Assembly (NCBI GenBank): GCA_903916255.1 | Contig: CAIWVW010000086.1 | Coordinates: 381 to 64,380, forward strand | DNA length: 64,000 nt | Origin: an uncultured Bacteroidota bacterium | GTDB taxonomy: Bacteria; Bacteroidota; Bacteroidia; JABEUT01 | Direction: 5' to 3' | Part shown: piece after piece, positions 1 to 64,000 of the stretch | How the letters are laid out: every line of letters begins with the position of its first letter | How positions within the stretch are numbered: the stretch's first letter is position 1 | Made by a program: the position numbers and the translations under genes | Notes under the pieces: model-generated | Told to the model about the DNA's origin: nothing | The model's input: only the letters and a program-made list of their open reading frames with translations | The model's database searches: none

Positions 1-68
1 ATTTATATAATTCAAAGCTTATAAACTACCTTCTTGATGGAAACCAGTTTATAAGCCATTATTATGCC

Positions 69-1466
69 TTGAATAGAATACCTGCACCTAACCTTACCGA
101 CCATTACCTGCTGGCTCTTTTGATGACGGTCTTTTCATGGCAGCTTGCAGAAAAAATTTTGATAGTGATATACCTGTTAAGTTTTTCACTCCTTTTTCGC
201 AAACTCCTAAAGCAGTGGAGCGGTGCGAATACTGTATTCAGCGTTTTTGCCATACCATTTTCCTTCTCTTCTTTTTATTATTTGGGGTTCTATAATTTCT
301 GTCTTTCTTTTCCCCTATTGTTTGGGATGCTTATATATTATCATAAATACTTTACAGGTGCGGGCAATAGACCTACGGGCTCTAAATATTTTATACTTTT
401 CCTTCTGTCGACTCTTTTATATTTCACCAATGGGCTTGCATTTTTATTTGCGGGAGGCAGTCTCTTTTTGCTGGAGATGGGTTTTCCGACTAATATCAGG
501 CCTTTTTTGAGAGGGAAAACAAAGTGGAAAAGAATACTGTTGTTTTTCCTGGTATGGCTTCCGGGTCTACTATGCTTCCTTGCATTTATGGCAATGGTTC
601 ATACAAATCCTACCTATAAAAGGATACCATTGCATGACATGTTTCATTGGCTTAATGTTATTAAAACCATTACCTATTCAGCCAGCGACGAGAGATATAC
701 AAGATTAATTGCTTACTTGGTTTGTATAATGATGGCTGTAGGAATATATAATCGGGTAAAAAAATTGGGTGCAAGAAAAATAGTTGATTACGATTTCTTT
801 CTTTTATTATCCGCTATTTCGTTACTATGCTTTATCCTTGTGCCTGATGACTCTATCGTGGGGATGATGTCGTTCAGGTTTTCGTATTTCTTTTTTATTT
901 TTATAGTCCTGTGGGCTATTTTGCTGCCAAACAATAAAATAATTTCCATGTTAATTTCCATGAGTGTAATAGCAATTTACTTTACTGTGTTATTTAAAAT
1001 TCATCAGCCTATTATTTCTAATTTAAACAAAGATTTGGAAGCAGTTGAAGCCGCAGGAAAAATGATCAACCCGAATAGTGTTGTTTTGGCAAAAGACTAT
1101 ACGAATAATTGGCTGCTCTTTCACTTTGCAGATTACTTGGGTATTAACAAACCACTAGTTATACTTGAAAATTATGAAGCCGATGATGGTTGGTTTGCTG
1201 CTAAATGGAACAATGGCCACCTACCCAATGTTCTTATAAATGGGCATGGACCAAATTTCGGGTATTATAACATGACTTGCGAACCTTCCAACGAAAAGAA
1301 AGCAATAGATTATATATTTGTTTACGGGGACTATAAAGATACGATACAAAGGCCCGATGCAAAAGTAATGCGAAGTATTTTAAGCGAGGAATACAAACTT
1401 ATTTACACATCTGCAGATAGTAATATTCACGTTTTTTCTCGGCAGAATAGCGTTATTTCCCATTGA
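69..1466 (+). CDS. Polytopic integral membrane protein with C-terminal soluble domain (possibly GT-C-like); TTG/N-terminally uncertain, may continue upstream of window
   Basis: 465-aa ORF with more than 10 hydrophobic helices then a soluble C-terminal domain of about 150 aa. The ORF opens with a non-ATG codon at the window edge. An internal same-strand ORF at 223..510 is rejected as overlap noise. Confidence 0.5.
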   Translation: MNRIPAPNLTDHYLLALLMTVFSWQLAEKILIVIYLLSFSLLFRKLLKQWSGANTVFSVFAIPFSFSSFYYLGFYNFCLSFPLLFGMLIYYHKYFTGAGNRPTGSKYFILFLLSTLLYFTNGLAFLFAGGSLFLLEMGFPTNIRPFLRGKTKWKRILLFFLVWLPGLLCFLAFMAMVHTNPTYKRIPLHDMFHWLNVIKTITYSASDERYTRLIAYLVCIMMAVGIYNRVKKLGARKIVDYDFFLLLSAISLLCFILVPDDSIVGMMSFRFSYFFFIFIVLWAILLPNNKIISMLISMSVIAIYFTVLFKIHQPIISNLNKDLEAVEAAGKMINPNSVVLAKDYTNNWLLFHFADYLGINKPLVILENYEADDGWFAAKWNNGHLPNVLINGHGPNFGYYNMTCEPSNEKKAIDYIFVYGDYKDTIQRPDAKVMRSILSEEYKLIYTSADSNIHVFSRQNSVISH

Positions 1467-1517
1467 ATTATAGCCTGAGAAAAAATAGTACATTTGTAGG
1501 CTTTTTCAAAAATACCT

Positions 1518-2456
1518 ATGGATACTGTTAATACTGAGCCTGAAAACAAAAAACCGGAAGAAAAGGAACGCCGTAATCGTTTTTTAATAATTATTATATT
1601 TATTCTTTTACTGCTCATTATCATACTGGGCTGGCAATACTTTAACCAACGGCAAACGGTAGTTGAAAAAGTGAAAATAGTGGAAGTTGAAAAAATCCGT
1701 ACAGATAGCCTTACTTCCGATTTGATAGGCTTGCAGGCACAGTATGCCTCCTTAAAAACCAGTAATACTGATATTCAAGCCCAACTGGACAGTAAAAAGG
1801 ACTCGATAACAATGCTGATGCAACAGGCGCAGAAATATAAAAATGACCCTTATATTATTGCCCAGTTAAAGAAGGAAACAAATACCCTTCGGAAAATTAT
1901 GCAGGATTTTGTGCATACAATCGATTCGCTGAATACGCTTAACCAGCAACTTACTACGGAAAGAAATACGGCGGTTAAATCACTGAATGAGGAAAAGAAA
2001 ACTTCCAGCCAGCTAAAGAAAGAAAAAGGCGAATTGCAGGATAAAGTTTTAAAAGGTTCATTGTTACAGGCTACCTCCATAAGCGCGGAAGGTATATTTT
2101 TAAGGTTTGGGAAAAAGGAAGTTACTACAGAAAAGGCTCGTAAATCGGAAAAGCTGAAAGTGCAATTTACCATTGCAGCCAACCGGATAACTCAGGCAGG
2201 AGACAAAACCATTTACATTCGTGTAATCTCTCCCGATGCAAAAGAACTTTCTAAAACAGCAGATGAATCAAGCCTCTTTAATTTTGAAGGTACTAAGGGT
2301 TTTTATTCAGGTATGCAAACCATAGATTATGCAAATCAGGAAATGAGCCTTTCTGTTTATTGTGAAAGTAACAGTGGATTTGCCCCCGGTAAGTATATTA
2401 TTAAAATATATACCGATGAGGCTGAAATAGGGGAAACAGCAATGACCCTAAAATAA
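1518..2456 (+). CDS. Membrane-anchored coiled-coil protein, unknown function
   Basis: N-terminal charged segment followed by one transmembrane helix (IIIIFILLLLIIILGW), then a long heptad-like Q/K/E-rich segment and a C-terminal globular domain. Sits in the 12-bp gap between two large membrane proteins on the same strand. Confidence 0.5.
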   Translation: MDTVNTEPENKKPEEKERRNRFLIIIIFILLLLIIILGWQYFNQRQTVVEKVKIVEVEKIRTDSLTSDLIGLQAQYASLKTSNTDIQAQLDSKKDSITMLMQQAQKYKNDPYIIAQLKKETNTLRKIMQDFVHTIDSLNTLNQQLTTERNTAVKSLNEEKKTSSQLKKEKGELQDKVLKGSLLQATSISAEGIFLRFGKKEVTTEKARKSEKLKVQFTIAANRITQAGDKTIYIRVISPDAKELSKTADESSLFNFEGTKGFYSGMQTIDYANQEMSLSVYCESNSGFAPGKYIIKIYTDEAEIGETAMTLK

Positions 2457-2468
2457 TAAGCTGAAGAG

Positions 2469-4181
2469 ATGGCACAACCAAATAAACTCAGTGGTAAACC
2501 TTCAGGTGCAAAAGCGCGGGATAAGAAACCGCCGGTTTATTCTGCCGTAAAAAAGGAAGCATCAACCCTTTTCAGTTCCTTAGATAAATGGATAGATAAA
2601 AACTCCAGAACTCTTTTAATAATTATTTTCGGCCTGGGTGGTTTATTTTCGCTTTTAATTTTTCAGGCCCGTATGGATATTGGCGGAGATGACTCAACCT
2701 ATATTCTCAGGGCATATGATTTTCTGCATAAAGGCGCTTTTCCATCCTTTCAAGGGCCTTTATATCCAATGTTCCTTAGCATTTTTGTTTCTTTTTTAGG
2801 AATCAATGTTATTTTCCTGAAGTTTCTTTCTATTATCTGTAATGTAGTAGCGCTTCTTTTCCTTTACAAATCATTTAAAGGCAGGGTTCCTTCATTCGTT
2901 TTGTATAGCGTTCTGTTGCTTACCGCCATCAATACGTTCATTCTTAATTATGCCAGCCTTACTTATAGTGAGGCTTTCTTTATGGCATTGCAGTTTGTGT
3001 TCTTCTTCTATTTTTTCAAACTTTTGGATAAAGTTAAAAACAATACTTCCATGCCAATTAAGGAATCTTGGAAGAGTTGGGCTGTTGTGGGACTTATTAT
3101 TTTCTTAATGGCTTCAGCCAGAACGGTAGGCATATTTGCCATTGGCGGAATGATACTCTATTTTGCCATACGCAAACAATATCGCTATATTCTTTATCTG
3201 TTGGTTGCTTTTTTAATATTTTATATCCCAATAGGTTTTATTGAAAAAATAATATGGCATGCACAAAACCAGTTTGGCGGACAAAGCAGCCAGTATATGC
3301 AGAAAAACGCCTATAATGCCGCCGATGGGCAGGAAAATTTCAACGGGTTTGTTATGCGGTTTTTCCAGAATTGCGATTTGTATTTATCCAAACGTTTTTT
3401 TCAAATAATCGGGTTGCGTTCATTCGATGCAACAACTACCATTACAGGGCTTACTTTTTTATTTTTATTTGCCTTTTTCTTTTCTATTTATCGGGTTATC
3501 CGGTCTAAAAACACCTATCTGTTGGCTGTTGGCATGTATGCGCTCAGCCTTACCGGAATTACTTTTCTAGTGCTTCAAATTCAGTGGGACCAACCTCGCC
3601 TGATAATGGTTTTTGTACCGCTGTATTTAATGATATTCATCTATGCAATGTACGACACCCTTAAAAAAGCCCCATGGGCCTTACAGTTTATAGGGGTTTT
3701 TATAGTGGGTATTTTAGTTATTTCCGAATTTAAGGCTACTGTTAATAAAACGAAAGAAAACTTGCCGTTGCTTAGTAAGAATCTTCATGGCGATATCTTT
3801 TATGGATTTACACCTGATTGGGTTAACTACCTTAAATTGAGTCAATGGTGCGAAAATTTGCCAAAAGATTCATTAGTGGCTTGCCGGAAGGGGCCCATGT
3901 CAACAGTGTATGCCAATGGGCGCGAGTTTTTTAATGTGGTTGTGGTAGATAGCACCCATTCTACCAATGCAGATTCGGTAATATCCTGGTTCAAAAGAAA
4001 TAATGTGCGGTATATATTGTTAGCAAAGCTACGTTTGAACCCTCAAAACCCTGACCAGGGCTTTATAAATACCATGCACAGGCTTATTTCGCCTATTGCC
4101 AGAAAATATCCGCAAAAAATAAAATTTATCAGGCAAGAGGGCACCTCGGAAGAGGCTCAATTGTATGAAATTTTATATTGA
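2469..4181 (+). CDS. GT-C fold membrane glycosyltransferase (family 39/83, ArnT/PMT-like)
   Basis: 570 aa. N-terminal cytoplasmic basic tail, then a first periplasmic loop carrying DDSTYILRAYDF (D[DE]xxY, the GT-C catalytic-loop motif seen in ArnT and PMT). About 11 transmembrane helices and a C-terminal soluble domain of about 150 aa. Confidence 0.6.
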   Translation: MAQPNKLSGKPSGAKARDKKPPVYSAVKKEASTLFSSLDKWIDKNSRTLLIIIFGLGGLFSLLIFQARMDIGGDDSTYILRAYDFLHKGAFPSFQGPLYPMFLSIFVSFLGINVIFLKFLSIICNVVALLFLYKSFKGRVPSFVLYSVLLLTAINTFILNYASLTYSEAFFMALQFVFFFYFFKLLDKVKNNTSMPIKESWKSWAVVGLIIFLMASARTVGIFAIGGMILYFAIRKQYRYILYLLVAFLIFYIPIGFIEKIIWHAQNQFGGQSSQYMQKNAYNAADGQENFNGFVMRFFQNCDLYLSKRFFQIIGLRSFDATTTITGLTFLFLFAFFFSIYRVIRSKNTYLLAVGMYALSLTGITFLVLQIQWDQPRLIMVFVPLYLMIFIYAMYDTLKKAPWALQFIGVFIVGILVISEFKATVNKTKENLPLLSKNLHGDIFYGFTPDWVNYLKLSQWCENLPKDSLVACRKGPMSTVYANGREFFNVVVVDSTHSTNADSVISWFKRNNVRYILLAKLRLNPQNPDQGFINTMHRLISPIARKYPQKIKFIRQEGTSEEAQLYEILY

Positions 4182-4504
4182 TTTTTTGCTGTCCCCAACG
4201 TAAACACTTCTATCTTCGTTTAATAACATAAAGATAACGGTAGATTAAGGTTAATTCAAGGTAGTTTTTTAAAAGGGAATAAAATGAGGAATTTTTCGAC
4301 CTTTTGAAAAAATTAATCATCTGGAAATCAGTTAATATTTAAAAAATATGATTTTAAACAGTAGGGTGTTAATTAAAAAATAACTATATTGGGGTTTCGT
4401 TAAAATACTGAGTTAAACGCAATTAATACTTAAAAGTTACAATTTTTTAATTTAATAAGTAAAGAAAAAATGGGTTCATTCCCCAAAACATAAAAAATAG
4501 ATTT

Positions 4505-6058
4505 ATGAAAAACAAGTACCTTAAAACCTCTTTAGTAATAGCAGCCGCATTTTTTGCAGTGCCTGTATTTTCTCAAAATATTGGTATTAATACCTCTGGT
4601 GGTGCAGCTAACTCTTCTGCAATTTTAGATTTGAATACTGGCAATACTTTCACAAGCCCAAATGGAAAGGGGTTACTTATTCCAAATATTGCCCTCACAG
4701 GTGTTAATGATGCTGCAACTATTGCATCACCGGCAACCAGTTTGATGGTTTATGTTCCAACCGGAAGCGGGCTTTCACCTGCCGGATATTATTATAATTC
4801 AGGAACTCCGGGAGCTCCTGTTTGGAGCTCTATGGGTGGAGGTGCCTCCATAAGCGGTTCGGGTACATTAAATTATTATGCTCGTTGGACGCCTAATGGT
4901 ACTACTTTAGGTGTGGGTTTCACAGAAGATAATGGGACCTCTATTTCAATGAGTAATCCTGCCAGTGCACCAATAAATGCAAATATGCTTACCGTAACCG
5001 GTAATTCAACATCTGTTAATGCTATTTTAGGCCAAGTTACAGGTGTAAATGCTGCAAATGGAGTAGAAGGCCTTGTAACAACAACAGGGGGCAGTGGTGG
5101 TAATGGTGTATTAGGAAGTATTGGCGGTAGCGGAGGTGGTAATCAATATGGGGTTAATGGTACATCTACTGTAACTGCAGGTAATGGGTATGGAGTTGTA
5201 GGTTCTGCAACAGGCTCAGGTGCTACAAATAATTATGGCGGTTATTTTTCAGCCAGTGGAGCAACAAACAATTATGGTGTTATTGTTCCTAGCGCCGGGG
5301 GACTTTCAGGATTTTATACCAATATACCGGTTAATACTGTAGATGATTATGGTTCTCTAGGCACTCAAATTTCCAGTGCTTTGGTAACTGGCGCTGTTAC
5401 GTTAGATGCCACCTATCATACCGTATTGGCAAATCCAACTGGCGGTAGTTTTACTATTACATTACCCGGTGGTGCTGCAAGCAATATTAGAAGAGAATAT
5501 CGAATAGTGTTCGCTCCTTCGGCTGCTACTACTAATGTTGTCACCATTACACCATCCTCCGGTTCAATAATTTTTGGTGCTACAACGGTAACTTCATTTA
5601 CCTTGAATGGGGGGTCTATTTTATTGCAAAGCAATGGAGGTAACTGGTACGTGACTCAAAACTCAGACTTAGACTACTATGTAGAAGCCTATACTGTTAA
5701 CGGCTTAGCAAGTGGTAATGCAGGATGTTTTTCTGCAAATACAGCCGCTATGCAAACGGTTACATCAATTACAATAGTAAATGCTGGTACCTATATTATT
5801 ACGGCCTCTTGCGAAGGTGGGTCACTTTGTACTGCGGCCCCATATATAGAATTAACAGATGGCGGTGCTTATCAGGATGTTCAGGTTGCTTATAATGGAT
5901 ATTCGTATACTGTACCCTATGGCTGGCAGCCATATGCATGGGCTAAAGAAGAAACTGTTGCTGCAAATACTACATTTTATATAAAGGCTCAAGAAACCGC
6001 TTGTGGCTCTACCGGATATGTTCGTAATGCACACATCGCTGCTATTAGAGTCCATTAA
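4505..6058 (+). CDS. Secreted Gly/Ser/Thr/Asn-rich repetitive surface protein, unknown function
   Basis: Signal peptide MKNKYLKTSLVIAAAFFAVPVFSQ. Low-complexity core with repeats such as GATNNYGGYFSASGATNNYG. C-terminal Cys-containing domain. No T9SS C-terminal domain. Preceded by 320 bp of AT-rich non-coding DNA. Confidence 0.55.
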   Translation: MKNKYLKTSLVIAAAFFAVPVFSQNIGINTSGGAANSSAILDLNTGNTFTSPNGKGLLIPNIALTGVNDAATIASPATSLMVYVPTGSGLSPAGYYYNSGTPGAPVWSSMGGGASISGSGTLNYYARWTPNGTTLGVGFTEDNGTSISMSNPASAPINANMLTVTGNSTSVNAILGQVTGVNAANGVEGLVTTTGGSGGNGVLGSIGGSGGGNQYGVNGTSTVTAGNGYGVVGSATGSGATNNYGGYFSASGATNNYGVIVPSAGGLSGFYTNIPVNTVDDYGSLGTQISSALVTGAVTLDATYHTVLANPTGGSFTITLPGGAASNIRREYRIVFAPSAATTNVVTITPSSGSIIFGATTVTSFTLNGGSILLQSNGGNWYVTQNSDLDYYVEAYTVNGLASGNAGCFSANTAAMQTVTSITIVNAGTYIITASCEGGSLCTAAPYIELTDGGAYQDVQVAYNGYSYTVPYGWQPYAWAKEETVAANTTFYIKAQETACGSTGYVRNAHIAAIRVH

Positions 6059-6103
6059 TAAAAATAGATAGTAATTTTTTATAACAAGATTTTTTTAATT
6101 TCC

Positions 6104-6409
6104 ATGAATACTTCTAATCCGATTGTATTATTAATTGTTTTATCCGCATTACCTTCTCTTACATTTGGTCAATCGGTGGATTCGGCAAGAATTGGAATTA
6201 TTAGCCAAAAACCGACAATAGGAATTAATACTAATTCGCCAATCGGTTCAGAAAAATTCCGTACTCAGGAACCATCAAAAAGCGCCTTGCTAAATAAAAT
6301 TTCAAATAGGAATTCCGGAACCGGCAATGAATCTCTGAATAAAGGGAAATCGGTCCCTAAGGCAGCAGATGCTAAACAAACATCCCTTCCAATTAAGCCC
6401 AAGGAATAA
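6104..6409 (+). CDS. Small secreted low-complexity protein (hypothetical)
   Basis: 101 aa with a signal peptide (LLIVLSALPSLTFGQ) followed by an S/N/K/P-rich sequence. Weak coding signal. Confidence 0.3.
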   Translation: MNTSNPIVLLIVLSALPSLTFGQSVDSARIGIISQKPTIGINTNSPIGSEKFRTQEPSKSALLNKISNRNSGTGNESLNKGKSVPKAADAKQTSLPIKPKE

Positions 6410-6524
6410 ATCTTCTATTAATTAAAATAATAGGTGATACTTAAATATAGGTATTGTACCGTACCTTAATATGGTATTATATTAGTTAATAACACTTATT
6501 TTCCCAAAACAATGTTTTATGGAG

Positions 6525-7436
6525 TTACTCAGATACCGTTTTCGTCTTAGCCCTGTTAAAGGTTATGCCAATATACATTTCGGTAGTGCCTACGCTGTAA
6601 TTGTGAATATCGGTAACAGCATAGTCATAGGAGAAACCAAAGGTCAGATTCTTTTGATATACGTATCCAATCATGGCATAAGCGGCATCCATAGTGCGGT
6701 ATCCTCCGCCAATCCAAAATTTTTCCTGGTATAATATCCGGGCTCCCATATCAAATTGAGGTGGAACTGGGAATACATAATTTGCCACTACACAAGGCTT
6801 GAATTGAAAATCTTTTCCTAAATCAAAATTATAGCCTGCCGTTGCATAGTAGTGGGTTACCATAATATTTTGTGCATCGGCATAATTGTTCAGCTTGGCA
6901 GTCATGGGTATAATTTGAGGTGCAGCAATACCGACATAGAATTTTGAACTGTATAAATAAACACCAGCTGCAAAGTCAGGAACAATGGCCGATTCCAATT
7001 GATTTACCAATGCCTGGTCATTGCTTTGCTCCAATGATATTGACTGGCCATCTACTGCAAATTGCAAGGCTCCTGCGGCAAGACCAAATGAAAGCTTAAG
7101 TGTCTTGTTTAGTTGCAAGTGGTAAGAATAGGCTGCTGTAAATCCGGTGCGTCGGGTAGGGCCTGTAATATCAGTAAACACATATGTGCCTATGCCCATA
7201 TGTTCGGATTGAATGGGGCCATCAAAGGTGAGAACATAAGTTCTTGGGGCATCGGTTATTCCAATCCACTGGAAGCGGTTGTCGGACTTTACGTTAAAGT
7301 AGTCCTGTGTGCCCGCAATAGCCGGGTTCATTGAAAAATCATTCAGCATGTATTGGCTGTAGATAGGCAACTGCTGAGCTTTCAAAGCACCTGAAAGTAA
7401 GGCAAGTAATGCCGACAAAAGTGTAAGTTTACGCAT
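6525..7436 (-). CDS. PorP/SprF family type IX secretion system membrane protein
   Basis: N-terminus MRKLTLLSALLALLSGALKAQQLPIYSQYMLNDFSMNPAIAGT matches the PorP/SprF signature (QQxPxYSQY...NPAxAG). About 300-aa beta-barrel-like protein lying 10 nt downstream of a T9SS type-B cargo gene, the canonical pairing. Confidence 0.85.
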   Translation of the reverse strand: MRKLTLLSALLALLSGALKAQQLPIYSQYMLNDFSMNPAIAGTQDYFNVKSDNRFQWIGITDAPRTYVLTFDGPIQSEHMGIGTYVFTDITGPTRRTGFTAAYSYHLQLNKTLKLSFGLAAGALQFAVDGQSISLEQSNDQALVNQLESAIVPDFAAGVYLYSSKFYVGIAAPQIIPMTAKLNNYADAQNIMVTHYYATAGYNFDLGKDFQFKPCVVANYVFPVPPQFDMGARILYQEKFWIGGGYRTMDAAYAMIGYVYQKNLTFGFSYDYAVTDIHNYSVGTTEMYIGITFNRAKTKTVSE

Positions 7437-7446
7437 GGTTTTTAGT

Positions 7447-10400
7447 TTATCTTAAAATAGTGACTGGGCCGGTATAATTCTGAGTATATCTCGGGTCGTG
7501 AAGGTTAATAATGTAATAGTAAGTTCCAACAGGTACTGGTTTTCCATTATAGGTGCCATCCCATGGGGTGCTATACCCTACAGAACGGAATAAAAGTTCT
7601 CCCCAACGGTTATAAACTTCTACCACCACAGCCGGGAAGTTGTACACATATCCTATGTTCCACACATCATTTTGGCCATCTCCATTAGGAGTGAATCCAT
7701 CGGGAATAATAATTTGCGGAACTACAAATACGGTTACAGTATCAGAACCTGGGCATCCGCCGGGGTTGTTTGCAAATACAGTATAAGTAGTAGTTATGGT
7801 AGGTGTAGCAACAGGGTTTGAACCTGTGCTGTCGTTCAGGCTTGAACTTGGTTCCCAGAAGTAGGTTGAGCCTGAAGGTGCAGTCGGGTTTCCGCCTAAG
7901 GTTACACTCTGATTTGGGATAATCGATTGCGTTGTTCCTGCATCAACCGAAATGGCAGGGTTAATGGTAACTACTGTTGTTGCGGTATCGGTGCATCCGC
8001 CATTGCTTACAACCAAGATATAACTGGTGGTTACTGAAGGGGTAACTGTAACTGTGGTTGTATCGCTGATTGGGTTAAGGCCCGGCATCTGGAACCATTG
8101 AAACGTTAATGCATTAATACTGCTGTCGCCATTTAAGGTAACCGGATTATGAGCGCAGATAGAAGTATCACTTCCTCCAATTGCAATTACTGTTTGCATA
8201 GAAGTTACAATAACCGTATCTGCAGTGGTACAACCTGTTGCATCCGTCACTGTTAATGTATATGTTCCTGATAATATGTTCGATTGGTTTTGGTTAGTGC
8301 TTCCATTCGACCAGCTATAGGTATATGGAGCATTGCCACTACTGACCGAAACTGAGATGGCTCCGTTGTTTGAACTGTTGCAAGTTGAAGACGTAACCGT
8401 ATTGCTTACAGCCATACCCGGAGGATTAGTAAAGTTCACACTATCAATAATGGTACACCTGTTCGAATCTTCAACAACAATGGTATAAGTGATTCCCGGG
8501 CATAAGTTTTTAATGGTGTCGTTATAATACATATTGGTTGAAGAATGACTTGAAACAGTATATGTATATGGAGAAGTTCCGCCTGTAACACTTACTATGG
8601 CAATACCATCGCATGAATTGTGGCATTGGATTGTATTGGCTGAAATGGAAACGGCAAGTGGGGCAGGGGCAGTAATATTTACCGTGGTTGTTTGAGAACA
8701 TCCTGAATTATCGGTTACTGATAGTGTATATAAACCTGCACACAAACCAGTGACAGATTGTCCGGTTGCACTATTGCTCCATGTGTATGTATAAGGCGCT
8801 GTTCCACCTGTGGCAGTAGCTGTGGCAGTTCCATTACAAGAACCATTACAGGTGGCGTTTGTTTGTGTAGTGGTAATAGTTATTGCAGTAGGCTGGGTTA
8901 TTGTAACCATAACCGATGCAGTACATCCATTATTATCAGTAACAGTTACCGTATAAGTATTGGCACAAAGATTTGCTTCTGTCGCATTTGTTCCGCCTCC
9001 TGGGCTCCATGAATAGGTATAGGGGGCTGTTCCGCCGCTCGCAGAAACGGTAGCACTTCCGTTGCAACTTCCATTGCAAGTTACATTGGTGCTCGAAGTG
9101 AGGGTAGCACTCAACACTGTAAGTGGTTGTGTTATATTAATTGACGCGGTTGTCGTACAACCATTATTATCAGTAACGGTAACAGTATATGCTCCTGCAC
9201 AAAGCCCTGTTGCTGTGGCGTTGGTTCCACCGCTTGGTGTCCACAAATAATTATAAGGGGCTGTTCCGCCACTTGCAGTAACGGTAGCTACGCCATTGCA
9301 GTTTCCGGTACATGTTACATTTACGCTGGATGTAATAGATGCGGAAAGTGAAGTTGTTGGCTGGGTAATAGTTACAGATGCTGTAACCGAACAATTATTG
9401 TTATCTGTAACTGTAATCGTATAACTACCCGGACAAAGCCCTGTTGCTGTAGCGTTGGTTCCACCGCTCGGTGTCCATAAATAGGTATAAGGTGCAGTGC
9501 CACCTCCTATTGATGCGGTAGCTTGTCCATTGCAATCGCCATTGCAGCTTACATTAATTTGCGAAGTAGAAATACTGAGTGCATTTGGCTGCGTAATGTT
9601 TATTCTTACTGAATCTTTACATCCATTTGCATCAGTAACCACTATTTCATAATTTCCGGCACAAAGGTTATTAATAGAAGTAGTGGTTGCACCATTGCTC
9701 CATGAATAGGTATATGCAGGGGTTCCACCTGTTACGGTTGCGTTTGCAGTTCCATTGCAGTTTCCATTGCAACTTTCGTTGGTTTGGGTTGTGGTAATTG
9801 CAAGTGCTGTAGGTTGGGTTATCGTTACTGTTACCGAATCTTTACACCCATGAGAATCTGTTACAGTTAATTTGTAAGAACCACTGCAAAGGCTGCTAAT
9901 AGTTGCTGTAGTTGCACCATTGCTCCAGTTATATACATATGCAGGGCTTCCTCCGCTCACTGTTGCGCTTGCAGTTCCATTGCAATTTCCATTGCAGGAA
10001 ATATTAGTTTGCGTAGTTGTTATGGCAATAGCATTTGGCTGAGTAATCGTTACCATCAAGGTATCTGCGCAGCCGTGATTATCAGTAACAACAAACTTGT
10101 AGTTTCCGGCACATAAACCTGTAACAGATGCAGTAGTAGCACCATTACTCCAGGAGTAAGTATAAGCAGGGGTACCGCCGCTTACGGTAGCTGTTGCAGT
10201 TCCGTTGCAACTTCCATTGCAGGTAACATTGGTTTGTGATGTTGTTGCAACTAAGGCCGTAGGCTCAGTGGTAATAACATCAACCGAGTCTTTACAGCCG
10301 TGAGAATCGGTAACTACTATACGGGTTGTTCCGCTACATAATCCGGCAATGGATGTTGTAGTTGCACCAGTATTCCATTTGTAAGTGTAAGGCGCATTTC

Positions 10401-13368
10401 CACCGGAAACAGTTACAGAAGCTGTTCCATTGCAATCGCCAAAGCAAGTGATATTGGTTTGCGTGGTTGTAAGAATCATCGGGGCTGGTTGAGTAACGGT
10501 AATATTGATAGAATCTTTACAGCCGTTTGCATCTGTAACAACCACTGAATAGGAACCTGCGCAAAGACTGCTTATAGTAGCATTAGTGCCTCCATTACTC
10601 CAGCTATAGGTGTATGGTGGTGCACCACCCGAAGGATTAGCGGTAGCAGAACCATTACAACTACCGTTACATGTAATGCCGGTTTGCGATGTGGCAACTG
10701 AAATAGAATTGGCAGGCTGGGTGATTGTCACATTAAGAGAATCTTTGCAACCATTTGCATCACTTACAACAATTTTATATACTCCTGCACACAGGCTTGA
10801 TGCAGTAGCATTTGTGCCTCCGCTTGGGCTCCAAGCATAAGTATAGGGAGAAGTTCCACCTGAAACGGTTACCGTAGAAGAGCCATTGCAGTCGCCTTTA
10901 CATTTAATATTTGTTTGAGTTAAACTGATAAGTATTGGGTTAGGTTGAGTAATGGTGACATTAGCGGAGTCTTTACAGCCTTTAGCGTCAGTAACTACGA
11001 TAGTATAGATTCCGGCACACAAGCCACTGACATTTGTTGTGGTGGCTCCATTGCTCCAATGATAAGTATAAGGGATATTTCCTCCCGATACGCTAATCGT
11101 TGCAGTTCCAATACAGTTTGCCATACATGTAACATTTGTATTGGTAGTGGTAAGAATCATTCCGGCCGGCTGTGTAATAGTAACATTGGTAGAATCCTTA
11201 CAACCGTTTGCATCCTTAACCACAATTTTATAGGTTCCGGCACATAATCCGGTTGCTGTTGCATTTGTTCCTCCGCCTGGGCTCCAGTTATACGTATATG
11301 GTGTAGAACCACCGGTTATAGTTGCAGTAGCAGTACCATTACATGTACCATTACAGGTCAAGTTTGTTTGGGCGGTAGTAATCGCAAGTGCAGTTGGTTG
11401 AGTGATAGTGACATTGGCTGAATCTTTACATCCATGTGAATCGCTTACCGTAATCTTATAGGAGCCTGCGCACAAGCTGCTGATAGAGGTATTGGTTCCT
11501 CCATTGCTCCAGCTATAGGTATAAGCAGGTGTTCCGCCGGAAACAGTAACGCTGGCAGTTCCGTTGCAATTTCCATTACAACTTACATTGGTCTGGGCAA
11601 CCGAAACGGTAAGTGTTGATGGTTGTGTAATTGTAACATTAGCGGAGTCTTTACATCCATGTAAATCTGTGACTACAATTTTGTAAACCCCTGCGCAAAG
11701 GCCTGACGCTGTTGCATTGGTTCCACCGCTTGGGCTCCATTGATAAGTATATGCAGGTGTACCGCCTGTAACAGTTGCAGTTGCGCTGCCATTGCAGTTT
11801 CCATGACAGGTAACATTGCTTTGCGTTGTAGTTAAAGTTATGGGTGTTGGCTGTGTAATTGTAACAGTGTTTGTTCCCATACAACCCGAATCGTCTTTTG
11901 CTGTAAGTGTATAAGTTCCGGCACATAATCCGGTGATGGTTGCAGTGGTTTGTCCGCCCGGTGCCCATGTATATTTATATTGTCCGTGTCCGCCTGATGC
12001 AGTTGCAACAACTGAACCATTGCAAGAGCCGTTGCAGGTAACATTAGTTGGGGTAAAGGAAATAGTAACAGGGAGAGGCTGTGTAACAGTAGTTCTGAAA
12101 GTATTGCGGCAGCCGCGTGAATCGATAATACGAATAGAGTAGGTGCCTGCACATAATGAACTGTCGTAAAATGAATTGCTTGGATTGCCCACCGCAGAAC
12201 CTGTAGGTCCATTACTCCAAGCATAGGTATAGTTTGGTGTTTCACCTGAAATACGAGTAATAATCCAACCATCACAACTTCCATTACAAGTTACATTGCG
12301 TTTAACGTAGTTGGTAGTAAGCGGCGGCGGAGCAATAACATTTACAAATATCGGGCCATAAACGGTTTGGCTGGCAGAATCGTAAATGGTATAGGAGTAA
12401 GTATTCGGGCAAAGGTTAAATGCACTAAACCCGGTAACCGTATCTATTTGGTTTGGTCCGGCCCATGAAATGGAAAAAGGCCCTCCATCGGTAGCATTAA
12501 CTTGCGTTATTACAATAGAGCCATTACAATTTAACCCGGTATCGGCTGCATTACAGGTGGGTGGAGTTATGATTGAGTCTACAGAAGTAACTTCAGGTGT
12601 AAAACGTGGAGTTAAAGGATTTGCTGTAAAACGATTCTGAATATTAGTAAAGTTGTTTACCGGGAGTGAATGTTGGAAATATATTTTGGCGCCGTTAGTA
12701 TTCGAATGGAAGTTTCCGGCTCCCATATTATCGTATACTTGTTTGATGGCCACTACTGAGTGGTTAATGTCCAGCAGTTTTTGAGCAGAGCCTGAAATCT
12801 TTAAAGTTCCGCATTGAATTGCATTGCTATTGGCAATTAAGGAACCTTCACTCAATGTTAATGTTGACGAAGGAGAAAGAATCAAAGCACCTGTAAGTTG
12901 CCAGGAACCGCTTCCCTCAAATGATACATTCCCAGCCAATGTATTTCCAAAAGTGTTTATTGTATTACCATTCAAAGAAGATTTAAAATGAATCTCACCC
13001 TTGTAATTCCAGGTTATTTGAGGAGTAACAAATAGAGAACCAGATATATTTAGTGTTGAAGAACTGCTTCCTGAAACAATCGATTTGGGAATAGTTGAAC
13101 TCCATACAATATTGCGGCATTCCATATTACCTGAAAGCACAATATTCTCATTGAATGTGATGAATGAGTTTTCATCAAAAATTACGTCATCATTGGCATT
13201 AGGGAGATTTGCTCCGCCTCTTCCACCACTTGTCAGCGACCAGTGATTTGCATTATGCCAGTCCCCCGAACCACCTACCCAATATAAGTTAGTAGCATCT
13301 CCAGTAAAGGATAAAAATCCGAAGACGAGAGATAAGAAGGTTAACCTTAAGAAAGTATTTTTTTTCAT
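7447..13368 (-). CDS. Giant SprB-repeat cell-surface adhesin with T9SS type B (gliding-motility-associated) C-terminal sorting domain
   Basis: About 1973 aa from the MKKNTFLRLTFLSLVF signal-peptide start (the ORF-track start 14 codons upstream is rejected). About 20 tandem SprB repeats of 75-78 aa (NVTCNGxCNGxAxxxVSGGTxPYTYxWSxGxTxxxxxGLCAGxYxxxVTDxxGCKDSxxVTITQP). C-terminal FTPNGDGQNDVW...YNRWGELLF...GTYYYII matches the type B sorting domain, which partners with PorP/SprF. Confidence 0.9.
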   Translation of the reverse strand: MKKNTFLRLTFLSLVFGFLSFTGDATNLYWVGGSGDWHNANHWSLTSGGRGGANLPNANDDVIFDENSFITFNENIVLSGNMECRNIVWSSTIPKSIVSGSSSSTLNISGSLFVTPQITWNYKGEIHFKSSLNGNTINTFGNTLAGNVSFEGSGSWQLTGALILSPSSTLTLSEGSLIANSNAIQCGTLKISGSAQKLLDINHSVVAIKQVYDNMGAGNFHSNTNGAKIYFQHSLPVNNFTNIQNRFTANPLTPRFTPEVTSVDSIITPPTCNAADTGLNCNGSIVITQVNATDGGPFSISWAGPNQIDTVTGFSAFNLCPNTYSYTIYDSASQTVYGPIFVNVIAPPPLTTNYVKRNVTCNGSCDGWIITRISGETPNYTYAWSNGPTGSAVGNPSNSFYDSSLCAGTYSIRIIDSRGCRNTFRTTVTQPLPVTISFTPTNVTCNGSCNGSVVATASGGHGQYKYTWAPGGQTTATITGLCAGTYTLTAKDDSGCMGTNTVTITQPTPITLTTTQSNVTCHGNCNGSATATVTGGTPAYTYQWSPSGGTNATASGLCAGVYKIVVTDLHGCKDSANVTITQPSTLTVSVAQTNVSCNGNCNGTASVTVSGGTPAYTYSWSNGGTNTSISSLCAGSYKITVSDSHGCKDSANVTITQPTALAITTAQTNLTCNGTCNGTATATITGGSTPYTYNWSPGGGTNATATGLCAGTYKIVVKDANGCKDSTNVTITQPAGMILTTTNTNVTCMANCIGTATISVSGGNIPYTYHWSNGATTTNVSGLCAGIYTIVVTDAKGCKDSANVTITQPNPILISLTQTNIKCKGDCNGSSTVTVSGGTSPYTYAWSPSGGTNATASSLCAGVYKIVVSDANGCKDSLNVTITQPANSISVATSQTGITCNGSCNGSATANPSGGAPPYTYSWSNGGTNATISSLCAGSYSVVVTDANGCKDSINITVTQPAPMILTTTQTNITCFGDCNGTASVTVSGGNAPYTYKWNTGATTTSIAGLCSGTTRIVVTDSHGCKDSVDVITTEPTALVATTSQTNVTCNGSCNGTATATVSGGTPAYTYSWSNGATTASVTGLCAGNYKFVVTDNHGCADTLMVTITQPNAIAITTTQTNISCNGNCNGTASATVSGGSPAYVYNWSNGATTATISSLCSGSYKLTVTDSHGCKDSVTVTITQPTALAITTTQTNESCNGNCNGTANATVTGGTPAYTYSWSNGATTTSINNLCAGNYEIVVTDANGCKDSVRINITQPNALSISTSQINVSCNGDCNGQATASIGGGTAPYTYLWTPSGGTNATATGLCPGSYTITVTDNNNCSVTASVTITQPTTSLSASITSSVNVTCTGNCNGVATVTASGGTAPYNYLWTPSGGTNATATGLCAGAYTVTVTDNNGCTTTASINITQPLTVLSATLTSSTNVTCNGSCNGSATVSASGGTAPYTYSWSPGGGTNATEANLCANTYTVTVTDNNGCTASVMVTITQPTAITITTTQTNATCNGSCNGTATATATGGTAPYTYTWSNSATGQSVTGLCAGLYTLSVTDNSGCSQTTTVNITAPAPLAVSISANTIQCHNSCDGIAIVSVTGGTSPYTYTVSSHSSTNMYYNDTIKNLCPGITYTIVVEDSNRCTIIDSVNFTNPPGMAVSNTVTSSTCNSSNNGAISVSVSSGNAPYTYSWSNGSTNQNQSNILSGTYTLTVTDATGCTTADTVIVTSMQTVIAIGGSDTSICAHNPVTLNGDSSINALTFQWFQMPGLNPISDTTTVTVTPSVTTSYILVVSNGGCTDTATTVVTINPAISVDAGTTQSIIPNQSVTLGGNPTAPSGSTYFWEPSSSLNDSTGSNPVATPTITTTYTVFANNPGGCPGSDTVTVFVVPQIIIPDGFTPNGDGQNDVWNIGYVYNFPAVVVEVYNRWGELLFRSVGYSTPWDGTYNGKPVPVGTYYYIINLHDPRYTQNYTGPVTILR
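8460..12270 (-). repeat. Array of about 20 tandem coding repeats of about 225-235 bp (SprB repeats) inside the adhesin gene
   Basis: Recurrent DNA strings such as ccattgctccagctataggtata, ggttccaccgcttgg and gtaacagttgc occur roughly every 230 bp. Many antisense and off-frame ORFs in the track (for example 8758..9012 and 11838..12284) are artefacts of this repetition. Confidence 0.8.
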
Positions 13369-13525
13369 CAGTAAATTATGGGTGTAAACATGAATTATTA
13401 CGATTACCAAGGGCTTATGTTACAGAATGGTGATTTGCATGTTAATAAATGAAGGCCATCAACTCATTGAAGACCTTATTGTTTGCCAGACTATTGTGGT
13501 ATGTTAATAATTCACCTAAAGAGAC

Positions 13526-13533
13526 TACTTTTG
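13526..13533 (+). promoter_or_regulatory. Candidate Bacteroidota sigma-A -7 element (TAnnTTTG) upstream of purN
   Basis: TACTTTTG lies 18 nt upstream of the purN ATG, with a TTG about 30 nt further upstream. The short leader is typical of Bacteroidota promoters. Motif match only. Confidence 0.3.
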
Positions 13534-13550
13534 CCGCTCAAAACGGATAC

Positions 13551-14123
13551 ATGACCAGACTAGCCATATTTGCTTCCGGAGAGGGTACAAATGCTCAGAA
13601 GTTTATAACTTATTTTAAAGGAAGTAAAGATGTTACTGTATCATTGATTGTTTGCAACAAAGCAGAAGCGGGCGTTATAAATAAAGCAAAAGAGGCTGGA
13701 ATCCCCTTTATTATAGTAGATAAGGATACTTTTTATAATACCGATACCGTTCTAAATAAATTGAAAGAAAGTGCTGATTTTATTGTGCTTGCAGGTTTTC
13801 TTTGGAAGATTCCGGATAATATTACAAAAGCTTTTTCGGGTAAAATGGTGAACATTCATCCGGCTCTTTTACCGAAATACGGGGGCAAAGGTATGTATGG
13901 GGCAAAGGTGCATGAAGCTGTTGTGGTTAATAAAGAAAAAGAAAGTGGCATCACCATTCATTATGTGAATGATAAGTATGATGACGGAAAAATTATTTTT
14001 CAGGCTAAGTGTATTGTCGATGAATTAGATACACCGGAATTATTGGCGAAAAAGATACATGAACTGGAATACAATTTTTATCCTTTGATAGTAGATAAAC
14101 TTATACATGAGAATATATCCTAA
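13551..14123 (+). CDS. purN: Phosphoribosylglycinamide formyltransferase
   Basis: [13 protein letters not shown] near the N-terminus, LAGFLWKIP, and the [12 protein letters not shown] catalytic loop. The ORF-track start at 13449 is rejected in favour of the ATG at 13551, which matches PurN family length. Confidence 0.85.
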
Positions 14124-14125
14124 AT

Positions 14126-14563
14126 TTGTCGTTTATGACAGTAGAGAATAATGATTTAAAACGCCCTATTCGTGTGTTAGTAGCCAAAGTTGGCTTGGAT
14201 GGACATGATAGGGGGGCTAAAGTGATAGCATCATTCCTTCGCAATGCAGGTATGGAAGTTATTTACACCGGATTGCATCAAACCCCTGAAAGTGTTGTAA
14301 ATACAGCTTTACAGGAAGATGTGGATGTAATCGGGCTAAGTATATTATCAGGTGCGCATAACACGGCCTTTCCGAAAGTGATGAAACTAATGAAGGAAAA
14401 GCAACTGGATGATGTATTGCTTACAGGCGGCGGTATTATACCGGATAAAGACATGGAAGAACTCAATAAGTTGGGGGTTGGAAGGCTTTTCCCGCCAGGA
14501 ACAGACACGCATATAATTGTAGAATATATCCAGAATTGGGTAAAAGAACACAGGAAATTCTAA
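14126..14563 (+). CDS. Cobalamin (B12)-binding domain protein, methylmalonyl-CoA mutase C-terminal-domain-like
   Basis: [34 protein letters not shown] carries the DxHxxG B12-binding motif. 145 aa and Rossmann-like. Start lies 3 nt after the purN stop. Confidence 0.8.
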
Positions 14564-14575
14564 AAGAAGAAAAGT

Positions 14576-15355
14576 ATGAACACCTATCAGAATCTTAAAA
14601 CAACTATTGAAAACGGAATTTGCACCATTACCATAAATCGTCCCGATAAAATGAATGCACTGAATCGGGAAACGGTTCAGGAAATTGGAGATGCAGTGAA
14701 AGAGGCCAATGAAAGCAAAGAGGTATTTTCTATAATTATTACCGGAGAAGGACCTAAAGCATTTGCAGCCGGAGCTGATATTAAAGAGTTTCTCGGACTT
14801 ACTAAGGAACAAGGCATGGCAATGGCAAAAGCCGGACAGGATGTGTTTTTAAATATTGAGAATTCCCCTAAACCAGTTATTGCTGCTGTAAACGGCTTTG
14901 CATTAGGCGGTGGCTGCGAACTTGCAATGGCTTGCCATTTGCGCATAGCTTCTGAAAATGCCAAGTTTGGTCAGCCGGAAGTTAATTTGGGTTTGATACC
15001 TGGCTATGGCGGCACGCAGAGGCTTATACGCTATGTGGGAAGAAGCAAAGCATTGGAATTGATGATGACCGCTGAAATGCTGAATGCACATAAAGCGACG
15101 GAGTTGGGGTTGGTAAATCATGTGGTTGCGCAAGAATCATTACACGCCAAGTGTGTTGAAATCCTGAATGAGATTAAATCAAAATCGCCTTTTGCAATAG
15201 GTGCTGTTATTAGGGCTGCCAATGCTTACGATGAAACATCCAAAGGTTTTGATGAGGAATTGACCGAATTTGGAAAATGTTTTGCTTCCGAAGAAATAAA
15301 AGAAGGTATTAGCGCGTTTTTAGAAAAGCGCAAACCACAATTTCATAAAAGCTAA
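14576..15355 (+). CDS. Enoyl-CoA hydratase/isomerase (crotonase family)
   Basis: ITINRPDKMNAL, FAAGADIKEF and ALGGGCELAMACHLRIASENAKFGQPEVNLGLIPGYGGTQRL cover the oxyanion hole and catalytic Glu region. Confidence 0.85.
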   Translation: MNTYQNLKTTIENGICTITINRPDKMNALNRETVQEIGDAVKEANESKEVFSIIITGEGPKAFAAGADIKEFLGLTKEQGMAMAKAGQDVFLNIENSPKPVIAAVNGFALGGGCELAMACHLRIASENAKFGQPEVNLGLIPGYGGTQRLIRYVGRSKALELMMTAEMLNAHKATELGLVNHVVAQESLHAKCVEILNEIKSKSPFAIGAVIRAANAYDETSKGFDEELTEFGKCFASEEIKEGISAFLEKRKPQFHKS

Positions 15356-15382
15356 TAGCGGATAGCTAAAAGCAGAATTATA

Positions 15383-16867
15383 TTGAGACCACTTAAAGAC
15401 CTCGCAGGACAAACAGTAGTATATGGGCTTCCAAGCATTATTGGGAGGCTTCTTAGCTATCTCCTGGTCCCTATTTATACACATATTTTCGACCCGGGAG
15501 AATATGGAAAGATAACATTTGTATATGCGTATATTTCATTCATTAATATTCTGCTAACTTATGGAATGGAAACCTCTCTTTTTAATTTCTCGCGATTAGA
15601 GGAAAATAAGAAAAGAGTTTATAGCACCACACTTTTATCAGTTATTTCATCTTCTGCTTTCTTTATCGTAATAATTGTTTCTTTTCGTCAATACCTTGCA
15701 GGATTAATACATTTACCTGAACACCCGGAATATGTTGTTTGGCTGGCAATTATTTTATGCACGGATGCCATTTCTGCTATCGCTTTTGCTAAACTAAGGC
15801 AATTGAATAAAGCGCGTAGGTTTGCGACAATTAAGGCGCTCAACATTGTAATATATATAGCAAGTAACCTGTTTTTCATAATACTATGCCCGGTAGTATA
15901 TAAAAACCCTGACAGTTTTTTCTACCCAATTATTCAGGCTATTTATAATCCAAACATAGGTATCGGGTATATTTTAATTTCGAATGTTATTGCAAGTGCA
16001 ATAACCCTTTTAATGTTGTTTCCTGATATGATTAAAGCAGGTATTGATTTTGATTCAGCCTTGTGGAAAAGAATGATGCCATATGCGATACCCTTAATTT
16101 TTGCAGGTCTGGCAGGGATGGTAAATGAAACGCTCGATAGAATACTATTGCAATATTTATTACCTGCGAATGTTAGCTGGCAACAAGGCGGAATTTATAG
16201 TGCATGTTATAAGATATCAATAATAGTTACCATGTTTGTGCAAGCATTTAAATATGCTTCAGAGCCCTATTTTTTTGCAAATGCCAAAGAGAAAGATTTT
16301 GCCAAAACTTTTGCGGACATAGTTAAATACTTCATTATAGGTTGTTTACTGATATGCCTTGGTACATTGCTAAATCTTTCATGGATGAAGAATTATATTG
16401 GAAAAGAGTATTGGGGTGGCCTTGATGTGGTTCCAATTCTATTATTGGCCAATATATGCTTGGGGGTGTTTTATACACTTTCCATATGGTATAAATTGGC
16501 AAACAAAACTATATATGGTGCTTATCTTACTACCGTCGGAGCAATTATCACTATTGTGTTGGATGTTTACTGGATACCAAGGATTGGATATATAGGCTGC
16601 GCATGGGCTACGCTTATATGTTATGCTGCCTGCATGGTGCTTTCTTATTTTATGAGCCGTAAACAATTGCCTGTTAAATACGATTTCTTCCGCATAGGTA
16701 TCTACTTCGCTTTATCGTTAATTTTGTACTTTTTGAGTTTACATCTTAATATCAATTCAAAAGTTTTGTTGCTTATTGTAAATAATGGTTTAATCCTTGT
16801 ATTCATAGCGGTGGTCTACTTTATGGAAAAGCCGACCTTTGCCTTACTCAAGAATTTGAAAAAATAG
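15383..16867 (+). CDS. Polysaccharide biosynthesis protein / oligosaccharide flippase (Wzx-like, MOP superfamily)
   Basis: 494 aa with 12-14 transmembrane helices. N-terminus [30 protein letters not shown] is typical of this family. Confidence 0.75.
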
Positions 16868-16874
16868 ATACAAC

Positions 16875-17309
16875 ATGAAAGTGAAAATTGTAAATAAATC
16901 AAAACACCCCTTGCCACAGTATGCAACAGTGGCATCTGCCGGTTTTGATGTGCGCGCCAATATAAATACAACAATGGTTTTGAAATCAATGGAACGGGCG
17001 TTGGTGCCCACAGGTTTATTTATGGAGCTCTCAGTTGGATATGAGGCGCAAGTTCGTCCAAGAAGCGGACTTGCCTTTAAGCATGGTATTACCGTACTTA
17101 ATTCACCCGGTACTATTGATGCCGATTATAGGGGAGAGTTGAAAGTGCTGCTTATAAACCTTTCTAAAGAAGATTTTGCCATTAACGACGGAGAGCGCAT
17201 TGCACAAGTAGTAGTAGCAAAACATGAACAGGTAGAGTGGGAAGTAGTAGAACAACTGATGGAAACCGAAAGAGGCACAGGTGGGTTCGGGCATACAGGT
17301 AAGCATTAA
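16875..17309 (+). CDS. dut: dUTP diphosphatase
   Basis: [35 protein letters not shown] and GERIAQ are the dUTPase motifs 1-5. Confidence 0.9.
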
Positions 17310-17342
17310 TTATTATAAGTGATAAATTAAAAGATAGTATTT

Positions 17343-18338
17343 ATGAAACTGATTATTCCAATGGCAGGTATAGGTAAACGGATGAGGCCGCATACATTAA
17401 CAGTTCCAAAGCCTCTATTACCGGTAGCTGGCAAGCCGATGGTACAACATCTTGTAGAAGATATTGCTGCAACCATAAAAGGGCAAATTGATGAAATTGG
17501 TTTTGTAATAGGGCATTTTGGTAAAGAAGTAGAAAATCATTTATTAGCTGTCGCGAATAAATTGGACGCTAAAGGGAAAATATATTACCAGGAAGAAGCA
17601 TTGGGTACTGCACATGCTATTATGTGCGCTTCAGAACTGTTGGAAGGTAATGTTGTAGTGGCATTTGCCGATACTCTTTTCAGGGGAGAGTTTACGGTGG
17701 ATACTTCTCACGAAGGGATTATTTGGGTGCAAAAAGTGGAAGACCCTAAACCATTTGGAGTGGTAAAGCTCGACAAGCATAATATCATTACTGATTTTGT
17801 AGAAAAGCCACAAGAGTTTGTTTCCGACCTTGCAATAATTGGTATTTATTATTTTAAAGATGGCGCATACCTGAAAAAGGAAATGCAATATCTGCTTGAT
17901 AATGACATTAAGGAGAAAGGCGAGTACCAACTGACAAATGCACTGGAAAACATGAAGCAGAAAGGCACAAAATTCAGCGTGGCGCAAGTAACGGAATGGC
18001 TTGATTGTGGTAGTAAAGCTAATATGTTGCACACCAATAAGCGCCTGCTTGAAATAAAAAAATCACCCAAAAATGCTACCGTTAAAATAGTTAATTCCAC
18101 TATTATCGAACCTTGCTTTATTGGTGAGAATACTACTGTTATAAATTCGGTTGTAGGGCCTTTTGTTTCCATCGGCAGCCATAATCATATTGAAGGCTCA
18201 ATTATTTCCGATACTATTATCCAGGATAATTCAAATATTGCGAATGCTAATATTACAGAATCAATGGTTGGTAGCCATGTTCATTATGTAAGCAAGCAGG
18301 AACAGTTAAATTTGGGCGATTACAATCAGAAAAGCTAA
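17343..18338 (+). CDS. Sugar-phosphate nucleotidyltransferase with C-terminal left-handed beta-helix domain
   Basis: MKLIIPMAGIGKRMRP...KPLLPVAGKPM is a G-rich NTP-binding loop. The C-terminus has hexapeptide-like repeats (IIEPCFIGENTTVINSVVGPFVSIG). Confidence 0.7.
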   Translation: MKLIIPMAGIGKRMRPHTLTVPKPLLPVAGKPMVQHLVEDIAATIKGQIDEIGFVIGHFGKEVENHLLAVANKLDAKGKIYYQEEALGTAHAIMCASELLEGNVVVAFADTLFRGEFTVDTSHEGIIWVQKVEDPKPFGVVKLDKHNIITDFVEKPQEFVSDLAIIGIYYFKDGAYLKKEMQYLLDNDIKEKGEYQLTNALENMKQKGTKFSVAQVTEWLDCGSKANMLHTNKRLLEIKKSPKNATVKIVNSTIIEPCFIGENTTVINSVVGPFVSIGSHNHIEGSIISDTIIQDNSNIANANITESMVGSHVHYVSKQEQLNLGDYNQKS

Positions 18339-18343
18339 GTAAA

Positions 18344-20095
18344 ATGAAGCCGGCAATTAAAAAACAGTTTTGTTTCGGACTCATTTATTCGATGGTCTCG
18401 GTCCTGTTTTTTTCATGCTCAGGCCCAAAAAAATCAGTTTCAACAACATCGGTTAAGAAGCATAGTCAAATAGACGAAGATAAATTCAAGGCTTCATTCT
18501 ATGACGGTATAAAACAAAAAATATTGGGCAATTACGATGATGCGATGGGCCATTTTAGGCGCTGCCTTGTAATAAATCCCATAAGTCCGGCTGCTAATTT
18601 TGAGGTTTCGGAAATATTGTCATATAACAAACGCCCGGATAGTGCATTGGTTTATATGAACAAGGCTGTGAATGGTGACCCTGGAAATGTGTGGTATCGA
18701 TATTTTTATGCGCAAAACCTGCAAGAATTAGGCCGATATAAAGAGGTGATAAAAGTTTATCAGGATTTAATTAAAATGCATCCTGGAAATACAGATTTAT
18801 ATTATAAACTTGCCCTAGCCCAGTTACAGTCGGAGCAATATAAGGAAGCCATTGAAACCTATAATTCGCTTGAGCAAAAACTGGGTTCTCCCGATGAAGA
18901 TATTTCGATGAGTAAAATTGAAATATTTGAAAAAATAAAAGATTATGCCAAGGCAGAAGAAGAGATTCAAAAACTGATTAAGCATGACCCCTCAACCCCT
19001 CAGTATTATGATATGCTCGGAAATCTTTATGAGTTGGAAGGCAAGCCCGATAAGGCTTTTGAGCAATATCAGAAAATGGAGGAATTACACCCGCATGATG
19101 CAATGGTGCATTTATCGCTTGCCAATTATTATAAAACAAAAAACCAAGACCAAAAAGCTTTTGAGGAGTTAGAAAAGGCTTTTGATGAGCCTGCCCTTGA
19201 TATTGATACTAAAATCAGGATAATACTGGGGCTATCAACTTTTACCAACAGCGATTCAATATTCAGCCAGGCAACCACATTAGCAAGAAAGATGGTGGTT
19301 GCTAACCCCACCGAACCTCAGGCACACGCTGTTTATGGCGAACTTCTTTTACGGAACAAAGATTTAGCCGGAGCGAGAGACCAATATCGTATTGCAGTTA
19401 GGGAAGACAGTAATAAATACGCTTACTGGAGCGGATTATTGGAACTGGAAGGACAGTTGAATGATATGAAAAGCCTGGAAAGCGAGAGCCATGAAGCAAT
19501 AGGTTTATTCCCGAATAACGCACAGTTCTATTACTATAATGGTTTTGCCAACATGCAATTAAAAAATTTCGATAATGCACTCTATGCGTTTAAGACGGGA
19601 CTATTTTATGTGCTGAATGATTCTGCTATGCTTGGGATGTATTACACAAATATTGGCGATGCCAGTTATTATACCAAAAGGTTTTCTGCATCCGATTCAG
19701 CCTATGAAGAAGCTCTTAAAATAAACCCGAATAATGACAATGTATTGAATAACTACAGTTATTATTTGTCTGTGCGCGATACTAATTTGACGTTGGCTGA
19801 AAAAATGTCGAAGAAAGCAAATGAATTAGTTCCCGGAAACGATTCTTATGAAGACACCTACGGATGGATACTGTATATGTCGGGCAAATACCAAGATGCA
19901 AAGGAATGGGAATATAAAGCAATTACACATGGAGGCGACAGGAATGCCACTGTTTTAGAACATTACGGGGACATATTATTTAAATTGGGCAATAAGGATT
20001 CTGCTGTGGAATATTGGATTAAGGCAAAAGACAGAGGCCCCTCTTCCGATTTACTGGAAAGAAAGATAAAAGATAAGAATTTATATCAAAAATAA
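18344..20095 (+). CDS. Tetratricopeptide-repeat lipoprotein
   Basis: Lipoprotein-type signal (LFFSCSG) followed by multiple 34-aa TPR-like units (W/LG/Y/A/F/A/P pattern) along 583 aa. Confidence 0.75.
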   Translation: MKPAIKKQFCFGLIYSMVSVLFFSCSGPKKSVSTTSVKKHSQIDEDKFKASFYDGIKQKILGNYDDAMGHFRRCLVINPISPAANFEVSEILSYNKRPDSALVYMNKAVNGDPGNVWYRYFYAQNLQELGRYKEVIKVYQDLIKMHPGNTDLYYKLALAQLQSEQYKEAIETYNSLEQKLGSPDEDISMSKIEIFEKIKDYAKAEEEIQKLIKHDPSTPQYYDMLGNLYELEGKPDKAFEQYQKMEELHPHDAMVHLSLANYYKTKNQDQKAFEELEKAFDEPALDIDTKIRIILGLSTFTNSDSIFSQATTLARKMVVANPTEPQAHAVYGELLLRNKDLAGARDQYRIAVREDSNKYAYWSGLLELEGQLNDMKSLESESHEAIGLFPNNAQFYYYNGFANMQLKNFDNALYAFKTGLFYVLNDSAMLGMYYTNIGDASYYTKRFSASDSAYEEALKINPNNDNVLNNYSYYLSVRDTNLTLAEKMSKKANELVPGNDSYEDTYGWILYMSGKYQDAKEWEYKAITHGGDRNATVLEHYGDILFKLGNKDSAVEYWIKAKDRGPSSDLLERKIKDKNLYQK

Positions 20096-20104
20096 AAACC
20101 TCAG

Positions 20105-20956
20105 GTGGAGATGAGAAGGCTTTTATTTTTATTTATCTGGATGGGTATATTATTTACGGCATGCTTCACAACAAAAAAAATTCCAACTCCAAATCCTCCG
20201 CCAACTGCAAACATAAAGAGAGAGAATGCCTATTCGCTGGTGACAAAAATGAAAGGGAATAATCTTAATTACCGTTGGATTAGCGCACATTTCAGTGCTG
20301 ATATCGATAATGATACTTCGCATGATTCTTTTAGCGGTGTGGTGAGGCTTCGCAAGGATAGTATAATATGGATGACCGTTTCTTACGCATTGGGTACATA
20401 TACCGCGTTACATGCTAAGCTGGATGGCGATTCTGTAATGTTTATAGACCATTATCATGATAGTTATTTTAAAGGAACATACGATTATCTGGATACACTT
20501 TTAAATGAAGACCTAGATTTTGATTTGATTCAATCTGTAATGGTGGGCAATTCACTGGAGTTTTATAAAGACACAGCTAAAATGAAAGCTTATTATGACG
20601 GGAAAGCGGGGGACTACGTGCTTAGTACGGTAAGGAAAAGAAGGTATAGAAGATTAATGAAGAACAAGCAGCTTCATAGCAAGAATGACGCACAACTTAT
20701 ATGGCTTGATGCTTCGGATTTTCACATTAAAAAAATAAGGCTTGAGGATTTCGTTACACAACATACCTTTGAGGCAAAATATGATGATTTTGAAAAGAGG
20801 GATTCAGGAAGTACTTTCCCTATGCATATTCATTATGAAATTAATACCGGCAAAAAAATCATTAAGATTGACCTGAAATATAAAAAAGTGAATTTTACGA
20901 ATTACGAAAGTATTCCATTTAAAATACCCAAAGACTGTGTACCGATACACTACTAA
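20105..20956 (+). CDS. DUF4292-like lipoprotein (LolA-fold, conserved partner of the downstream M23 peptidase in Bacteroidota)
   Basis: Signal plus lipobox (ILFTAC), about 280 aa. The conserved synteny dut-NTase-TPR-DUF4292-M23 is seen in many Bacteroidota. The domain call rests on memory of that synteny. Confidence 0.5.
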   Translation: MEMRRLLFLFIWMGILFTACFTTKKIPTPNPPPTANIKRENAYSLVTKMKGNNLNYRWISAHFSADIDNDTSHDSFSGVVRLRKDSIIWMTVSYALGTYTALHAKLDGDSVMFIDHYHDSYFKGTYDYLDTLLNEDLDFDLIQSVMVGNSLEFYKDTAKMKAYYDGKAGDYVLSTVRKRRYRRLMKNKQLHSKNDAQLIWLDASDFHIKKIRLEDFVTQHTFEAKYDDFEKRDSGSTFPMHIHYEINTGKKIIKIDLKYKKVNFTNYESIPFKIPKDCVPIHY

Positions 20957-22172
20957 AAATATATTATTGCTGGTGATATTGATTTGTTTGCCGGGACTAC
21001 TCTTTGCTCAAAAAACAAAGAAGGACCTGGAAAACAAAAAGAAAAAACTACAGGATGACATTGAATACCTGAACAAGTTGCTTGAACAGACAACTAATAA
21101 TAAGGAATCTTCCTTGGGGCAACTAATGACCGTAAACCGCAAAATTAGTTTGCAGGAGCAAGTGATTGAAACCGTATCAAAGGAAATTGAAATTATTCAA
21201 TACCAGATTAAAGCTGCAAACGATACAATTAATTCGATGGAGTTCAGGTTAGGCGATTTGAAAAAGGAATATGCCCGGATGGTTGTGGATGCTTACAAAA
21301 CTGAAAAAGGATTCAATAAGCTATCATTCATATTTGCATCTAAAGATTTTGAACAGGCTGCACTGCGGATGCGATATGTGCAGGAGTACCAGGAATATCG
21401 CCACAGGCAAGCATTAATAATAGATTCAACATCAAAAGAAGTAAGTAAAAAAGTAGCCCGCCTTCAAAAAAAGAAAGATGAAAAAAAGCAATTGCTGGAA
21501 AGTGTAGAATCTGAAAAAAACACACTTGCCGTCGAGAAAAATGACCAGCAAAAGATATATGAAGAGTTAAGGGGTAAAGAGAAACAACTGCGTAAAGAAC
21601 TCGCCGAAAAGCAAAAGGCATCGCTGAAGCTGGATGCCTCTATAAAAAAGTTGGTGGAAGAGGAAATAAGGAAATCGAACGCAAATGTTAAAGTTAAAAA
21701 AACAGACAACAAAACGCTGGAGATGAAACTTACACCTGAAGCGGAAAAATTATCTGAAGATTTTGAAAATAACAAAGGAAAATTGCCTTGGCCTGTAGTG
21801 GAAGGCATAATTACACTTCCATTCGGAACATATTCTCCAATGCCTGGCATTACTATGAGCAATAGTGGTGTAGATATTGCCACTACCAAAGGGGCCATTG
21901 CCCGTGCAGTTTTTGAGGGTACGGTTTCAGTAATAACAGAGGACCCAGACCCTACGGCTGGCAAGGTAGTTATTATTAAACATGGACAATTTTATAGTGT
22001 TTACAGGCACTTGAAGGAGGTTTTTGTGAAAGTTGGAGATAAAGTGCAAACTAAACAGACATTGGGAAATATTTTATATGACGAACAAAAGCAAGTGGCT
22101 GATTTAGAGCTTCAGATATGGAAAGGACTTAATAAAGTTGACCCTCAGGAATGGCTTTTTAAGAAAGATTGA
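20937..22172 (+). CDS. Murein hydrolase activator EnvC-like / M23 family peptidoglycan metalloendopeptidase with coiled-coil
   Basis: Signal peptide and a long coiled-coil. C-terminal LytM/M23 domain (GVDIATTKGAIARAVFEGTV...GKVVIIKHGQFYSVYRHL). Start uncertain: GTG overlaps the upstream gene by 20 nt, and TTG codons just downstream are alternatives. Confidence 0.8.
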   Translation: MYRYTTKNILLLVILICLPGLLFAQKTKKDLENKKKKLQDDIEYLNKLLEQTTNNKESSLGQLMTVNRKISLQEQVIETVSKEIEIIQYQIKAANDTINSMEFRLGDLKKEYARMVVDAYKTEKGFNKLSFIFASKDFEQAALRMRYVQEYQEYRHRQALIIDSTSKEVSKKVARLQKKKDEKKQLLESVESEKNTLAVEKNDQQKIYEELRGKEKQLRKELAEKQKASLKLDASIKKLVEEEIRKSNANVKVKKTDNKTLEMKLTPEAEKLSEDFENNKGKLPWPVVEGIITLPFGTYSPMPGITMSNSGVDIATTKGAIARAVFEGTVSVITEDPDPTAGKVVIIKHGQFYSVYRHLKEVFVKVGDKVQTKQTLGNILYDEQKQVADLELQIWKGLNKVDPQEWLFKKD

Positions 22173-22358
22173 GGACTGATAAATAAATTAATTGACTGAT
22201 AAATAACATGTTAATTCCTTGTTTGTTAAAATATTCCGGAAAAAATAGCGATTGAATAAGAATTAATTTACCTTTGTGATAGAGAAGTAATCATTTAACG
22301 CGCAAATTGAACGTTTTATCGGATAAAGAGCTACTTTGTAATTCAATAAAGTAATCTT

Positions 22359-22958
22359 ATGGAAAATCAAATAACTCCTGACGATGAGTTAATTCATCTC
22401 TACCAAAATGGCAATGAAGATGCTTTTTGCCAGCTATTAGAGAGATATAAGAAAAAAGTTTTCGGATACATATTAAATGTAGTTCGCGACCGGGTTATTG
22501 CCGAAGATATTTTTCAGGAAACTTTTTTTAAAGTTATCCGGACACTAAAAAAACAACAATATAACGGCGAAGGAAAGTTTATTCAGTGGGTTATCCGTAT
22601 TGCCCATAATCTTATCATCGACAGTTTCCGTCAAAATGGAAAGATAAGCACTGTAAGCAAGATAGTTAAACCGGATGGGAAAGTGGCAGATGTTTTTGAT
22701 GTTGTTAAGATAGAACAAGGTTCGGCTGAAGATAATATGGTAAAAAAGCAGATTCTTCAGGATATACGGAAATTAGTTGAACACCTCCCATTTGAACAAC
22801 GTGAAGTTGTTATCTTGAGACATTATTACGATTTGAGTTTCAAAGAAATAGCGGATATGACAAATGTAAGCATCAATACAGCCCTTGGAAGGATGCGGTA
22901 TGCCATAATTAACCTAAGACGACTTGCCGAACAACACAAAATAGCCTTATCTGAGTAA
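22359..22958 (+). CDS. RNA polymerase sigma-70 family (ECF-like) sigma factor
   Basis: Region 2 (AFCQLLERYKKKVFGYI...AEDIFQETFFKV) and region 4 helix-turn-helix (LPFEQREVVILRHYYDLSFKEIADMTNVSINTALGRM). A TACCTTTG (TAnnTTTG) -7-like motif lies about 80 nt upstream. Confidence 0.8.
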   Translation: MENQITPDDELIHLYQNGNEDAFCQLLERYKKKVFGYILNVVRDRVIAEDIFQETFFKVIRTLKKQQYNGEGKFIQWVIRIAHNLIIDSFRQNGKISTVSKIVKPDGKVADVFDVVKIEQGSAEDNMVKKQILQDIRKLVEHLPFEQREVVILRHYYDLSFKEIADMTNVSINTALGRMRYAIINLRRLAEQHKIALSE

Positions 22959-23032
22959 TTTTAACAATAAATCATATCCGGATACAATATATCCGAGGAA
23001 ATTCAGTTAGTATAATATTAAATCTCTTTTTT

Positions 23033-23239
23033 ATGGACAAAAATACTCCGCTCTCATCACTCCCTTCATCAGAACACGAAATGGAATCGAAAGGTAAAGA
23101 TATGGCCAAAAAACAGGTAGAGAAAGACCCAAATGAGCCATCTCTGATGTCAATCATGAATATAATGAACTATTCCAAAGCACTTAAAATCGAGTCAACG
23201 AAAAGTGTTTTGCAATATGTTGAGTATATTAAAAACTAA
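23033..23239 (+). CDS. Small hypothetical protein downstream of sigma factor (possible regulator or anti-sigma, unsupported)
   Basis: 68-aa ORF in the position where ECF anti-sigma factors usually sit. No recognisable motif. Could be non-coding. Confidence 0.2.
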   Translation: MDKNTPLSSLPSSEHEMESKGKDMAKKQVEKDPNEPSLMSIMNIMNYSKALKIESTKSVLQYVEYIKN

Positions 23240-23304
23240 GTATCTTTTCATTTTTAAATTATAAGTTAGTCCTTTCCCTTTAGGTTCATTGTTAACTTTG
23301 TCGA

Positions 23305-23955
23305 ATGAAAAAGGCAGAGTTGTTTAATAGGGTAATTGAATATTTTGAGGCTGCCATGCCAGTAGCTCAAACTGAATTACAATATGACACCCCATTTGAA
23401 TTATTAGTTTCAGTTATTCTATCGGCACAATGTACCGATAAACGGGTAAATATCGTTACTCCTGCTCTTTTTGCAAAATATCCTGATGCAAAATCCATGT
23501 CGAAAGCTTCAATCGATGAGGTCAGGGAATATATAAAAAGCATTAGCTATCCTAACAGTAAAGCGGATTACCTTGTAAAAGGTTCAAAAATTTTGGTTGA
23601 AAAATTCAAAAGTGAAATTCCTTCCACGATTGAAGAACTGACAACTATTCCCGGTGTTGGAAGAAAAACCGCCAATGTTATTCTATCAGTAATTTACAGC
23701 CAACCCACAATGGCTGTAGATACCCATGTATTTAGAGTTTCTGCCCGTATTGGGCTTACCTCCGGCGCCAAAAATCCACTACAGGCAGAGACCCAACTAG
23801 TAAAACATATACCCAAGGAAAAAATACCCCTTGCACACCACTGGCTTATACTACATGGCCGTTACATCTGTCTGGCCCGCAAGCCTCTTTGTGAAAAATG
23901 CGGATTAACAAAATGGTGCAAGTATTACAACCAAAAACTTAAAACGGATAAATAG
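23305..23955 (+). CDS. nth: Endonuclease III (DNA glycosylase/AP lyase)
   Basis: HhH-GPD region (TIPGVGRKTANVILS) and C-terminal 4Fe-4S cluster loop CxxxxxxCxxCxxxxxC (CLARKPLCEKCGLTKWC). Confidence 0.9.
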   Translation: MKKAELFNRVIEYFEAAMPVAQTELQYDTPFELLVSVILSAQCTDKRVNIVTPALFAKYPDAKSMSKASIDEVREYIKSISYPNSKADYLVKGSKILVEKFKSEIPSTIEELTTIPGVGRKTANVILSVIYSQPTMAVDTHVFRVSARIGLTSGAKNPLQAETQLVKHIPKEKIPLAHHWLILHGRYICLARKPLCEKCGLTKWCKYYNQKLKTDK

Positions 23956-24004
23956 GTTTTAATCCTGTTTTCTTTTTACTTTTACTTCCACATTATAATT
24001 TATT

Positions 24005-24685
24005 ATGGATACTGTTACTGTTGCTCCTGTTATTGAAGAAAGCTGGGGCTCGGCTCTTAAAGAGGAATTCAGCAAACCTTATTTTTCACAGCTCAAAGAG
24101 TTCTTAGTGGAAGAGCGGAAAAGGCACACTGTATACCCACCCGGAAAATTTATTTTTTCAGCATTTAACCACACTCCATTTAATAATGTGAAGGTGGTGA
24201 TATTGGGTCAGGACCCATACCATGGTGCAGGCCAGGCAAATGGGTTATGTTTCTCGGTAAGCGATGGAATTAAAATGCCGCCTTCACTGGTAAATATTTT
24301 TAAAGAAATTCAAAATGATTTAGGCTATTCCATTCCTTTATCAGGGAACCTTGAAAGGTGGGCTGACCAAGGCGTGTTATTACTCAATGCCATACTAACT
24401 GTTCGTGCAAATGAAGCAGGCTCGCACCAGGGTAGGGGATGGGAAACATTTACTGACAGCGTCATCCGGCAGTTATCGGATGAAAAGCAAGGAATAGTTT
24501 TTCTGCTTTGGGGCAAATATGCGCAAGCCAAAGAAGCATTGATAGATGGTTCAAAACACCATATTTTAAAGGCTGCTCATCCATCTCCATTCTCTGCCTA
24601 TAATGGATTTATGGGGTGCAAACATTTTTCAAAGACCAATGAAATCCTTACCGAACAAGGCAAGCAGCCGATTGACTGGCATTGA
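24005..24685 (+). CDS. ung: Uracil-DNA glycosylase (family 1)
   Basis: VVILGQDPYHGAGQANGLCFSV is the water-activating loop. LLLNAILTV and HPSPFSA are further UNG motifs. Confidence 0.9.
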   Translation: MDTVTVAPVIEESWGSALKEEFSKPYFSQLKEFLVEERKRHTVYPPGKFIFSAFNHTPFNNVKVVILGQDPYHGAGQANGLCFSVSDGIKMPPSLVNIFKEIQNDLGYSIPLSGNLERWADQGVLLLNAILTVRANEAGSHQGRGWETFTDSVIRQLSDEKQGIVFLLWGKYAQAKEALIDGSKHHILKAAHPSPFSAYNGFMGCKHFSKTNEILTEQGKQPIDWH

Positions 24686-24689
24686 TTTC

Positions 24690-27131
24690 CTACTTGCTAA
24701 TTACAAGATTTTTGGAATCGACAACCTTTTGGCCATCCCATAAGGAAATAATATAGGTTCCATTATTCCAAGAGGTGCTGCTGCATTTGATGCTGCCCAG
24801 GCCCGGCGCTACACGAACTTGTGCAACCCTATTCCCATTCAGGTCATAAATATAAAGGTATTGAAGGGTATTTAATGCCGGTATATCTACTGTGAAATTT
24901 CCTGATGAAGGATTCGGATATATTTTCAAATGCCCGTTATTGCTTTCTACTTCAGTAATTCCTACAATGTGATAAACACCCTTATCGGCAAAGCAGTATT
25001 GCCCATTGGGCAATGAATCAAGCGCCATATAACCATAAACAGCTGTAATAGTTGTTTTGGTATATCCCGGAAATTCTTTCCAATCAGCTTTTGTATTTGG
25101 CCTGTAAAGTAATATTAAACTATCATCGTTTATGGGCAAAAGTGCGGTGTCTAAATAACAACTGCCATTGGTGGTTCCTATTACTTTTCTTCCGTCGAAA
25201 TATAATTTCGCGGTGCAGCTGAAACCCGAAGGGCGCACACCGCTTACGTTCCAATATCTGTATGGTGATAAGCGATAATGAAGGGATGTATCTAGTATAG
25301 GGTCAGGGGCTGCATAGTTGTGTTCCAAATAAAGAAACGCAGTATCTGTAACTGAATTTACCGTAAGGTCGACTCTTGAATATTGGCTCATATTGTAATT
25401 GCCTGTTTTGGTAATTACCAATGTATCTGAAGACTTCGCTTCAGCAATCTTGGTCCGCATATTTACTCCGGCAAAGGCAGGATTGAATGGTAGTGTAATG
25501 GTATAACTGGAAAGATTCCCCGAAACCATTACTGTTTGCGCATAACTCTTCAGATTAGCAGATTTAAAATTTACCTCTACCGGAACATTGTTATAATAGG
25601 CATTCCAGGGTGCGCCCATTAGTTTTTGTTTTATATAAACGGTAGCATCGTAATTAGTTCCATTAGGCGTTACCAGCATCGAATCGATGGAGAATTGCGG
25701 AAAGCCGGGCTTGTAAACCCAGTCATTGAAGAAGTCGGTAAGGTTATAGCCCGAATAACGTTCCAGGCTATTCTTCAACGTATCTGAATTTACCGGCTGG
25801 TAGGCATGGCTGGAGAAATAGTATTTCATTCCGTTAAAGAAATTACTGTCACCCAAATAAGTTCTAAGTGTATGAAATATGTCAGCTCCTTTATCGTAAG
25901 ATGTACTGACCCAATACCGTAAATTTCCATACGTATAAGGTTGCGGTACCCCTGAGACGGGCCAGTAGCCATGGTCGCCGATGGCGCAGTAATGCACCAC
26001 GTTTTCATGGTTAGCGCGAGTATAGGTGTGGTATACCGAATCGCCATACATGTATTCCTCAAAAATACTTTGGTTGAAAACGGCACAACCTTCATTGAGC
26101 CACATGTCTTCGGCAGTGCTGCATGTAACAAGGTCGCCACACCAGTGGTGAGAAAGTTCATGGGCCATTACATTTGCTTCATAATCGAGCGTGCCATTAG
26201 CTGCAAGGGCCGGATATGCAATATTAGAGGCATGTTCCATAGAACCATCCGGAAACGACATCATTGTATAGCCAACCTTGTTCCATCTGTATTTGCCATA
26301 GCAGTTTTGAAATATGGAAATGGCATTTTTCAGGTGCACGAATGATTTCCTGATGTTGGCTGTATCTCCCGGTTCTCCGGCGAGCAGAATAGGTATCGTA
26401 TCTGTTCCGCGGAAGGTATCTTTTATAGTTGTGTACGGAGCCACATCTACACTGGCATGATAGCTCGATATAAGATTAGGCATTACCCATGTGCGGGTTC
26501 GGGTGACACCCGAAACAGAATCTTTGGTTAAATAGCCATTGCAAAAGGACAGGTTTGCCGTATCACTTGTAATATGAAATGTGAAAGTTGATTTAGCTAT
26601 AAAATTATCGAAGCAGGGATACCAGCAGCGGCCAAAATTATGGGGGATAACTGCAAAGCCCACACCCAGGTTGAAAGCATATCCGCCGGAAAAGTAAAAG
26701 CCGCCAAAGCCTGTCGGGTCAAGAACGGGCTTGCCATGATAATACACCTGTACACTATTCGTATCGCCACTGTTTTCAGTTGACGGAAGGTCCACTATCA
26801 GCAGGGTATCATTGTAAGAATACCGCAAATGGGCTGCGCCCATAAAAACAGAATCTACTTTAAAATGGAGCAAATCGAGACTAAGCGTTTTTATGTTGTT
26901 CATTTTCGGAACGTACTGAACAATGGTATTTCCCCTTAACGTATCAGTAACAAAATCAGTCACGTTTAAGGAAATAACATAGTTATATACATTCACCGTA
27001 TCGCTTCGGAGGCCATTTGTATCAGGTATAATGGGTGAACTTGCCGTGGCTCCGGCAATTACAGAAAACAACAAAAACAAGGATAGCAATATTCTTTTCA
27101 TGCGGGTTAATTGATATTCAAAAGTAAGCAA
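24690..27131 (-). CDS. M1-family zinc aminopeptidase with T9SS type A C-terminal sorting domain
   Basis: HELSHHWCGDLVTCSTAEDMWLNEG is the HExxH-x18-E zinc site. GAMEN-like region upstream. Signal peptide. C-terminal KIYPNPSSGNFTV...IISLWDGQKVVDSKNLVISK matches the por-secretion type A tail. Confidence 0.85.
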   Translation of the reverse strand: MLTFEYQLTRMKRILLSLFLLFSVIAGATASSPIIPDTNGLRSDTVNVYNYVISLNVTDFVTDTLRGNTIVQYVPKMNNIKTLSLDLLHFKVDSVFMGAAHLRYSYNDTLLIVDLPSTENSGDTNSVQVYYHGKPVLDPTGFGGFYFSGGYAFNLGVGFAVIPHNFGRCWYPCFDNFIAKSTFTFHITSDTANLSFCNGYLTKDSVSGVTRTRTWVMPNLISSYHASVDVAPYTTIKDTFRGTDTIPILLAGEPGDTANIRKSFVHLKNAISIFQNCYGKYRWNKVGYTMMSFPDGSMEHASNIAYPALAANGTLDYEANVMAHELSHHWCGDLVTCSTAEDMWLNEGCAVFNQSIFEEYMYGDSVYHTYTRANHENVVHYCAIGDHGYWPVSGVPQPYTYGNLRYWVSTSYDKGADIFHTLRTYLGDSNFFNGMKYYFSSHAYQPVNSDTLKNSLERYSGYNLTDFFNDWVYKPGFPQFSIDSMLVTPNGTNYDATVYIKQKLMGAPWNAYYNNVPVEVNFKSANLKSYAQTVMVSGNLSSYTITLPFNPAFAGVNMRTKIAEAKSSDTLVITKTGNYNMSQYSRVDLTVNSVTDTAFLYLEHNYAAPDPILDTSLHYRLSPYRYWNVSGVRPSGFSCTAKLYFDGRKVIGTTNGSCYLDTALLPINDDSLILLYRPNTKADWKEFPGYTKTTITAVYGYMALDSLPNGQYCFADKGVYHIVGITEVESNNGHLKIYPNPSSGNFTVDIPALNTLQYLYIYDLNGNRVAQVRVAPGLGSIKCSSTSWNNGTYIISLWDGQKVVDSKNLVISK

Positions 27132-27366
27132 TTTACGGGAGAACCTAAGCTATGGCTTTAATACCTGTTTTTCCCCGATTTTTCATTCTGCGAAATGTCC
27201 GGGTTTTACACGTATTTGAAAACTCCAAAAGACCGTAGAATATTTATTGGATATGGCTTTGAGGCATGTCCGGGTGTTTTCTGGTTTTTTGGACATTTTT
27301 AGTGATATAAAAATATTAGGCAAATGCCTCACATTTACAATACAATAGATTTGCTATATTTACAGT

Positions 27367-29643
27367 ATGAAAAGGATTACGTTTTTGGTTATTGCGGTTT
27401 TTTGTTTGGGGGTTGGAGTAGGCAAGGCTCAGTATACAGTGTTGCACAATTTTGGTAGTATTGTTAAAGATGCCAAGTATCCATTTTTTGGTTCACTCGC
27501 AGTTTCAGGCAATGTGTTGTATGGTATGACGGAAAAAGGAGGAAGGTATGACTCCGGGGCTGTTTTTTCTATCCATACGGATGGAAGCGGATATAAAGTA
27601 ATTCTGAATTTTAATGATACGAACGGTGCAAACCCGTATGGTTCATTAATACTTTCAGGAAACGTGTTATATGGAATGACATCAATTGGAGGAGCCCATG
27701 GATTTGGCATTGTATTTTCTATTCATACGGATGGCACCGGATATAAGGATTTGCTCGATTTCTGGTACAGGGATTATCCTTATGGTGCGTCACCCCAGGG
27801 TTCATTGATATTGTCAGGAAAAGAATTGTATGGAATGACCAATTCAGGTGGAGGAATTTCTGCTGATGGTGTAGTATTCAGCATTGATACTAACGGAAAC
27901 AATTATAAGGACCTGCTTAATTTTAACGGGAATTATTATCCGATTGGTTATGCTGCTCACGGCTCATTAATACAGGCAGGCAGTCAACTTTTTGGTATAA
28001 CAAACCTGAACGCCTTTTCAGTAGATACGAATGGACATAACTATAAAGATTTGGTGAGTTTAGCCGGTTCATATCCCTGGGGTTCATTCACACTAATTGG
28101 AGATGTGCTTTATGGAACTACGGAAACGAATGGCGCCTTTGGTCGCGGCTATATTTTTTCCATTGATACAAATGGAAGTAATTTTAAAGACCGTCTTGAT
28201 TTTACCGGCCCTAATGGTTCTAGCCCAACAGGTGACCTGACTCTTTTTGGAAACACCCTTTATGCAATGGCATCTTACAATATATTTTCTATGGATACCA
28301 ACGGTGGCGGATTTAATAACCTATATAATTTCGTTCCTTCTACCGGAGATAATCCTTTTGGCAATTTAATAGTTTCATCAGGGATATTTTATGGAATGAC
28401 GAATACAGGAGGAGGTAATAATGATGGCGTTGTTTTTAAATATCAACCATGTGGTGTAACCACTACCCAAAATGTTATTTCCAATAATAGTTGCCATGGA
28501 GGCAATACAGGAAGCGCTTCAGTTGCTGTTAGCGGAGGCAGCCCACCCTATACCTATTTATGGAATCCTGGAGGTATTACATCAACTTCTGTAAGTGGAT
28601 TAAGTGCGGGTACTTATACCATTATAGTTGGGGATAATAATGGTTGCACGGTCACAACTTTTGTTACTATCACAGAGCCCCCTCTTCTTCAAGACAGCAT
28701 TAAAAAAGTAAACATTACCTGCCATGGCGATGATAATGGAAAAGTAAAAGTGTTTCCTTATGGAGGAACTTCGCCATACACCTATTTATGGAGTGATGGA
28801 AACACAAGGGAAGGTAAGAGCGGTTTATCTGCCGGAACGTATAGCTGCACTGTAACTGATAATAACGGGTGTTCGGTTACTGCGAGTGAAACTATTATCG
28901 ACCCGCTGGTGCTGAGTGTTTCTCTTTCTTCATCGGCAGTAAAATGCTTTGGAGGCAATACGGGTTTAGCGAGTGTAAGCAGTCTAACCGGAGGGACGCC
29001 GCCTTATACATATTTATGGACACCTCCCGGAGTTACAACAGCTACACTTACGGGTGCAAGTGCAGGCACGTATACGTTAACGGTATATGATAAAAATGGG
29101 TGTAATACTACGGCTTCAGTGCGGGTTACCCAACCATCTAAAATCCGGGATAGCATAACCACTATCGGATGCGGAACAGCAACGGTGGGCGTGCGAGGCG
29201 GAACGCCAAGTTACAATTACCATTGGACTCCTTCAGGAGGTTTTACAGCTACTGCAATTGTTTATACTGTTGGAATTTATACGGTGACTATAACCGATAG
29301 AAATGGCTGCACAGCATCTACTACCGCTGATATTACTTGCCCTAAAATAAAGCATGACGAACCGACAAGCAATGAAGATTTTGGGGTTTGTTGCGATAAT
29401 GATATAAAAGTATATCCTAATCCGAACAATGGAGTATTCACAATAGAGTCGTCAGTGGTAAGTGGTCAGTGCTCAGTGGAAATTTATAATGTACTCGGGC
29501 AACAAGTGTTGAAAGAGGTACTTCCCCATACTCAGGGTAACAATACCGTTAGGCTTACCCAACCAAACGGGGTTTATTTGTATCGTATCATTACAGAAGC
29601 CGGTAGTTTACTTAAGCAGGGAAAGGTGGTTATTGATAAATAG
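27367..29643 (+). CDS. T9SS type A cargo with N-terminal GloVer (Gloeo_Verruco)-like repeats and central SprB repeats
   Basis: Signal peptide. About 8 repeats of about 45 aa (GSLILSGNVLYGMT..GG..G.GVVFSIDTNG.NYKDLLNF) resembling the choice-of-anchor GloVer repeat. Then about 6 SprB repeats (C.GGNTG.ASV.VSGG.PPYTYLW.PGG...). C-terminal KVYPNPNNGVFTIES...LYRIITEAGSLLKQGKVVIDK is a type A domain. Confidence 0.8.
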   Translation: MKRITFLVIAVFCLGVGVGKAQYTVLHNFGSIVKDAKYPFFGSLAVSGNVLYGMTEKGGRYDSGAVFSIHTDGSGYKVILNFNDTNGANPYGSLILSGNVLYGMTSIGGAHGFGIVFSIHTDGTGYKDLLDFWYRDYPYGASPQGSLILSGKELYGMTNSGGGISADGVVFSIDTNGNNYKDLLNFNGNYYPIGYAAHGSLIQAGSQLFGITNLNAFSVDTNGHNYKDLVSLAGSYPWGSFTLIGDVLYGTTETNGAFGRGYIFSIDTNGSNFKDRLDFTGPNGSSPTGDLTLFGNTLYAMASYNIFSMDTNGGGFNNLYNFVPSTGDNPFGNLIVSSGIFYGMTNTGGGNNDGVVFKYQPCGVTTTQNVISNNSCHGGNTGSASVAVSGGSPPYTYLWNPGGITSTSVSGLSAGTYTIIVGDNNGCTVTTFVTITEPPLLQDSIKKVNITCHGDDNGKVKVFPYGGTSPYTYLWSDGNTREGKSGLSAGTYSCTVTDNNGCSVTASETIIDPLVLSVSLSSSAVKCFGGNTGLASVSSLTGGTPPYTYLWTPPGVTTATLTGASAGTYTLTVYDKNGCNTTASVRVTQPSKIRDSITTIGCGTATVGVRGGTPSYNYHWTPSGGFTATAIVYTVGIYTVTITDRNGCTASTTADITCPKIKHDEPTSNEDFGVCCDNDIKVYPNPNNGVFTIESSVVSGQCSVEIYNVLGQQVLKEVLPHTQGNNTVRLTQPNGVYLYRIITEAGSLLKQGKVVIDK

Positions 29644-29654
29644 GAATAATCGAT

Positions 29655-30080
29655 ATGATGAAAGTCATATTGGCAGCTTTTAAATTATATACATTTGCCG
29701 CACAAATAATTAAGGTGAAAAGCGGTTTATCCATAGTAGTGTTATTGTCGTTCCTGATAGTAAATATGAGTAAGTCTATTATTCTTATTAACTACCAGTT
29801 AAATAAGGCAGAAATTACAGCCAAGTATTGCGTGAATAAAGACAAGCCTGAAATGCACTGCTGCGGGAAATGCTTGCTTAAGAAAAAACTCGCCGAACAG
29901 GAAGCACAGCAAAATATGCCTGCATTTCCGGATATAAAAACCGATATTCAATTAGTTCATCAAGTTTATCAAGCTTTTAAAGTTTATAAAGTTTGTCAAT
30001 CAGACTTTCCACTTTATAAACTTTATGAACTTTCTACTCAGTGCGAAGGCGCTGGTGTGTTTCATCCGCCAAGCTGCTAA
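29655..30080 (+). CDS. Small hypothetical membrane protein with Cys cluster (CxNKDKPEMHCCGKC); 3' end built from dispersed repeat units
   Basis: 141-aa ORF with an N-terminal hydrophobic helix and a Cys-rich motif that could bind metal. The last 35 codons coincide with AAGTTTATAAAGT / ACTTTATAAACTTTATGAACTTT repeat units, and the MITE-like element begins 20 nt after the stop. The true C-terminus is uncertain. Confidence 0.35.
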   Translation: MMKVILAAFKLYTFAAQIIKVKSGLSIVVLLSFLIVNMSKSIILINYQLNKAEITAKYCVNKDKPEMHCCGKCLLKKKLAEQEAQQNMPAFPDIKTDIQLVHQVYQAFKVYKVCQSDFPLYKLYELSTQCEGAGVFHPPSC

Positions 30081-30099
30081 GCTAAATATAGTTCCTATT

Positions 30100-30232
30100 G
30101 TCATTGCGAGGCTTTGCGAAGCAATCTCTTTAATAAGAAGATTGCCAAACAGAGTTGGGTGAGATTGTTTACCTGCTTCTATTAATTTCTCAAGGAGTTC
30201 ACGAGCCCTTCGGGGTTGCTTCGCAATGACGA
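30100..30232. repeat. MITE/REP-like palindromic element (family GTCATTGCGAGG..CGAAGCAATC) with terminal inverted repeats
   Basis: Left end gtcattgcgaggctttgcgaagcaatctc. Right end ggttgcttcgcaatgacga, the reverse complement of tcgtcattgcgaagcaacc. The span is about 133 bp and non-coding. Related copies at 40912, 41181 and 43539. Confidence 0.7.
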
Positions 30233-30312
30233 AAACACTCTGCTCAAAGTCCGCCTCAGGCAGGTTTGGGGCTTATGATAAACCTATTTATTTAACTTAT
30301 TTATTTTAAAAT

Positions 30313-32802
30313 ATGAAAAATTATATTTTGATAGTTGTTTTATTTTTATTTTCATTGGGTATTTCCGCTCAAAAGCTGAATGGGAAAGTGGTAGACTCTA
30401 TTAACGGTGAAGCTATTCCCGGAGCTGTGGTTTATTTTCCGCAACTTAAACTGGTTGCTACAACCGATGAAAACGGACGTTTCAGTATGGCTTCTATGCC
30501 CTATGGTACCTATGAAATGGAGGTGCAGATTGTTGGTTATTCGACCTATACCCGCCAACTAACAATAAACGATAGTACCACTTGCAACTGCAAAATGTGC
30601 ACCATGCCCGGTTGCACGATGAACGAGGTGGTGATAACATCGCTTGGTAATGTAACTAACACACAACGGTCCCCAACTCCGGTAGATATTGTAACACATG
30701 ATATGCTGATGCAAAACTCATACAGCACAATTATTGATGCGATATCTACACAGCCTGGCGTGAATATGACCACCGAAGGGCCGGGCACCACAAAGCCACA
30801 AATAAACGGACTTGGGTTCGACCGTGTGCTTGTCCTTACAGATGGCTTGAGGCAGGAAGATTTTCAGTGGGGCGACGACCATGGTATCTTGATAGACCCG
30901 TACTCCATTTATGATGCCGAGATAATAAGAGGGCCCGCTTCCTTGCAATATGGCGCAAGCGCCGAAGCAGGGGTTATCAGTTTCAAAACCCAACCCTTTG
31001 CCGAAGATGGGACTACACAAGGCAGTGTACTTACTGAGTATCAAACAAACAATGGGTATATTGGCACGTCGGAAGATATAGGTGCAAACCATAGTGGTTT
31101 TGCCTGGGATTTGCGCGCCAGTAATGAAGAAGCCCATGATTACTGGAACCCTAAAGACGGTTATGTGTGGGGTACCGCCTGGAATCAGGATAACGCAAGG
31201 CTTACCCTTGGCCTTACTAAATCATGGGGCTACAGCCGCATATCCGTCAGCTTGTTGGAACGGCGCATAGAAGTGCCTGACGGCAACCGCGACAGCACGG
31301 GCCGTTTTATGTATGATGCGCCACAAAACGGGCAGTTATATCCCACCAACAGCAATTTCCTGGCATATAACCCTACCATTGCAGGTGACAAAATTTTGGC
31401 TGAAATACAAACATGGTGGCAAAACAGCATTAACATAGGAAAAGGAAAACTGGGGCTTGATATTGGATTTACCCAAAGTATCCACCATGATATTGATACC
31501 GGTACTGTTGGTTCAGGCAACTTTCAGGTAAAGGATATTCCGTATTCATTAAAATACCAGATAGTTGGTGCAAACTCGGGGTTAAAACTTACTACCGGCA
31601 TCAACGGAACGTATGAGTTTATGAATAACTATCCTGAACCGGACGCACCATACATAGGCGATTTTGAAATACCCAATTACACCGATTTACAGGCTGGAGG
31701 CTACGCCATTCTGGAAGAGGATTATAAGAACCTTACTGTAAGCGGAGGCCTGCGGTATGACTATAATAATTTTATGGGGCAGTCTATGTATCTCTTGAAT
31801 CCGGGAACTCCTGAACAGAAGGTTTATTCGGATTCCACTTCAGGTTCCGTAAATCAATTCAGAGGATTTAATACTACCTATTCAGGAATATCCGGAAGTA
31901 TTGGTGTTTCATACCAATTGCCTGATAATAATTATTTGAAATTGAATATTTCAAAAAGTTTTCGCGCCCCATCCATTGATGAACTTTATAGTAATGGTGT
32001 AAACATCGGAGTAAATGCCTTTCAGGAAGGTAACTTAAATCTTAAGGCCGAAGAAGGCTACCAGATTGACTTTGCCTATGGTAACAATGGCAAGGATGTA
32101 AGCTTTGAAGCAGACGGGTTTTACAACATAATAAACAATTTTATTTTTCCTGTCAGGGTGCAATCTAAACTCGGCAACGATTCAATGGTTGATGGAGTTC
32201 CCTTTTACCAATACATAGCTAATAAGGCCATTTTTGCAGGGTTTTCGGGCTATTTCAATATTCACCCTGCCGATACCCGTTGGCTTGAAATAGACAATAA
32301 CTTTACATACGTCTATTCCTTTTTCCCCAATCAAACCGATTCAACCCAACATGTTCCGTGGACACCTGCCCCACGCCTCACCACGGAAATAAAATTTAAG
32401 CTAGCAGACCGGAAAAAATCAATTCTGAAAAGTACTTATTTTGAATTCGGAATGGCAAAATATTGGGCGCAGAACGACATTTACAGTGCTTTATATAGTG
32501 AAATACCTTCACTTGCCTATACCTTATTTAATGCCGGTGTAGGTACAAATTTTGTAAACCCGCATACAGGTCGTGTAATATGTTCTCTGTATATTAATTG
32601 CACCAATCTGTTGAATATTGGCTATGCTGACCATTTAAACCTGGCCCAGTATTTCCTTATGAATAACGGAAGCCCTGTTACCGTTACCCAACAAAGCCAG
32701 GGAATCTATAATATGGGACGGAATGTAAGCTTCAAACTCCTTTTCCCTATCGGTGGGCATAAAGTATCTGAAACGGAAATGAAAGGGGCAAATGCTAACT
32801 AA
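30313..32802 (+). CDS. TonB-dependent outer-membrane receptor with N-terminal carboxypeptidase-regulatory-like domain
   Basis: Signal peptide. CarbopepD_reg-like beta-sandwich (KLNGKVVDSINGEAIPGAVVYFP...GTYEMEVQIVGYS). Plug region (VVITSLG...TPVDIV..., DRVLVLTDG). Long beta-barrel with alternating aromatic residues. Confidence 0.85.
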   Translation: MKNYILIVVLFLFSLGISAQKLNGKVVDSINGEAIPGAVVYFPQLKLVATTDENGRFSMASMPYGTYEMEVQIVGYSTYTRQLTINDSTTCNCKMCTMPGCTMNEVVITSLGNVTNTQRSPTPVDIVTHDMLMQNSYSTIIDAISTQPGVNMTTEGPGTTKPQINGLGFDRVLVLTDGLRQEDFQWGDDHGILIDPYSIYDAEIIRGPASLQYGASAEAGVISFKTQPFAEDGTTQGSVLTEYQTNNGYIGTSEDIGANHSGFAWDLRASNEEAHDYWNPKDGYVWGTAWNQDNARLTLGLTKSWGYSRISVSLLERRIEVPDGNRDSTGRFMYDAPQNGQLYPTNSNFLAYNPTIAGDKILAEIQTWWQNSINIGKGKLGLDIGFTQSIHHDIDTGTVGSGNFQVKDIPYSLKYQIVGANSGLKLTTGINGTYEFMNNYPEPDAPYIGDFEIPNYTDLQAGGYAILEEDYKNLTVSGGLRYDYNNFMGQSMYLLNPGTPEQKVYSDSTSGSVNQFRGFNTTYSGISGSIGVSYQLPDNNYLKLNISKSFRAPSIDELYSNGVNIGVNAFQEGNLNLKAEEGYQIDFAYGNNGKDVSFEADGFYNIINNFIFPVRVQSKLGNDSMVDGVPFYQYIANKAIFAGFSGYFNIHPADTRWLEIDNNFTYVYSFFPNQTDSTQHVPWTPAPRLTTEIKFKLADRKKSILKSTYFEFGMAKYWAQNDIYSALYSEIPSLAYTLFNAGVGTNFVNPHTGRVICSLYINCTNLLNIGYADHLNLAQYFLMNNGSPVTVTQQSQGIYNMGRNVSFKLLFPIGGHKVSETEMKGANAN

Positions 32803-33032
32803 AGGAAGATGATTTCAGGGCTTTGCAAAAAGCAATTTGTGTACAGTGCTTGTAATCAGGCTGATGTATATTACAATTTTGCAAATATAAAACAAATGTT
32901 TTGTGAGAGGCTGTTTTACGATAACTTTCATAAAAAATATTTTTTTCCCTGTAACCCCTACCAATAATGAGTTTTTTCTATATCTTCACGTCCAATTAAC
33001 AAACAAATTAATCCCTAAAAACCAAAATTAAC

Positions 33033-33308
33033 ATGAACAAAGCAGAATTAGTAGACGCAATTGCAGCAGAATCAAAATTGTCGAAAGCCGCAGCAGAAAA
33101 AGCGCTTGATGCATTTGTAAACCAAACCACCAAAGCATTAAAAGGCGGAAACCGTGTAGCATTAGTAGGCTTCGGTTCTTTCTCAGTTGCTAAAAGAGCA
33201 GCTCGTAACGGAAGAAACCCTCAAACCGGAAAAGCTATTAAAATCGCAGCCAAGAAAGTAGCTAAATTCAAAGCAGGAGCTGACCTTGCAAGTAAAGTGA
33301 ATAAGTAA
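33033..33308 (+). CDS. hup: DNA-binding protein HU
   Basis: [11 protein letters not shown]..., GFGSFSV and [11 protein letters not shown] match the HU/IHF fold signature along the full 90-aa length. Confidence 0.9.
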
Positions 33309-33329
33309 TCTTTACTACTACAATTTTAA

Positions 33330-33363
33330 AAAAATCCTTCCCCTTAAGGGAGGGATTTTTTTA
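33330..33363. terminator. Rho-independent terminator hairpin (bidirectional position between hup and convergent GT87-like gene)
   Basis: aatccttccccttaagggagggatt forms an imperfect 9-10-bp stem with a 4-nt loop, followed by tttttt. Confidence 0.6.
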
Positions 33364-33373
33364 TGCATCAGTT

Positions 33374-34636
33374 TTAATATTTGATACTATATTTCTGGAT
33401 GCGGGAGCAAATAGCCAGAATCGGTATAAGCAGAAGCGCACCATAGGTGAGTATTTTAAAATGGTCGTAATATTCACGGTATTGGCCGAAAATCAGACTG
33501 AGGTTGCAGCATAAATAGGAAAAGGAAAGAAAAAATATAAGTACATTCCTTTTCGCTTTTGGCAAGTGTGGGTTCATAGTCAGCAAGCAGTAAATAATAA
33601 AAACAACCGCCGGTAAAACAAAAAGGAAAGCATAATCCTGCTGGTGCGGGAATATTAAAGGTATAAGCAAAAGCAAATAACTTATTTCCACAAACCTATG
33701 TAAGGTTGAAACATTTGAATAAAATGGTTTGGTGCGCAAAAAATACAACGTAAAAGAAACAAGAACCAGCCGGGTGATATTGAGAATGAGCACGAGGTGT
33801 TCGTAACTAATATCCATAATATTCCGGCGGATGTGCAGGGCAAATTTATCGGGTACGTTTTCAACCAATAAGGTTGCCAGTAAGGTTGACAGGCTATGGA
33901 AGCTGCGCTCATCCACATCTAAATTATGGATGGTATTCGATGGATTTATCAGGTTCCACCAACTTGCAATAAGCATATTGTTATGCGCAAACCCTAAAAT
34001 AAACCCCGGTAGTAATAATAACGCCGCGTAAAAAATAATAATTAAAAATGAAGCCGTGAATTCTTTGCGGTAGAGCAGGTAGGGTAGGAGTACAACAGGC
34101 AATAGCTTAATATTTATTCCGAGTGCAATTAATAATGCACCAGCAAGTTTATTCCCCGAGAAGATAAACCGTAACCCTTCCAGTATTAAATATAAAATGC
34201 AAATGGTTATTTGCTGGTTGTGAAAGTTGGATAAAGTGAAACGCAATGCAAAAAGGAAAGGAAGAATGTAAAATAGTATTTTTTGTTTTTGTGTTAAAAC
34301 GGTTAAGTCAAAATAACGTGATATAAGGATAATAATCCGGTATAAAAGGAATGCATTAAGGGCAAGCCAAATAAGGTTTCCAAGATATACAGGTAGAAAA
34401 TTTAGGAGATAAATGAGAATGGCAAAAAGAGCAGAGTAGTAATAATGGAAGCCATCTACGTAATGAATTGCATAGGCATCTTTTCCGGCAAAAATATCCA
34501 TGCTGCCTGATTCATAAATAAATAAATCGCCACGGCGGCCGGCTGATACAAGCAGGTAAACCAAAACAAGTATTCCTCCGGCGAGGTAATAAAATAGTGT
34601 ATTGGATTTTTTTTGCAATTTATCTTGTTGGTTCAA
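33374..34636 (-). CDS. Polytopic membrane protein, GT87/DUF2029-like (GT-C mannosyltransferase-like)
   Basis: 420 aa with about 11 transmembrane helices. Early loop with an acidic/aromatic motif (GDLFIYESG...DAYAIHYVDGF) typical of DUF2029 glycosyltransferases. Family call is tentative. Confidence 0.5.
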   Translation of the reverse strand: MNQQDKLQKKSNTLFYYLAGGILVLVYLLVSAGRRGDLFIYESGSMDIFAGKDAYAIHYVDGFHYYYSALFAILIYLLNFLPVYLGNLIWLALNAFLLYRIIILISRYFDLTVLTQKQKILFYILPFLFALRFTLSNFHNQQITICILYLILEGLRFIFSGNKLAGALLIALGINIKLLPVVLLPYLLYRKEFTASFLIIIFYAALLLLPGFILGFAHNNMLIASWWNLINPSNTIHNLDVDERSFHSLSTLLATLLVENVPDKFALHIRRNIMDISYEHLVLILNITRLVLVSFTLYFLRTKPFYSNVSTLHRFVEISYLLLLIPLIFPHQQDYAFLFVLPAVVFIIYCLLTMNPHLPKAKRNVLIFFLSFSYLCCNLSLIFGQYREYYDHFKILTYGALLLIPILAICSRIQKYSIKY

Positions 34637-35516
34637 TATGTATCAATACATCGGAAACTTCCGGCAAGCCCGCCCTGATAGCATCTTTCACACGGTGCGA
34701 TATATCATGGCCTTCCAAAACTGATAAATTTGCATTTACTACTACATGCATATCCACCAGGTATTTCATCCCCATTTTACGCACATGGCATTTCTCAATT
34801 TCATTTACCCTGTCCACCTTTTCGGCAATGGATTTTATTTTTTCAATCAACTCGCGCGATGGCGCAGCATCCATAATTTCATCGAATGCCGGACGGAATA
34901 TGCGGATGGAATTATAGGCAATAATTACCGAAGCGAGTAAAGAAGCATAGGCATCTGCAGCAATGTATCTTGGCCCTGCATAGATGGAAATGGTAATTCC
35001 AATCAGCGCCATGAAGGAAGTGATGGCATCGCTTCGGCTGTGTGTTGCTTCAGCCAGCATGGCATTGCTTTTCACATTATCGCTTTTATGTTTCAGGTAG
35101 CGGTAGATTATTTCTTTAATAATGATGGATGCAACTAATACCCACAGGGTAAACATTTCCGGTTTTTGCGGAGGAGTCCAAAGCCTTTCAACGCCTCTGC
35201 TGGCAATCAATACAGATGCAATCATCAAAAAAGTAGCTACTCCGATGGATGCGAGTGGCTCTGCTTTGCCGTGTCCGTATGGATGGTCTTCGTCCGGGGC
35301 TTTTACAGATGTCCGAATTCCAATCCAAACAATAAAGGAGGTAAGCACATCCGCCATCGATTCCCCTGCATCCGCCATCAACGCATTGGAATGCCCGAAG
35401 AATGCGGCTATACCTTTTCCAATGGCAAAAATTAAATTCATGCTGAGCGAAAAAAGCATAGGGGCCGCCTTTTTCCTTTCACCGGGGTCTGTAAAGTTAT
35501 TCCGGCTTTCAGCCAT
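34620..35516 (-). CDS. Cation diffusion facilitator (CDF) family metal efflux transporter
   Basis: ALMADAGESMADVLTS and HPYGHGKAEPLAS motifs, 6 transmembrane helices and a C-terminal cytoplasmic domain (HHVVVNANLSVLEGHDISHRV). Confidence 0.85.
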   Translation of the reverse strand: MAESRNNFTDPGERKKAAPMLFSLSMNLIFAIGKGIAAFFGHSNALMADAGESMADVLTSFIVWIGIRTSVKAPDEDHPYGHGKAEPLASIGVATFLMIASVLIASRGVERLWTPPQKPEMFTLWVLVASIIIKEIIYRYLKHKSDNVKSNAMLAEATHSRSDAITSFMALIGITISIYAGPRYIAADAYASLLASVIIAYNSIRIFRPAFDEIMDAAPSRELIEKIKSIAEKVDRVNEIEKCHVRKMGMKYLVDMHVVVNANLSVLEGHDISHRVKDAIRAGLPEVSDVLIHIEPTR

Positions 35517-35519
35517 AGG

Positions 35520-36830
35520 CTAATCCTTTTTAGCGAATTGGGAAACTTCCGAATAAATCAATTCTGTATTATCGTCATACGAGATAATTTCCCCATAACG
35601 GCCCCAGTTGATAAGGGTATCAAGCAATCGGTTGGCTTGCTTTTCGGGGAACTCCAGTTCCAGAGCGCCTAAAATAATTTCGCGGTGCAGGCGTTTCTTG
35701 GCTGATTTCTGGATGAGCGAAACCATCCATTTGAAAATTGGCAAATCAATAATAGATTTAGCAAATATCTCTTTTCTTTTTAAAATATCCGCATCCATAA
35801 ATTCCTGTCCCGATACGGTTATGGTTATATCCCCTTTATCTACGGTAGCGAATCCGAGAATTTCCGCTGCCTCGGTTAATTGCAAAGTTTCATCAGCATC
35901 AATGCCTAATTCTTCCGCAATGCGGAAGATATCCGTAGTATTCGAGTTGTGGGTGTAAGAATATTCCAAAAATGTGGCAATTTCATTCACCACAACGTGC
36001 GGTAAAAGTCTTGTTGTTCCGGCCTCACCCGGTGCACCACCCGCCTCAATGGCGCGTGCTTTTGTTTTGCCGGCAAGTGCTTCATAAATCTCATCCATAT
36101 ATCGCTGGAACGCCGGAGACTGCGGGTCGCGCGGTTGTTTCAAATCTACCCTGATTTCTTTTACCATCCGTCCAGGGTCTTTTTCCATAACAATGATACG
36201 GTCTGCAAGGGTAACAGCTTCTTCAATATTATGTGTAACAAGCAGAATTGCTTTGCAAGGGATTTTTCCTTCTGTCCATAACTCCATTAAGTCACCGCGT
36301 AGTGATTCTGCACTTAATACATCCAATGCGGAGAAGGGTTCATCTAAACATAGCAGTTCCGGCTCTACAGCCATAGCGCGAGCAAAGCCCACTTTCTGAC
36401 GCATACCGCCTGAAAGCTCGCGAGGGTAGGCGCTTTCAAAACCATCCAATCCAACTCTATCCAATAAATCAAGTGCGCGTGGTGTACGCATATTTTTCGG
36501 AACACCTCTTGCTTCCAGCGCCAGCTCTACATTTTGAAGAACAGAAAGCCATGGAAATAGCGCAAAAGTCTGGAATACAATGGTTGCATTTTCATTTATT
36601 CCTTGCAGCGGAACATCTTTATAAATCACCTGCCCCGTAGTAGGTTGTTGCAACCCTGTTATAATGCGAAGCAGCGTACTCTTTCCGCAACCGGATGGGC
36701 CCAACAAGGCAACAAAATCGCCGGACTCAAGCGTCATATTGATGTGCTTTAGGGCAGTAAAGCGGTATTGCCGGGTGAGATAAACCTGTGAGATGTCCGC
36801 TAATTCCAATATTTTTTGTTTGCCGTCCAT
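35520..36830 (-). CDS. ABC transporter ATP-binding protein (NitT/TauT-type) with C-terminal AAA-associated domain
   Basis: Walker A GPSGCGKST, signature LSGGMRQKVGFARA, Walker B LLCLDEPFSALD. An extra C-terminal domain of about 170 aa. Confidence 0.85.
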   Translation of the reverse strand: MDGKQKILELADISQVYLTRQYRFTALKHINMTLESGDFVALLGPSGCGKSTLLRIITGLQQPTTGQVIYKDVPLQGINENATIVFQTFALFPWLSVLQNVELALEARGVPKNMRTPRALDLLDRVGLDGFESAYPRELSGGMRQKVGFARAMAVEPELLCLDEPFSALDVLSAESLRGDLMELWTEGKIPCKAILLVTHNIEEAVTLADRIIVMEKDPGRMVKEIRVDLKQPRDPQSPAFQRYMDEIYEALAGKTKARAIEAGGAPGEAGTTRLLPHVVVNEIATFLEYSYTHNSNTTDIFRIAEELGIDADETLQLTEAAEILGFATVDKGDITITVSGQEFMDADILKRKEIFAKSIIDLPIFKWMVSLIQKSAKKRLHREIILGALELEFPEKQANRLLDTLINWGRYGEIISYDDNTELIYSEVSQFAKKD

Positions 36831-36850
36831 AAGATGCTAAGATAAAAAAA

Positions 36851-38563
36851 TTATTCCATTTTATATTTTTCTTTCGCCATGGCATAGAGCCGTCTCCACC
36901 AAAAACGATTGATACAGGTAACGCATACAATCATTACGAATGTGGCTGTAAAAAGCATGGGGTAATTGCTCTTGGCTGTTGCATCGGCTATAATGGAGCC
37001 GAGCCCGATGGTTGAATAGGTTTTTTCATGCGAACTCACATATTCGGCAATCAAACTTGCGTTCCATGCTCCGCCGGATGCAGTAATAGAGCCCGTAATT
37101 ATAAATGGGAACAGGGCAGGGAGTATAAGTGTTTTCCAGTAATTCCATTTCTTTAAACGCATCAGCGAGGCAGTATAACGCAAATCCTGCGGAATGGTGG
37201 CTACGCCCGCAATAATATTAAATAACAAGTACCATTGTGTGCCGAGCATCATAAAAACTATGGCTGCTATATTTATACCAAAAGGCAGTTTGATAAATAA
37301 AAGTATTAAAATTGAGAAAAAGGCCGTTGCCGGAACGGAAGCTGCCACCTGCACCAGTGGCTGCAAAACTAATGCTGCCCGCTTGTTGCTGCCAATTAAA
37401 ACACCAACAGGAATGGTCCATAACAGTGATAGTGCAAGGGATGTAAATACCCTTAACAGAGTTGCCAGTGTGCCTTTGAAAATATCCCAATAGTCAGAGA
37501 CCTTTACAGTGGACATAAAAGCAAACATCCGTTGGGTGCCAAATAAAAGAACAAGCCCCAAAAATATACCAATTCCAATCAAAACTTTTTTATTGACCGG
37601 TTTATCTACGGTATAAACAATCAATTTATTTTTAGAAAGCCTTTTGTCGAAATACCTGTCCATAGAGGCAGTTATGGGTTTAAGTATGCGGCTTTCAAAC
37701 CAGAGAACGATTTTCGATTGGCGCAATACCGGATAAAACCATGAGACGGTTTCCGTTCCTGCTCCACCGCTCACCATTTCAAGGTTGAATTTTTTAGACC
37801 ATGAAAGTAATGGCCTCCAAATAAATTGGTCGAGCAAAACAATGATTATAATTAAAGTAACGATAGCTAATGCAAGCGCCCTGAAGTTTCCCTGGTTGCC
37901 TGCCTCCTGTATATAACTGCCCAAGCCAACCAGCTCGAAATTTTTATTATTGACAGTAAATATTTCTGCCGCATACAAAAAGAACCAACCACCCGCCCAG
38001 CTCATAATGCTGTTCCAAACCAGGCTTACGAAACCGAAAGGGAGTTCGAGCTTTTTAAAACGCATCCAGGAGTTAAGCAAAAATATATTCGATGCTTCGC
38101 GCAATTCTTTGGGTATGGTGGTTAGTGATTGGTACCAAGCAAAGGTCATGTTCCAAGCCTGGCTTGTGAAAATAAGCAATATTGCTGCTATTTCTAAAGC
38201 TATTTTCTGAGGCATGATTGCCGTTAGACCGAATACAAAAACAGGCAGAAAGCTGAGGATAGGAGTGCTTTGCAAAATATCCAAAATGGGTAGCATGATT
38301 TTTTCATTCATCTTGCTCCGGGCTGCCGCATAACCATAAAATATGGAGAAAAGAATGGAAAGCATATATGCCATAATCATGCGGAAAACGGACTTCCATG
38401 CATAGTATGGAATATAGCGTAACCCCAGTGAAATTGGCGTTGATTTGGCAGCAGCGGGTGCGTAATAGGCCAATTTAATCAGTGCAAAAAGCCCAACTAA
38501 AATCAGGAGCAGGACTACCCAGTCTGCCCATTTTGTATATGCCGATTTTTTGCTGCGTAGCAT
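36851..38563 (-). CDS. ABC transporter permease, fused tandem permease domains (NitT/TauT-type)
   Basis: 570 aa with two repeats of about 6 transmembrane helices, each carrying an EAA-like loop. Immediately upstream of the ATPase on the same strand. Confidence 0.8.
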   Translation of the reverse strand: MLRSKKSAYTKWADWVVLLLILVGLFALIKLAYYAPAAAKSTPISLGLRYIPYYAWKSVFRMIMAYMLSILFSIFYGYAAARSKMNEKIMLPILDILQSTPILSFLPVFVFGLTAIMPQKIALEIAAILLIFTSQAWNMTFAWYQSLTTIPKELREASNIFLLNSWMRFKKLELPFGFVSLVWNSIMSWAGGWFFLYAAEIFTVNNKNFELVGLGSYIQEAGNQGNFRALALAIVTLIIIIVLLDQFIWRPLLSWSKKFNLEMVSGGAGTETVSWFYPVLRQSKIVLWFESRILKPITASMDRYFDKRLSKNKLIVYTVDKPVNKKVLIGIGIFLGLVLLFGTQRMFAFMSTVKVSDYWDIFKGTLATLLRVFTSLALSLLWTIPVGVLIGSNKRAALVLQPLVQVAASVPATAFFSILILLFIKLPFGINIAAIVFMMLGTQWYLLFNIIAGVATIPQDLRYTASLMRLKKWNYWKTLILPALFPFIITGSITASGGAWNASLIAEYVSSHEKTYSTIGLGSIIADATAKSNYPMLFTATFVMIVCVTCINRFWWRRLYAMAKEKYKME

Positions 38564-38569
38564 CTTTTC

Positions 38570-39433
38570 TTAGCTGTATAATTCTTTTAGTGTATGTGTT
38601 TTTTCCAATGAAACTCTTCCGTCCGTTTTTTTTAATGTAGCGCACTCTGCACCCGGGTCATGTTCAAAAAATAAGACGGTATTTGTATCTGCAAATTCAT
38701 TCAGGAGCCTTTCTTTTTCTTTCAGCGTTTCCAAAGGGCGCACATCATAAGCCATTACATAGGGTAGGGGAATATGCCAGCGGGCGGGTAATAAATCAGC
38801 GCAAAAAACCACGGGGCGTTTTTTATACATAATTTTCGGAAGCATCATCGCTTCTGTATGTCCGTGCACATAGATGGCAGAAAAAGGCAATTGTGTTTCT
38901 CCATTTCCTTTTATCATTTGCAGTTGGCCGCTTTCTTGTATGGGCAAAATATTTTCTTTCAGGAAACTCGCTTTTTCACGGGCATTGGGTTTTATGGCCC
39001 ATTCCCAATGGAGTGGATTACTCCAATAAGTAGCGTTTTTAAAAGCAGGTTCGTATTTGGTCCTGTCAGTATTCCATTTAATGCTGCCCCCGCAATGGTC
39101 GAAATGTAGGTGGGTGAGGAACACATCGGTAATATCGTCGGTGGTAAATCCATTTGCAGCTAAAGACTTTTCAAGCGTATCATCGCCATGCAGATAATAA
39201 TAACCAAAAAATTTGGCATCTTGTTTAGTGCCCATGCCGTTATCTATAAGGATAAGGCGCTTGCCATCCTGCACCAATAGGCAACGCATGGCCCAACTGC
39301 ACATGTTGTTTTCATCGGCAGGATTGAGCTTGTTCCACATCGATTTTGGCACCACGCCAAACATAGCTCCGCCGTCCAGTTTAAAATTACCTGTATGTAT
39401 GGTATATAGTTCCATAATTTTTTTGTGTCCCAA
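38570..39433 (-). CDS. MBL-fold metallo-hydrolase
   Basis: THLHFDHCGG is the HxHxDH motif. Downstream His/Asp ligands (HGHTEAM, CADL). Confidence 0.8.
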   Translation of the reverse strand: MGHKKIMELYTIHTGNFKLDGGAMFGVVPKSMWNKLNPADENNMCSWAMRCLLVQDGKRLILIDNGMGTKQDAKFFGYYYLHGDDTLEKSLAANGFTTDDITDVFLTHLHFDHCGGSIKWNTDRTKYEPAFKNATYWSNPLHWEWAIKPNAREKASFLKENILPIQESGQLQMIKGNGETQLPFSAIYVHGHTEAMMLPKIMYKKRPVVFCADLLPARWHIPLPYVMAYDVRPLETLKEKERLLNEFADTNTVLFFEHDPGAECATLKKTDGRVSLEKTHTLKELYS

Positions 39434-39545
39434 AGGTAATGTTAATTGGGAATAAAAAAATGAGAATAGTAATGAATAATTGAATGTTAATTTCTAATTA
39501 TTTTTCCGTTAAGACTCCCCTTGTATTATCCCTAATTTTGTATTT

Positions 39546-40901
39546 ATGAAAGTACATCTGATAGCCGTTGGCGGAAGCGCCATGCACAACCTAGCCATTG
39601 CCTTGCATAAAAAAGGAATAACAGTTACCGGTTCCGACGATGAAATAGTAGACCCTGCCAAAAGTAATTTGCAACGCTATGGCTTATTGCCTTCGGCCGA
39701 GGGCTGGGATGTGAACCGCATTACAAAGGATTTGGATGCTGTTATTTTAGGTATGCATGCAAGGCTCGATAACCCTGAATTGATAAGGGCGCAGGAGTTA
39801 GGCATACGTATTTATTCTTACCCTGAATATCTATATGAGCAGACAAAAAATAAAACGCGTGTGGTGATTGCGGGTAGCCATGGGAAAACCACTATTACCG
39901 CTATGATTCTGCATGTGCTGAAGTACCACAATAAGAATTTCGACTATTTAGCCGGCGCTGCACTGGAAGGTTTTGAAACCAGTTTGAAACTTTCGGAAGA
40001 TGCGCCGGTGGCTATATTTGAGGGAGATGAATATCTTGCGTCCGCATTAGACAGGAGGCCAAAATTTCTTTTATATAAGCCCGACATTGCTTTAATATCA
40101 GGTGTTGCGTGGGATCATATAAATGTGTTCCCAACATATAGAAGCTATGTGGAGCAGTTTGAAAATTTTGTGAAAGAGATACCTGTTAATGGCTCATTAA
40201 TCTACTGTAATGAAGATGAGGAAGTGCGCAAGCTTACCTCACTGGCCAAAGGCGGTGTAAACTTACTTCCCTATAACACGCTTACCAATGTGGTGAAAGA
40301 TGGAGTAACTTATTTGCATGGAGATGCAGGAGATACAAGACTTGAAGTCTTCGGGAAACATAACCTGCTCAACATGGGTGGGGCTTGGGAAGTATGCCTG
40401 TTGTTGGGAATTACGCAGAAAGAATTCGCAGAAGCTATATCTTCTTTTAAAGGCGCAGCAAGGCGTTTGCAGTTGGTGGCGAGAAATGAAACCACCAATA
40501 TTTATTGGGATTTTGCGCACTCCCCATCTAAACTTACAGCTACAATACAAGCGGTAAAGGAGCAATTTCCTAAAAGGAAATTAGTCGCCTGCATGGAGTT
40601 GCACACCTTTAGCAGCCTTACGAAAGAGTTTTTGAAAGAGTACAAAGGCACAATGGATAACGCTGATGTGCGCAAAGTATATTTTAACCCGCATGTGCTG
40701 GAGCATAAGCGATTGGCGGCTCTCAGTGCTGATGAAGTGAAGAATTATTTTGGTTCAGTTGAAGTTTATACCGATTCAGCAAAAATGATTGACTCTCTAA
40801 AGCAACTTGATTGGAAAGATACCAACCTGCTTATGATGAGCTCCGGTAATTTCGACGGGGTGAATGTAAAAGGTTTTGCGGAGGGGCTGATTCACCATTA
40901 A
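39546..40901 (+). CDS. mpl: Mur ligase family protein (UDP-N-acetylmuramate:tripeptide ligase Mpl / MurC-like)
   Basis: N-terminus MKVHLIAVGGSAMHNLAIAL...GxxVTGSD is the MurC/Mpl N-terminal fold. P-loop GSHGKTTIT. Mur ligase middle and C-terminal domains. Confidence 0.75.
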   Translation: MKVHLIAVGGSAMHNLAIALHKKGITVTGSDDEIVDPAKSNLQRYGLLPSAEGWDVNRITKDLDAVILGMHARLDNPELIRAQELGIRIYSYPEYLYEQTKNKTRVVIAGSHGKTTITAMILHVLKYHNKNFDYLAGAALEGFETSLKLSEDAPVAIFEGDEYLASALDRRPKFLLYKPDIALISGVAWDHINVFPTYRSYVEQFENFVKEIPVNGSLIYCNEDEEVRKLTSLAKGGVNLLPYNTLTNVVKDGVTYLHGDAGDTRLEVFGKHNLLNMGGAWEVCLLLGITQKEFAEAISSFKGAARRLQLVARNETTNIYWDFAHSPSKLTATIQAVKEQFPKRKLVACMELHTFSSLTKEFLKEYKGTMDNADVRKVYFNPHVLEHKRLAALSADEVKNYFGSVEVYTDSAKMIDSLKQLDWKDTNLLMMSSGNFDGVNVKGFAEGLIHH

Positions 40902-40911
40902 GTACAGCCAA

Positions 40912-40942
40912 TCGTCATTGTGAGGCTTTGCGAAGCAATCTT
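40912..40942. repeat. Single-arm copy of the GTCATTGCGAGG..CGAAGCAATC element
   Basis: tcgtcattgtgaggctttgcgaagcaatctt sits immediately after the mpl stop. One mismatch (gtg versus gcg) to copies A and C. Confidence 0.65.
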
Positions 40943-41180
40943 ACTAATCCGCTTATTTATTCGGGACTAGTGCGATGTAAAATACGAATAATACAAACAC
41001 TATTACAAACGCTCGCAGCAGCCATTCCCTGAAATCTATTTCTTCTTTAACTTTCATACTCTTTATTATTAAAGTATAGCATGAAATCCAAAAACAAAAG
41101 TATTTCGGCAAAATGAACTCCAAATGAAGCCACAGCCGGTCGGCATTAGAAAGTGTTAAAGGCCCTTGCCAGACATGCAA

Positions 41181-41253
41181 ATAGTGTTGTTCGTCATTGC
41201 GAGGCTTTGCGAAGCAATCTCATTAGCAATAGTAGTAGAGATTGCTTCGTTTC
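41181..41253. repeat. Compact palindromic dimer of the GTCATTGCGAGG..CGAAGCAATC element
   Basis: tcgtcattgcgaggctttgcgaagcaatctc, then a 17-nt centre, then gagattgcttcgtttctcgcaatgag. The arms are near-perfect inverted copies giving an RNA or DNA hairpin of about 72 bp. Confidence 0.7.
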
Positions 41254-41463
41254 TCGCAATGAGGGTCCGAGCCGGACTGGCAATCAGGTCAGCAGTTGCT
41301 CGAAAAAAGCACCGATTTGTTTTTCTTTATCCACAAAGTGGAGCTCTAAAATCCAGTGGCGTACCCCCGCTCTTGAATAGCATTGAACAATTGCTCTGCA
41401 ATTTTTTCGGCTTGGATGAGGTTGGTTTTGGTAGTGGAGGTTGGCATGGGGTGAGTGAAATAA

Positions 41464-42369
41464 TTATCTTAATAATTTTACATTTAATAATTTTTCGTCA
41501 TTAAATACTGGTATTTCCTTACTACCATTTGTTTTATAAAAGCCATCGCCACCCTCAAAATAGTAATAACCATTTGAATAACAGAACCAATTCTCACCAA
41601 TTTGAGGTTCCATAAATACTTTTTTCCTTGTTTTACTTTTCAATGAATATTGAAATATAGGGTGCCTACCTTTAAAATAGCCATTTAAATACAAAAAGGA
41701 ACTATCATCAACCCAGTATAATACATGTTTTAAGCCATCTACGCCCATTTGGTATACAGAATTTGCGCTATCAATTTTTTCTATTTTTCCATTTTTAAAA
41801 TCCATTAGCATCAAGTAGGTAATACCATAGGTAGTTTCGGTCAAATCTTTTGTATAGAAAAAAATTGCAAATTTTTCATTTGGCGATATGCATAAATTTG
41901 AAACATTAATATAGTTTGGCAACTTGATAGTATCAATTTTATCATTTAAAAAATTTAATTTGATAAACTTATCATTACCATCATACCTATGGTCACCAAT
42001 AGCTTCTGTCGTATCAGTATTGTATATGATGTAAGCATTATTATGTTGAATTGTAAATTCTAATATATTATTTAAAGAGGAAAGTTTTTTAGAAATCGTA
42101 TAATCTTTATTGACTTGGTAAATATTAATTCCATTCGTAAAATAAATAATTCCATTTTTAGACACATCCCATTCTGTGATGAAATTTATCATTTCAGTTT
42201 TCAAAAATGAAGTGGAGAATGCTATCCGTTTAACTAATTTATTATTATTAATTATCTTAAAAATCGCACTATCCTTTGCTCCATAATCTTGAATTAAGAA
42301 ATCTTGAGCAAGTAAACAATTCGGTAAAAAAAGAAAAATTAGCAGATTAAACTTCATACTCAAAGGCAA
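41464..42369 (-). CDS. AT-rich secreted hypothetical protein (accessory island cargo)
   Basis: Signal peptide MKFNLLIFLFLPNCLLAQ. 301 aa with no recognisable motif. Coding GC is visibly lower than the flanking housekeeping genes. Confidence 0.5.
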   Translation of the reverse strand: MPLSMKFNLLIFLFLPNCLLAQDFLIQDYGAKDSAIFKIINNNKLVKRIAFSTSFLKTEMINFITEWDVSKNGIIYFTNGINIYQVNKDYTISKKLSSLNNILEFTIQHNNAYIIYNTDTTEAIGDHRYDGNDKFIKLNFLNDKIDTIKLPNYINVSNLCISPNEKFAIFFYTKDLTETTYGITYLMLMDFKNGKIEKIDSANSVYQMGVDGLKHVLYWVDDSSFLYLNGYFKGRHPIFQYSLKSKTRKKVFMEPQIGENWFCYSNGYYYFEGGDGFYKTNGSKEIPVFNDEKLLNVKLLR

Positions 42370-42514
42370 ATATAAAACTCTAAATTACTAAATATCCTAT
42401 TATTGGTTATCTTGACTTTAGTGGGTGCAAGATTTAAATTAAACTTCAATTTCCTTAACCGCAAAGGTGCGCAAAGAAAGGTGAAGGAGAACAAGGGGCT
42501 AAAGCCCCAAAATT

Positions 42515-42562
42515 GGCGGGTTTATTTATACCCCACCATAAATGGCGGGGCTAATGAATGAA
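42515..42562. repeat. Direct repeat 1 flanking the toxin-antitoxin cassette
   Basis: ggcgggtttatttataccccaccataaatggcggggctaatgaatgaa. Near-identical to the copy at 43071..43116 (ggggtttatttataccccaccataaatggcgggactaatgaatgaa). Confidence 0.75.
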
Positions 42563-42602
42563 AATTACCTATCTTTGCATGAGGAATAACTATAAAGCAT
42601 CT

Positions 42603-42794
42603 ATGACCTACATTTCAATAGATACGAATAAAAAAGAGGCGTTGCTTTTTTTAGAGTACGTTAAAACATTGTCTTTTGTAACTATTTATCAAAAGCCAAA
42701 CCGTGTAACACGGGCAGCCCTAGGTGAATCAAAAAAGGGGAAGACCAAAAAGCATAAAAGTTCTAAAGAACTTATTTCATCTTTAAATAAGTAG
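42603..42794 (+). CDS. Putative antitoxin partner of the YafQ-like toxin (small basic-tailed protein)
   Basis: 63 aa from the internal ATG (MTYISIDTNKKEALLFLEYVKTLSFVTIYQ...). The longer ORF-track start at 42558 runs into the flanking repeat. Stop is 3 nt before the toxin start, a typical toxin-antitoxin arrangement. No recognisable antitoxin motif. Confidence 0.4.
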   Translation: MTYISIDTNKKEALLFLEYVKTLSFVTIYQKPNRVTRAALGESKKGKTKKHKSSKELISSLNK

Positions 42795-42797
42795 GCC

Positions 42798-43070
42798 TTG
42801 TTTACATTACGCACTACCAATCAATTTCGAAAGGATTATAAGGTATGCCGTAAAAGGGGTTTAAATCTGGAGTTAATCAACGAAACATTTGAACTTTTAG
42901 AAAAAACAGGCGAGGTACCTGCTGAATATAATCCTCATAAATTACGCGGTAATTATTCAGGTTATTGGGAGTGCCATCTCTTGCCCGATTGGTTATTGAT
43001 ATGGTACTGCAACAAAAATAAAAAGGAAATTCATTTAGTAAGGACCGGCACACACAGCGACTTATTTTAA
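42798..43070 (+). CDS. Type II toxin, YafQ/RelE family mRNA interferase
   Basis: FRKDYKVCRKRGLNL...L..L...G.VPAEYNPHKLRGNYSGYWECHLLPDWLLIWY....KEIHLVRTGTHSDLF aligns along its whole length with E. coli YafQ (F.KD.K...KR...HxLxG...GxRxCHxxPDWxLIY...RTGTHxxLF). Confidence 0.85.
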   Translation: MFTLRTTNQFRKDYKVCRKRGLNLELINETFELLEKTGEVPAEYNPHKLRGNYSGYWECHLLPDWLLIWYCNKNKKEIHLVRTGTHSDLF

Positions 43071-43116
43071 TTAGGGGTTTATTTATACCCCACCATAAAT
43101 GGCGGGACTAATGAAT
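43071..43116. repeat. Direct repeat 2 flanking the toxin-antitoxin cassette
   Basis: Begins at the first nucleotide after the toxin stop codon. 44 of 46 positions are identical to repeat 1. Followed by four consecutive perfect stem-loops (ctaatgaatgaa/ttcattcattag, ccacggc/gccgtgg, gggct/agccc, aagccc/gggctt). Confidence 0.75.
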
Positions 43117-43254
43117 GAACGGCGGGATACCTTCATTCATTAGCCACGGCTTTTAAGCCGTGGTTGGGTTAATACAATACAATTGGTAGGGCTTTAGCCC
43201 TTAAATAAAAGCTAAGCCCCACCCACAAAGGTTCGCAAAGCCCGAAGGGCTTCA

Positions 43255-43411
43255 ATGTGAGTAGCCACAGGAGAATCCGGTGGTAAATAGTGCAGGATTA
43301 ATTGCAACCCTGAAAGGGTTGAATAAACAGCAATGTGTTTTTCTGTTCAACCCTTTCAGGGTTGCAAATCATTGTTTGGTTTATACCACCGATTACATCG
43401 GTGGCTACTCA
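43255..43411. repeat. 155-bp nested palindromic element (MITE-like / long hairpin)
   Basis: Outer inverted repeat tgagtagccac / gtggctactca. Inner perfect 22-bp inverted repeat ttgcaaccctgaaagggttgaa / ttcaaccctttcagggttgcaa. Each inner arm is itself a 7-bp hairpin (caaccct..agggttg). No ORF. Confidence 0.7.
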
Positions 43412-43485
43412 TATTTAAGTCCTCCGGACTTCGGTCTGTATTTAAACGGCCACCCACCCTGCCCATCCGGGGGATGGGGAATCTG

Positions 43486-43530
43486 TAAAAACAAAAAACC
43501 CTTCCATTTCTGAAAGGGTTTTATTTTATT
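43486..43530. terminator. Rho-independent terminator downstream of pnp (minus strand), usable bidirectionally
   Basis: aacccttccatttctgaaagggtt stem-loop with A-tract on the plus strand and T-tract on the minus strand (aaaacaaaaaa upstream, ttttattttattt downstream). Confidence 0.65.
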
Positions 43531-43538
43531 TATTGGGT

Positions 43539-43565
43539 AAGATTGCTTCGTTCCTCGCAATGACG
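43539..43565. repeat. Inverted single-arm copy of the GTCATTGCGAGG..CGAAGCAATC element
   Basis: aagattgcttcgttcctcgcaatgacga, the reverse complement of tcgtcattgcgaggaacgaagcaatctt. Lies between the pnp stop and its terminator. Confidence 0.65.
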
Positions 43566-43611
43566 AACTAACGTTTGCCAGTCGGGCTCCGACTGCTCGT
43601 CCGGCTCGGAC

Positions 43612-45834
43612 CTATCTGCGATGTCCGCCGCCACGTCTGTCGCCGCCGCGTCTGTCACCTCCGCCGGAGCGGAAACCGCCACCGTTGCTTTCTTCTTCGG
43701 TAGGTTCAGGCATGCCTTCAGGGCGTGGTAAAAGCACTTTACGTGATAATCTGTATTTGCCCGTTTTTTGGTCAACTGCCAACAGTTTCACACGTACAGT
43801 GTCACCTTCGTTAAAGATGCCTTGCATACTGTCGAGGCGTTTCCAGTCTACTTCCGAAATGTGGAGCAGACCTTCTTTTCCCGGCAGGAATTCAACAAAT
43901 GCGCCGAATTCAACAATGCTCTTTACTTTTCCTTCGTATTCGGTTCCGGGTTCAGGTATAGTAGTAATTCCTTTAATGCGGGCCAAAGCAGCGTCGATAG
44001 CTTCTTTGTTCGGTGAGGAAATATCTACATAACCCATTCCGTCTTTTTCTTCAATTACAATAACAGCACCGGTGTCGGCTTGTATGCCTTGAATAACCTT
44101 TCCACCCGGACCTATAACTGCACCGATCATATCCTTAGGAATCTTGATTTGGATAATACGAGGAGCATAAGGTTTGTAATCGGCATTCGGGCCGGCAAGT
44201 GTTTTAGCCATTTCGCCTAATATGTGGAGACGTCCGTTGCGGGCTTGTTCCAATGCCTGTGCAAGCACTTCGTAGGAGAGTCCGTCAATTTTAATATCCA
44301 TTTGGCAGGCGGTGATACCGTCTTTTGTTCCGGTAACTTTAAAGTCCATATCGCCAAGGTGGTCTTCATCGCCGAGGATATCAGAAAGGATAGCGAATTT
44401 ACCGCTCTTAGGGTCAGCAATCAATCCCATAGCAATACCTGCAACGGGTTTGGTAATTTGCAGACCTGCATCCATCAATGCTAAGCATCCTGCGCAAACA
44501 GTCGCCATAGATGATGAACCATTCGATTCTAATATATCAGATACGATACGAACAGTATATGGATTTTCAACTGGCATAACGGCTCTTAAGGCACGTAATG
44601 CAAGGTTACCGTGGCCTATTTCGCGGCGGCCTGTGCCACGCATCATCTTCGCTTCGCCGGTTGAGAACGGAGGGAAGTTATAGTGCAGCATAAAGTTATT
44701 TGTTCCGTCAATCACGGCTCCGTCAATTAACTGGGCATCTAATTTGCTACCCAAAGTTACTGTTGTAAGTGATTGTGTTTCGCCACGGGTGAAGATAGCT
44801 GAACCATGCGCCATTGGCAGGTAAGCTACTTCGCTCCATATCGGGCGGATTTCATCGCCTTTGCGGCCATCCAAACGCACTTTTTCATTCAGCATGCAAT
44901 CGCGAACGGCTTCTTTTTCTATTTCAAAAAAGTAACGTTTCATCATGCCTGCTTTTTCTTCTTTTTCTTCGTCGGTAAGGGTTGCTTTAAATTCATCGCG
45001 AACGGCTTCAAACCTTTCATTGCGGACATGCTTGTTGGCCAACCCTTCAGTAGCGATGGTATAAAACTTTTCGTAGCAATGCTTGCGCATATTTTCTTTC
45101 AAATGCTCATCGTTGGTTTCGTGGGAGTATTCGCGTTTTTCAGTCGCGCCTACCAACTTAGCCAATTCTAATTGGGCCTTGCATTGGTCCTTGATTACAT
45201 CGTGGGCCAGTTTCAATGCTTCCACCATTTCGGCTTCGCTGCATTCTTTCATCGAACCTTCCACCATGTTCAAATCGTTCATGGTTCCGGCAACAATAAT
45301 ATCTAAGGTGGCATTTGCGTTTTCTTCAAAGGTAGGGTTAACTACAAATTTGCCATCAATTTTAGATACACGAACTTCCGATATGGGCCCGTTAAACGGG
45401 ATATTGGAAACAGCAATAGCGGCAGAAGCTGCTAATCCGGCTAACGAGTCAGGCATAACCTTGCCGTCGGCAGAGATTAAGTAAACCAATACTTGGATTT
45501 CTGCGTGGTAATCATCCGGGAACAATGGGCGTAATGACCTGTCAATGAGACGGGAAATTAAGATTTCATATTCCGAAGGACGGGCTTCGCGCTTGAAGAA
45601 TCCGCCGGGGATACGTCCCGAAGATGCAAATTTTTCTTGGTAATCAACGGATAAAGGAAGGTAATCCATACCTTCTTTAGCGTCTTTGTTTGATACTACG
45701 GTAGCGAGTAACATGGTGTCGCCCATGCGAACCACTACGCTTCCGTCTGCTTGTTTGGCCAGCTTACCTGTTTCTATGGTAATAGACCTGTCGCCTTCAC
45801 CCGGAAGAGCGATTTTAATGTTTTTTATATTCAT
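43612..45834 (-). CDS. pnp: Polyribonucleotide nucleotidyltransferase (PNPase) with Arg/Gly-rich C-terminal tail
   Basis: Two RNase PH domains (GRREIGHG and further conserved motifs), KH domain ([10 protein letters not shown]), S1 domain ([15 protein letters not shown]). Then [23 protein letters not shown] at the extreme C-terminus. Confidence 0.95.
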
Positions 45835-45847
45835 GTGTAATGAGTTA

Positions 45848-45945
45848 AAAGTTTGTAAAGTAGAAAGTTTGTAAAGTGGGTAAAGCCGATAAGTTCATAA
45901 AGTGTATTACTTTATAAACTTTCAACTTTATGAACTTTATAAACT
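45848..45945 (-). promoter_or_regulatory. rpsO-pnp intergenic A/U-rich hairpin array (rpsO terminator / pnp leader processing structure)
   Basis: Forward units agtttgtaaagt (two copies) and aagttcataaagt, followed by reverse-complement units actttataaact, actttatgaactt and actttataaact. Position is analogous to the E. coli rpsO terminator t1 / RNase III site region. Confidence 0.5.
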
Positions 45946-46213
45946 AACGACGGATATCCAGCTTCTTGATGAGTGCTCTGTAACGAGCAATATCTTTGGC
46001 CTTTAAGTATTCTAACAGAGCTTTACGTTTTCCTACCAAATTTACCAACGACCTCTTGGTTCCCAAGTCTTTTGGGTTGTCTTTAAGGTGTTGTGTAAGG
46101 AAATTGATGCGGACGGTAAAGAGGGCAATCTGGCTTTCTGATGTGCCAGTTGCGGTTTCAGCGCCTCCGTGTTCACGGAATATCTGCTTTTTGGCTTCTT
46201 TTGTTAAGTACAT
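45944..46213 (-). CDS. rpsO: 30S ribosomal protein S15
   Basis: Full-length 89-aa match to S15 (MYLTKEAK..., GSxEVQIALLTxRIxxLTxHLKxHKKDHHSRRGLLxLVGxRRxLLxYL pattern). Confidence 0.95.
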   Translation of the reverse strand: MYLTKEAKKQIFREHGGAETATGTSESQIALFTVRINFLTQHLKDNPKDLGTKRSLVNLVGKRKALLEYLKAKDIARYRALIKKLDIRR

Positions 46214-46511
46214 TCTTTGTATTTTTTATTTAATTGGGCGCAAAGGTAGTAAATTATTGGAAACGCAAAGAAAATGTATGTTAAATGTTAAGAAGGAGGG
46301 ATTTGAGTGAGATGGAAGGGATTCAACAAGGCAATTCTTCAAAAAAGCGTCAGAACTCCATTAATCCCTTGTATAAACTCTACTCTATCCTCGTGCCAAT
46401 GAAATCCTGACGCAGTGCAATATTATGCTACTGGTCAGTACGAAACATTAAAAAGCGATTAATTGACTTTAATTAGTAGTTTGTTGTACCGAAAATACTC
46501 ACCTTTGCAAT

Positions 46512-47210
46512 ATGGAAAAGGCAAGTATATTATTGGTGGAAGACGAACCGAAAATGTCGGCCTATGTAAAAATGGGACTGGAAGAAAACCATTATCATAT
46601 AGATATTGCCATGGATGGGCGAACAGGAGCTGATTTGGCTTTGAGGAATAATTACAGCGCCATAGTACTCGACGTAAACCTCCCCGAATTAAATGGCTAT
46701 GAAGTTTGCCGCTTAATCAGGCAAAAAAAACCCAGGTTGCCTATACTCATGCTTTCGGCGTTGAATAAAATCGAAAACAAACTGGAAGGCTTCAATACCG
46801 GAACGGATGATTATCTGGTAAAACCATTCGAGTTTGCCGAGTTATTGGCCAGATTAAAAGTGCTGCTCAATCGTTCCGAGCTGATAACGGAAAAGAATAA
46901 AGTTTTGAAAGTGGCTGATTTAACCATGGATTTAGATTCGAAAGTTGTTAAACGCGGTAAAATTATTATTGAACTTACCCTGAAAGAGTTTAACCTGCTG
47001 CAATATCTTATGCAGAACAAAAACAAAGTAGTAAGCAGGGCAGAATTGCTCGAAAAAATATGGGGCATCAATTTCGATACCGGAACCAATGTTATAGATG
47101 TGTATATTAATTTCCTGCGTAAAAAAATAGATTTGCCATCCTTTCCGAAACTGATACATACCTATATTGGCATGGGGTATATTTTAAAAGCAGGAGGAGA
47201 TGCAGATTAG
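46512..47210 (+). CDS. OmpR-family response regulator transcription factor
   Basis: Receiver domain (LLVEDEP...D at the phospho-acceptor position in IVLDVNLPELNG...K in YLVKPF). Winged-helix C-terminus (LTLKEFNLLQYLMQNKNKVVSRAELL..., TYIGMGY). Confidence 0.9.
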   Translation: MEKASILLVEDEPKMSAYVKMGLEENHYHIDIAMDGRTGADLALRNNYSAIVLDVNLPELNGYEVCRLIRQKKPRLPILMLSALNKIENKLEGFNTGTDDYLVKPFEFAELLARLKVLLNRSELITEKNKVLKVADLTMDLDSKVVKRGKIIIELTLKEFNLLQYLMQNKNKVVSRAELLEKIWGINFDTGTNVIDVYINFLRKKIDLPSFPKLIHTYIGMGYILKAGGDAD

Positions 47211-48576
47211 GGAAAGGTTAACGCTGCGGTTCTCTTTAATTGTAACGGTTATTCTGGTTCTGTTTTCATTAGCTATTTATTATATTTTTTCTGTTTACCG
47301 CGAAGACCGGTTTTATGATGATTTGTATGCCGATGGGCTTACCGAGGGCCGCATGTACTCTAAAGACGTAAAGGAGATAGATACTACCATGCTCCGGATT
47401 ATAGATAAGAATACATTATTTACCCCTGAAACAGGGGTTGATGTGTATAGTGATTCGGGTAAATTGGTATACAGGTATCCGTTGGAAGTGCCTGCCCCTC
47501 CTTTATCGGAAAATTTATTTATCAAAATAAAAAGCAGTAATCAAATAAGGGAAAAAGATGGGAAGAATGAAGCCCTCTGGATATACTATAAAGGAAAGCT
47601 GGAAAATGCCATTGTATATATATATGGCTATGATGCCGTGGGATATGATAAGTTGCGTTTTTTAGCTGAAATATTGAGTATCGGTTGTTTTGTTGCGTTT
47701 TTTATCACCTTTATTTCGGGGTATTTTTATTCCCGGCAAATACTTCTGCCCATTAATAATATTATTAAAAATGTAAGGGATATTACCGCTTCCAACCTTG
47801 ATTTGCGACTGAAGGTGGGCAAAAACAATGACGAAATAGACAGGCTGGCGCTCACCTTTAACCAAATGCTGAACGGACTGGAGGAAGCTTTTGAAATGAA
47901 AAAGGATTTTATTTCCAATGCATCGCACGAACTGCGCACACCGCTCGGAATATTAATGGTTCAAATTGAAGTGGCGCTGCTCAGCGATCGTACATCTGTG
48001 GAATATAAGAAGGTGCTTGCCTCTATGCTGGATGATATAAAAAGACTGCGCCTGCTGATGAATGGGCTGCTGGAGTTGACAGAAGCAAGCATGAGCCCGG
48101 AATCGCTTAAACTTTATCCAATAAGGATTGACGAATTACTGTGGCAAGCAAAAGGCGATTTATTGAACCAACACCCGAATTATAAAGTAATCGAACGATA
48201 TACCATTATTCCGGAGAACCAGAAAAAACTGATAATACACGGGAATGAACTTTTATGCAGCGCACTCATTAATATCATGAATAATGGATGCAAGTATTCG
48301 CATGATAACCAGGTGTACATATCGCTGGAAGCAAAAAACGATGTGGTTACCATTACCTGCACCGATATGGGCATAGGCATACAGGAAGATGATATGAAAA
48401 AGATATTTCAACCTTTTTACAGGGGCGAAAACGCCAAATCATTTTCAGGAAATGGCCTGGGGTTGGCCCTTACGCAAAAAATCATTGAACTGCACAAAGG
48501 CGTTTTAGAAATAGATACCAAACTGAATGAATATACACGGGTAACAGTTATTTTGCCGATTCAGAAGGAGGACTAA
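47200..48576 (+). CDS. Sensor histidine kinase (two transmembrane helices, HAMP, HisKA, HATPase_c)
   Basis: H-box FISNASHELRTPL, N-box MNNGCKYS, G1 DMGIGI, G2 GNGLGLAL. Overlaps the regulator stop by 11 nt, so operonic. Confidence 0.85.
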   Translation: MQIRERLTLRFSLIVTVILVLFSLAIYYIFSVYREDRFYDDLYADGLTEGRMYSKDVKEIDTTMLRIIDKNTLFTPETGVDVYSDSGKLVYRYPLEVPAPPLSENLFIKIKSSNQIREKDGKNEALWIYYKGKLENAIVYIYGYDAVGYDKLRFLAEILSIGCFVAFFITFISGYFYSRQILLPINNIIKNVRDITASNLDLRLKVGKNNDEIDRLALTFNQMLNGLEEAFEMKKDFISNASHELRTPLGILMVQIEVALLSDRTSVEYKKVLASMLDDIKRLRLLMNGLLELTEASMSPESLKLYPIRIDELLWQAKGDLLNQHPNYKVIERYTIIPENQKKLIIHGNELLCSALINIMNNGCKYSHDNQVYISLEAKNDVVTITCTDMGIGIQEDDMKKIFQPFYRGENAKSFSGNGLGLALTQKIIELHKGVLEIDTKLNEYTRVTVILPIQKED

Positions 48577-48633
48577 CCCATAACTACTGACAATTTTATC
48601 GGCACTCGGAAAATGATTGTTACGAAATAAAAA

Positions 48634-49024
48634 AGCAGGTCTGTAAGCCGGATTCTGTCTACCCCTCATGACTGAGGCTGATTCTATCATTTATCTCATC
48701 ACACCGAAATGTGATAGGGCATTGCATTGCTGCGTTGCGCCTGCAACCTACCCACCAAGTCGGGCGAGCCACCCTAAAGCCCTGGCTTATTTGGTCTTGC
48801 AACTCCCGGGGTTTATCCCTACTGCAAGTTGCCCTGCAATATCGTGAGCTCTTACCTCGCGTTTTCACCCTTACTCCGCATTGCTGCGGGGCGGTTATTT
48901 CCTGTGACACTGTCCGTCACCAAACATTTACTGCCTGATGCCCCCTGTATTCCAGGGGTGGGATGCTCCTTGTTGTCCGGACTTTCCTCTCCGCATTGCT
49001 GCGAAGCGATAGAACGACCTGCTG
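48634..49024 (-). ncRNA. rnpB: RNase P RNA, bacterial type A
   Basis: Minus-strand reading gives the universally conserved elements AGGAAAGTCCGGAC (P4 5' strand), AAGGGTGAAA, GTAAGAGC.CAC, GGGTAGGTTGC and ACAGAATCCGGCTTACAGACC (P4 3' strand). P1 is formed by AGCAGGTC at the 5' end and GACCTGCT at the 3' end, followed by a T-tract. Length about 390 nt. Confidence 0.85.
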
Positions 49025-49210
49025 GGCGCAAAATTACTAATAAAAAAACAAAGCCAGTGCGATTATAATTCTGACGAAGGAAGTATCTCTTCTATAAAGA
49101 GATACTTCGCTCTGTTCAGGATGACAAAGCCATGTTAATAATAGAGTGGGGGAGGGGGGTAAGTATTAGTGCAAACCCATATATTTGCAGCTTTTAGAAA
49201 ACGAGCACTA

Positions 49211-51928
49211 ATGAAATTAAGGGTAGGAATTATTTTTGGAGGCTTTTCGCGGGAGCGGGAAGTCTCTTTTGCAGGCGGACGCACGGTGTATGATAACCTC
49301 GACAAATCGCTGTTTGATGCCATCCCTGTTTTTGTTGACAGCTTTGGCAATTTCGTTCTGCTCGATTGGAAATATATTTACAAAGGAAGTATCCGCGATT
49401 TTTATCCTCCGGTGGAATATCTGCCCAATTCTCCGAATAACTTTCAGGTCTATGCGGAGTCAGTGGTCAGTGGTCAGTCATCACTGGTTGGTGAAGGAAA
49501 GAACGTTGCGGTGGAAATGCTGGATAAAATCGGCACGCATGTTAAGGCGGAAGAATTAAAAAAACATATTGACTTTGCATTCCTTTGCCTGCATGGGGCA
49601 GGAGGGGAGGATGGCAGCATACAAGGGTTACTGGAGTATTTAAAAATTCCTTATTCCGGTTCGGGAATATTGTCCTCTGCATTGGGTATGGATAAAGCTT
49701 TGCAACGCCAATGGATGAAAAGTTACGGCTTTGCAACGCCCGATTATATTACGTTGAAAAGAACTGATATTTCAGATGCAAACCTTAAGAAAATACATAG
49801 TAGTTTTAAAAAGAAAATTGGCATCCCTTGTGTTATTAAACCTTCGCATCAAGGCTCTTCTATTGGTGCTACTGTACTAAGTAAAAGTGACTATGCCTCT
49901 TTTGAAAAAGCTGTTTACCGCAGTTTTTTCATGCAAAAGATTTCATTCGGCGAATGGAAATCATATAGCAAAGAACAGCAAATTCATTTTATTAGGGAAA
50001 TGTCCGATATCCGCGAGGGTATAGGTTTCCCATTAATACTAAAAAGCAAAAAGGAATCAATTGTAATTAATCATCCTGAGGAGCTTTTAACAAAAGTCAA
50101 CTCTATTTTCGGTAAATCAAAGGAGGATATTTTATTGGAAGCATTCGATGGAGAAAGCGAAGTGCTGATTGAACGGTTCCTCGACGGCAAAGAGTTTTCA
50201 TGTATTGTGATACAAGATGAAAACGGGAACCCTATTGCATTGCCGCCAACGGAAATCCGCAAGGGACAAAACATATTCGATTATCGTTCGAAATATTTAC
50301 CGGGCTTATCGCGGAAAATCACACCCATAGATTTACCTGAAAAGCAAATCATGTCCATATCCGAAAGTTGTTGCAAATTGTTTTCCGATATGCACTTTAA
50401 TGTATATGCCCGTATAGATGGTTTTATTTCGCCCAAAGGCAAAGTGTTTTTGAATGACCCGAATACCACTTCAGGTATGTTGCCGTCTTCTTTCTTCTTT
50501 CATCAGGCAGCGGAAATTGGGTTGAATCCATCCAAATTCCTGACTTTTATTATTCGTACCTCCATACAGCAACGGCTTATTTCTTCCATGTACTATCCGC
50601 CATTTGCGGCATTGTTAAAAACAATGGACGAATTGCTGGATAAACAAAAAAATGCGCTATCCTCCAAAAAGAAAATTGCCGTAATACTGGGTGGCTATTC
50701 TTCCGAAAGGCATATCTCCGTTGAGAGCGGACGGAACATTTATGAGAAACTGGCATCCTCAACAAAGTATGAACCTTTGCCTGTTTTTCTAAGTGGTAAC
50801 GCTGAAAGTTACAGCCTTTATACTATTCCGATTAATGTTTTGTTAAAGGATAATGCGGATGATATCCGCGACAAGATTTTGAATTATAAAATTCATCCAT
50901 TCATTAAAAAGATTCAGGAGAATTGTAAAGCAATTACCGGAAAGTATGCAACAGGCAAAGCATTGTTGCCACCGCGCAAACTAACCTATGCTCAATTAGC
51001 CAAAGAAGTGGATGGCGTGTTTATTGCGCTTCACGGCAGGCCTGGCGAGGATGGAACAGTTCAAAAAGAATTAGAAAAAGTAGGGTTGCCTTATAATGGT
51101 TCATCGGTAGCTACCTCTGCTATTACTATTAATAAATACGAAACCGACCGGATTCTGCGTGAAAATGGTTTGCTGGTGGCTGATGATATGATTATAAATA
51201 AAGAAGAGTGCAAAGACAAAACGAAAGTATATAATAACCTTGTAAAAAAACTCGGTTCCCCTTTTATTGCCAAGCCAATTGATGATGGCTGCAGTTCAGC
51301 CGTTCGGAAAATTTTATCGGCGGAAGAATTTGATGCATACACAAAACTTATTTTCCGTGATAAAGTAGAAAAGGATAAAAAGGCAACCGAACTATTACAG
51401 ATTCGTGCCAACGAGGAATTCCCGATTAAGAAGGCTTTTTTGGCGGAAGAACTAATCAGTAAAAAGGGTGCTTCCCGTTTTTTGGAAATAACAGGCGGAA
51501 TGCTGACACACTATACGCCGAAAGGAAAAGAATACGAAATTTTTGAAGCATCTGAGGCCTTATCAGAAGGTGCTGTATTATCACTGGAAGAAAAATTTTT
51601 AGCGGGTGAAGGACAAAATATAACTCCTGCACGTTATGCGGCCGACAATAAACTGAGGCAAAAAATATCGGATTCTGTAAAGGCTGAATTTTTGAAAGCA
51701 GCAAGACTTTTGAATATCGAGGGCTATGCCCGAATCGATGCTTTTGTTAGAATTTTTCCCGATGGAAAGTCTGAGGTAATATTTATTGAAGTAAATTCGC
51801 TTCCCGGAATGACCCCAGCCACATGCATATTTCACCAGACCGCCATTAACGGATATACTCCCTATCAGTTTATTGACAATATCCTGCAATATGGTTTTGA
51901 AAAACTAAAAAAGGCCAAACATGCTTAA
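49211..51928 (+). CDS. Tandem-duplicated D-alanine--D-alanine ligase-like protein (two Ddl/ATP-grasp modules in one polypeptide)
   Basis: Module 1 (aa about 1-470): KLRVGIIFGGFSREREVSFAGG, HGAGGEDGSIQGLLEYLKIPYSGSG, ATP-grasp fold. Module 2 (aa about 490-905): KKIAVILGGYSSERHISVESG, HGRPGEDGTVQKELEKVGLPYNGSS, C-terminal FIEVNSLPGMT. Start taken at the MKLRVG ATG; the ORF-track start 14 codons upstream is also possible. Confidence 0.7.
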   Translation: MKLRVGIIFGGFSREREVSFAGGRTVYDNLDKSLFDAIPVFVDSFGNFVLLDWKYIYKGSIRDFYPPVEYLPNSPNNFQVYAESVVSGQSSLVGEGKNVAVEMLDKIGTHVKAEELKKHIDFAFLCLHGAGGEDGSIQGLLEYLKIPYSGSGILSSALGMDKALQRQWMKSYGFATPDYITLKRTDISDANLKKIHSSFKKKIGIPCVIKPSHQGSSIGATVLSKSDYASFEKAVYRSFFMQKISFGEWKSYSKEQQIHFIREMSDIREGIGFPLILKSKKESIVINHPEELLTKVNSIFGKSKEDILLEAFDGESEVLIERFLDGKEFSCIVIQDENGNPIALPPTEIRKGQNIFDYRSKYLPGLSRKITPIDLPEKQIMSISESCCKLFSDMHFNVYARIDGFISPKGKVFLNDPNTTSGMLPSSFFFHQAAEIGLNPSKFLTFIIRTSIQQRLISSMYYPPFAALLKTMDELLDKQKNALSSKKKIAVILGGYSSERHISVESGRNIYEKLASSTKYEPLPVFLSGNAESYSLYTIPINVLLKDNADDIRDKILNYKIHPFIKKIQENCKAITGKYATGKALLPPRKLTYAQLAKEVDGVFIALHGRPGEDGTVQKELEKVGLPYNGSSVATSAITINKYETDRILRENGLLVADDMIINKEECKDKTKVYNNLVKKLGSPFIAKPIDDGCSSAVRKILSAEEFDAYTKLIFRDKVEKDKKATELLQIRANEEFPIKKAFLAEELISKKGASRFLEITGGMLTHYTPKGKEYEIFEASEALSEGAVLSLEEKFLAGEGQNITPARYAADNKLRQKISDSVKAEFLKAARLLNIEGYARIDAFVRIFPDGKSEVIFIEVNSLPGMTPATCIFHQTAINGYTPYQFIDNILQYGFEKLKKAKHA

Positions 51929-52487
51929 AAACCTTGGCGCTTTCTTAAAAAGCAAGACATTTTTCAAGCACTTACTATTGGCTATTTTAGTATGGGTTCT
52001 ATTTTTTGGTTGCGCAGTATATTACTTGTCTCATTATACCCGCCACGGTGAATTTATAGTGCTTCAAAACCTTACCAAAACCAAGGTTGCCTCTGCCGAA
52101 ACACTTCTGAAAAATGAGGAGCTTAATTATATAATTATTGATTCTGTATATGTAGAAGATTCTCCTCCGGGATTGGTAATCAACCAAAACCCATATCCCG
52201 GGGCGCACGTAAAAAAAGGGAGGAACATATATCTGTATGTAACATCTACATTACCGCCCTTGGTTGAAATGCCGAATCTGAAAGATAAATCGTTGCGGCA
52301 GGCGAAAAATTTGCTGGATAACGGAGGGCTTAAAGCCGGTGATATACAGTTTGTTATTGACCCATTACCGGGGTTTGTGCTGGAACAAACATACAAAGGC
52401 AAACAAATTGAACCGGGTACTAAAATTCCGAAGGGTTCGGTAATAAACATGAAGGTGGGCAAGGGTATTACCAATGATACCCTATAA
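51921..52487 (+). CDS. PASTA-domain membrane protein
   Basis: N-terminal transmembrane helix. Two PASTA-like units (LVINQNPYPGAHVKKGRNIYLYV; VLEQTYKGKQIEPGTKIPKGSVINMKVGKG). Overlaps the stop of the Ddl-like gene by 8 nt, so co-transcribed. Confidence 0.7.
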   Translation: MLKNLGAFLKSKTFFKHLLLAILVWVLFFGCAVYYLSHYTRHGEFIVLQNLTKTKVASAETLLKNEELNYIIIDSVYVEDSPPGLVINQNPYPGAHVKKGRNIYLYVTSTLPPLVEMPNLKDKSLRQAKNLLDNGGLKAGDIQFVIDPLPGFVLEQTYKGKQIEPGTKIPKGSVINMKVGKGITNDTL

Positions 52488-52617
52488 GCCAATACAATTT
52501 AATTGAAAATTAAGCGTTACATTAGCACTCCCGAATAAAGTTAACCGGATAGAATAACAGCTAAGAAGCAACAACATAAACATTTTGGATGGTATATAGT
52601 TACCTATTTTTTACGTT

Positions 52618-54558
52618 ATGAAATTCAGCAAAATTCTATTCTGCACATTCTTATTGGTACTTCGTTTCTCATTTCTTTCTGCCCAGGAAAGGTATGACCA
52701 CTTGGCTCCTTTAAAAACCAATCCTGTATTGGTTCAATATACAAAACAGGCTGAAAAAAACCATGGGTTTATCTGGCGAATTATTTCCGATTCGCTGATA
52801 GCTAAACTTCCTTTTTTGGATGATTTTTCACACGGAGGCCCATATCCCAATGATTCCTTATGGATGGATAATGCCGCCTATATCAATAACACATATCCTA
52901 TTTGCCCTCCAAACATTGGTGTTGCAACTTTGGATGGCTTAAACAATAAAGGACAACCCATTAATCCGAATTGTCCGCCCGGTGCATCGTATCCGGCCGA
53001 CACCCTTACTTCACGGCCATTTGATTTTTCGATGTATAAAGGTACCGATTCCATTTATTTTAGTTTTTACTTTCAGGCAGGTGGCAGGGGATATGCTCCT
53101 CTGACTTCCGACACATTAATGTTACAGTTCCGATGCGATAGTTTCCCTTGGACTACTATTTGGTACCATTTGGGCTATACCCCTGTTTTCCCGGATACCG
53201 GTTTTCATTTGGTTATGATACCGTTTGATGAAGATACTATCAACCACGTTCACTTTAATGCATTTAGGAAAGATTTTCAGTTCCGTTTTAAAAACTATGC
53301 CTGCACCTCTGCAAATGTCGACCAATGGAACATTGACCAGGTGTATATGAATAAAAACAGGTTTTATTTCGATACGGCTCATTTTGATGCGGCTTTCGTT
53401 TATGAATCCCCTTCTATCCTTGCAAATTATCAATATATGCCTTGGGAGCAGTTTACTGCCAATGACCTGGCTGATAGTATTCGGATTTATGAACGGAATA
53501 ATAACTACTCTCATTCAAGCCCGATAAACGTAACCTATTCCGATACTCTTATTGGCAGAACATACGCTTCCTCCGGTTATTATGGCGGGGCGTATGATAT
53601 ATATCCCTTTTTTGACAGCGGATATCAGGACTACAGGAAGCATATCTATCCCCAGATAAAATCTCATTTCAATTATGCCCCATTATCAGCACCCGATACA
53701 ATCACACTGACACATGTTCTTAAAGTATCCAACAATTTTGATAAATGGGATGATACCTTGCGATTCGACCAGATTTTTTCAGATTACTATGCATATGATG
53801 ATGGTACCGCAGAAGCCGCTTACTTTATAAACGGAACTGCTCCTATTTATTTGGCATACCAGTTTACCCTTAACAAACCCGATACCCTGCGTGGCTTGGA
53901 GATTTATTTCAATTATATATTTGTTGACCCGCATAACTATGCTATGCGCCTTGCTGTTTGGGATAATTCCGGCCCTGGCGGTTCTCCGGGAAAGATGATA
54001 CGTGAGGATGATTCTATTGTTTATCCGACTGTCTCCGATTCCCTGAATGGCTATACCTATTATCCATATAATTTTGTGCGTCCCGATACCGTGTTTGACG
54101 GAACATTTTATGTAGGCTGGGTGCAGACTTATGGCGACTCCCTTAATATTGGGTGGGATTATAATACCAACCATTCCGATAAGGTTTATTATAATGTAAA
54201 TGTATATCCGGGCGGATGGATGCCTGCCAGTTATGCAGGTTCTATGATGATGCGGCCCGTTTTTGGTAAATCAAATGGACACAGGCCGGTACTGAATGCA
54301 CCTTCTGTTGAAAAAACGACCTATGAACCCCTTTCCATTTATCCTAATCCCGCCACCAATTCGGTTACATTGAGTGTCTCAATGCCGGGCAATACTATCC
54401 TTAAAATATTTACTGCAGATGGCAGGGAATATTTGAGTAACAGTAACTTTTCAGGCAACAACATTGACACATCCACCCTGCCTGCCGGATTCTATATTAT
54501 AGAGGTTATTACCGAAGGCGGTAAAACCTATTATCAGAAGCTACTGATAGCGCGATAG
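52618..54558 (+). CDS. T9SS type A sorting-domain cargo protein, unknown function
   Basis: Signal peptide MKFSKILFCTFLLVLRFSFLSAQ. 646 aa. C-terminal SIYPNPATNSVTLSVSMPGNTILKIFTADGREY...GFYIIEVITEGGKTYYQKLLIAR. Confidence 0.7.
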   Translation: MKFSKILFCTFLLVLRFSFLSAQERYDHLAPLKTNPVLVQYTKQAEKNHGFIWRIISDSLIAKLPFLDDFSHGGPYPNDSLWMDNAAYINNTYPICPPNIGVATLDGLNNKGQPINPNCPPGASYPADTLTSRPFDFSMYKGTDSIYFSFYFQAGGRGYAPLTSDTLMLQFRCDSFPWTTIWYHLGYTPVFPDTGFHLVMIPFDEDTINHVHFNAFRKDFQFRFKNYACTSANVDQWNIDQVYMNKNRFYFDTAHFDAAFVYESPSILANYQYMPWEQFTANDLADSIRIYERNNNYSHSSPINVTYSDTLIGRTYASSGYYGGAYDIYPFFDSGYQDYRKHIYPQIKSHFNYAPLSAPDTITLTHVLKVSNNFDKWDDTLRFDQIFSDYYAYDDGTAEAAYFINGTAPIYLAYQFTLNKPDTLRGLEIYFNYIFVDPHNYAMRLAVWDNSGPGGSPGKMIREDDSIVYPTVSDSLNGYTYYPYNFVRPDTVFDGTFYVGWVQTYGDSLNIGWDYNTNHSDKVYYNVNVYPGGWMPASYAGSMMMRPVFGKSNGHRPVLNAPSVEKTTYEPLSIYPNPATNSVTLSVSMPGNTILKIFTADGREYLSNSNFSGNNIDTSTLPAGFYIIEVITEGGKTYYQKLLIAR

Positions 54559-54632
54559 TTCATAAAATTTATAAAGTTCATAAAGTCTGAAACTTGTTTT
54601 CCTTTTTAATTTATGAACTTTACAAACTTTAT
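54558..54632. repeat. A/T-rich palindromic array of GTTCATAAAGT / ACTTTACAAACTTTAT units (terminator-like)
   Basis: gttcataaaatttataaagttcataaagt...aatttatgaactttacaaactttatatac. Same unit family as the rpsO-pnp hairpin, the 62975 array and the 3' end of ORF 29655. Sits directly after a stop codon. Confidence 0.55.
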
Positions 54633-54707
54633 ATACTGATACTGCCATTTTTTCCATCTTGAACTTTGGAACGGTATTTGATAGGTATATAGTATAATAT
54701 CTATCGT

Positions 54708-57344
54708 ATGAATCTGAATAATTTTACATTAAAATCGCAGGAAGCCATACAGCAGGCGCAATTGATGGCTGTTGGAAATGGCAACCCTGCCATAGAAGCG
54801 GGCCATATTTTAAAGGGCATTTTAGAAGTGGACCAGAACGTAACGCCTTTCCTTTTTAAGAAGTTGAATATCAATATGCCTATTTTCAGGCAAGCGCTTG
54901 ACAAAATTGTGGAGCGTTACCCTAAAACAGGAGACAGCAATGCCGGTCAATATTTATCGAATGAGGCGCAGCAAGTAATAGCAAAAGCCACTAATTCCAT
55001 TAAAGAATTTAAGGACGAGTATGTATCTATCGAGCATCTGTTGCTGGGTATAATAACTACAAAAGATACCATTTCCCAGTTAATGAAAGACAATGGCATT
55101 ACAGAAGGAGACCTTAAAAAAGCAATTCTGGAATTAAGAAAAGGCAGCACTGTTACCAGTTCCGGACAGGAAGAGACGTATAATGCCCTTAGCAAATATG
55201 CTGTTGATTTAAACGCAATGGCGCAAAGCGGCAAACTGGACCCTGTTATCGGCAGGGATGAAGAAATCCGAAGGGTGCTGCAAATACTTTCTCGCCGCAC
55301 CAAGAACAACCCCATTTTAGTGGGAGAGCCGGGTGTGGGTAAAACTGCCATTGCCGAAGGGCTTGCATCGCGCATTATGAACGGCGATGTGCCGGAAAAT
55401 TTAAAAACCAAAAAGATTTTTGCCCTTGATATGGCTGCCCTTATTGCAGGCGCTAAATACAAAGGAGAGTTTGAAGAAAGATTAAAGGCAGTTGTAAAGG
55501 AAGTAACCTCATCGGATGAGGTGATTTTATTTATTGATGAAATACATACCCTTGTAGGGGCCGGTGGGGGCGAAGGCGCAATGGATGCAGCCAATATATT
55601 GAAACCCGCTTTGGCAAAAGGGCAGCTGCGTGCAATTGGTGCAACGACACTAAATGAATATCAAAAATATTTTGAAAAAGATAAAGCTTTGGAACGCCGC
55701 TTCCAAAAGGTGATGGTGGATGAACCAAGCGAAGAAGACGCTATTTCTATTCTGCGCGGCATAAAGGAAAAATACGAAAGCCACCACAAAGTTCGCATTA
55801 AAGATGAAGCTATTATTTCTGCCGTGGAGCTTTCTCAACGCTATATAAGCGACCGTTTTCTGCCCGATAAAGCCATCGACTTGATTGATGAAGCAGCTTC
55901 CAAATTGAGATTAGAAATAAATTCTGTTCCCGCAGATTTGGACGAGGCAGAAAGGAAAATCCGTCAATTGGAAATAGAACGTGAAGCCATTAAAAGGGAA
56001 AATGATAAGGATAAACTCAATCAGTTAAGCCGTGAAATTGCTGAATTAAGCGATAAGCGTTCCGACCTGAAAGCCCAATGGACATCGGAGAAGGAAGTGG
56101 TTAACTCCATTCATAAAATCCGAAAGGATATTGAAAACCTGAAACTTGAAGCCGAGCAGGCAGAGCGTGTAAGTGATTTTGGTAAGGTGGCTGAAATTCG
56201 CTACGGTAAAATAAAAGAAGCCGAAGAAAAATTGGCGGAGATGGAAAAAAAGTGGGATGTGATTAAAGCTCATGGTTCGCAAATGCTGAAAGAAGAAGTG
56301 GACAGCGAAGATATTGCCCGTGTGGTTTCGCGCTGGACTGGCATCCCTGTAAATAAAATGCTGCAAGGTGAAAAAGATAAATTACTGCAACTGGAAGATG
56401 AACTGCACAAGCGTGTAGTCGGCCAGAATGAAGCCATAGAAGCCGTTGCGGATGCTATACGCCGAAGCCGTGCGGGTTTGCAGGATACCAAGCGTCCGTT
56501 GGGTTCATTTATTTTTATGGGAACTACAGGCGTAGGTAAAACAGAAGTTGCCAAAGCGTTAGCTGATTATCTGTTTAACAGTGAACATAATATGATTCGC
56601 ATTGACATGAGCGAATACCAGGAAAAGCATAGTATTTCCCGCTTGATTGGCGCTCCTCCCGGATATGTGGGCTATGATGAAGGCGGACAATTGACGGAAG
56701 CCGTCAGGCGCAAACCTTATTCTGTTGTATTACTCGATGAGATTGAAAAAGCGCATCCGGATGTTTTTAATATTCTTTTACAGGTATTGGATGATGGAAG
56801 ACTAACGGATAGCAAAGGCCGTGTGGTAAATTTTAAAAATACCATTATCATAATGACTTCCAATATTGGCTCCAATATCATACAGGAGAATTACGAAAAG
56901 ATTACAAAAGCCAATAAAGAGAGTGTTTTTGAAGCTACAAAAGAACAGGTTTTTGAATTATTGCGGAGAACCCTTCGTCCTGAATTTCTGAACCGTATTG
57001 ATGAGGTTATCATGTTCACTCCGCTTACTAAAAAAGACATTAATGCAATTGTTAAGTTGCAGTTTGATGGAGTGGTGCGCAGATTGCAAGAAGAAAATAT
57101 ACGCTTGAGTGCAACCGACGAAGCTATTCAATGGTTGGCAGCAACCGGTTTTGACCCGTCATTTGGCGCAAGGCCGATAAAAAGATTAATCCAGAAAAAA
57201 GTGCTGAATGAACTTTCAAAAGAATTGCTTGCCGGAAAAATTGAACGCGACAGCGATATAGTAATGGATGTGTTTGATGATAATGTAGTATTTCGCAAAC
57301 CAATTGAAGCGGATAAAAGAAAAGCTGTAAGTTCTAAATTATAA
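54708..57344 (+). CDS. clpB: ATP-dependent chaperone ClpB (Hsp100 disaggregase)
   Basis: Two AAA+ modules with Walker A GEPGVGKT and GTTGVGKT. Long coiled-coil middle domain. N-domain repeats. 878 aa. Confidence 0.95.
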   Translation: MNLNNFTLKSQEAIQQAQLMAVGNGNPAIEAGHILKGILEVDQNVTPFLFKKLNINMPIFRQALDKIVERYPKTGDSNAGQYLSNEAQQVIAKATNSIKEFKDEYVSIEHLLLGIITTKDTISQLMKDNGITEGDLKKAILELRKGSTVTSSGQEETYNALSKYAVDLNAMAQSGKLDPVIGRDEEIRRVLQILSRRTKNNPILVGEPGVGKTAIAEGLASRIMNGDVPENLKTKKIFALDMAALIAGAKYKGEFEERLKAVVKEVTSSDEVILFIDEIHTLVGAGGGEGAMDAANILKPALAKGQLRAIGATTLNEYQKYFEKDKALERRFQKVMVDEPSEEDAISILRGIKEKYESHHKVRIKDEAIISAVELSQRYISDRFLPDKAIDLIDEAASKLRLEINSVPADLDEAERKIRQLEIEREAIKRENDKDKLNQLSREIAELSDKRSDLKAQWTSEKEVVNSIHKIRKDIENLKLEAEQAERVSDFGKVAEIRYGKIKEAEEKLAEMEKKWDVIKAHGSQMLKEEVDSEDIARVVSRWTGIPVNKMLQGEKDKLLQLEDELHKRVVGQNEAIEAVADAIRRSRAGLQDTKRPLGSFIFMGTTGVGKTEVAKALADYLFNSEHNMIRIDMSEYQEKHSISRLIGAPPGYVGYDEGGQLTEAVRRKPYSVVLLDEIEKAHPDVFNILLQVLDDGRLTDSKGRVVNFKNTIIIMTSNIGSNIIQENYEKITKANKESVFEATKEQVFELLRRTLRPEFLNRIDEVIMFTPLTKKDINAIVKLQFDGVVRRLQEENIRLSATDEAIQWLAATGFDPSFGARPIKRLIQKKVLNELSKELLAGKIERDSDIVMDVFDDNVVFRKPIEADKRKAVSSKL

Positions 57345-57356
57345 GGTATTTCGGAT

Positions 57357-58010
57357 TTAGAATTGTATTTGCCCGTCTTTCATCGTAATTTTCCGGTCGG
57401 CCATAGCCGCTAATTCTTCGTTGTGCGTGGCAATTACAAATGTTTGCGATAAAGTATCACGCAGGTGAAAAAACAATTTATGCAGTTCCCTCGCATTGGC
57501 AGAATCGAGGTTTCCGGATGGTTCATCAGCAAAAACAACCGATGGGTTGTTGATAAGCGCGCGGGCTACCGCTACCCGTTGTTGTTCACCACCCGATAAT
57601 TCTGAAGGTTTGTGTTCAAGCCTTTCTTTTAAACCGAGAAGGGTAAGTAAATCCTCTGCCCTTTTGCGGACTTCATTTGTCGGGGTTTTGGCAATAAAGC
57701 CGGGTATACATACATTCTCAATTGCAGTAAACTCGGGCAACAGGTAATGAAACTGAAATACAAACCCAATCTGTCTGTTTCGGAAACGAGATAGTTCTTT
57801 GTCCTTAAGTTTGTGTATTTGGATATTGTTTATCTCAATACTACCTTGGTCGGCACGGTCGAGGGTTCCCAATATTTGGAGCAAAGTAGTCTTTCCGGCT
57901 CCCGATGTACCTACAATAGATACAACTTCGCCTTTCTTAACCTCCAGGTCTATTCCTTTCAGTACATTCAATTTACCAAACGATTTTTGTATGCCTTTTG
58001 CAACTATCAT
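57357..58010 (-). CDS. ABC transporter ATP-binding protein, LolD/FtsE-like
   Basis: Walker [11 protein letters not shown]-loop, signature [15 protein letters not shown], Walker [13 protein letters not shown]-loop. 217 aa. No permease gene adjacent in the window. Confidence 0.85.
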
Positions 58011-58175
58011 AGGACAAACGTAGTTAAAAAGCAGTTATCAGTTATCGGTAATGCATGATAACTGCAATTCCTCCTAAGTTTTCTTTTGAAAAAGGATAGA
58101 AAACTGCAAGTCACATAAGTAATGTTGTTTTTTCCGATTTTTTCATTACTATTGTAGATTAATAAAATTAAATCT

Positions 58176-59219
58176 ATGAAAAGAATAATTACTTGCAGCG
58201 ATGGAACCTGGGATAAACCGGAGATAGATAAGGAAGGGAGACTTATCCAATCGAATGTTCAGAAAATATTCCAGTTGATTGAAAAAACCGACCATGCAGG
58301 CAATACCCCGCAAATTAAGTTTTACGATGAAGGCGTAGGCTCGGAAGGCAGCGAAATAATAAAAATTATAGAGGGCGGCACAGGCCTTGGATTGGATGAA
58401 AAAATATTAGATGCTTATAAGTTTATAGTGTGGAATTTTGAACCCGGTGATGAACTTTATTTGTTTGGTTTTAGCCGCGGCGCATATACTGCCCGCAGCC
58501 TGGCAGGCTTAATAAGATGTTGTGGCATAGTAAAATCATACGACCTGATGTTAATTACCCAAGCCTTTTCAATATATCGCAACAGGGATACCAATACGGC
58601 CGACAGTGATGCAGCAGTTGCTTTTAAATCTAAAAACAGTTTTACAACTAACATCAAGTTTGTAGGTGTTTGGGATACGGTAGGTGCATTGGGTATTCCC
58701 GTTGGTGGAATCTTTTCCTTCCTCAACGACAAATACAAATTTCATGATGTAACCTTAAGCAGCACGATAGATAATGCTTTTCAGGCATTGGCAATTGATG
58801 AACACCGGAAACAATTTGCGCCCTCAGTTTGGGAGGAAAGCCCAAACAAAGCACAATATAACCCTAATCAGAAGCTTGAGCAGGTTTGGTTTGCAGGGGT
58901 ACATTGCGATGTGGGTGGCGGATACCCAGAAACAGGCCTAAGTGATATTGCACTGCAATGGATGATTGACAAAGCTACCGGTACAGGGCTTTCCATCAGG
59001 AAACCGGAAAACCTTGCACCGGATTATAAAGGCATGATGCATGATTCAAGCACCGGAGTATTTGAAATCGATAAACTGAGTCCTTATTTACGACCAATAA
59101 TTTTAGGGGATGAGGTTCATAAAGCAACCATGAGCCCCTCGGCTGTACAACGAATGAATGACCCAAGTTGTGGTTACAAGCCGAAGAATACGATTACGAA
59201 TGCGAATCCAGCATCTTAA
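58176..59219 (+). CDS. DUF2235-domain alpha/beta hydrolase (Tle1-like phospholipase-family fold), cytoplasmic
   Basis: N-terminus MKRIITCSDGTWDKPE.., FYDEGVGS, nucleophile elbow GFSRGA (GxSxG), VWFAGVHCDVGGGY. No signal peptide. Confidence 0.7.
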   Translation: MKRIITCSDGTWDKPEIDKEGRLIQSNVQKIFQLIEKTDHAGNTPQIKFYDEGVGSEGSEIIKIIEGGTGLGLDEKILDAYKFIVWNFEPGDELYLFGFSRGAYTARSLAGLIRCCGIVKSYDLMLITQAFSIYRNRDTNTADSDAAVAFKSKNSFTTNIKFVGVWDTVGALGIPVGGIFSFLNDKYKFHDVTLSSTIDNAFQALAIDEHRKQFAPSVWEESPNKAQYNPNQKLEQVWFAGVHCDVGGGYPETGLSDIALQWMIDKATGTGLSIRKPENLAPDYKGMMHDSSTGVFEIDKLSPYLRPIILGDEVHKATMSPSAVQRMNDPSCGYKPKNTITNANPAS

Positions 59220-59259
59220 AATCTATAATTTGTCTTATCTTTGTTGATATTGCAAGTAA

Positions 59260-59520
59260 ATGAAGCAGGGAAAGAATTATAAAAAAAGGTCACAGGAAAA
59301 CCAAATTAAAGAGCCGTCCGTGGCTTATCCGCCTTCTAATGGAAAAATACTCTCCGTTTTTAATTCTATTGAAGAAGCTGAAGAAGACAACTATAAGTGG
59401 CTGGCATCTCTAACGGGGGAACAACATTTAATAAATGCCGTGGCTCTTATCAAACGGATTTATGCAGAAGACCTGAAGAAGCATCCGAAGATTGGGAACA
59501 AATTAACTATTGTGAAATAA
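59260..59520 (+). CDS. Small hypothetical protein, first gene of an overlapped two-gene module
   Basis: 86-aa ORF whose TAA overlaps the ATG of the next gene (TAATG). Acidic patch SIEEAEEDNYKW. No motif recognised. Confidence 0.35.
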   Translation: MKQGKNYKKRSQENQIKEPSVAYPPSNGKILSVFNSIEEAEEDNYKWLASLTGEQHLINAVALIKRIYAEDLKKHPKIGNKLTIVK

Positions 59521-59996
59521 TGGATATACTTCTTGAAGAGCATAAGAAGTTCTTGCTGCTTTTGCTTAAACATCAAGTTGAATTTATGCTAATTGGCGGC
59601 TATGCAGTTATCTATTATGGTTACGAACGAGGTACTGCCGATATGGATATTTGGTTGAAACCAACAAACGAAAACCGTGATAAATTTATTTTGGCGTTGA
59701 AAGAGCAGGGTATTGGAATTGATAGCTTAGCTGCAGTTTCTTCTATGGATTTCACAAACGCCCAAGTTTTAACTATTGGTGAGAAACCAAATAAAATTGA
59801 TATTTTAACCAAAGTACAGGGGATGCTTTATGAGGACGCCGATAAGGAAAAGCAGATGTTTCCAATGAAAGATAAATTCATTCCCATCATTCAATATCAT
59901 CATCTTATCATTACAAAAATGATTGCCGGAAGGCCACAGGATAAAGCCGATGTGGATGTGTTGCAAAAGATTAATCGGAAAAGGGAATCGGAATAA
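59520..59996 (+). CDS. Nucleotidyltransferase-fold (MNT-like) hypothetical protein
   Basis: MLIGGYAVIYYGYERGTADMDIW matches the minimal nucleotidyltransferase signature (G[GS]xA...G...R.T.DxD). 158 aa from the ATG at 59520. Confidence 0.4.
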   Translation: MDILLEEHKKFLLLLLKHQVEFMLIGGYAVIYYGYERGTADMDIWLKPTNENRDKFILALKEQGIGIDSLAAVSSMDFTNAQVLTIGEKPNKIDILTKVQGMLYEDADKEKQMFPMKDKFIPIIQYHHLIITKMIAGRPQDKADVDVLQKINRKRESE

Positions 59997-60008
59997 TAAT
60001 TAAATTAT

Positions 60009-60530
60009 TTACGCCTCACCATTGCAATAAAAGAAAATGATTTGCCCGGTATCCAAATTATATAAAGCTTGCCAATATTCGCATCCGCCGTCATCCAAGT
60101 AAAATTCTTCTTTTAGCCAATCAAAATGCTCTTCATCAACAAAAAATGGACTAAACCCAACAATTAATAATAATTTATGGTTATTTTTATCAATACACCC
60201 AAAAATTTGCCATTTATATGTATTTATGTATTTCTTGAGCATGAGTAAAGTTTCACTTTTATGACGATGTCCTTGCCAAAAAAAATACTTCGGCATCCGC
60301 TGTATTGAATCAATTAAAGCCTTATATGCTATAATCACCTGATTTGTATCTGGCGTAAATCTTAAATGAATTGAAGTATCATCATAGAGCTTTCTATCAT
60401 ATTCTTTAGGAAATACAGCTGCATCAAAGTTTTTGATTTTGTAATGAAATGCTGAATCAAACTTTTGCGCCTCTACAATAAAGCAAGAAAAAAATAAAAG
60501 TAAAAATATTACTGTCTTTTTCATTTTCAA
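60009..60530 (-). CDS. Secreted hypothetical protein
   Basis: Signal peptide MKMKKTVIFLLLFFSCFIVEAQ. 173 aa. AT-rich. Confidence 0.5.
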   Translation of the reverse strand: MKMKKTVIFLLLFFSCFIVEAQKFDSAFHYKIKNFDAAVFPKEYDRKLYDDTSIHLRFTPDTNQVIIAYKALIDSIQRMPKYFFWQGHRHKSETLLMLKKYINTYKWQIFGCIDKNNHKLLLIVGFSPFFVDEEHFDWLKEEFYLDDGGCEYWQALYNLDTGQIIFFYCNGEA

Positions 60531-60537
60531 CTCTCAA

Positions 60538-61830
60538 TCAATACTTATAAAACTCCCCCCATGTTTTCTCCAAATATTTCCTGAACTCTTCTTCTTTAGG
60601 GTTTTTTCCGGGTTCGTAAAACATGGTGCCCCGCAGTTCTTCCGGTAGGAAATCTTGTATCACGAAATTGCCTTCGTAGGCATGGGCATATTTATAATCT
60701 ACTCCATAGCCCATTTCTTTCATTAGCTTTGTTTGTGCATTTCGCAAATGCAACGGTACGCTTAAGTGTGATGTGCTTTCCGCAGATGCCATTGCTGCAC
60801 CAATTGCAGCTACCGCACTATTGCTCTTGGGAGAACAGGCTAGATAAATGGCAGTCTGTGATAAAACAATTTGCGCCTCAGGCATACCAATGGAGTTTAC
60901 TGCCTGAAAGCAATTATTCGCCATGAGAAGTGCATTGGGGTTGGCATTCCCTATATCTTCCGAGGCAAGAATAACCAATCTGCGGGCAATAAATAAAATA
61001 TCTTCACCTCCTGTCAGCATTCGTGCCAGCCAGTAGACCGCAGCATTTGGGTCTCCCCCACGAATTGACTTTATAAATGCTGAAATAATATCATAATGAT
61101 ATTCGCCTTTCTTATCATATAATGGAATAACCTGCTGCGCGACTTTTATTACGGACTCATCAGTTACTGCAACCGGAGAATCTGTCGATGACATTACTAC
61201 CGCTTCAAAAAGGTTGAGCAACTTGCGAGCATCACCATTCGAAAGCCTCATCAGTGCCTCCGTTTCCTTTATTTCAATTTTTTTAGTCTTCAAAATAACA
61301 TCCTCTTTCATGGCCCTTTCAAGCATTTCGAGAAGGTCGTCCTTTTCAAGTAGCTTCAATACATACACCTGCGAACGTGACAGCAAGGCTGAAATAACTT
61401 CAAAAGAAGGGTTTTCGGTAGTTGCGCCAATAAGGGTTACATCGCCTCGTTCTACGGCCCCCAGCAAGGCATCTTGCTGCGATTTACTGAAACGATGTAT
61501 ATCATCGATGAACAAAATGGGTGTCCCCGTGAAAAGCCCTTTATTCTTTGTCCCCTCAATCACTTCCCTGATATCTTTTACCCCCGAAGAAATAGCGCTT
61601 AACTGGAAAAATTCCCGCTGCAATTCATTTGCGATAATTTGCGCCAAAGTGGTTTTCCCCACTCCCGGCGGGCCCCAAAGGATAATAGATGGCAAAGTGC
61701 CCGAAGCAATCAGTTTGCGGAGTATGCTGCCTTCACCTACCAAATGCTTTTGGCCCATATACTCATTGAGGGTATGAGGGCGCATCCGTTCGGCTAAAGG
61801 GCGGTTTTCATTCATAGTGCAAAGATACAT
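60538..61830 (-). CDS. rarA: Replication-associated recombination protein A (AAA+ ATPase RarA/MgsA)
   Basis: Walker A GPPGVGKTTLAQIIA, Walker B ILFIDDIHRFSKSQQD, sensor region. C-terminal MgsA helical domain (GGDPNAAVYWLARML). Confidence 0.9.
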   Translation of the reverse strand: MYLCTMNENRPLAERMRPHTLNEYMGQKHLVGEGSILRKLIASGTLPSIILWGPPGVGKTTLAQIIANELQREFFQLSAISSGVKDIREVIEGTKNKGLFTGTPILFIDDIHRFSKSQQDALLGAVERGDVTLIGATTENPSFEVISALLSRSQVYVLKLLEKDDLLEMLERAMKEDVILKTKKIEIKETEALMRLSNGDARKLLNLFEAVVMSSTDSPVAVTDESVIKVAQQVIPLYDKKGEYHYDIISAFIKSIRGGDPNAAVYWLARMLTGGEDILFIARRLVILASEDIGNANPNALLMANNCFQAVNSIGMPEAQIVLSQTAIYLACSPKSNSAVAAIGAAMASAESTSHLSVPLHLRNAQTKLMKEMGYGVDYKYAHAYEGNFVIQDFLPEELRGTMFYEPGKNPKEEEFRKYLEKTWGEFYKY

Positions 61831-61976
61831 TCAAATATGATTGCTGATTTCCCTAATTATTGTCCGAGAAAGAGTCAATAAAAATATTAAAAATCAAATA
61901 CTTAACAAATTTTAACAGCCTCACGTACTTACCTTCTTAGCACGTAGTCTAAATTTGTGCTCACAAATAATTAACT

Positions 61977-62963
61977 ATGGCAGACATAAAAGAATTGAAC
62001 GAACGGATTCAGAAAGAAAGCGCCTTTGTCGACCTGATGAACCTGGAAATGGAAAAGGTTATTGTTGGTCAGAAATATTTACTGGAAAGGCTCTTGGTGG
62101 GTTTATTATCCAACGGACATATTTTACTTGAAGGGGTTCCCGGGTTGGCAAAAACACTGGCCATAAAAACCCTTGCTTCTACCATTGATGCAAGTTTCAG
62201 CCGTGTACAGTTTACCCCTGACTTATTACCTGCCGATTTGGTTGGTACGCTTATCTATAATCAGAAGAACGAAGAATTCACAGTGCGCAAAGGGCCTTTG
62301 TTTGCCAACTTTGTATTGGCCGATGAAATTAACCGTGCGCCTGCAAAAGTACAAAGTGCTTTGCTGGAAGCTATGCAGGAAAGGCAGGTAACTATTGGCG
62401 ATACCACTTATCCGCTTCCGGAACCGTTTTTAGTGCTAGCTACCCAAAACCCTATTGAACAGGAAGGAACTTATATGCTGCCTGAGGCGCAAGTAGACAG
62501 GTTTATGCTTAAGGTTGTTATTACTTATCCGAATAAGGGCGATGAACAAAAGATTATCCGCCAGAATCTCGCTTCAGATTTTCCTAAGGCCCAGCAAATA
62601 TTGAAACCAGCCGATATTACTAATGCCCGCAAACTGGTTAAGGATGTATATATGGATGGGAAAATTGAAAACTACATCCTTGATATAGTGTTGGCAACTC
62701 GTAACCCGAAAGAATACAATTTAAGCAAGTTTGCGCCGCTTATTAGTTATGGTGGTTCTCCTCGAGCAAGTATTAGTATGGCATTTGCGGCAAAGGCGTA
62801 TGCTTTTATTAAACGCAGGGGATATGTGATTCCGGAAGACGTTCGTGCCATTTGCCATGATGTGTTAAGACACCGTGTTGGACTGACTTACGAAGCCGAA
62901 GCAGAAAACATTTCGACAGAAAACATCATTACAGAAATACTGAATACAGTTGAAGTACCGTAA
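61977..62963 (+). CDS. MoxR-family AAA+ ATPase
   Basis: GHILLEGVPGLAKT is Walker A, VLADEINRAPAKVQSALLEAMQE is Walker B plus sensor, and FLVLATQNPIEQEGTY is the characteristic MoxR motif. Confidence 0.9.
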   Translation: MADIKELNERIQKESAFVDLMNLEMEKVIVGQKYLLERLLVGLLSNGHILLEGVPGLAKTLAIKTLASTIDASFSRVQFTPDLLPADLVGTLIYNQKNEEFTVRKGPLFANFVLADEINRAPAKVQSALLEAMQERQVTIGDTTYPLPEPFLVLATQNPIEQEGTYMLPEAQVDRFMLKVVITYPNKGDEQKIIRQNLASDFPKAQQILKPADITNARKLVKDVYMDGKIENYILDIVLATRNPKEYNLSKFAPLISYGGSPRASISMAFAAKAYAFIKRRGYVIPEDVRAICHDVLRHRVGLTYEAEAENISTENIITEILNTVEVP

Positions 62964-62974
62964 ACGAGTCGAAA

Positions 62975-63048
62975 GCAGGAAGAGAAAAGTAGAAAGTAAA
63001 AACCTTTCAACTTTACAAACTTTATACTTTCAACTTTACACTTTATAC
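62975..63048. repeat. Tandem CTTTCAACTTTACAAACTTTATA units (same family as 45848 and 54558 arrays) between moxR and the DUF58 gene
   Basis: agaaaagtagaaagtaaaaac then ctttcaactttacaaactttata followed by ctttcaactttacactttata. Forward and reverse unit arrangement as at the other loci. Confidence 0.5.
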
Positions 63049-63052
63049 TCAT

Positions 63053-63928
63053 GTGCCGATGGATGCGACAGAGCTGATTAAGAAAGTAAGAAGGATTGAA
63101 ATAAAAACGCGTGGTATTACCCAATCTCTTTTCTCGGGGGAGTACCATAGCGCTTTTAAAGGCCGCGGTATGTCATTCAGCGAAGTGCGGGAATATCAAA
63201 TGGGCGATGACATTCGTACCATCGACTGGAATGTAACGGCACGTTTTAATCACCCGTATGTAAAGGTTTTTGAAGAAGAACGTGAATTAACGGTTATCCT
63301 TTTAGTAGATGTGAGCGGCTCGGAAAACTTTGGTTCACGCACACAATTAAAAGAAGATTTAGTAACTGAATTATGTGCGGTATTGGCATTTTCAGGTTTG
63401 CAGAATAATGATAAAATCGGAGTAATCTTCTTTACAGATATTATTGAAAAATTCATTCCGCCGAAAAAAGGGAAACCCCATATTCTCCGAATCATCCGCG
63501 AGTTGATAGAGTTCAAGCCGAAGAATACAAAAACAGATATTACTCAAGCGTTGAAGTACCTTACCAACGTTATTAAAAAGAAAAGCATTGCCTTTGTAAT
63601 TTCTGATTTTATGGACGGTGACTTTACCGATGCCATGAAAATAGCATCGCGCAAGCATGATTTAATTGCGTTGAGAATTTATGACAAACGAGAAAAAGAA
63701 TTGCCGAATATCGGGTTGTTGAAAACCCGAGACCCTGAATCGGGAAAGATTGTGTGGATGAATACAGCGAACAAGAAATTGCGAATGGCATATGGTGAAG
63801 CCATTAACCGGAAAGAGAAAATGCTGAACGATATTTTTAAAAAGACAGGGGTCGATAATGTAAGTATAGCAACGGACGAGTCTTACATAGCGCCTTTGTC
63901 GAATATGTTTAAACGGAGAGGCAGGTAA
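63053..63928 (+). CDS. DUF58-domain protein (vWA-like partner of MoxR ATPase; Bat-operon type)
   Basis: Conserved MoxR-DUF58 gene order. VLLVDVSGSENFGS is a vWA-like MIDAS-type motif. Confidence 0.85.
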   Translation: MPMDATELIKKVRRIEIKTRGITQSLFSGEYHSAFKGRGMSFSEVREYQMGDDIRTIDWNVTARFNHPYVKVFEEERELTVILLVDVSGSENFGSRTQLKEDLVTELCAVLAFSGLQNNDKIGVIFFTDIIEKFIPPKKGKPHILRIIRELIEFKPKNTKTDITQALKYLTNVIKKKSIAFVISDFMDGDFTDAMKIASRKHDLIALRIYDKREKELPNIGLLKTRDPESGKIVWMNTANKKLRMAYGEAINRKEKMLNDIFKKTGVDNVSIATDESYIAPLSNMFKRRGR

Positions 63929-64000
63929 TGAAAGCTAAAATCGTATATATATATTATCTAATTGCTTTCCTTATTATTCAAGGAATAGCTTCACAAGCGC
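63928..64000 (+). CDS. 5' fragment of next gene in the MoxR/DUF58 operon (truncated by window end)
   Basis: ATG overlaps the DUF58 stop (TAATG). Only 24 codons are visible (MKAKIVYIYYLIAFLIIQGIASQA), consistent with a transmembrane helix of a BatA-like protein. Confidence 0.3.
   Translation, partial: MKAKIVYIYYLIAFLIIQGIASQA

Follow-up and report, generated by a model that had tools for sequence, protein, structure and literature searches.

In Proteobacteria and Neisseria there is ample documentation of hotspots at which the core genes stay fixed and the accessory and defence genes between them turn over; in uncultured freshwater Bacteroidota such hotspots have, to our knowledge, hardly been documented at all. 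Toxin-antitoxin (TA) cassettes are typical of chromosomal integrons. Variable regions that lie between conserved flanking genes and are swapped by homologous recombination constitute minimal mobile elements (PMC3787668). Palindromes are hotspots of double-strand breaks and are processed by SbcCD (PMC4245961), and mobile DNA is known to insert into REPs (PMC3733652). The published families of CGTC-tagged REPs, a superfamily described without a dedicated transposase, have stems of 8-9 bp and loops of 4-5 nt (Di Nocera et al. 2013, PMC3733652).

The locus considered here comes from a freshwater Bacteroidia lineage that has not been cultured; it is the 2.7-kb convergent intergenic space that separates a Mur-ligase gene from pnp. 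Its features are listed in Table 1 by their positions in the window, that is, the whole stretch of 64,000 nucleotides that was analysed. The Mur-ligase gene, whose scores against the NCBIfam murC and mpl models lie under their cutoffs, is present in all relatives compared. Palindromic repeats of three unrelated kinds, P1, E and N, occur in the interval. Between them are three independently variable sub-slots, filled in the window by a low-GC orphan gene with a predicted beta-propeller fold, by a TA module of the YafQ type and by N itself. The five features listed in a preliminary description all lie at or near the places assigned to them and all exceed chance expectation; the repeats, however, had been merged there into one picture, and the interval, taken to contain no housekeeping function, proves to include a conserved 34-aa ORF and what an internal deletion has left of an M24 peptidase gene. 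We conclude that the interval is a real, species-variable insertion hotspot and not an integron. It is probably a fixed chromosomal slot, a "graveyard and nursery" of accessory genes in this Bacteroidia lineage, in which genes are gained and lost through recombination and breakage at palindromic repeats.

Table 1. Features of the Mur ligase-pnp interval and its anchors (positions in the window)
Feature	Position	Strand	Details
Mur-ligase family gene (Mpl/MurC-like), left conserved anchor	39546..40901	+	Pfam Mur_ligase, Mur_ligase_M, Mur_ligase_C
P1 lone left arm, REP-like motif with CGTC tag	40912..40946	+	TCGTCATTGTGAGGCTTTGCGAAGCAATCTTACTA
Conserved 34-aa ORF	40953..41057	-	hydrophobic by inspection; outside variable cargo
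P1 complete inverted dimer	41189..41264	.	left arm 41191-41225, right arm 41239-41262
M24 peptidase gene remnant	41287..41447	-	residues 1-28 joined to ~203-226, ~174 codons deleted
Low-GC orphan ORF, slot-A cargo	41464..42357	-	297 aa; GC 0.23-0.31
E left half	42429..42562	+	CGCAAAG-type header, hairpin GGGGCTAAAGCCCC, 45-bp left arm (42518-42562, direct-repeat copy 1)
TA module	42563..43074	+	-7 box, antitoxin-like ORF, YafQ/RelE-family toxin
Bacteroidetes-type -7 box (putative)	42570-42577	+	TATCTTTG
Antitoxin-like ORF	42603-42794	+	63 aa; ends 3 nt before toxin
YafQ toxin	42798-43070	+	Pfam PF15738, E 3e-30
Second copy of E 45-bp left arm (direct-repeat copy 2)	43075..43119	+	44/45 identical to copy 1 (BLAST E 4e-17)
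E right half	43120..43215	+	12-nt loop, right arm TTCATTCATTAG, hairpin CCACGGCTTTTAAGCCGTGG, closing hairpin AGGGCTTTAGCCCT
Nested palindrome N, slot C	43238..43431	.	two 86-nt arms, each with own sub-hairpins
Intrinsic terminator downstream of pnp	43495..43522	-	12-bp stem, then T-run
P1 lone right arm	43537..43566	-	immediately downstream of pnp stop
pnp (polynucleotide phosphorylase), right conserved anchor	43612..45834	-	Pfam RNase_PH, PNPase, KH, S1
rpsO, next after pnp	45944-46213	-	gene tables

The evidence for a hotspot comes from relatives that share segments with the window at 81-93% nucleotide identity and yet carry different cargo between the same conserved flanking genes. L006 holds an M24 peptidase gene, an antitoxin with a truncated Doc-like ORF, a 374-aa ORF and an aquaporin gene; L007 an M24 peptidase gene and AbiV; and L013/L010 an M24 peptidase gene, an HNH gene, a 220-aa ORF, a 74-aa ORF, a TA pair and a 54-aa ORF. 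In a distant relative (L022, 75% amino acid identity) the Mur ligase and pnp are parted by about 450 bp with one small gene (DUF3806), so the adjacency of the two anchors is ancestral and compact. The TA module is absent from L006, where the site is cleanly empty and E is present as one intact copy. The suspected integration hotspot or dynamic insertion site is thus borne out by the alternative cargo of the mpl-pnp interval and by a precise empty site for the TA module in one relative.

Not everything in the interval varies. The 34-aa gene is called at the same position in L001, L006 and L007, in a region that aligns with L006, and the pnp terminator is kept in L006 and L013. The M24 peptidase gene is intact in L006, L007 and L013, and its remnant in the window is recognised by tblastn with the intact 226-aa protein of L013. 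The orphan ORF, with its low GC content as against about 0.42 in the flanks, is the AT-rich secreted hypothetical gene of the preliminary description; its N-terminus (MKFNLLIFLFLPNCLLAQ) looks, by eye, like a signal peptide. It matches no Pfam, NCBIfam or PADLOC family and among 5.8e9 proteins nothing but itself, and among 1.8e9 representatives it has 11 relatives at about 30% identity. Its predicted fold is a beta-propeller (AF2 model with pLDDT 83 and generic propeller matches). L006 and L013 carry unrelated genes at its slot.

The assignment of the toxin to the YafQ/RelE family rests on PF15738 (104.6 bits, cutoff 30) and TIGR02385 (65.2 bits, cutoff 27.9); its score against the stricter YafQ model TIGR00053 (64.8) lies under the cutoff of 87.25. 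For the 63-aa antitoxin there is no match in Pfam or NCBIfam. The pairing of a small antitoxin upstream with a toxin is conserved, the pair of 63 and 90/91 aa recurring in L013, L014-L019 and L020. The direct repeats that bracket the pair are real, with 45 rather than the 46 bp first given.

These repeats belong to E, a previously undescribed hairpin-rich palindromic element at the exact centre of which the TA pair sits. E has a core of about 160 nt, extended to about 240 nt by its header, and its consensus fold consists of a 14-bp closing helix (h1/h6) and three hairpins, with two compensatory pairs in L012, where the inverted termini formed by this helix are extended to TAT(T/G)TAAGGGC. The right-half region matches the covariance model with 130 bits. 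Across 42 nt the left arm is identical in seven copies from four genomes, its flanks differing by 10-20%, and the 12-nt loop varies between copies. No Rfam family matched E, and in the covariance-model search the rest of the 64-kb window and the other loci covered gave no further copy. The element is rare, a 23-mer of the left arm occurring in three MAGs among 185,579 species genomes, at one locus each; one of these loci sits elsewhere in its genome, between a parC-like gene and rplI. E is therefore a structured, strongly conserved, low-copy element that has no Rfam counterpart and repeatedly borders small cassettes.

The left half of E is colinear with positions 13114-13279 of L006 and the right half with 13280-13371, so that the window minus 42563-43119 aligns with L006 over 13114-13371 at 91% identity. 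The 557 bp thus set apart consist of the TA module and the duplicated left arm, and they are inserted exactly at the arm/loop boundary of the central hairpin of E, a perfect hairpin of 12 bp. Two independent junctions, the upstream copy in the window and the third E copy (E#3) of L013, fall at the same nucleotide, directly after CTAATGAATGAA. The other junctions between cassettes and E are ragged, being found ahead of the left arm, ahead of the header in L020, within the header in E#2, at the closing helix in E#1 and beyond the tail. Cassettes join E at no fewer than five different positions, and the joints read GAATGAA/AATTACC, TTAATTAG/GGGTTT, TTTTTTAA/ACTTAAA and GCCCT/TTA (slashes marking the joint), none of them at GTTRRRY; the one GTT(G/A)GGT that E contains lies in its interior and coincides with no junction. 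Such raggedness fits illegitimate rather than site-specific joining. Cassette junctions in L013 lie 0-5 nt from stop codons, and there are signs of slippage and decay: a 28-bp internal duplication in E#2 of L013, a premature stop in the L013 toxin gene, and in L006 the truncated Doc-like ORF and a duplicated 5' end of the M24 gene.

The other two repeats differ from E in distribution. P1, a REP-like palindromic motif (GTCATTGCGAGG…CGAAGCAATC) separate from E, is dispersed. GTCATTGCGAGG has 5 matches with at most one mismatch (0.21 expected) and CGAAGCAATC has 6 (0.08 expected); within the 64-kb window P1 forms dimers at two intergenic loci, one of them outside the island (30100-30232). What had been counted as three copies of a MITE-like palindrome is one full dimer and two half copies, and the arms at the ends of the island are inverted, not direct, repeats. 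L006 has counterparts of the dimer (10641-10722) and, at the same position, of the lone right arm (14435-14467), and 13 IMG/VR viral contigs carry a spacer variant. Three independent assemblies terminate within the lone left arm, at 40931-40940. The nested palindrome N, which like E has inverted termini and whose arms (43238-43323 and 43346-43431) are 76% complementary with a perfect inner 22 nt, spans about 194 bp as a whole and not 155 bp; it occupies the place of the aquaporin gene of L006, and no copy was found in the fetched loci or in viral contigs. In architecture it weakly resembles E (28 bits). The chain of four or more perfect stem-loops announced for this region is evident, the 43-kb bin holding 11 perfect hairpins (stem length 7 bp or more) as compared to 1-4 in every other kilobase of the window, and the folding z-scores are -10.9 on the plus strand (43071-43535) and -13.6 on the minus strand (43071-43611).

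How, then, would such a slot gain and lose its cargo? The mechanism and the direction of events, insertion or deletion, have to be inferred from the end-states of only four or five genomes. We propose that the palindromic elements form hairpins or cruciforms which would stall replication and be cut at the loop. Repair of the breaks would proceed by illegitimate joining, by homologous recombination of one repeat copy with another, or with incoming DNA having the same conserved flanks. Cargo could thereby be gained, swapped, truncated or lost. A TA unit flanked by two 45-bp arms could loop out and reintegrate by recombination, which would yield exactly the empty site of L006, and no dedicated integrase would be involved. 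Addiction probably accounts for the persistence of the TA module, which may stabilise the slot.

Alternatively, E and N could be non-autonomous transposable elements (MITE- or REPIN-like) that were mobilised in trans into the slot, the TA pair being a passenger in E and the 45-bp repeat a by-product of duplication or transposition of E. This would agree with the inverted termini of E and its presence at an unrelated locus in another MAG, with the REPIN-like inverted dimers and the dispersal of P1, which reaches viral contigs, with the position of N where L006 has other DNA and its E-like architecture, and with the role of REPs as targets for mobile DNA (PMC3733652). A MITE, however, would not be expected at one locus in each of its three genomes, as is E, or without a second copy in anything searched, as is N. 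No convincing target-site duplication was found for either, neither a transposase nor a RAYT gene was seen in the neighbourhood, and the P1 hairpin (5-bp stem, loop of at least 10 nt) lies outside the published geometry of CGTC-REPs (PMC3733652). We consider this explanation unlikely.

E might instead be the analogue of attC, a recombination site for an unrecognised recombinase encoded elsewhere, with the TA pair plus one 45-bp arm as a mobile cassette that would be excised as a circle (junction GAATGAA/AATTACC) and inserted at the arm/loop boundary of E, and with the order E-cassette-E-cassette-E of L013 as a true array. The clean empty site and the TA nature of the cargo would suit such a system, as would the restriction of E to one locus per genome, which it shares with integron attC arrays. 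The two junctions at one nucleotide and the near-invariant 42-nt arm next to a loop that is free to vary would fit a sequence-specific protein acting there equally well, and the three E copies in L013/L010, all in the same orientation, with small cassettes between them and junctions close to stop codons, look more organised than random breakage predicts. The integron-like logic of the preliminary description holds loosely in this one relative. Against it stand the ragged junctions, of which none is at a GTTRRRY/RYYYAAC-type site, the mixed orientation of ORFs relative to E, and, in agreement with the earlier reading that no integrase was in view, the lack of any integrase-family (Phage_integrase-type) Pfam match among the called genes within ±10 kb. 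In addition, the closest TA homologues elsewhere (72-83% amino acid identity) have neither E nor long flanking repeats, each "defined end" rests on one junction in only two or three contexts, and a loop that differs between copies is awkward for the overlap region of a tyrosine recombinase. Site-specific cassette capture is thus unsupported as an explanation for the slot, and we regard it as quite unlikely. In its fullest form it would make E the site of an unrecognised Bacteroidota cassette system without integron integrase, in which a trans-acting enzyme inserts and excises small self-promoted cassettes (TA pairs, orphan antitoxin-like and defence genes) at a fixed point of a cloverleaf-like DNA/RNA element of about 160 nt, giving rise to arrays of the L013 type; this version is very doubtful. 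Were the E junctions site-specific they would define a new cassette-capture system; if not, they provide a clean natural case of palindrome-centred rearrangement.

It is extremely improbable that the interval is a fixed sequence of ancient origin or an artefact of metagenomic assembly (mis-assembly or chimera), with no dynamics going on: contigs of the source species (Mur ligase 100% identical) all show one gene order, the variation lying between species-level relatives, but close relatives differ in cargo and include an empty site, a gene remnant and pseudogenes are present, and the arrangement is not an assembly artefact, as the orphan ORF is recorded on five contigs and independent assemblies agree in gene order. 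Identical content in relatives together with repeats unique to the locus, named beforehand as evidence against a dynamic site, is not what we find. Breakage and recombination at a fixed slot remain our preferred reading. The locus is a compact accessory- and defence-gene slot of an uncultured freshwater Bacteroidota lineage, resolved to the base pair, in which the site can be seen empty, filled and flanked by a 45-bp duplication, or decaying (the premature toxin stop), in which gene remnants occur, and in which three distinct families of palindromic repeats appear to serve as breakpoints.

Comparison with described systems places these elements as follows. A classical genomic island or integrative element was rejected, there being no tRNA gene in the 64-kb window, no integrase-family match among the genes called within ±10 kb, and inverted rather than direct repeats at the ends. 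The TA module resembles solitary type II RelE/YafQ inserts, its homologues being two-gene inserts between housekeeping genes (plsX and fabH, mnmE and porP), in that a small antitoxin ORF precedes a 90-aa toxin by 3 nt behind a predicted promoter of its own; it differs in its antitoxin without family and in being embedded in a palindromic element with a flanking duplication. P1 shares with REPs, BIMEs and REPINs, and especially with CGTC-tagged REPs, the sequence TCGTC-ATTGC… in all copies (an unpaired CGTC tag followed by a stem starting AT), inverted dimers in intergenic 3' regions, occurrence at more than one locus and on many unrelated contigs, and partners often parted by inserted DNA into singletons. 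Different from the published families (PMC3733652), however, one arm pairs only ATTGC with GCAAT, leaving a loop of 10-13 nt.

As in integron arrays and CALINs (attC clusters without integrase), small cassettes, a TA module among them, are tightly packed with structured imperfect palindromes between them, the repeats occupy one locus per genome, and one cassette has a matching empty site. Yet attC is a single bulged hairpin of the R''/L''-L'/R' type, whereas E folds into four helices with an invariant arm. The boundary G/TTRRRY of attC R', paired with RYYYAAC of R'', is not used here, ORFs lie on both strands (in L013/L010 with their own -7 boxes), and no IntI-type gene is nearby, which may also be so in a CALIN. 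As in palindrome-driven instability, in which SbcCD processes hairpins (PMC4245961), the surroundings of inverted repeats are rich in deletions, duplications and novel joints, and breakpoints fall at the arm/loop boundary, although the arms here are imperfect and of 12-86 nt, as compared to the perfect palindromes of 246-460 bp in those experiments (PMC4245961), and are known from sequence alone.

Finally, the minimal mobile elements of Neisseria (Saunders & Snyder 2002, summarised in PMC3787668) differ in their host and in being replaced as whole slots, whereas here much rearrangement takes place inside the slot at the repeats, and our comparison is by gene content. Then again, in both cases close relatives carry different genes in one slot between the same flanking genes, the cargo is mostly hypothetical, TA-type or defence-type, integrase, transposase and tRNA are lacking, and small palindromic repeats crowd the intergenic space, dRS3 (a CGTC-type REP) and Correia elements in Neisseria (PMC3733652) and P1, E and N here.

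Between the convergent genes for the Mur-ligase family protein and pnp, the window contains all the features that the preliminary description had listed for this gap, and comparison with relatives supports its reading of the interval as a hotspot: the cargo differs from one relative to another, the L006 locus has an empty site where the window carries a toxin-antitoxin (TA) module, and the combination of identical content in relatives with repeats unique to the locus was not found. The window belongs to a contig of 141 kb from a MAG of a freshwater lake, whose annotation goes no deeper than Bacteroidia/Bacteroidota; among the lake-metagenome runs behind the contigs are ERR4195023, ERR4194057 and ERR4195074. 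Several ENA and Logan assemblies, made independently, show the interval in the same arrangement, which is therefore no chimera. Three assemblies stop at 40931-40940, within the first arm of the REP-like palindromic motif P1, and two further assemblies end or start within the low-GC ORF, which fits, if only suggestively, repeats or population heterogeneity at these points. The window search for a tRNA or tmRNA as integration target found none, and no integrase was in view, as had been stated, the genes called within ±10 kb giving no integrase-family Pfam match.

Positions of the anchors, open reading frames and palindromic features in the window
Feature	Position	Strand	Remarks
Second P1 inverted dimer	30100-30232		unrelated intergenic region 11 kb away; ~80 nt between arms
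Mur-ligase family gene	39546-40901	+	left flank, convergent with pnp
P1 lone left arm	40912-40946		directly after Mur-ligase stop
34-aa ORF	40953-41057	-	MKVKEEIDFREWLLRAFVIVFVLFVFYIALVPNK; hydrophobic by inspection; overlooked in the preliminary description
P1 full inverted dimer	41189-41264
M24 peptidase gene remnant	41287-41447		residues 1-28 joined to ~203-226; overlooked in the preliminary description
Low-GC ORF	41464-42357	-	GC 0.23-0.31 versus ~0.42 in flanks
TA module	42563-43074		63-aa ORF and toxin
Nested palindrome N	43238-43323 and 43346-43431		arms of 86 nt each, 76% complementary, perfect 22-nt core
P1 lone right arm	43537-43566		directly after pnp stop
pnp	43612-45834	-	right flank, convergent with Mur-ligase gene

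The compact distant relative L022 (Mur-ligase identity 75%) has Mur ligase and pnp only ~450 bp apart, with a small DUF3806 gene between them and rpsO next to pnp, indicating that the Mur ligase-pnp adjacency is ancestral and was once compact. In L006 (96% aa; 81-89% nt in the flanks) the interval holds an intact M24 peptidase gene, a 62-aa antitoxin-like ORF, a 30-aa fragment, a 374-aa ORF unrelated to the low-GC ORF of the window, and an aquaporin gene; in L007 (91% aa) the contig ends after M24 and an AbiV-type gene; and the identically arranged loci L013 and L010 carry M24, an HNH protein, a 220-aa ORF, a 74-aa ORF, a TA pair which is that of the window (93% nt), and a 54-aa ORF. In L008, L009 and L021 (86-87% aa) synteny with pnp is lost altogether. 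Given these differences in cargo, the interval resolves into three independently variable sub-slots; the conserved anchors that part them are the M24 5' end and a structured palindromic element, E. The 34-aa ORF is called at the same place, directly after the Mur ligase, in L001, L006 and L007 and may be a real small membrane protein.

Upstream of the Mur ligase, a metallo-beta-lactamase-fold gene (38570-39433, -) with a weak precomputed match to the Anti-Pycsar Apyc1 family (PF23023) is kept in all relatives. From ~49169 onward (+), the gene table of the source contig has an entry of 919 aa in which the N- and C-terminal domains of D-Ala-D-Ala ligase occur as two successive sets, apparently a tandem-fused double Ddl. 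In L006, an AbiL-like / OLD-Gabija-type AAA ATPase (PADLOC AbiLi, E 2.5e-20) and its 168-aa partner lie at 17229-18820, directly downstream of rpsO, where the source contig of the window has a response-regulator gene, so that this region looks like a second variable slot next door.

The TA pair, a 63-aa antitoxin-like ORF followed by a YafQ/RelE-family toxin (PF15738, E 3e-30), had been correctly recognized together with its flanking direct repeats, but these measure 45 bp instead of 46 and are identical at 44 of 45 positions. L006 has a single copy of the repeat, inside the longer conserved element E (core ~160 nt). From left to right, E consists of a CGCAAAG-type header and a variable hairpin, the hairpin GGGGCTAAAGCCCC, the 45-bp repeat as left arm (GGGTTTATTTATACCCCACCATAAATGGCGGGGCTAATGAATGAA), a 12-nt loop, a right arm which starts with TTCATTCATTAG and runs into the hairpin CCACGGCTTTCAAGCCGTGG, and finally the hairpin AGGGCTTTAGCCCT. 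When 42563-43119 is removed, the window becomes colinear with L006 at 91% identity; compared with the empty site, the TA module and the second left arm thus form an insertion of 557 bp, placed exactly where the left arm meets the loop in E's central 12-bp hairpin. Four full copies give a consensus fold that combines a 14-bp closing helix with three hairpins, and the most divergent of them shows two compensatory pairs; G·U pairs weakly favour the + strand as the one that would be transcribed, and folding as DNA gives z = -6.9. The left arm has a 42-nt core without a single difference among seven copies, drawn from four genomes, while the sequence of the loop varies freely.

Is E then one of the repeats dispersed throughout bacterial genomes? 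This was rejected for the 45-bp repeat, of which the window contains no third copy. A 23-mer taken from the left arm matched one JGI metagenome contig (L010) and three MAGs among 185,579 species representatives, at a single locus in each, and was not found in viral contigs; L013 has three E copies, all within the Mur ligase-pnp interval. Run against the 64-kb window and ~240 kb of other loci, a covariance model of E gave no additional copy and just one weak match (28 bits), on N. The single locus per MAG and the lack of extra covariance-model matches mark E as low-copy and locus-restricted. L012 contains a single full E, at an unrelated site where a parC-like gene and rplI face each other with their 3' ends, and L011 only one of E's hairpins; evidently, E has come to occupy more than one place in the chromosome in the course of evolution. 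Nothing like E is present in Rfam. A described RNA family was ruled out for the repeats of the interval by two Rfam searches: over the whole window only RNase P reached the gathering threshold (bacterial class A RNA, 48628-49025, -, 205 bits), and an E-value search of 40880-43640 returned nothing credible, only miRNA and rnk-leader noise.

Nor is the 45-bp repeat a general feature of the mobility of this TA family. The nearest homologues (72-83% aa) consist of just the two genes, inserted between housekeeping genes in the contexts plsX|fabH, aldehyde dehydrogenase gene|T9SS-tail protein gene, and mnmE|porP, and neither E nor long flanking repeats surround them in these three contexts, from which we conclude that the repeat belongs to E and not to the TA module. 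At plsX|fabH, the site of the closest long-contig homologue (83% aa; L014 674-2115, L015 465-2537), plsX is called in fragments of 103 aa in L014 and of 151 and 182 aa in L015, so that a core lipid-synthesis operon may have been disrupted along with the insertion. L020 offers a third context for the TA pair, with a toxin 97% identical. In L013/L010 the toxin gene (L010 2879-3151 = L013 416-688, -) has a premature stop at codon 11 (NQF*KDYK) beside an intact antitoxin ORF, and the module appears to be decaying. A second small module between direct repeats (~70-85 bp) occupies the slot in L006 (11409-11839): its 62-aa ORF has a weak DUF2281 match, and the 30-aa ORF (MITVKEAIRIQKILIEEFGGA…), which by eye reads like the N-terminal fragment of a Doc-type toxin, breaks off at a duplicated M24 5' end.

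The gene described as AT-rich is indeed low in GC and, judged by sequence searches, nearly an orphan: it found itself alone among 5.8e9 proteins, and a search of 1.8e9 representatives retrieved 11 relatives at ~30% identity. The 301-aa and 374-aa ORFs at the same position in relatives were rejected as homologues, and the L008 protein is a MORN-repeat protein. The low-GC ORF was also rejected as a defence gene, PADLOC giving no match. AF2 modelling reached a pLDDT of 34 with the single sequence and of 83 with a 12-sequence alignment, and predicts a beta-propeller with a signal-peptide-like N-terminus; since its structural matches are generic propellers only (TolB/YWTD/BtuG-like), no specific function can be assigned.

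The palindromic element reported in three copies is real, but amounts to one full and two half copies of P1 (GTCATTGCGAGG…CGAAGCAATC) in the interval. The distant dimer has a counterpart in L007 (1000-1093), and P1 half-motifs are 24-fold and 75-fold over-represented versus shuffles. Because the viral-contig scan used an 8-nt spacer, versus 2 or 5 nt in the window copies, its matches in 13 IMG/VR contigs show only that spacer-variant relatives of P1 are widespread. P1 resembles the CGTC-tagged REP superfamily, a group reported from Bacteroidetes and lacking a dedicated transposase (PMC3733652), in having CGTC followed by AT and in forming inverted dimers, but differs in its single-arm hairpin (5-bp stem, 10-13-nt loop); it is therefore filed as REP-like and not as a member. 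The chain of stem-loops is borne out by 11 perfect hairpins (stems of at least 7 bp) in the kilobase from 43000, versus 1-4 in any other kilobase, and the folding of the region surpasses that of shuffled sequence by a wide margin (z = -10.9 on one strand, -13.6 on the other). The nested palindrome N exists too, though with a length of ~194 bp and not 155. It stands where L006 has its aquaporin gene, has no second copy in the relatives' loci or viral contigs searched, and is flanked by an 8-bp direct repeat, CCACCCAC, too short to tell target-site duplication from chance.

How, then, would the slot change its content? The most economical reading is that it evolves by breakage and recombination at palindromic repeats. 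Breakpoints recur at the arm/loop boundary of the perfect 12-bp hairpin; E#2, the second E copy of L013/L010, has a 28-bp internal tandem duplication in its right arm (L010 2526-2585; …GCCACGGCTTTTAAG|AGTTCATTCATTTGCCACGGCTTTCAAG…), consistent with slippage at hairpins; the M24 gene of the window is internally deleted; a duplicated M24 5' end adjoins the truncated Doc-like ORF in L006; and the L013 toxin is prematurely stopped. Slippage, hairpin processing and illegitimate joining leave such traces, and palindromes are double-strand-break hotspots processed by SbcCD (PMC4245961). From this set of end-states we infer that the two left arms around the TA unit would recombine, excising a circle and restoring an intact E as in L006, or that the reverse reaction would reinsert the unit; either direction would fit. 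By analogy with the minimal mobile elements of Neisseria (PMC3787668), homologous recombination between the conserved flanks could plausibly exchange the whole slot.

The preliminary description had called the locus integron-like in logic. The logic of an integron array is matched in L013/L010, where the 220-aa ORF, the 74-aa ORF and the TA pair are set apart by three E copies in one orientation, with junctions within 0-5 nt of stop codons. The positions of the junctions relative to E, however, are ragged instead of fixed: they fall after the left arm (twice independently, at the upstream copy in the window and at E#3 of L013), directly before it (common to the window and L013), before the header in L020 and inside it in E#2, at the closing helix of E#1, and after the tail. 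No GTTRRRY motif coincides with an E junction, and attC-like R''/R' boxes (CCTTAAC…GTTAGGT), present in E but at no junction, were treated as chance. The cassette ORFs lie on both strands and have their own Bacteroidetes-type -7 boxes, the consensus of which is TAnnTTTG; a sigma-70 promoter scan (8 sites versus 9.2 expected) was uninformative, and that model is also unsuited to Bacteroidota. Integron-like capture as the mechanism is thus not supported, and we consider a genuine site-specific system based on E improbable.

Taken together, the Mur ligase-pnp locus is a chromosomal variable slot structured by palindromic repeats, and as such of a kind already known. Its one undescribed component is element E, which merits family-wide attention and differs from REP sequences by its low copy number and its restriction to particular loci.

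Follow-up and report, generated by a model that had tools for sequence, protein, structure and literature searches.

We show here that a type II toxin-antitoxin (TA) operon lies within a cluster of REP palindromes in an uncultured Bacteroidia genome, and this arrangement was probably brought about by recombination at the REP units themselves. The operon is flanked by two nearly identical direct repeats. Judged from sequence, the repeated element belongs to a REP-dimer family tied to Y1 (RAYT/IS200-type) transposases; because it is of the palindromic REP type, which Y1 transposases spread, we consider the repeats to be generic hairpins and not the ends of a dedicated cassette or att sites. The locus was analyzed in the window, i.e., the whole stretch of 64,000 nucleotides, and contains the following features:

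42450-42517, forward strand: left flank of the repeat cluster, comprising a junction motif at 42450-42460 (TTTCCTTAACC), repeats of CGCAAAG, and a small palindrome at 42495-42508 (GGGGCTAAAGCCCC)
42518-42562, forward strand: left REP unit, solo, 45 nt, with the head GGGTTTATTTAT(A), the hairpin CCCCACCATAAATGGCGGGG (42531-42550), and the tail CTAATGAATGAA (42551-42562)
42563-42602, forward strand: putative promoter and 5' UTR of the TA operon, in which TATCTTTG (42570-42577) agrees with the -7 box of Bacteroidetes
42603-42794, forward strand: antitoxin, 63 aa, with a predicted strand-helix-strand N-terminal module and a tail (PN..T..A....GK....K..K.L) resembling the toxin-binding tail of DinJ/RelB
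42798-43070, forward strand: YafQ-family toxin, 90 aa, ORF intact, with a weak TTG start 3 nt past the antitoxin stop (42794)
43075-43119, forward strand: right REP unit, 45 nt, the first of the two halves of a complete dimer, with its hairpin at 43088-43107 and its tail at 43108-43119
43120-43131, forward strand: 12-nt spacer CGGCGGGATACC between two inverted 12-nt tails, differing among copies
43132-43163, forward strand: inverted partner REP unit, with the tail TTCATTCATTAG (43132-43143) and hairpin C, CCACGGCTTTTAAGCCGTGG (43144-43163)
43164-43210, forward strand: right arm of the composite element, closed by a palindrome at 43189-43200 (GGGCTTTAGCCC) and by TTAAATAAA

The direct repeat consists of two 45-nt copies (42518-42562 and 43075-43119), identical at 44 of 45 positions with a single G/A mismatch, and these are the only two across the 64 kb, where shuffled sequences give an expectation of 0. 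A reading made from the sequence only, before this analysis, had described a 46-bp repeat and had set the limits of the locus at 42515-43116; the repeat is real and abuts the TA module on both sides, but these values were a few bases off. When gaps are allowed, the repeat stretches to 52 nt at 94% identity. Only this gapped extension overlaps the toxin stop: the right copy had been said to begin one nucleotide past it, whereas the TAA occupies 43068-43070 and the repeat, taken without gaps, begins at 43075. A CRISPR-like repeat was ruled out by the anatomy, i.e., two copies at a distance of 557 nt, with genes in the interval, and a 52-aa ORF that runs through the left hairpin (42403-42561, ...PTINGGANE) was treated as spurious.

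Each unit is built of an AT-rich head, a 20-nt imperfect GC hairpin, and a 12-nt tail, and is thus a structured, short, imperfect, GC-rich extragenic palindrome, as REPs are. Inverted dimers with a short spacer are present in the window, in L012, in L018 (two intact copies, E1 and E2), and in L022, and a further one, in L017, carries a 53-nt insertion at the position of the spacer. The whole element folds into three tandem hairpins (for the dimer, z = -5.3 as RNA and -5.9 as DNA), and this structure is conserved over seven copies, with 97.6% of cells paired. The stem of hairpin C is preserved by three compensatory pair changes across genomes, and a variant of hairpin A in L044 displays a compensatory AT>GC change; in the right unit of the window, the G>A change weakens the stem. 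Scanned against Rfam by E-value, the segment 42300-43700 had sub-threshold miRNA-type matches only, located on the long hairpin at 43.3 kb. REPs are known to form dimers and BIMEs, to accept DNA between dimer partners, to leave singletons as dimer remnants, and to be targeted by IS (PMC3733652). Their super-families are defined by a GTAG or CGTC tag (PMC3733652), whereas here the foot of the hairpin is TTAG (CATTAG/CCCCGCC... and CATTAG/CCACGG..., read on the strand that places the tag ahead of the hairpin).

The same element occurs in other Bacteroidia genomes (MAGs), at mutually unrelated sites, downstream of housekeeping genes, and in the form of intact dimers devoid of TA; E1 and E2 of L018 are also of this form. 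In L012, the dimer is located between rplI and a parC/gyrA-like gene, while in L017 and L022 it lies downstream of other ordinary genes (for L017, small ORFs without a name and a gene resembling recF, with functions named from ORF translations). A 41-nt match, at 93%, was also found in an Ignavibacteriaceae MAG (L025). The link with Y1 transposases comes from three loci in other genomes, where the palindromes flank a RAYT (Y1) gene, an arrangement described for REPINs (PMC5581495). L021 has the exact hairpin about 30 nt past a Y1_Tnp gene (E 2.5e-29), and arrays of direct hairpins bracket this gene; in L044 and L049, variant hairpins are concentrated at the flanks of Y1 homologues, named RayT by JGI. 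The 64-kb window itself contains no Y1 gene, and no recombinase or transposase was called within about 10 kb on each side of the locus.

Several traits thus liken this family to the REP/BIME/REPIN and RAYT systems of E. coli, Pseudomonas, and Stenotrophomonas, namely short GC-rich imperfect extragenic palindromes after genes, inverted dimers with a short spacer, solo units, DNA between partners, and flanked Y1 genes. On the contrary, the TTAG foot, the fact that the 12-nt tails themselves pair, the uncultured Bacteroidia host, and the presence of a protein-coding TA operon between dimer partners set it apart. Its copy number is also apparently low, whereas REP families usually reach high copy: the element occupies a single locus in the 64-kb window, and related MAGs contain at most three exact copies each (one to three occurrences of the exact hairpin 20-mer, in assemblies where repeats may be undercounted). 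The sequence-only reading had foreseen its own failure if the repeat proved to be an abundant, generic one with no tie to cassette boundaries; this is what it is in kind, as a REP family, but not in abundance.

The identity of the toxin, previously proposed as YafQ aligning from end to end, is confirmed. It matches the Pfam family YafQ_toxin over residues 3-90 (PF15738, E 3.4e-30, 104.6 bits for a cut-off of 30) and aligns with H. pylori HP0892 over its full span (E 3e-15) and with E. coli YafQ over residues 6-90 (E 1e-12); the corresponding PDB matches are 4nrn/2otr (E 3e-15) and 4ml2/4q2u (E 1e-12). It also exceeds the cut-off of the RelE_StbE model TIGR02385 (65.2 bits for 27.9), while it remains under that of the narrower YafQ model TIGR00053 (64.8 for 87.25). 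Its motifs PHKLRG, ECHLLPD, and GTHSDLF match DHPLKG, ECHLKPD, and GSHSELF of HP0892, so that the catalytic motifs are in place; we take H50, H63, D67, and H87 to be the catalytic residues of E. coli YafQ and presume that they are equivalent to these motif positions. By its homology to YafQ, the protein should be a ribosome-dependent mRNA endonuclease, and would then be toxic unless neutralized by its partner. Together with the gene directly upstream, it is by homology a YafQ/RelE-type type II TA, and the same pairing is conserved in L003, L005, L026, L041, L042, and L050. In three relatives, the toxin is broken and the antitoxin intact, through a nonsense mutation (L018), a frameshift (L043), or a deletion (L051), which lends indirect support to a toxic protein and a neutralizing partner.

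The start of the antitoxin had been placed on an ATG inside the left repeat. This ATG (42558) is part of the repeat sequence and is present again in the right copy; the true start is the ATG at 42603, 41 nt beyond the repeat, since the 39 homologues, without exception, have a length of about 63 aa and begin with MTYI. The 78-aa extended ORF starting within the repeat was treated as spurious. Between the repeat and this start, the TA operon appears to have its own Bacteroidetes-type promoter. Indeed, the -7 box of Bacteroidetes has the consensus TAnnTTTG, and the conserved 5' edge of the module reads AATT[AT]C[CA]TATCTTTG; the DNA homology of the module to L018, L041, L050, L042, and L003 begins at 42559-42569. 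A sigma-70 promoter scan was uninformative, as the host belongs to Bacteroidetes.

The antitoxin had also been described as devoid of any recognizable motif. This is true to the extent that no Pfam or NCBIfam model, that of the DinJ/RelB family (PF04221) included, matches it at E<=1, but its C-terminal half is weakly, and consistently, similar to the tail of DinJ that binds YafQ. Three results agree on this point, none being significant alone: the profile of residues 31-61 aligns with residues 56-86 of DinJ in the DinJ-YafQ crystal structure (PDB 9lew_A, E 0.15); hhalign aligns the antitoxin with residues 45-83 of E. coli DinJ (E 0.007, probability 5%); and among the Foldseek matches of the antitoxin model in the PDB, the top five are without exception chains of DinJ (E 0.11-1.6). 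For P0244, a distant relative, the match to the RelB C-terminus is only sub-threshold (E 0.008). The predicted structure (monomer, pLDDT 77) has one helix (residues 11-20) ahead of the tail and not two, and strand pairing between subunits is not visible in it because it is a monomer model. Hence, the operon resembles the DinJ-YafQ pairs of E. coli and V. cholerae and the HP0892-type system of H. pylori in its full-length YafQ homologue, in the antitoxin gene directly upstream, and, by matches that are not individually significant, in a tail aligning with the one that DinJ wraps around YafQ. It differs from DinJ-YafQ by an antitoxin of 63 aa instead of about 86, which matches no RelB/DinJ Pfam model and whose N-terminal module is predicted to have one helix where a ribbon-helix-helix has two. 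The antitoxin family comprises 232 clusters (50% identity) at E<=1e-3 and is unannotated, with no Pfam model.

How, then, did this operon come to lie between REP units? The right copy of the repeat is one half of a dimer, and the left copy stands alone and stops exactly at its tail; therefore, a block of 557 bp (42563-43119, the TA and one REP unit) occupies exactly the space that separates two dimer partners. The 3' end of the left unit falls exactly at the start of the TA module, and this unit is 100% identical to the corresponding unit of E1 in L018. The 557-bp block is collinear with L018 (92.5%) and L041 (93.0%), where the right REP unit likewise accompanies the TA module, and its flanks differ among the three genomes, which makes REP-directed recombination plausible, if unproven. 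The claim of mobility is thus retained in a weaker form, that of a discrete block with different flanks in three genomes. The locus belongs to a hypervariable hot spot, rich in TA, that separates a Mur-ligase gene from pnp, and every TA with REP that we detected is inside this same pnp-linked hot spot; no copies at independent sites were found. TA homologues elsewhere (L003/L004, L005, and L050) have no flanking REP repeat, the repeats that bracket the homologues of L003, L004, L005, and L006 are short and at chance level, and L041, the closest relative (antitoxin 98% identical), has the repeat downstream only. Scanning metagenomes with the antitoxin profile gave 15 loci, all of them too distant for the REP to be present.

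The sequence-only reading had taken the bracketing repeats for a duplicated target or attachment site, i.e., the target-site duplication, or the attL and attR sites, of a transposon or integrative element carrying the TA. The near-identical direct repeats that abut the module at both ends speak for this reading, but the 45-mer occurs elsewhere without TA and the TA elsewhere without the repeat, and the 512-bp cargo is reduced to the TA, with no integrase or transposase within about 10 kb on either side. To our knowledge, the target duplications of transposons are far shorter than 45 bp. A tRNA or tmRNA fragment was considered as an integration target, and the window contains none; blastn of 42440-43215 against PLSDB and INPHARED returned no plasmid or phage match. 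We therefore regard this origin as very improbable.

TA cassettes are typical of chromosomal integrons, and the locus shares with those of the Vibrio superintegron (VCR/attC) a small TA between foldable, near-identical direct repeats, in a region with several small accessory modules, between which junction elements recur in a single orientation. It could accordingly be imagined as a gene cassette with attC sites in a CALIN (attC cluster without integrase). However, IntI is absent within about 10 kb on either side, the element folds into three separate hairpins and not into one long imperfect hairpin, the ends, read directly from the sequence, lack paired RYYYAAC/GTTRRRY core sites, and the junction element J folds inconsistently at three loci (z = -3.3, +0.9, and +1.1). 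Moreover, the modules are present in both orientations and have their own promoters. An integron cassette was thus rejected, and we give this explanation almost no weight.

A trans-acting Y1 enzyme offers another route, in which the 557-bp unit would be a non-autonomous mobile cassette, cut at the end of the REP tail (after ...GAATGAA) and inserted 3' of another tail, much as integron cassettes enter attC sites; its circular form would show the junction of CTAATGAATGAA with AATTACCTATC. The block is sharply delimited, at 42563 and at 43119, and what flanks it differs between the window, L018, and L041; once it is removed, the flanks of the window rejoin into a canonical dimer like E1 of L018, with the same left flank and with a spacer that is the reverse complement of the E1 spacer at 10 of 12 positions. 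This left flank also precedes the intact E1 dimer, as well as a junction in L043. In addition, the breakpoint after GAATGAA recurs in copy 3 of L018, the 53-nt insertion of L017 affects the same spacer, and direct hairpin arrays bracket Y1 genes themselves. Cleavage at the right end of IS608 takes place about 10 nt 3' of a hairpin, which the breakpoint observed here, 12 nt 3' of the hairpin, recalls. As in IS200/IS605 elements and PATEs, similar subterminal hairpins surround a cargo in direct orientation, and the Y1 gene of L021 is bracketed likewise. Yet the unit has no transposase, there being no Y1 gene in the window, no copies with identical ends were found at independent sites, and the left end of the block conserved in relatives lacks the hairpin that IS200/IS605 ends need. 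The three occurrences of TA with REP are not independent insertions, because all are in the same pnp-linked hot spot. L041 has no preceding REP unit, the L018 copy follows a whole dimer and not a tail, and TA copies elsewhere move without REP. Among contigs with identical PNPase, no TA-less allele was found, all of them carrying the TA at the same spacing; a look-up of the neighboring 297-aa protein for such an allele gave no record. The L001 copy of this protein is identical to it but for one residue. Such a mobile cassette seems unlikely to us. We hold as improbable its more explicit version, in which a RAYT/IS200-type Y1 transposase cuts and pastes the 557-bp block at the REP tail and the hot spot is an integron-like array driven by HUH/Y1 chemistry.

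Conversely, the TA may never have been inserted, the bracket being the by-product of a deletion or unequal crossover in an L018-like array, with loss of the segment from the first REP unit to the TA promoter. In the same hot spot, the array of L018 is arranged as dimer, other gene, dimer, TA, dimer, and its copy 3 resembles a dimer minus its second unit; gains and losses of units are a known source of variation in REP arrays (PMC3733652). Against this, both ends of the deletion would have to fall exactly on module boundaries. The window spacer also resembles, in inverted form, that of E1 in L018, and does not resemble the one in the dimer located after the TA of L041, so an origin of the right half from an E1-like dimer fits better. 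We judge a deletion to be unlikely.

We thus favor recombination at REP units as the most likely origin of the arrangement; it could have run either from one REP to another or through strand transfer at the tail end by a Y1 enzyme of the RAYT/IS200 type, which would be encoded elsewhere. These exchanges would have taken place in the hypervariable, TA-rich hot spot that extends from the Mur-ligase gene to pnp, and would involve neither target-site duplication nor integrase-mediated att recombination. In its present position, the operon is followed by REP hairpins that probably form the structured 3' end of its transcript, acting as a terminator or a stabilizer as the REPs of E. coli can do.

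This analysis removes a false lead, since the pair of direct repeats around the TA consists of REP-type palindromes and does not reveal a new att-site cassette: the TA is an ordinary one, and the repeat in which it lies is of a known kind. REP/RAYT biology has so far been studied mostly in Proteobacteria, and we describe a REP-dimer family with a Y1 link in uncultured Bacteroidia, the same hairpin being found in several phyla. We also bring to light a widespread and unannotated family of short antitoxins that appears to keep only the DinJ-like toxin-binding tail, and a pnp-adjacent hot spot where TA modules seem to be gained, to be rearranged at REP boundaries, and to decay toxin-first. If Y1 enzymes did drive the movement of the block, this would be the first RAYT-REP system to shuffle protein-coding cassettes, with no need for a tyrosine-recombinase integrase. 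More generally, a movement of TA blocks directed by REP ends would, if shown, link RAYT/REP systems to gene mobility.

The toxin-antitoxin (TA) operon is enclosed by a 45-nt direct repeat, whose two copies agree at 44 of 45 positions and are the only ones in the 64 kb, where shuffles expect none. The sequence-only reading was right about these bracketing repeats; the 46 bp that it gave them become 45 nt without gaps, or 52 nt at 94% in a gapped alignment. Two ORFs of the same orientation lie inside the pair, and the right copy, which had been said to start on the base next to the toxin stop, starts 4 nt past it.

42518-42562, left copy of the 45-nt repeat
42603-42794, plus strand, antitoxin
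42798-43070, plus strand, toxin of the YafQ family, full length (TTG start, 90 aa)
43075-43119, right copy of the 45-nt repeat
43120-43131, 12-nt spacer
43238-43431, long imperfect inverted repeat

Each copy consists of an AT-rich head, an imperfect hairpin (CCCCACCATAAATGGCGGGG) and a tail (CTAATGAATGAA). The left one is preceded by GGGGCTAAAGCCCC. After the right one come the 12-nt spacer, the tail in inverted orientation (TTCATTCATTAG) and a second hairpin (CCACGGCTTTTAAGCCGTGG), beyond which, at a distance of about 25 nt, stands a palindrome (GGGCTTTAGCCC). When folded, this composite on the right forms three hairpins in tandem (z = -5.3 as RNA and -5.9 as DNA, against shuffles).

The whole composite, i.e., unit, spacer and inverted unit, was found in four Bacteroidia MAGs. 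At three loci no TA operon is near: one copy has rplI on one side and a parC/gyrA-like gene on the other (L012), and two follow ordinary genes (L017, with a recF-like gene and small unnamed ORFs upstream, and L022), these gene names being read from ORF translations and not from family-model matches. Across seven copies, 97.6% of the proposed base pairs are kept, and the second hairpin shows three compensatory pair substitutions. The variable part is the spacer, which carries a 53-nt insertion in L017. In its anatomy, the composite is a REP dimer of the REPIN/BIME type. REPINs flank RAYT genes (PMC5581495); REP dimers are head-to-head or tail-to-tail, single REPs are dimer remnants, DNA can be inserted between the partners, and IS elements target REPs (PMC3733652). 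The window repeat family shares these properties, namely Y1 flanking, dimers, solo units and DNA between partners. The repeats had been taken for duplicated target or attachment sites; the composites lacking a TA operon contradict this, and the repeats are REP units. Compared with textbook REPs, the element appears to be low in copy number (it has one locus in the window, and no related MAG has more than three exact copies), and its hairpin foot carries the tag TTAG rather than GTAG or CGTC.

The 64-kb window holds no Y1 gene, and the link between the hairpin and Y1 transposases is drawn from three other loci. A search of 185,579 species genomes with the 20-mer ACCCCACCATAAATGGCGGG returned 19 loci. 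At L021, a 144-aa gene that encodes a Y1_Tnp domain (E 2.5e-29) is followed, about 30 nt on, by the exact hairpin and is flanked by direct copies of a hairpin array; its protein family counts about 1,950 members, several of which bear the JGI name "REP element-mobilizing transposase RayT". Two further members (L044, 83% identical; L049, 63%) have variant hairpins on both sides, clustered at the flanks of the gene; among them are CCCCACCGTAAACGGCGGGG, in which the change is compensatory, CTCCGCCATTTATGGCGGAG and GGGCTAAAGCCC / GGCCTAAAGGCC. All three Y1 genes end inside a REP-like hairpin, since the TAA stop lies in the loop of the GGCCTAAAGGCC / GGGCTAAAGCCC palindrome (L021 5197-5208; L044 and L049 at about 1627-1640).

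Intergenic DNA of distant phyla also carries the identical 20-nt hairpin core, as seen in Burkholderiales, Betaproteobacteria, Zixibacteria, Omnitrophica and Thermodesulfobacteriota MAGs (L008, L009, L013, L016, L024). The outer stem can change in sequence with its pairing kept (L008, GTCTCGCTTGACCCC...GGGGTCAAGCGAGAC; L024, AAGAAAAACCCC...GGGGTTTTTCTT). Such sharing points to a REP core that may be very widely distributed, or to a common specificity of Y1 transposases.

The toxin is a YafQ homologue, as had been proposed. Indeed, it matches the Pfam YafQ_toxin model with an E of 3.4e-30, scores above the cut-off of the RelE_StbE model, aligns end to end with H. pylori HP0892 (E 3e-15) and, over residues 6-90, with E. 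coli YafQ (E 1e-12). In these alignments it retains the His/His/Asp/His motif positions, which we take to be equivalent to the E. coli YafQ residues.

The antitoxin had been started at an ATG inside the repeat (42558, giving 78 aa). This codon belongs to the repeat sequence and is present again in the right copy. We place the start at the ATG at 42603, 41 nt past the repeat, because each of the 39 homologues in the databases has a length of about 63 aa and begins with MTYI. The repeat misleads gene callers: some assemblies carry a 78-aa antitoxin beginning in the REP tail and others one of 63 aa (42558-42794; L001/L002), and hairpin-spanning ORFs (e.g., window 42403-42561) yield recurrent pseudo-peptides, ...PTINGGANE and ...NPAIYGGV..., in several genomes.

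Neither Pfam nor NCBIfam has a model that matches the antitoxin, but the reading that it has no recognisable motif and is unlike DinJ did not hold as given. Residues 31-61 of the family profile (PN..T..A....GK....K..K.L) align to residues 56-86 of V. cholerae DinJ from a DinJ-YafQ crystal structure (E 0.15), hhalign with an approximate E. coli DinJ query aligned the same tail (E 0.007, low probability), and the best five PDB matches of the AlphaFold model (pLDDT 77) are DinJ chains from three DinJ-YafQ complexes (E 0.11-1.6). These matches are singly weak and mutually consistent. We read the antitoxin as a shortened DinJ-like protein that would retain the toxin-binding tail, with a small predicted strand-helix-strand module at its N-terminus in place of a recognisable ribbon-helix-helix. 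An exhaustive profile search gave 232 clusters at E<=1e-3. Some proteins in this set join the N-module (MTYITIDTNKKQA..FLEYVKTL.F) to unrelated C-terminal tails (L034 3001-3264; P0167, P0168), and one, P0281, carries the DinJ-like tail on a different N-domain. As judged from these sequences, Bacteroidia antitoxins appear to undergo domain shuffling, the usual modular antitoxin build.

The locus and its close relatives occupy the same stretch of chromosome, flanked by a Mur-ligase gene on one side and pnp on the other. This interval (window 40902-43611; L043 2900-8800; L018, L041, L051) is a hypervariable hot spot, which holds AbiJ, a DUF433/PIN pair, a ParE pair and this YafQ TA operon in L043, a HigB pair in L041, and an HNH protein with small ORFs in L018. 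In about 10 kb on either side of the window locus, the gene calls include no recombinase or transposase. The arrangement is identical on four independent contigs of the same population and is thus not an assembly artefact. In three relatives the 63-aa antitoxin ORF is kept and the toxin is lost, by a nonsense change at codon 11 (CGA>TGA) with W>C in L018 (minus strand), by a 1-nt insertion and frameshift in L043 (5215-5490), and by deletion in L051 (1557-1640). There, the module decays toxin-first.

A junction element stands between the hot-spot modules: it starts with TTTCCTTAACC, contains repeated CGCAAAG/CTTTGCG heptamers and has at its end a common -7 promoter box (TAATTTCATATCTTTGTAAT), which precedes two different TA modules (L041, L043). 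Among the 51 loci, its motif is confined to the hot spot, apart from a lone occurrence in L021, an unrelated locus, which we attribute to chance. A second repeat family, the imperfect palindrome TCGTCATTGCGAGGCTTTGCGAAGCAATCT, is dispersed over intergenic regions, and several of its copies surround the hot spot (30094-30132, 40912-40946, 41191-41225, 41239-41262, 43537-43563; both ends of L018). The inverted repeat at 43238-43431 has 86-nt arms, 76% complementary, made of nested small hairpins (e.g., GAGTAGCCAC...GGTGG / CCACC...GGTGGCTACTC). It is 86% conserved in the syntenic L043 (6310-6504), drew only sub-threshold miRNA-type matches from Rfam, and may represent a MITE-like element or, downstream of pnp, a structured RNA.

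At other sites in other Bacteroidia genomes, the TA module stands without the repeat. No flanking repeat was found at homologues located between plsX and fabH (L003/L004), beside a tRNA-like region (L005) or directly 3' of a neighbour's stop codon (L050). The module is a constant unit of about 510 bp across sites, from AATT[AT]C[CA]TATCTTTG to the toxin stop, and at its 5' edge positions 42570-42577 fit what we take to be the Bacteroidetes -7 box, TAnnTTTG. Near the TA operon, the 45-mer is restricted to the closest relatives, L018 and L041 (antitoxins 95-98% identical), and there only downstream of the toxin. The TA operon and right 45-mer (42563-43119, 557 bp) form a single collinear block, 92.5% and 93.0% identical in L018 and L041, whose flanks differ between the three. 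In L041 the sequence before it is a different repeat, composed of TTTCCTTAACC and, next, CGCAAAG and CTTTGCG repeats, and the remainder of a degenerate dimer comes after it; in L018 it lies between a complete dimer and unrelated downstream DNA. An intact dimer, E1, stands 0.5 kb upstream in L018, with the same left flank as in the window. Because of the collinear block, the differing flanks and the match to E1, the window reads either as a dimer of the E1 kind whose two partners exactly enclose the 557-bp block, or as the TA operon with a following dimer and a preceding solo unit.

The spacers between inverted tails (CGGCGGGATACC in the window, CGTATCCCGCCA in E1) match at 10/12 positions once one is reverse-complemented, a pattern that points to inversion, or to a template switch, across the inverted 12-bp tails. 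This match mildly favours intercalation into a dimer. The L041 spacer resembles that of the second intact L018 dimer, E2 (TGTTCC...).

Most likely, the bracket arose by recombination at REP units in the hot spot. Candidate routes are crossing-over of one REP unit with another, the partner being a circular or a sister copy, a strand transfer of Y1 type at the tail end, and reduction of an L018-like array by deletion. That Y1/RAYT enzymes transport the TA-plus-REP block as a cassette seems improbable to us. In conclusion, the feature is real and all its parts are of known kinds: the operon should be a working, ordinary DinJ/YafQ-like system, and its mRNA would probably owe the form of its 3' end to the REP hairpins.

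Follow-up and report, generated by a model that had tools for sequence, protein, structure and literature searches.

[quoted passage not shown] Ddl, which is essential, is the target of the drug D-cycloserine. It is usually presented as a homodimer whose subunits come from a single gene, the ordinary enzyme being a dimer of identical subunits. The reading we prefer, with a probability of roughly 55%, is that one chain of the A-B protein constitutes a heterodimeric Ddl with two active sites and that it is connected, physically or through regulation, with the PASTA protein.

Two Ddl modules in a single chain

The open reading frame (49169..51928, + strand) yields a protein of 905 aa when read from the ATG at 49211, a start that agrees with the N-termini of the homologues (Table 1). 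The motif TAnnTTTG, which we take to be the Bacteroidota -7 consensus, resembles the box TATATTTG, and since this box falls within the alternative reading from the GTG at 49169, the ATG at 49211 is favoured as start. A scan for sigma-70 promoters and terminators gave nothing informative, promoter-like sites being fewer than in shuffled sequence.

The presence of two complete Ddl modules in this protein, as proposed in the initial annotation, was confirmed with Pfam, NCBIfam, a PDB sequence search and a fold search. Pfam placed Dala_Dala_lig_N in two stretches (E 1.3e-48) and Dala_Dala_lig_C in four (E 3.4e-52), and the whole protein scored 389.6 against the cut-off of 243 of the NCBIfam Ddl model NF002378. 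Taken singly, modules A (235 bits) and B (162 bits) both remained below that cut-off; cut-offs built for single modules misjudge the proteins of this family. The two halves (aa 1-480 and aa 481-905) could be aligned with each other over their full length (25% identity, E 1e-30), and each half separately matched solved Ddl structures in a PDB sequence search (best E 2.7e-43 with aa 1-480 and 5e-24 with aa 481-905). The fold search likewise led to Ddl chains, with TM-scores per target (TMt) of 0.75-0.88, and the best sequence and fold matches were all Ddl or Van ligases. The structure of the DdlB Y216F variant (1IOW) was among the fold matches. Module 1 contains the motifs GGFSREREVS and HGAGGEDG and module 2 the motifs GGYSSERHIS and HGRPGEDG, and the family alignment with E. 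coli DdlB confirmed that both modules carry insertions. AF2 modelled the 905-aa chain with a pLDDT of 85.4 and a pTM of 0.87, and low confidence was restricted to the two omega-loops and a short stretch of a module A insert (aa 89-95); for the omega-loop of module A a low value is expected of a mobile lid.

Table 1. Features of the A-B ligase locus, in positions of the window unless given in aa
Feature	Location	Strand	Basis
Two-module (A-B) D-Ala-D-Ala ligase gene	49211..51928 (including stop codon)	+	ORF list; Pfam and NCBIfam Ddl matches; full-length homologues of ~900 aa
TATATTTG, candidate Bacteroidota-type -7 promoter box	49180..49187	+	Read from sequence; 23 nt 5' of the ATG
Module A, Ddl-like ATP-grasp unit (aa 1-458)	49211..50584	+	DdlB family alignment, invariant columns, signature counts, AF2 secondary structure
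Module A inserts	~aa 43-112 and ~aa 228-305	+	Family alignment with E. coli DdlB
Module A omega-loop (aa 352-368), with K361/Y362	50264..50314	+	AF2 pLDDT < 50; conserved motif DYRSKYLPGLSRK
Helical inter-module linker (aa 459-485)	50585..50665	+	AF2 helices 440-458 and 463-485; no DdlB counterpart in alignment
Module B, divergent Ddl-like ATP-grasp unit (aa 486-905)	50666..51925	+	Family alignment, invariant columns, signature counts
Omega-loop of module B (aa 790-806), K795/F796 in LSLEEKFLAGxGQNITPA	51578..51628	+	Alignment; pLDDT < 50 at aa 797-803
One-pass membrane protein with PASTA domains (188 aa)	51921..52487	+	ORF list; PF03793, E 9.4e-22, 2 stretches
Transmembrane segment of PASTA protein (aa 18-36)	51972..52028	+	Hydropathy scan
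Extracytoplasmic PASTA repeats (~aa 48-184)	52062..52472	+	Pfam best stretch aa 48-107 plus second stretch

At the positions compared with DdlB (DdlB numbering in parentheses), module A has E15, H128 (H63), K162 (K97), K210 (K144), S216 (S150), E321 (E180), E328 (E187), K361/Y362 (K215/Y216), R401 (R255), D403 (D257), D416 (E270), N418 (N272), G422 (G276), S427 (S281) and F428 (L282), and module B has E499 (E15), H608 (H63), K642 (K97), K688 (K144), C694 (S150), E746 (E180), E759 (E187), K795/F796 (K215/Y216), R841 (R255), D843 (D257), E860 (E270), N862 (N272), G866 (G276), T871 (S281) and C872 (L282). Both modules thus retain K97, K144, E180, E187, K215, R255, D257, N272 and G276, which are invariant in 62 homologues. 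All three Mg ligands (D257, E270 and N272) are found in module B, and module A has D257 and N272 together with an Asp at position 270 that is shared by all type A modules. The triad Glu15/Ser150/Tyr216 is intact in A and reads Glu, Cys and Phe in B, so that the omega-loop position of Tyr216 is occupied by Tyr in the first module and by Phe in the second.

We summarized these residues in a signature for type A (EHKKSEEKYRDDNGSF) and one for type B (EHKKCEEKFRDENG/A-T-C/V/A). The signature pair was identical to that of the window in 145 of the 173 family members (Bacteroidia), and all but one of the remaining 28 differed solely by an Arg for K144 in A or in the final residue of the B signature, which corresponds to DdlB L282. 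Mean pairwise identity was 0.654 for B and 0.631 for A, with B exceeding A in 81% of the pairs, and this slightly stronger conservation of B is unlike that of a decaying pseudo-enzyme. A degenerate second half is ruled out for the window's family, the residues for ATP, Mg and catalysis being invariant or nearly so in both modules. As both modules keep the full set for ATP binding, Mg binding and phosphoryl transfer, both are expected, on sequence grounds, to be catalytic. The Asp at position 270 in A and the loss of the Ser150/Tyr216 hydrogen-bond triad in B imply that either module could have an altered chemistry.

Conservation of the A/B pair and of the PASTA gene

Types A and B are about 25% identical. 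Their signatures recur in tandem proteins of ~740 aa in Dependentiae and in tandems of ~800 aa, one cluster of which is labelled Patescibacteria by NCBI. In a neighbour-joining (NJ) tree of the modules of Bacteroidota (the window's family), Dependentiae and Patescibacteria, the two halves fall in distinct A and B clades (bootstrap 79 and 89), each of which contains all three groups. From this phylogeny, A and B are two old Ddl paralogues common to at least three phyla; a recent duplication in situ is excluded because each clade covers the three phyla. The architecture, described before as not a textbook one, is common rather than rare. Database records of the relatives bear generic names only ('ATP-grasp domain-containing protein', 'hypothetical protein' or 'D-alanine--D-alanine ligase'). 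Searches of the literature for a tandem Ddl in bacteria, or for a connection of Ddl with PASTA, gave no match.

The pair was also found in split form, with an A protein of 477 aa and a B protein of 425 aa encoded by neighbouring separate genes followed by the PASTA gene (loci L068 and L069; the 477-aa A protein is present on six contigs), as expected for two subunits of one complex. One further protein (P0181), a candidate for a split gene with B only, was rejected because the contig end cuts the gene. We found no second ddl gene in the window or in the flanks of ±10 kb of 58 related loci. The Patescibacteria copy adjoins an ftsW-murG-murC-murB cluster.

The link with the PASTA membrane protein, noted before from the overlap of the two genes, proved to be real. 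The two genes share 8 nt, at the ddl stop and the PASTA start, the order module 1 - module 2 - PASTA was found in most of the 58 related loci, a recurrence far beyond chance, and natural fusions occur in which A, B, a linker, a transmembrane segment and PASTA repeats form one protein of 1190-1337 aa, some of them catalytically intact. In those loci of Patescibacteria and Dependentiae that we examined, the tandem gene is not followed by a PASTA gene. The 188-aa protein consists of a transmembrane segment and PASTA domains only, and neither Pfam nor NCBIfam gave a Hanks-type kinase domain; the NCBIfam model PknB_PASTA_kin aligns with aa 18-184, only to the PASTA part of the model (64 bits, where the cut-off is 450). 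The cytoplasmic tail of 17 aa that precedes the transmembrane segment carries the motif FLKSKTF, and this motif and the motif YTRHGE after the segment are conserved in the free-standing as well as in the fused PASTA forms.

A proposed single-chain heterodimer and its alternatives

In the preferred reading, two unlike Ddl paralogues would be joined head to tail through the helical linker. Judged from the pTM of the model, A would most likely pack on B like the two subunits of a normal Ddl dimer. The idea of a pseudo-dimer, one of those put forward in the initial annotation, fits with this pTM, with the occurrence of A and B as separate neighbouring genes and with the reported recurrence of the dimer in the Ddl family, in which longer C-terminal helices reach the partner (PMC6899670). 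The A-B protein would be the source of the D-Ala-D-Ala which MurF attaches to the precursor of peptidoglycan, and module B may also accept another second substrate. The ligase gene is presumably translationally coupled to the PASTA gene, and the PASTA protein probably docks on the ligase, at the side of module B, via its short cytoplasmic tail; it would anchor the synthesis of the dipeptide at the membrane, or modulate it there.

An unlikely alternative is that of a bifunctional ligase in which A forms D-Ala-D-Ala and B another D-Ala-D-X product (for example the depsipeptide D-Ala-D-lactate, or D-Ala-D-Ser), giving rise to precursors with two kinds of terminus. In every member, module B carries Phe in place of Tyr216 and Cys in place of Ser150, and the conservation of separate signatures in three phyla suggests non-redundant roles. 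The omega-loop position of Tyr216 decides between dipeptide and depsipeptide formation (PMC3378904): Phe at this position gives DdlB depsipeptide activity, which we regard as a pointer only, and lactic acid bacteria that naturally have Phe make D-Ala-D-Lac, which is reversed by F258Y (PMC3378904). However, module B scored 89 bits against a cut-off of 550 for the NCBIfam D-Ala-D-Lac model (89-110 for both modules), no vanH-like or vanX-like gene was found within ~10 kb, and since an outer membrane is present, there would be no obvious gain from lactate termini. Cardinium (887-kb genome) also argues against two products, as it has a B-type protein (P0453) alone, adjoining PASTA, and its published peptidoglycan table has murB to murG and no ddl, so that in this organism B may be needed to make the normal dipeptide.

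It is unlikely that only one of the modules works and that the other, as a structural or regulatory partner, binds nucleotide or substrate without turnover, in which case the non-catalytic module would persist as a needed dimer partner or because the PASTA protein docks on it. Two active sites are indeed not always needed, as follows from relatives in which one module is lost or damaged. Several combine an intact A with a B remnant of ~100-150 aa of its N-terminal domain (for instance proteins of 589 aa in Emticicia and a complete gene for 634 aa in locus L062), and one Phaeodactylibacter MAG (metagenome-assembled genome) has an intact B together with a damaged A that lacks its metal ligands. 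Some A-B-PASTA fusions are catalytically dead in both modules, which indicates that the scaffold is useful beyond catalysis, and the Asp at the Glu270 position of module A could be read in the same way. Against this, the catalytic residues of both modules are invariant or nearly so in the window's family, neither module evolves faster, and the same residues are retained in Dependentiae and Patescibacteria with their small genomes.

It is very improbable that the protein is some other amino-acid ligase of the ATP-grasp type with no more than a resemblance to Ddl, for although single modules score below the curated Ddl cut-offs, residues 150, 216, 270 and 282 are unusual, the conserved inserts are large and some records name relatives without reference to Ddl, the top matches in sequence and fold are all Ddl or Van ligases, the residues E15, H63, R255, G276 and S/T281 of the D-Ala site are retained in the DdlB alignment, a mur/ftsW cluster adjoins the Patescibacteria copy and a comparable plant enzyme is required for the D-Ala-D-Ala supply in moss (PMC9954125).

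Significance and comparison with known systems

The two modules of the A-B protein represent a fixed pair of unlike Ddl types that is conserved in Bacteroidota, Dependentiae and Patescibacteria, be it fused, split or tied to PASTA. Should both sites work and have different specificities, this would constitute an undescribed control of the end of the peptidoglycan stem peptide, and the PASTA link suggests a kinase-free route from the state of the cell wall to precursor supply. The family provides a bacterial model for the two-unit DDL of plants, an enzyme for which both design and function are still under debate in flowering plants. A more far-reaching version, which we consider improbable, is a transmembrane feedback device without a kinase, composed of the A-B ligase and the PASTA protein, in which case the same A/B pair would also be the bacterial ancestor of the plant enzyme. 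In such a device the PASTA repeats on the outside would detect lipid II or peptidoglycan that is not cross-linked, and the signal would pass via the cytoplasmic tail, or via the covalent fusion in some species, and directly switch both unlike sites, thereby setting the amount of dipeptide that enters the precursor pool and possibly its kind (D-Ala-D-Ala from A and D-Ala-D-X from B).

The A-B tandem is a variant of a known enzyme. With canonical Ddl (E. coli DdlB and DdlA) it shares the three-domain ATP-grasp fold and, apart from position 270 of module A, the residues for ATP, Mg and catalysis, and module A has Glu15, Ser150 and Tyr216 in common with it. Canonical Ddl consists of two copies of a single chain of 300-370 aa, whereas here two unlike units are present per chain, with Asp for Glu270 and Phe for Leu282 in module A, Cys150, Phe216, Thr281 and Cys282 in module B, large conserved inserts in both modules and a linked PASTA gene. 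D-Ala-D-Lac ligases are characterised by His (VanA type) or Phe (LmDdl2 type) at the omega-loop position of Tyr216. The Phe-type D-Ala-D-Lac ligases of lactic acid bacteria (LmDdl2 and the Ddl of L. reuteri) and DdlB Y216F resemble module B in having Phe at this position, but they are single-module homodimers that keep Ser150, where module B has Cys150.

Fusions of Ddl are known from other systems. The chlamydial MurC-Ddl protein (NF011171) is, like A-B, a natural Ddl fusion in the peptidoglycan precursor pathway, but its partner is a Mur ligase and not a second Ddl, and the protein described here scored 170 bits against a cut-off of 1015 for that model. The A-B-PASTA fusions found among the relatives match the topology of the PASTA Ser/Thr kinases (PknB/Stk1), with a cytoplasmic enzyme, one transmembrane segment and outside PASTA repeats; they differ in that a kinase domain is absent and the cytoplasmic enzyme is a ligase of precursor synthesis, and in the window the two parts are encoded by separate overlapping genes.

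A fusion of two DDLs has already been described for plants, where the genes of Arabidopsis (AtDDL), moss (PpDDL, BAE45860) and rice (OsDDL) each encode two putative DDL enzymes (PMC9954125). Plant DDL was absent from the best 150 representatives and from the matches of the search with the Dependentiae tandem. According to the published description, the plant enzyme has, as here, two complete Ddl units per polypeptide; it differs in being eukaryotic and plastid-related, and a PASTA partner is not known. Moss Ddl knockouts lost D-Ala dimerisation and had giant chloroplasts (PMC9954125, PMC9434261), and the moss enzyme is reported to be closest to homologues from the Fibrobacteres-Chlorobi-Bacteroidetes (FCB) group (PMC9434261).

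Two Ddl modules in one chain

The start of the A-B ligase, the 905-aa protein with two Ddl modules, was taken as the ATG at 49211, based on the N-termini of homologues, which share its beginning (MKLRVGIIFGG), and on the TATATTTG box found inside the longer GTG reading of the ORF. By Pfam, the N-terminal Ddl domain is present in two copies (E 1.3e-48) and the C-terminal ATP-grasp domain is matched over four stretches (E 3.4e-52), and the whole protein passes the NCBIfam Ddl subfamily models (389.6 bits vs a cut-off of 243). Moreover, aa 1-480 and aa 481-905 align over their full length (25% identity, E 1e-30) and either half separately matched solved Ddl structures in a PDB sequence search. 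The fusion of two Ddl modules proposed in the initial annotation is thus borne out, as is the overlap of the ligase gene with the start of a PASTA gene: the downstream ORF overlaps by 8 nt and encodes two PASTA stretches and one transmembrane (TM) segment. The sorting domain encoded downstream of the PASTA gene fits a Bacteroidota origin.

Features of the window and of related loci (L numbers)
Feature	Position	Strand	Description
Mur ligase family protein	~39546-40901	+	451 aa, Mur_ligase_M + Mur_ligase_C; ~8 kb upstream of ddl; from gene table of identical contig
OmpR-type response regulator and HAMP/HisKA histidine kinase	46512-48576	+	overlapping genes, upstream of RNase P RNA gene
RNase P RNA, bacterial class A	48628-49025	-	205 bits vs gathering score 100; ~185 nt upstream of ddl start, divergent from ddl
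Perfect 12-bp hairpin	49080-49108	+	GAAGTATCTCTT, loop CTATA, AAGAGATACTTC; between RNase P RNA gene and ddl; lacks a following T-run
ORF of A-B ligase	49169..51928	+	from ORF list
TATATTTG box	49180-49187		read from sequence
PASTA gene	51921..52487	+	188 aa; TM aa 18-36
Type IX secretion C-terminal sorting domain protein (Por_Secre_tail)	52618-54558	+	646 aa; downstream of PASTA gene
ClpB	54708-57344	+	downstream of Por_Secre_tail protein
Tandem with damaged module A	L049:1348-4029		uncultured Phaeodactylibacter MAG, CAZAXA010000193.1
A-B-TM-PASTA fusion NRA48597.1	L065:437-4006		Phaeodactylibacter sp. GCA_013215155.1; 1189 aa; named 'PASTA domain-containing protein'
A + B remnant, Cytophagales	L062:2940-4844		complete gene
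A + B remnant, Cytophagales	L071:8001-9770		Emticicia sp. C21
Split genes	L068:5001-8671; L069:2481-6151		A (477 aa) and B (425 aa) 139 nt apart, PASTA gene next
Stand-alone B-type ligase	L072:8001-10051		Cardinium cEper1 HE983995.1 (887 kb endosymbiont genome); 439 aa; annotated uncharacterized

To compare active sites, E. coli DdlB (from NC_000913.3; its numbering is used here) was aligned to the alignments of 173 first and 172 second modules. Module A (aa 1-458) retains E15, H63, K97, K144, S150, E180, E187, K215, Y216, R255, D257, N272, G276 and S281, with E270 replaced by Asp and L282 by Phe. Module B (aa 486-905) retains E15, H63, K97, K144, E180, E187, K215, R255, D257, E270, N272 and G276 but differs at S150 (Cys), Y216 (Phe), S281 (Thr) and L282 (Cys). 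None of these positions varies in an alignment of 62 sequences (60-91% identity), and the exact signature pair of the window occurs in 145 of the 173 family members; of the remainder, all but one deviate solely at K144, which is Arg in A, or at the B position equivalent to L282. Module B is slightly more conserved than module A (mean pairwise identity 0.654 vs 0.631). Judged by these residues neither half is degenerate: both modules are complete, and the decay of one half, considered in the initial annotation, is rejected for this family on the invariant positions and on a conservation of B at least equal to that of A.

The AlphaFold2 model of the whole chain (alignment A1) had a mean pLDDT of 85.4 and a pTM of 0.87, the latter suggesting a defined mutual arrangement of A and B; residues with pLDDT under 50 are confined to aa 89-95 and the omega-loops of A (352-368) and B (797-803). 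The modules are bridged by a pair of long helices, aa 440-458 and 463-485. From the pTM we infer a putative Ddl-like dimer interface between A and B. A dimer arrangement recurs across Ddl structures, and their C-terminal helices, when longer, extend towards the partner subunit (PMC6899670). All Foldseek matches in the PDB are Ddl or Van ligases, with TM-scores per target of 0.75-0.88, and no solved chain with two Ddl modules was present among the PDB sequence and Foldseek matches. We consider it somewhat more probable than not (roughly 0.55) that the A-B ligase is a single-chain heterodimeric Ddl that pairs two conserved but dissimilar paralogue types and is coupled to a membrane protein with PASTA domains.

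Distribution, architectures and age

A word-indexed search yielded, among the matches listed, 120 clusters of ~900 aa with the same domains; those that carry a name are 'D-alanine--D-alanine ligase' entries from Bacteroidia metagenome-assembled genomes (MAGs). A scan of one genome per species gave 58 related loci, in MAGs labelled Saprospiraceae, Chitinophagales, Cytophagales and Bacteroidia and in the complete genome CP012155.1. The gene order A, B, PASTA is kept in almost all of them, and no further ddl was found within ±10 kb.

An exhaustive representative search (641 clusters at E ≤ 1e-30) revealed additional architectures. Shorter A-B tandems were found in Candidatus Dependentiae/Babeliales (~715-755 aa, follow-up search, named 'ATP-grasp domain-containing protein') and in a class of ~790-830 aa, of which one cluster is NCBI-labelled Patescibacteria (named 'hypothetical protein') and one gene (L063) adjoins ftsW-murG-murC-murB. 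Larger forms were A-B-TM-PASTA fusions (1190-1337 aa, the ligase and PASTA parts being joined through a Pro-rich linker and a single TM segment) and a 987-aa protein (P0263, ENA metagenome) with a GNAT acetyltransferase domain N-terminal to the tandem. Proteins of 570-634 aa combine an intact A with a non-catalytic remnant of B, ~100-150 aa from its N-terminal domain; neither a PASTA nor a B gene was found near the two Cytophagales examples. At the two split loci the PASTA gene overlaps B by 4 nt, and the separate 477-aa A protein was found on six contigs. Stand-alone B-type genes exist as well, for instance in Cardinium cEper1, with a PASTA gene directly 3'; the B proteins of Cardinium and Amoebophilus carry the full B signature.

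The A and B signatures are unchanged in every tandem class. A neighbour-joining tree of 43 modules placed A and B in clades of their own (bootstrap support 79 and 89 of 100, respectively); Bacteroidota, Dependentiae-type and Patescibacteria-type modules occur in both clades and follow a parallel order. Mean identity was 0.36 among A modules, 0.38 among B modules and 0.25 across the two types. Following the halves separately, as the initial annotation advised, therefore resolves two distinct old paralogue clades. The parallel clades and the within- and between-type identities argue that the A/B pair is older than its spread among these groups and travelled as a unit. A recent duplication in the lineage of the window was rejected, since both clades span all three groups.

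The PASTA partner and the role of module B

Free-standing PASTA proteins have in common an FLKSKxF-like motif in their short cytoplasmic tail and a YTRHGE..VPDL-like motif just outside the membrane; both are also present in the A-B-PASTA fusions. These fusions resemble PASTA kinases in the order of cytoplasmic enzyme, TM segment and outside PASTA repeats, but lack the kinase. The module adjoining PASTA is always B, in the A-B-PASTA arrangement, in the split form and in Cardinium. At the loci examined from Patescibacteria and Dependentiae the tandem gene is not followed by a PASTA gene, and the link between ligase and PASTA thus looks specific to Bacteroidota.

Tyr216, Glu15 and Ser150 form a hydrogen-bond triad tied to specificity; DdlB Y216F gains depsipeptide (D-Ala-D-Lac) activity, and the D-Ala-D-Lac ligases of lactic acid bacteria naturally carry Phe, the F258Y exchange in L. 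reuteri reversing the phenotype (PMC3378904). Module B likewise has Phe at the Tyr216 position and, in addition to what is seen in these ligases, Cys150, so that its choice of second substrate may be relaxed or different. That A and B make different D-Ala-D-X products is nevertheless unlikely: module B scored 89 bits against the NCBIfam D-Ala-D-Lac model (cut-off 550) and the neighbourhood (~10 kb) contains no vanH-like or vanX-like gene. A weaker argument, as omission from a table is not absence, comes from Cardinium, where a lone B lies beside PASTA and ddl is missing from the published peptidoglycan gene table, which has murB to murG and mraY (PMC3486910 Table S3).

Slightly less probable still is that a single module of the A-B ligase is catalytic. 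Some relatives did lose one site: at L049 module A has Pro150, Arg215, Gly270 and Arg272, the last two replacing metal ligands, next to an intact B (with Ser150 instead of Cys150), and Emticicia-type proteins kept A with B reduced to a stump. In the family of the window, however, the catalytic residues of both modules are conserved. Several A-B-PASTA fusions are catalytically dead in both modules, like NRA48597.1 and some ten more clusters of 1190-1240 aa that resemble it, and these look like pseudo-enzyme paralogues. Taken together, the L049 tandem, the dead fusions and the stumps show that the ligase scaffold and its tie to PASTA are useful beyond catalysis and that two live sites are not required in every relative. 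A non-Ddl function of the A-B protein is very improbable.

Comparison with known systems

A two-unit DDL is also described from plants. A moss Ddl knockout lost D-alanine dimerisation (PMC9954125), and moss Ddl is reported to be nearest to homologues from the Fibrobacteres-Chlorobi-Bacteroidetes group (PMC9434261), which makes it likely that the plant enzyme descended from the A-B family. If so, it would provide an in-vivo functional anchor for the bacterial A-B proteins. For bacteria, no paper on a tandem Ddl, or on a Ddl with PASTA, was found in the literature searched. The two-module finding is real but does not amount to a novel type of system, as the architecture is common and plants were already known to have a two-unit form. 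What appears to be new, within the literature searched, are the fixed A and B signatures, their occurrence in several phyla, and the existence of split, fused and PASTA-linked forms.
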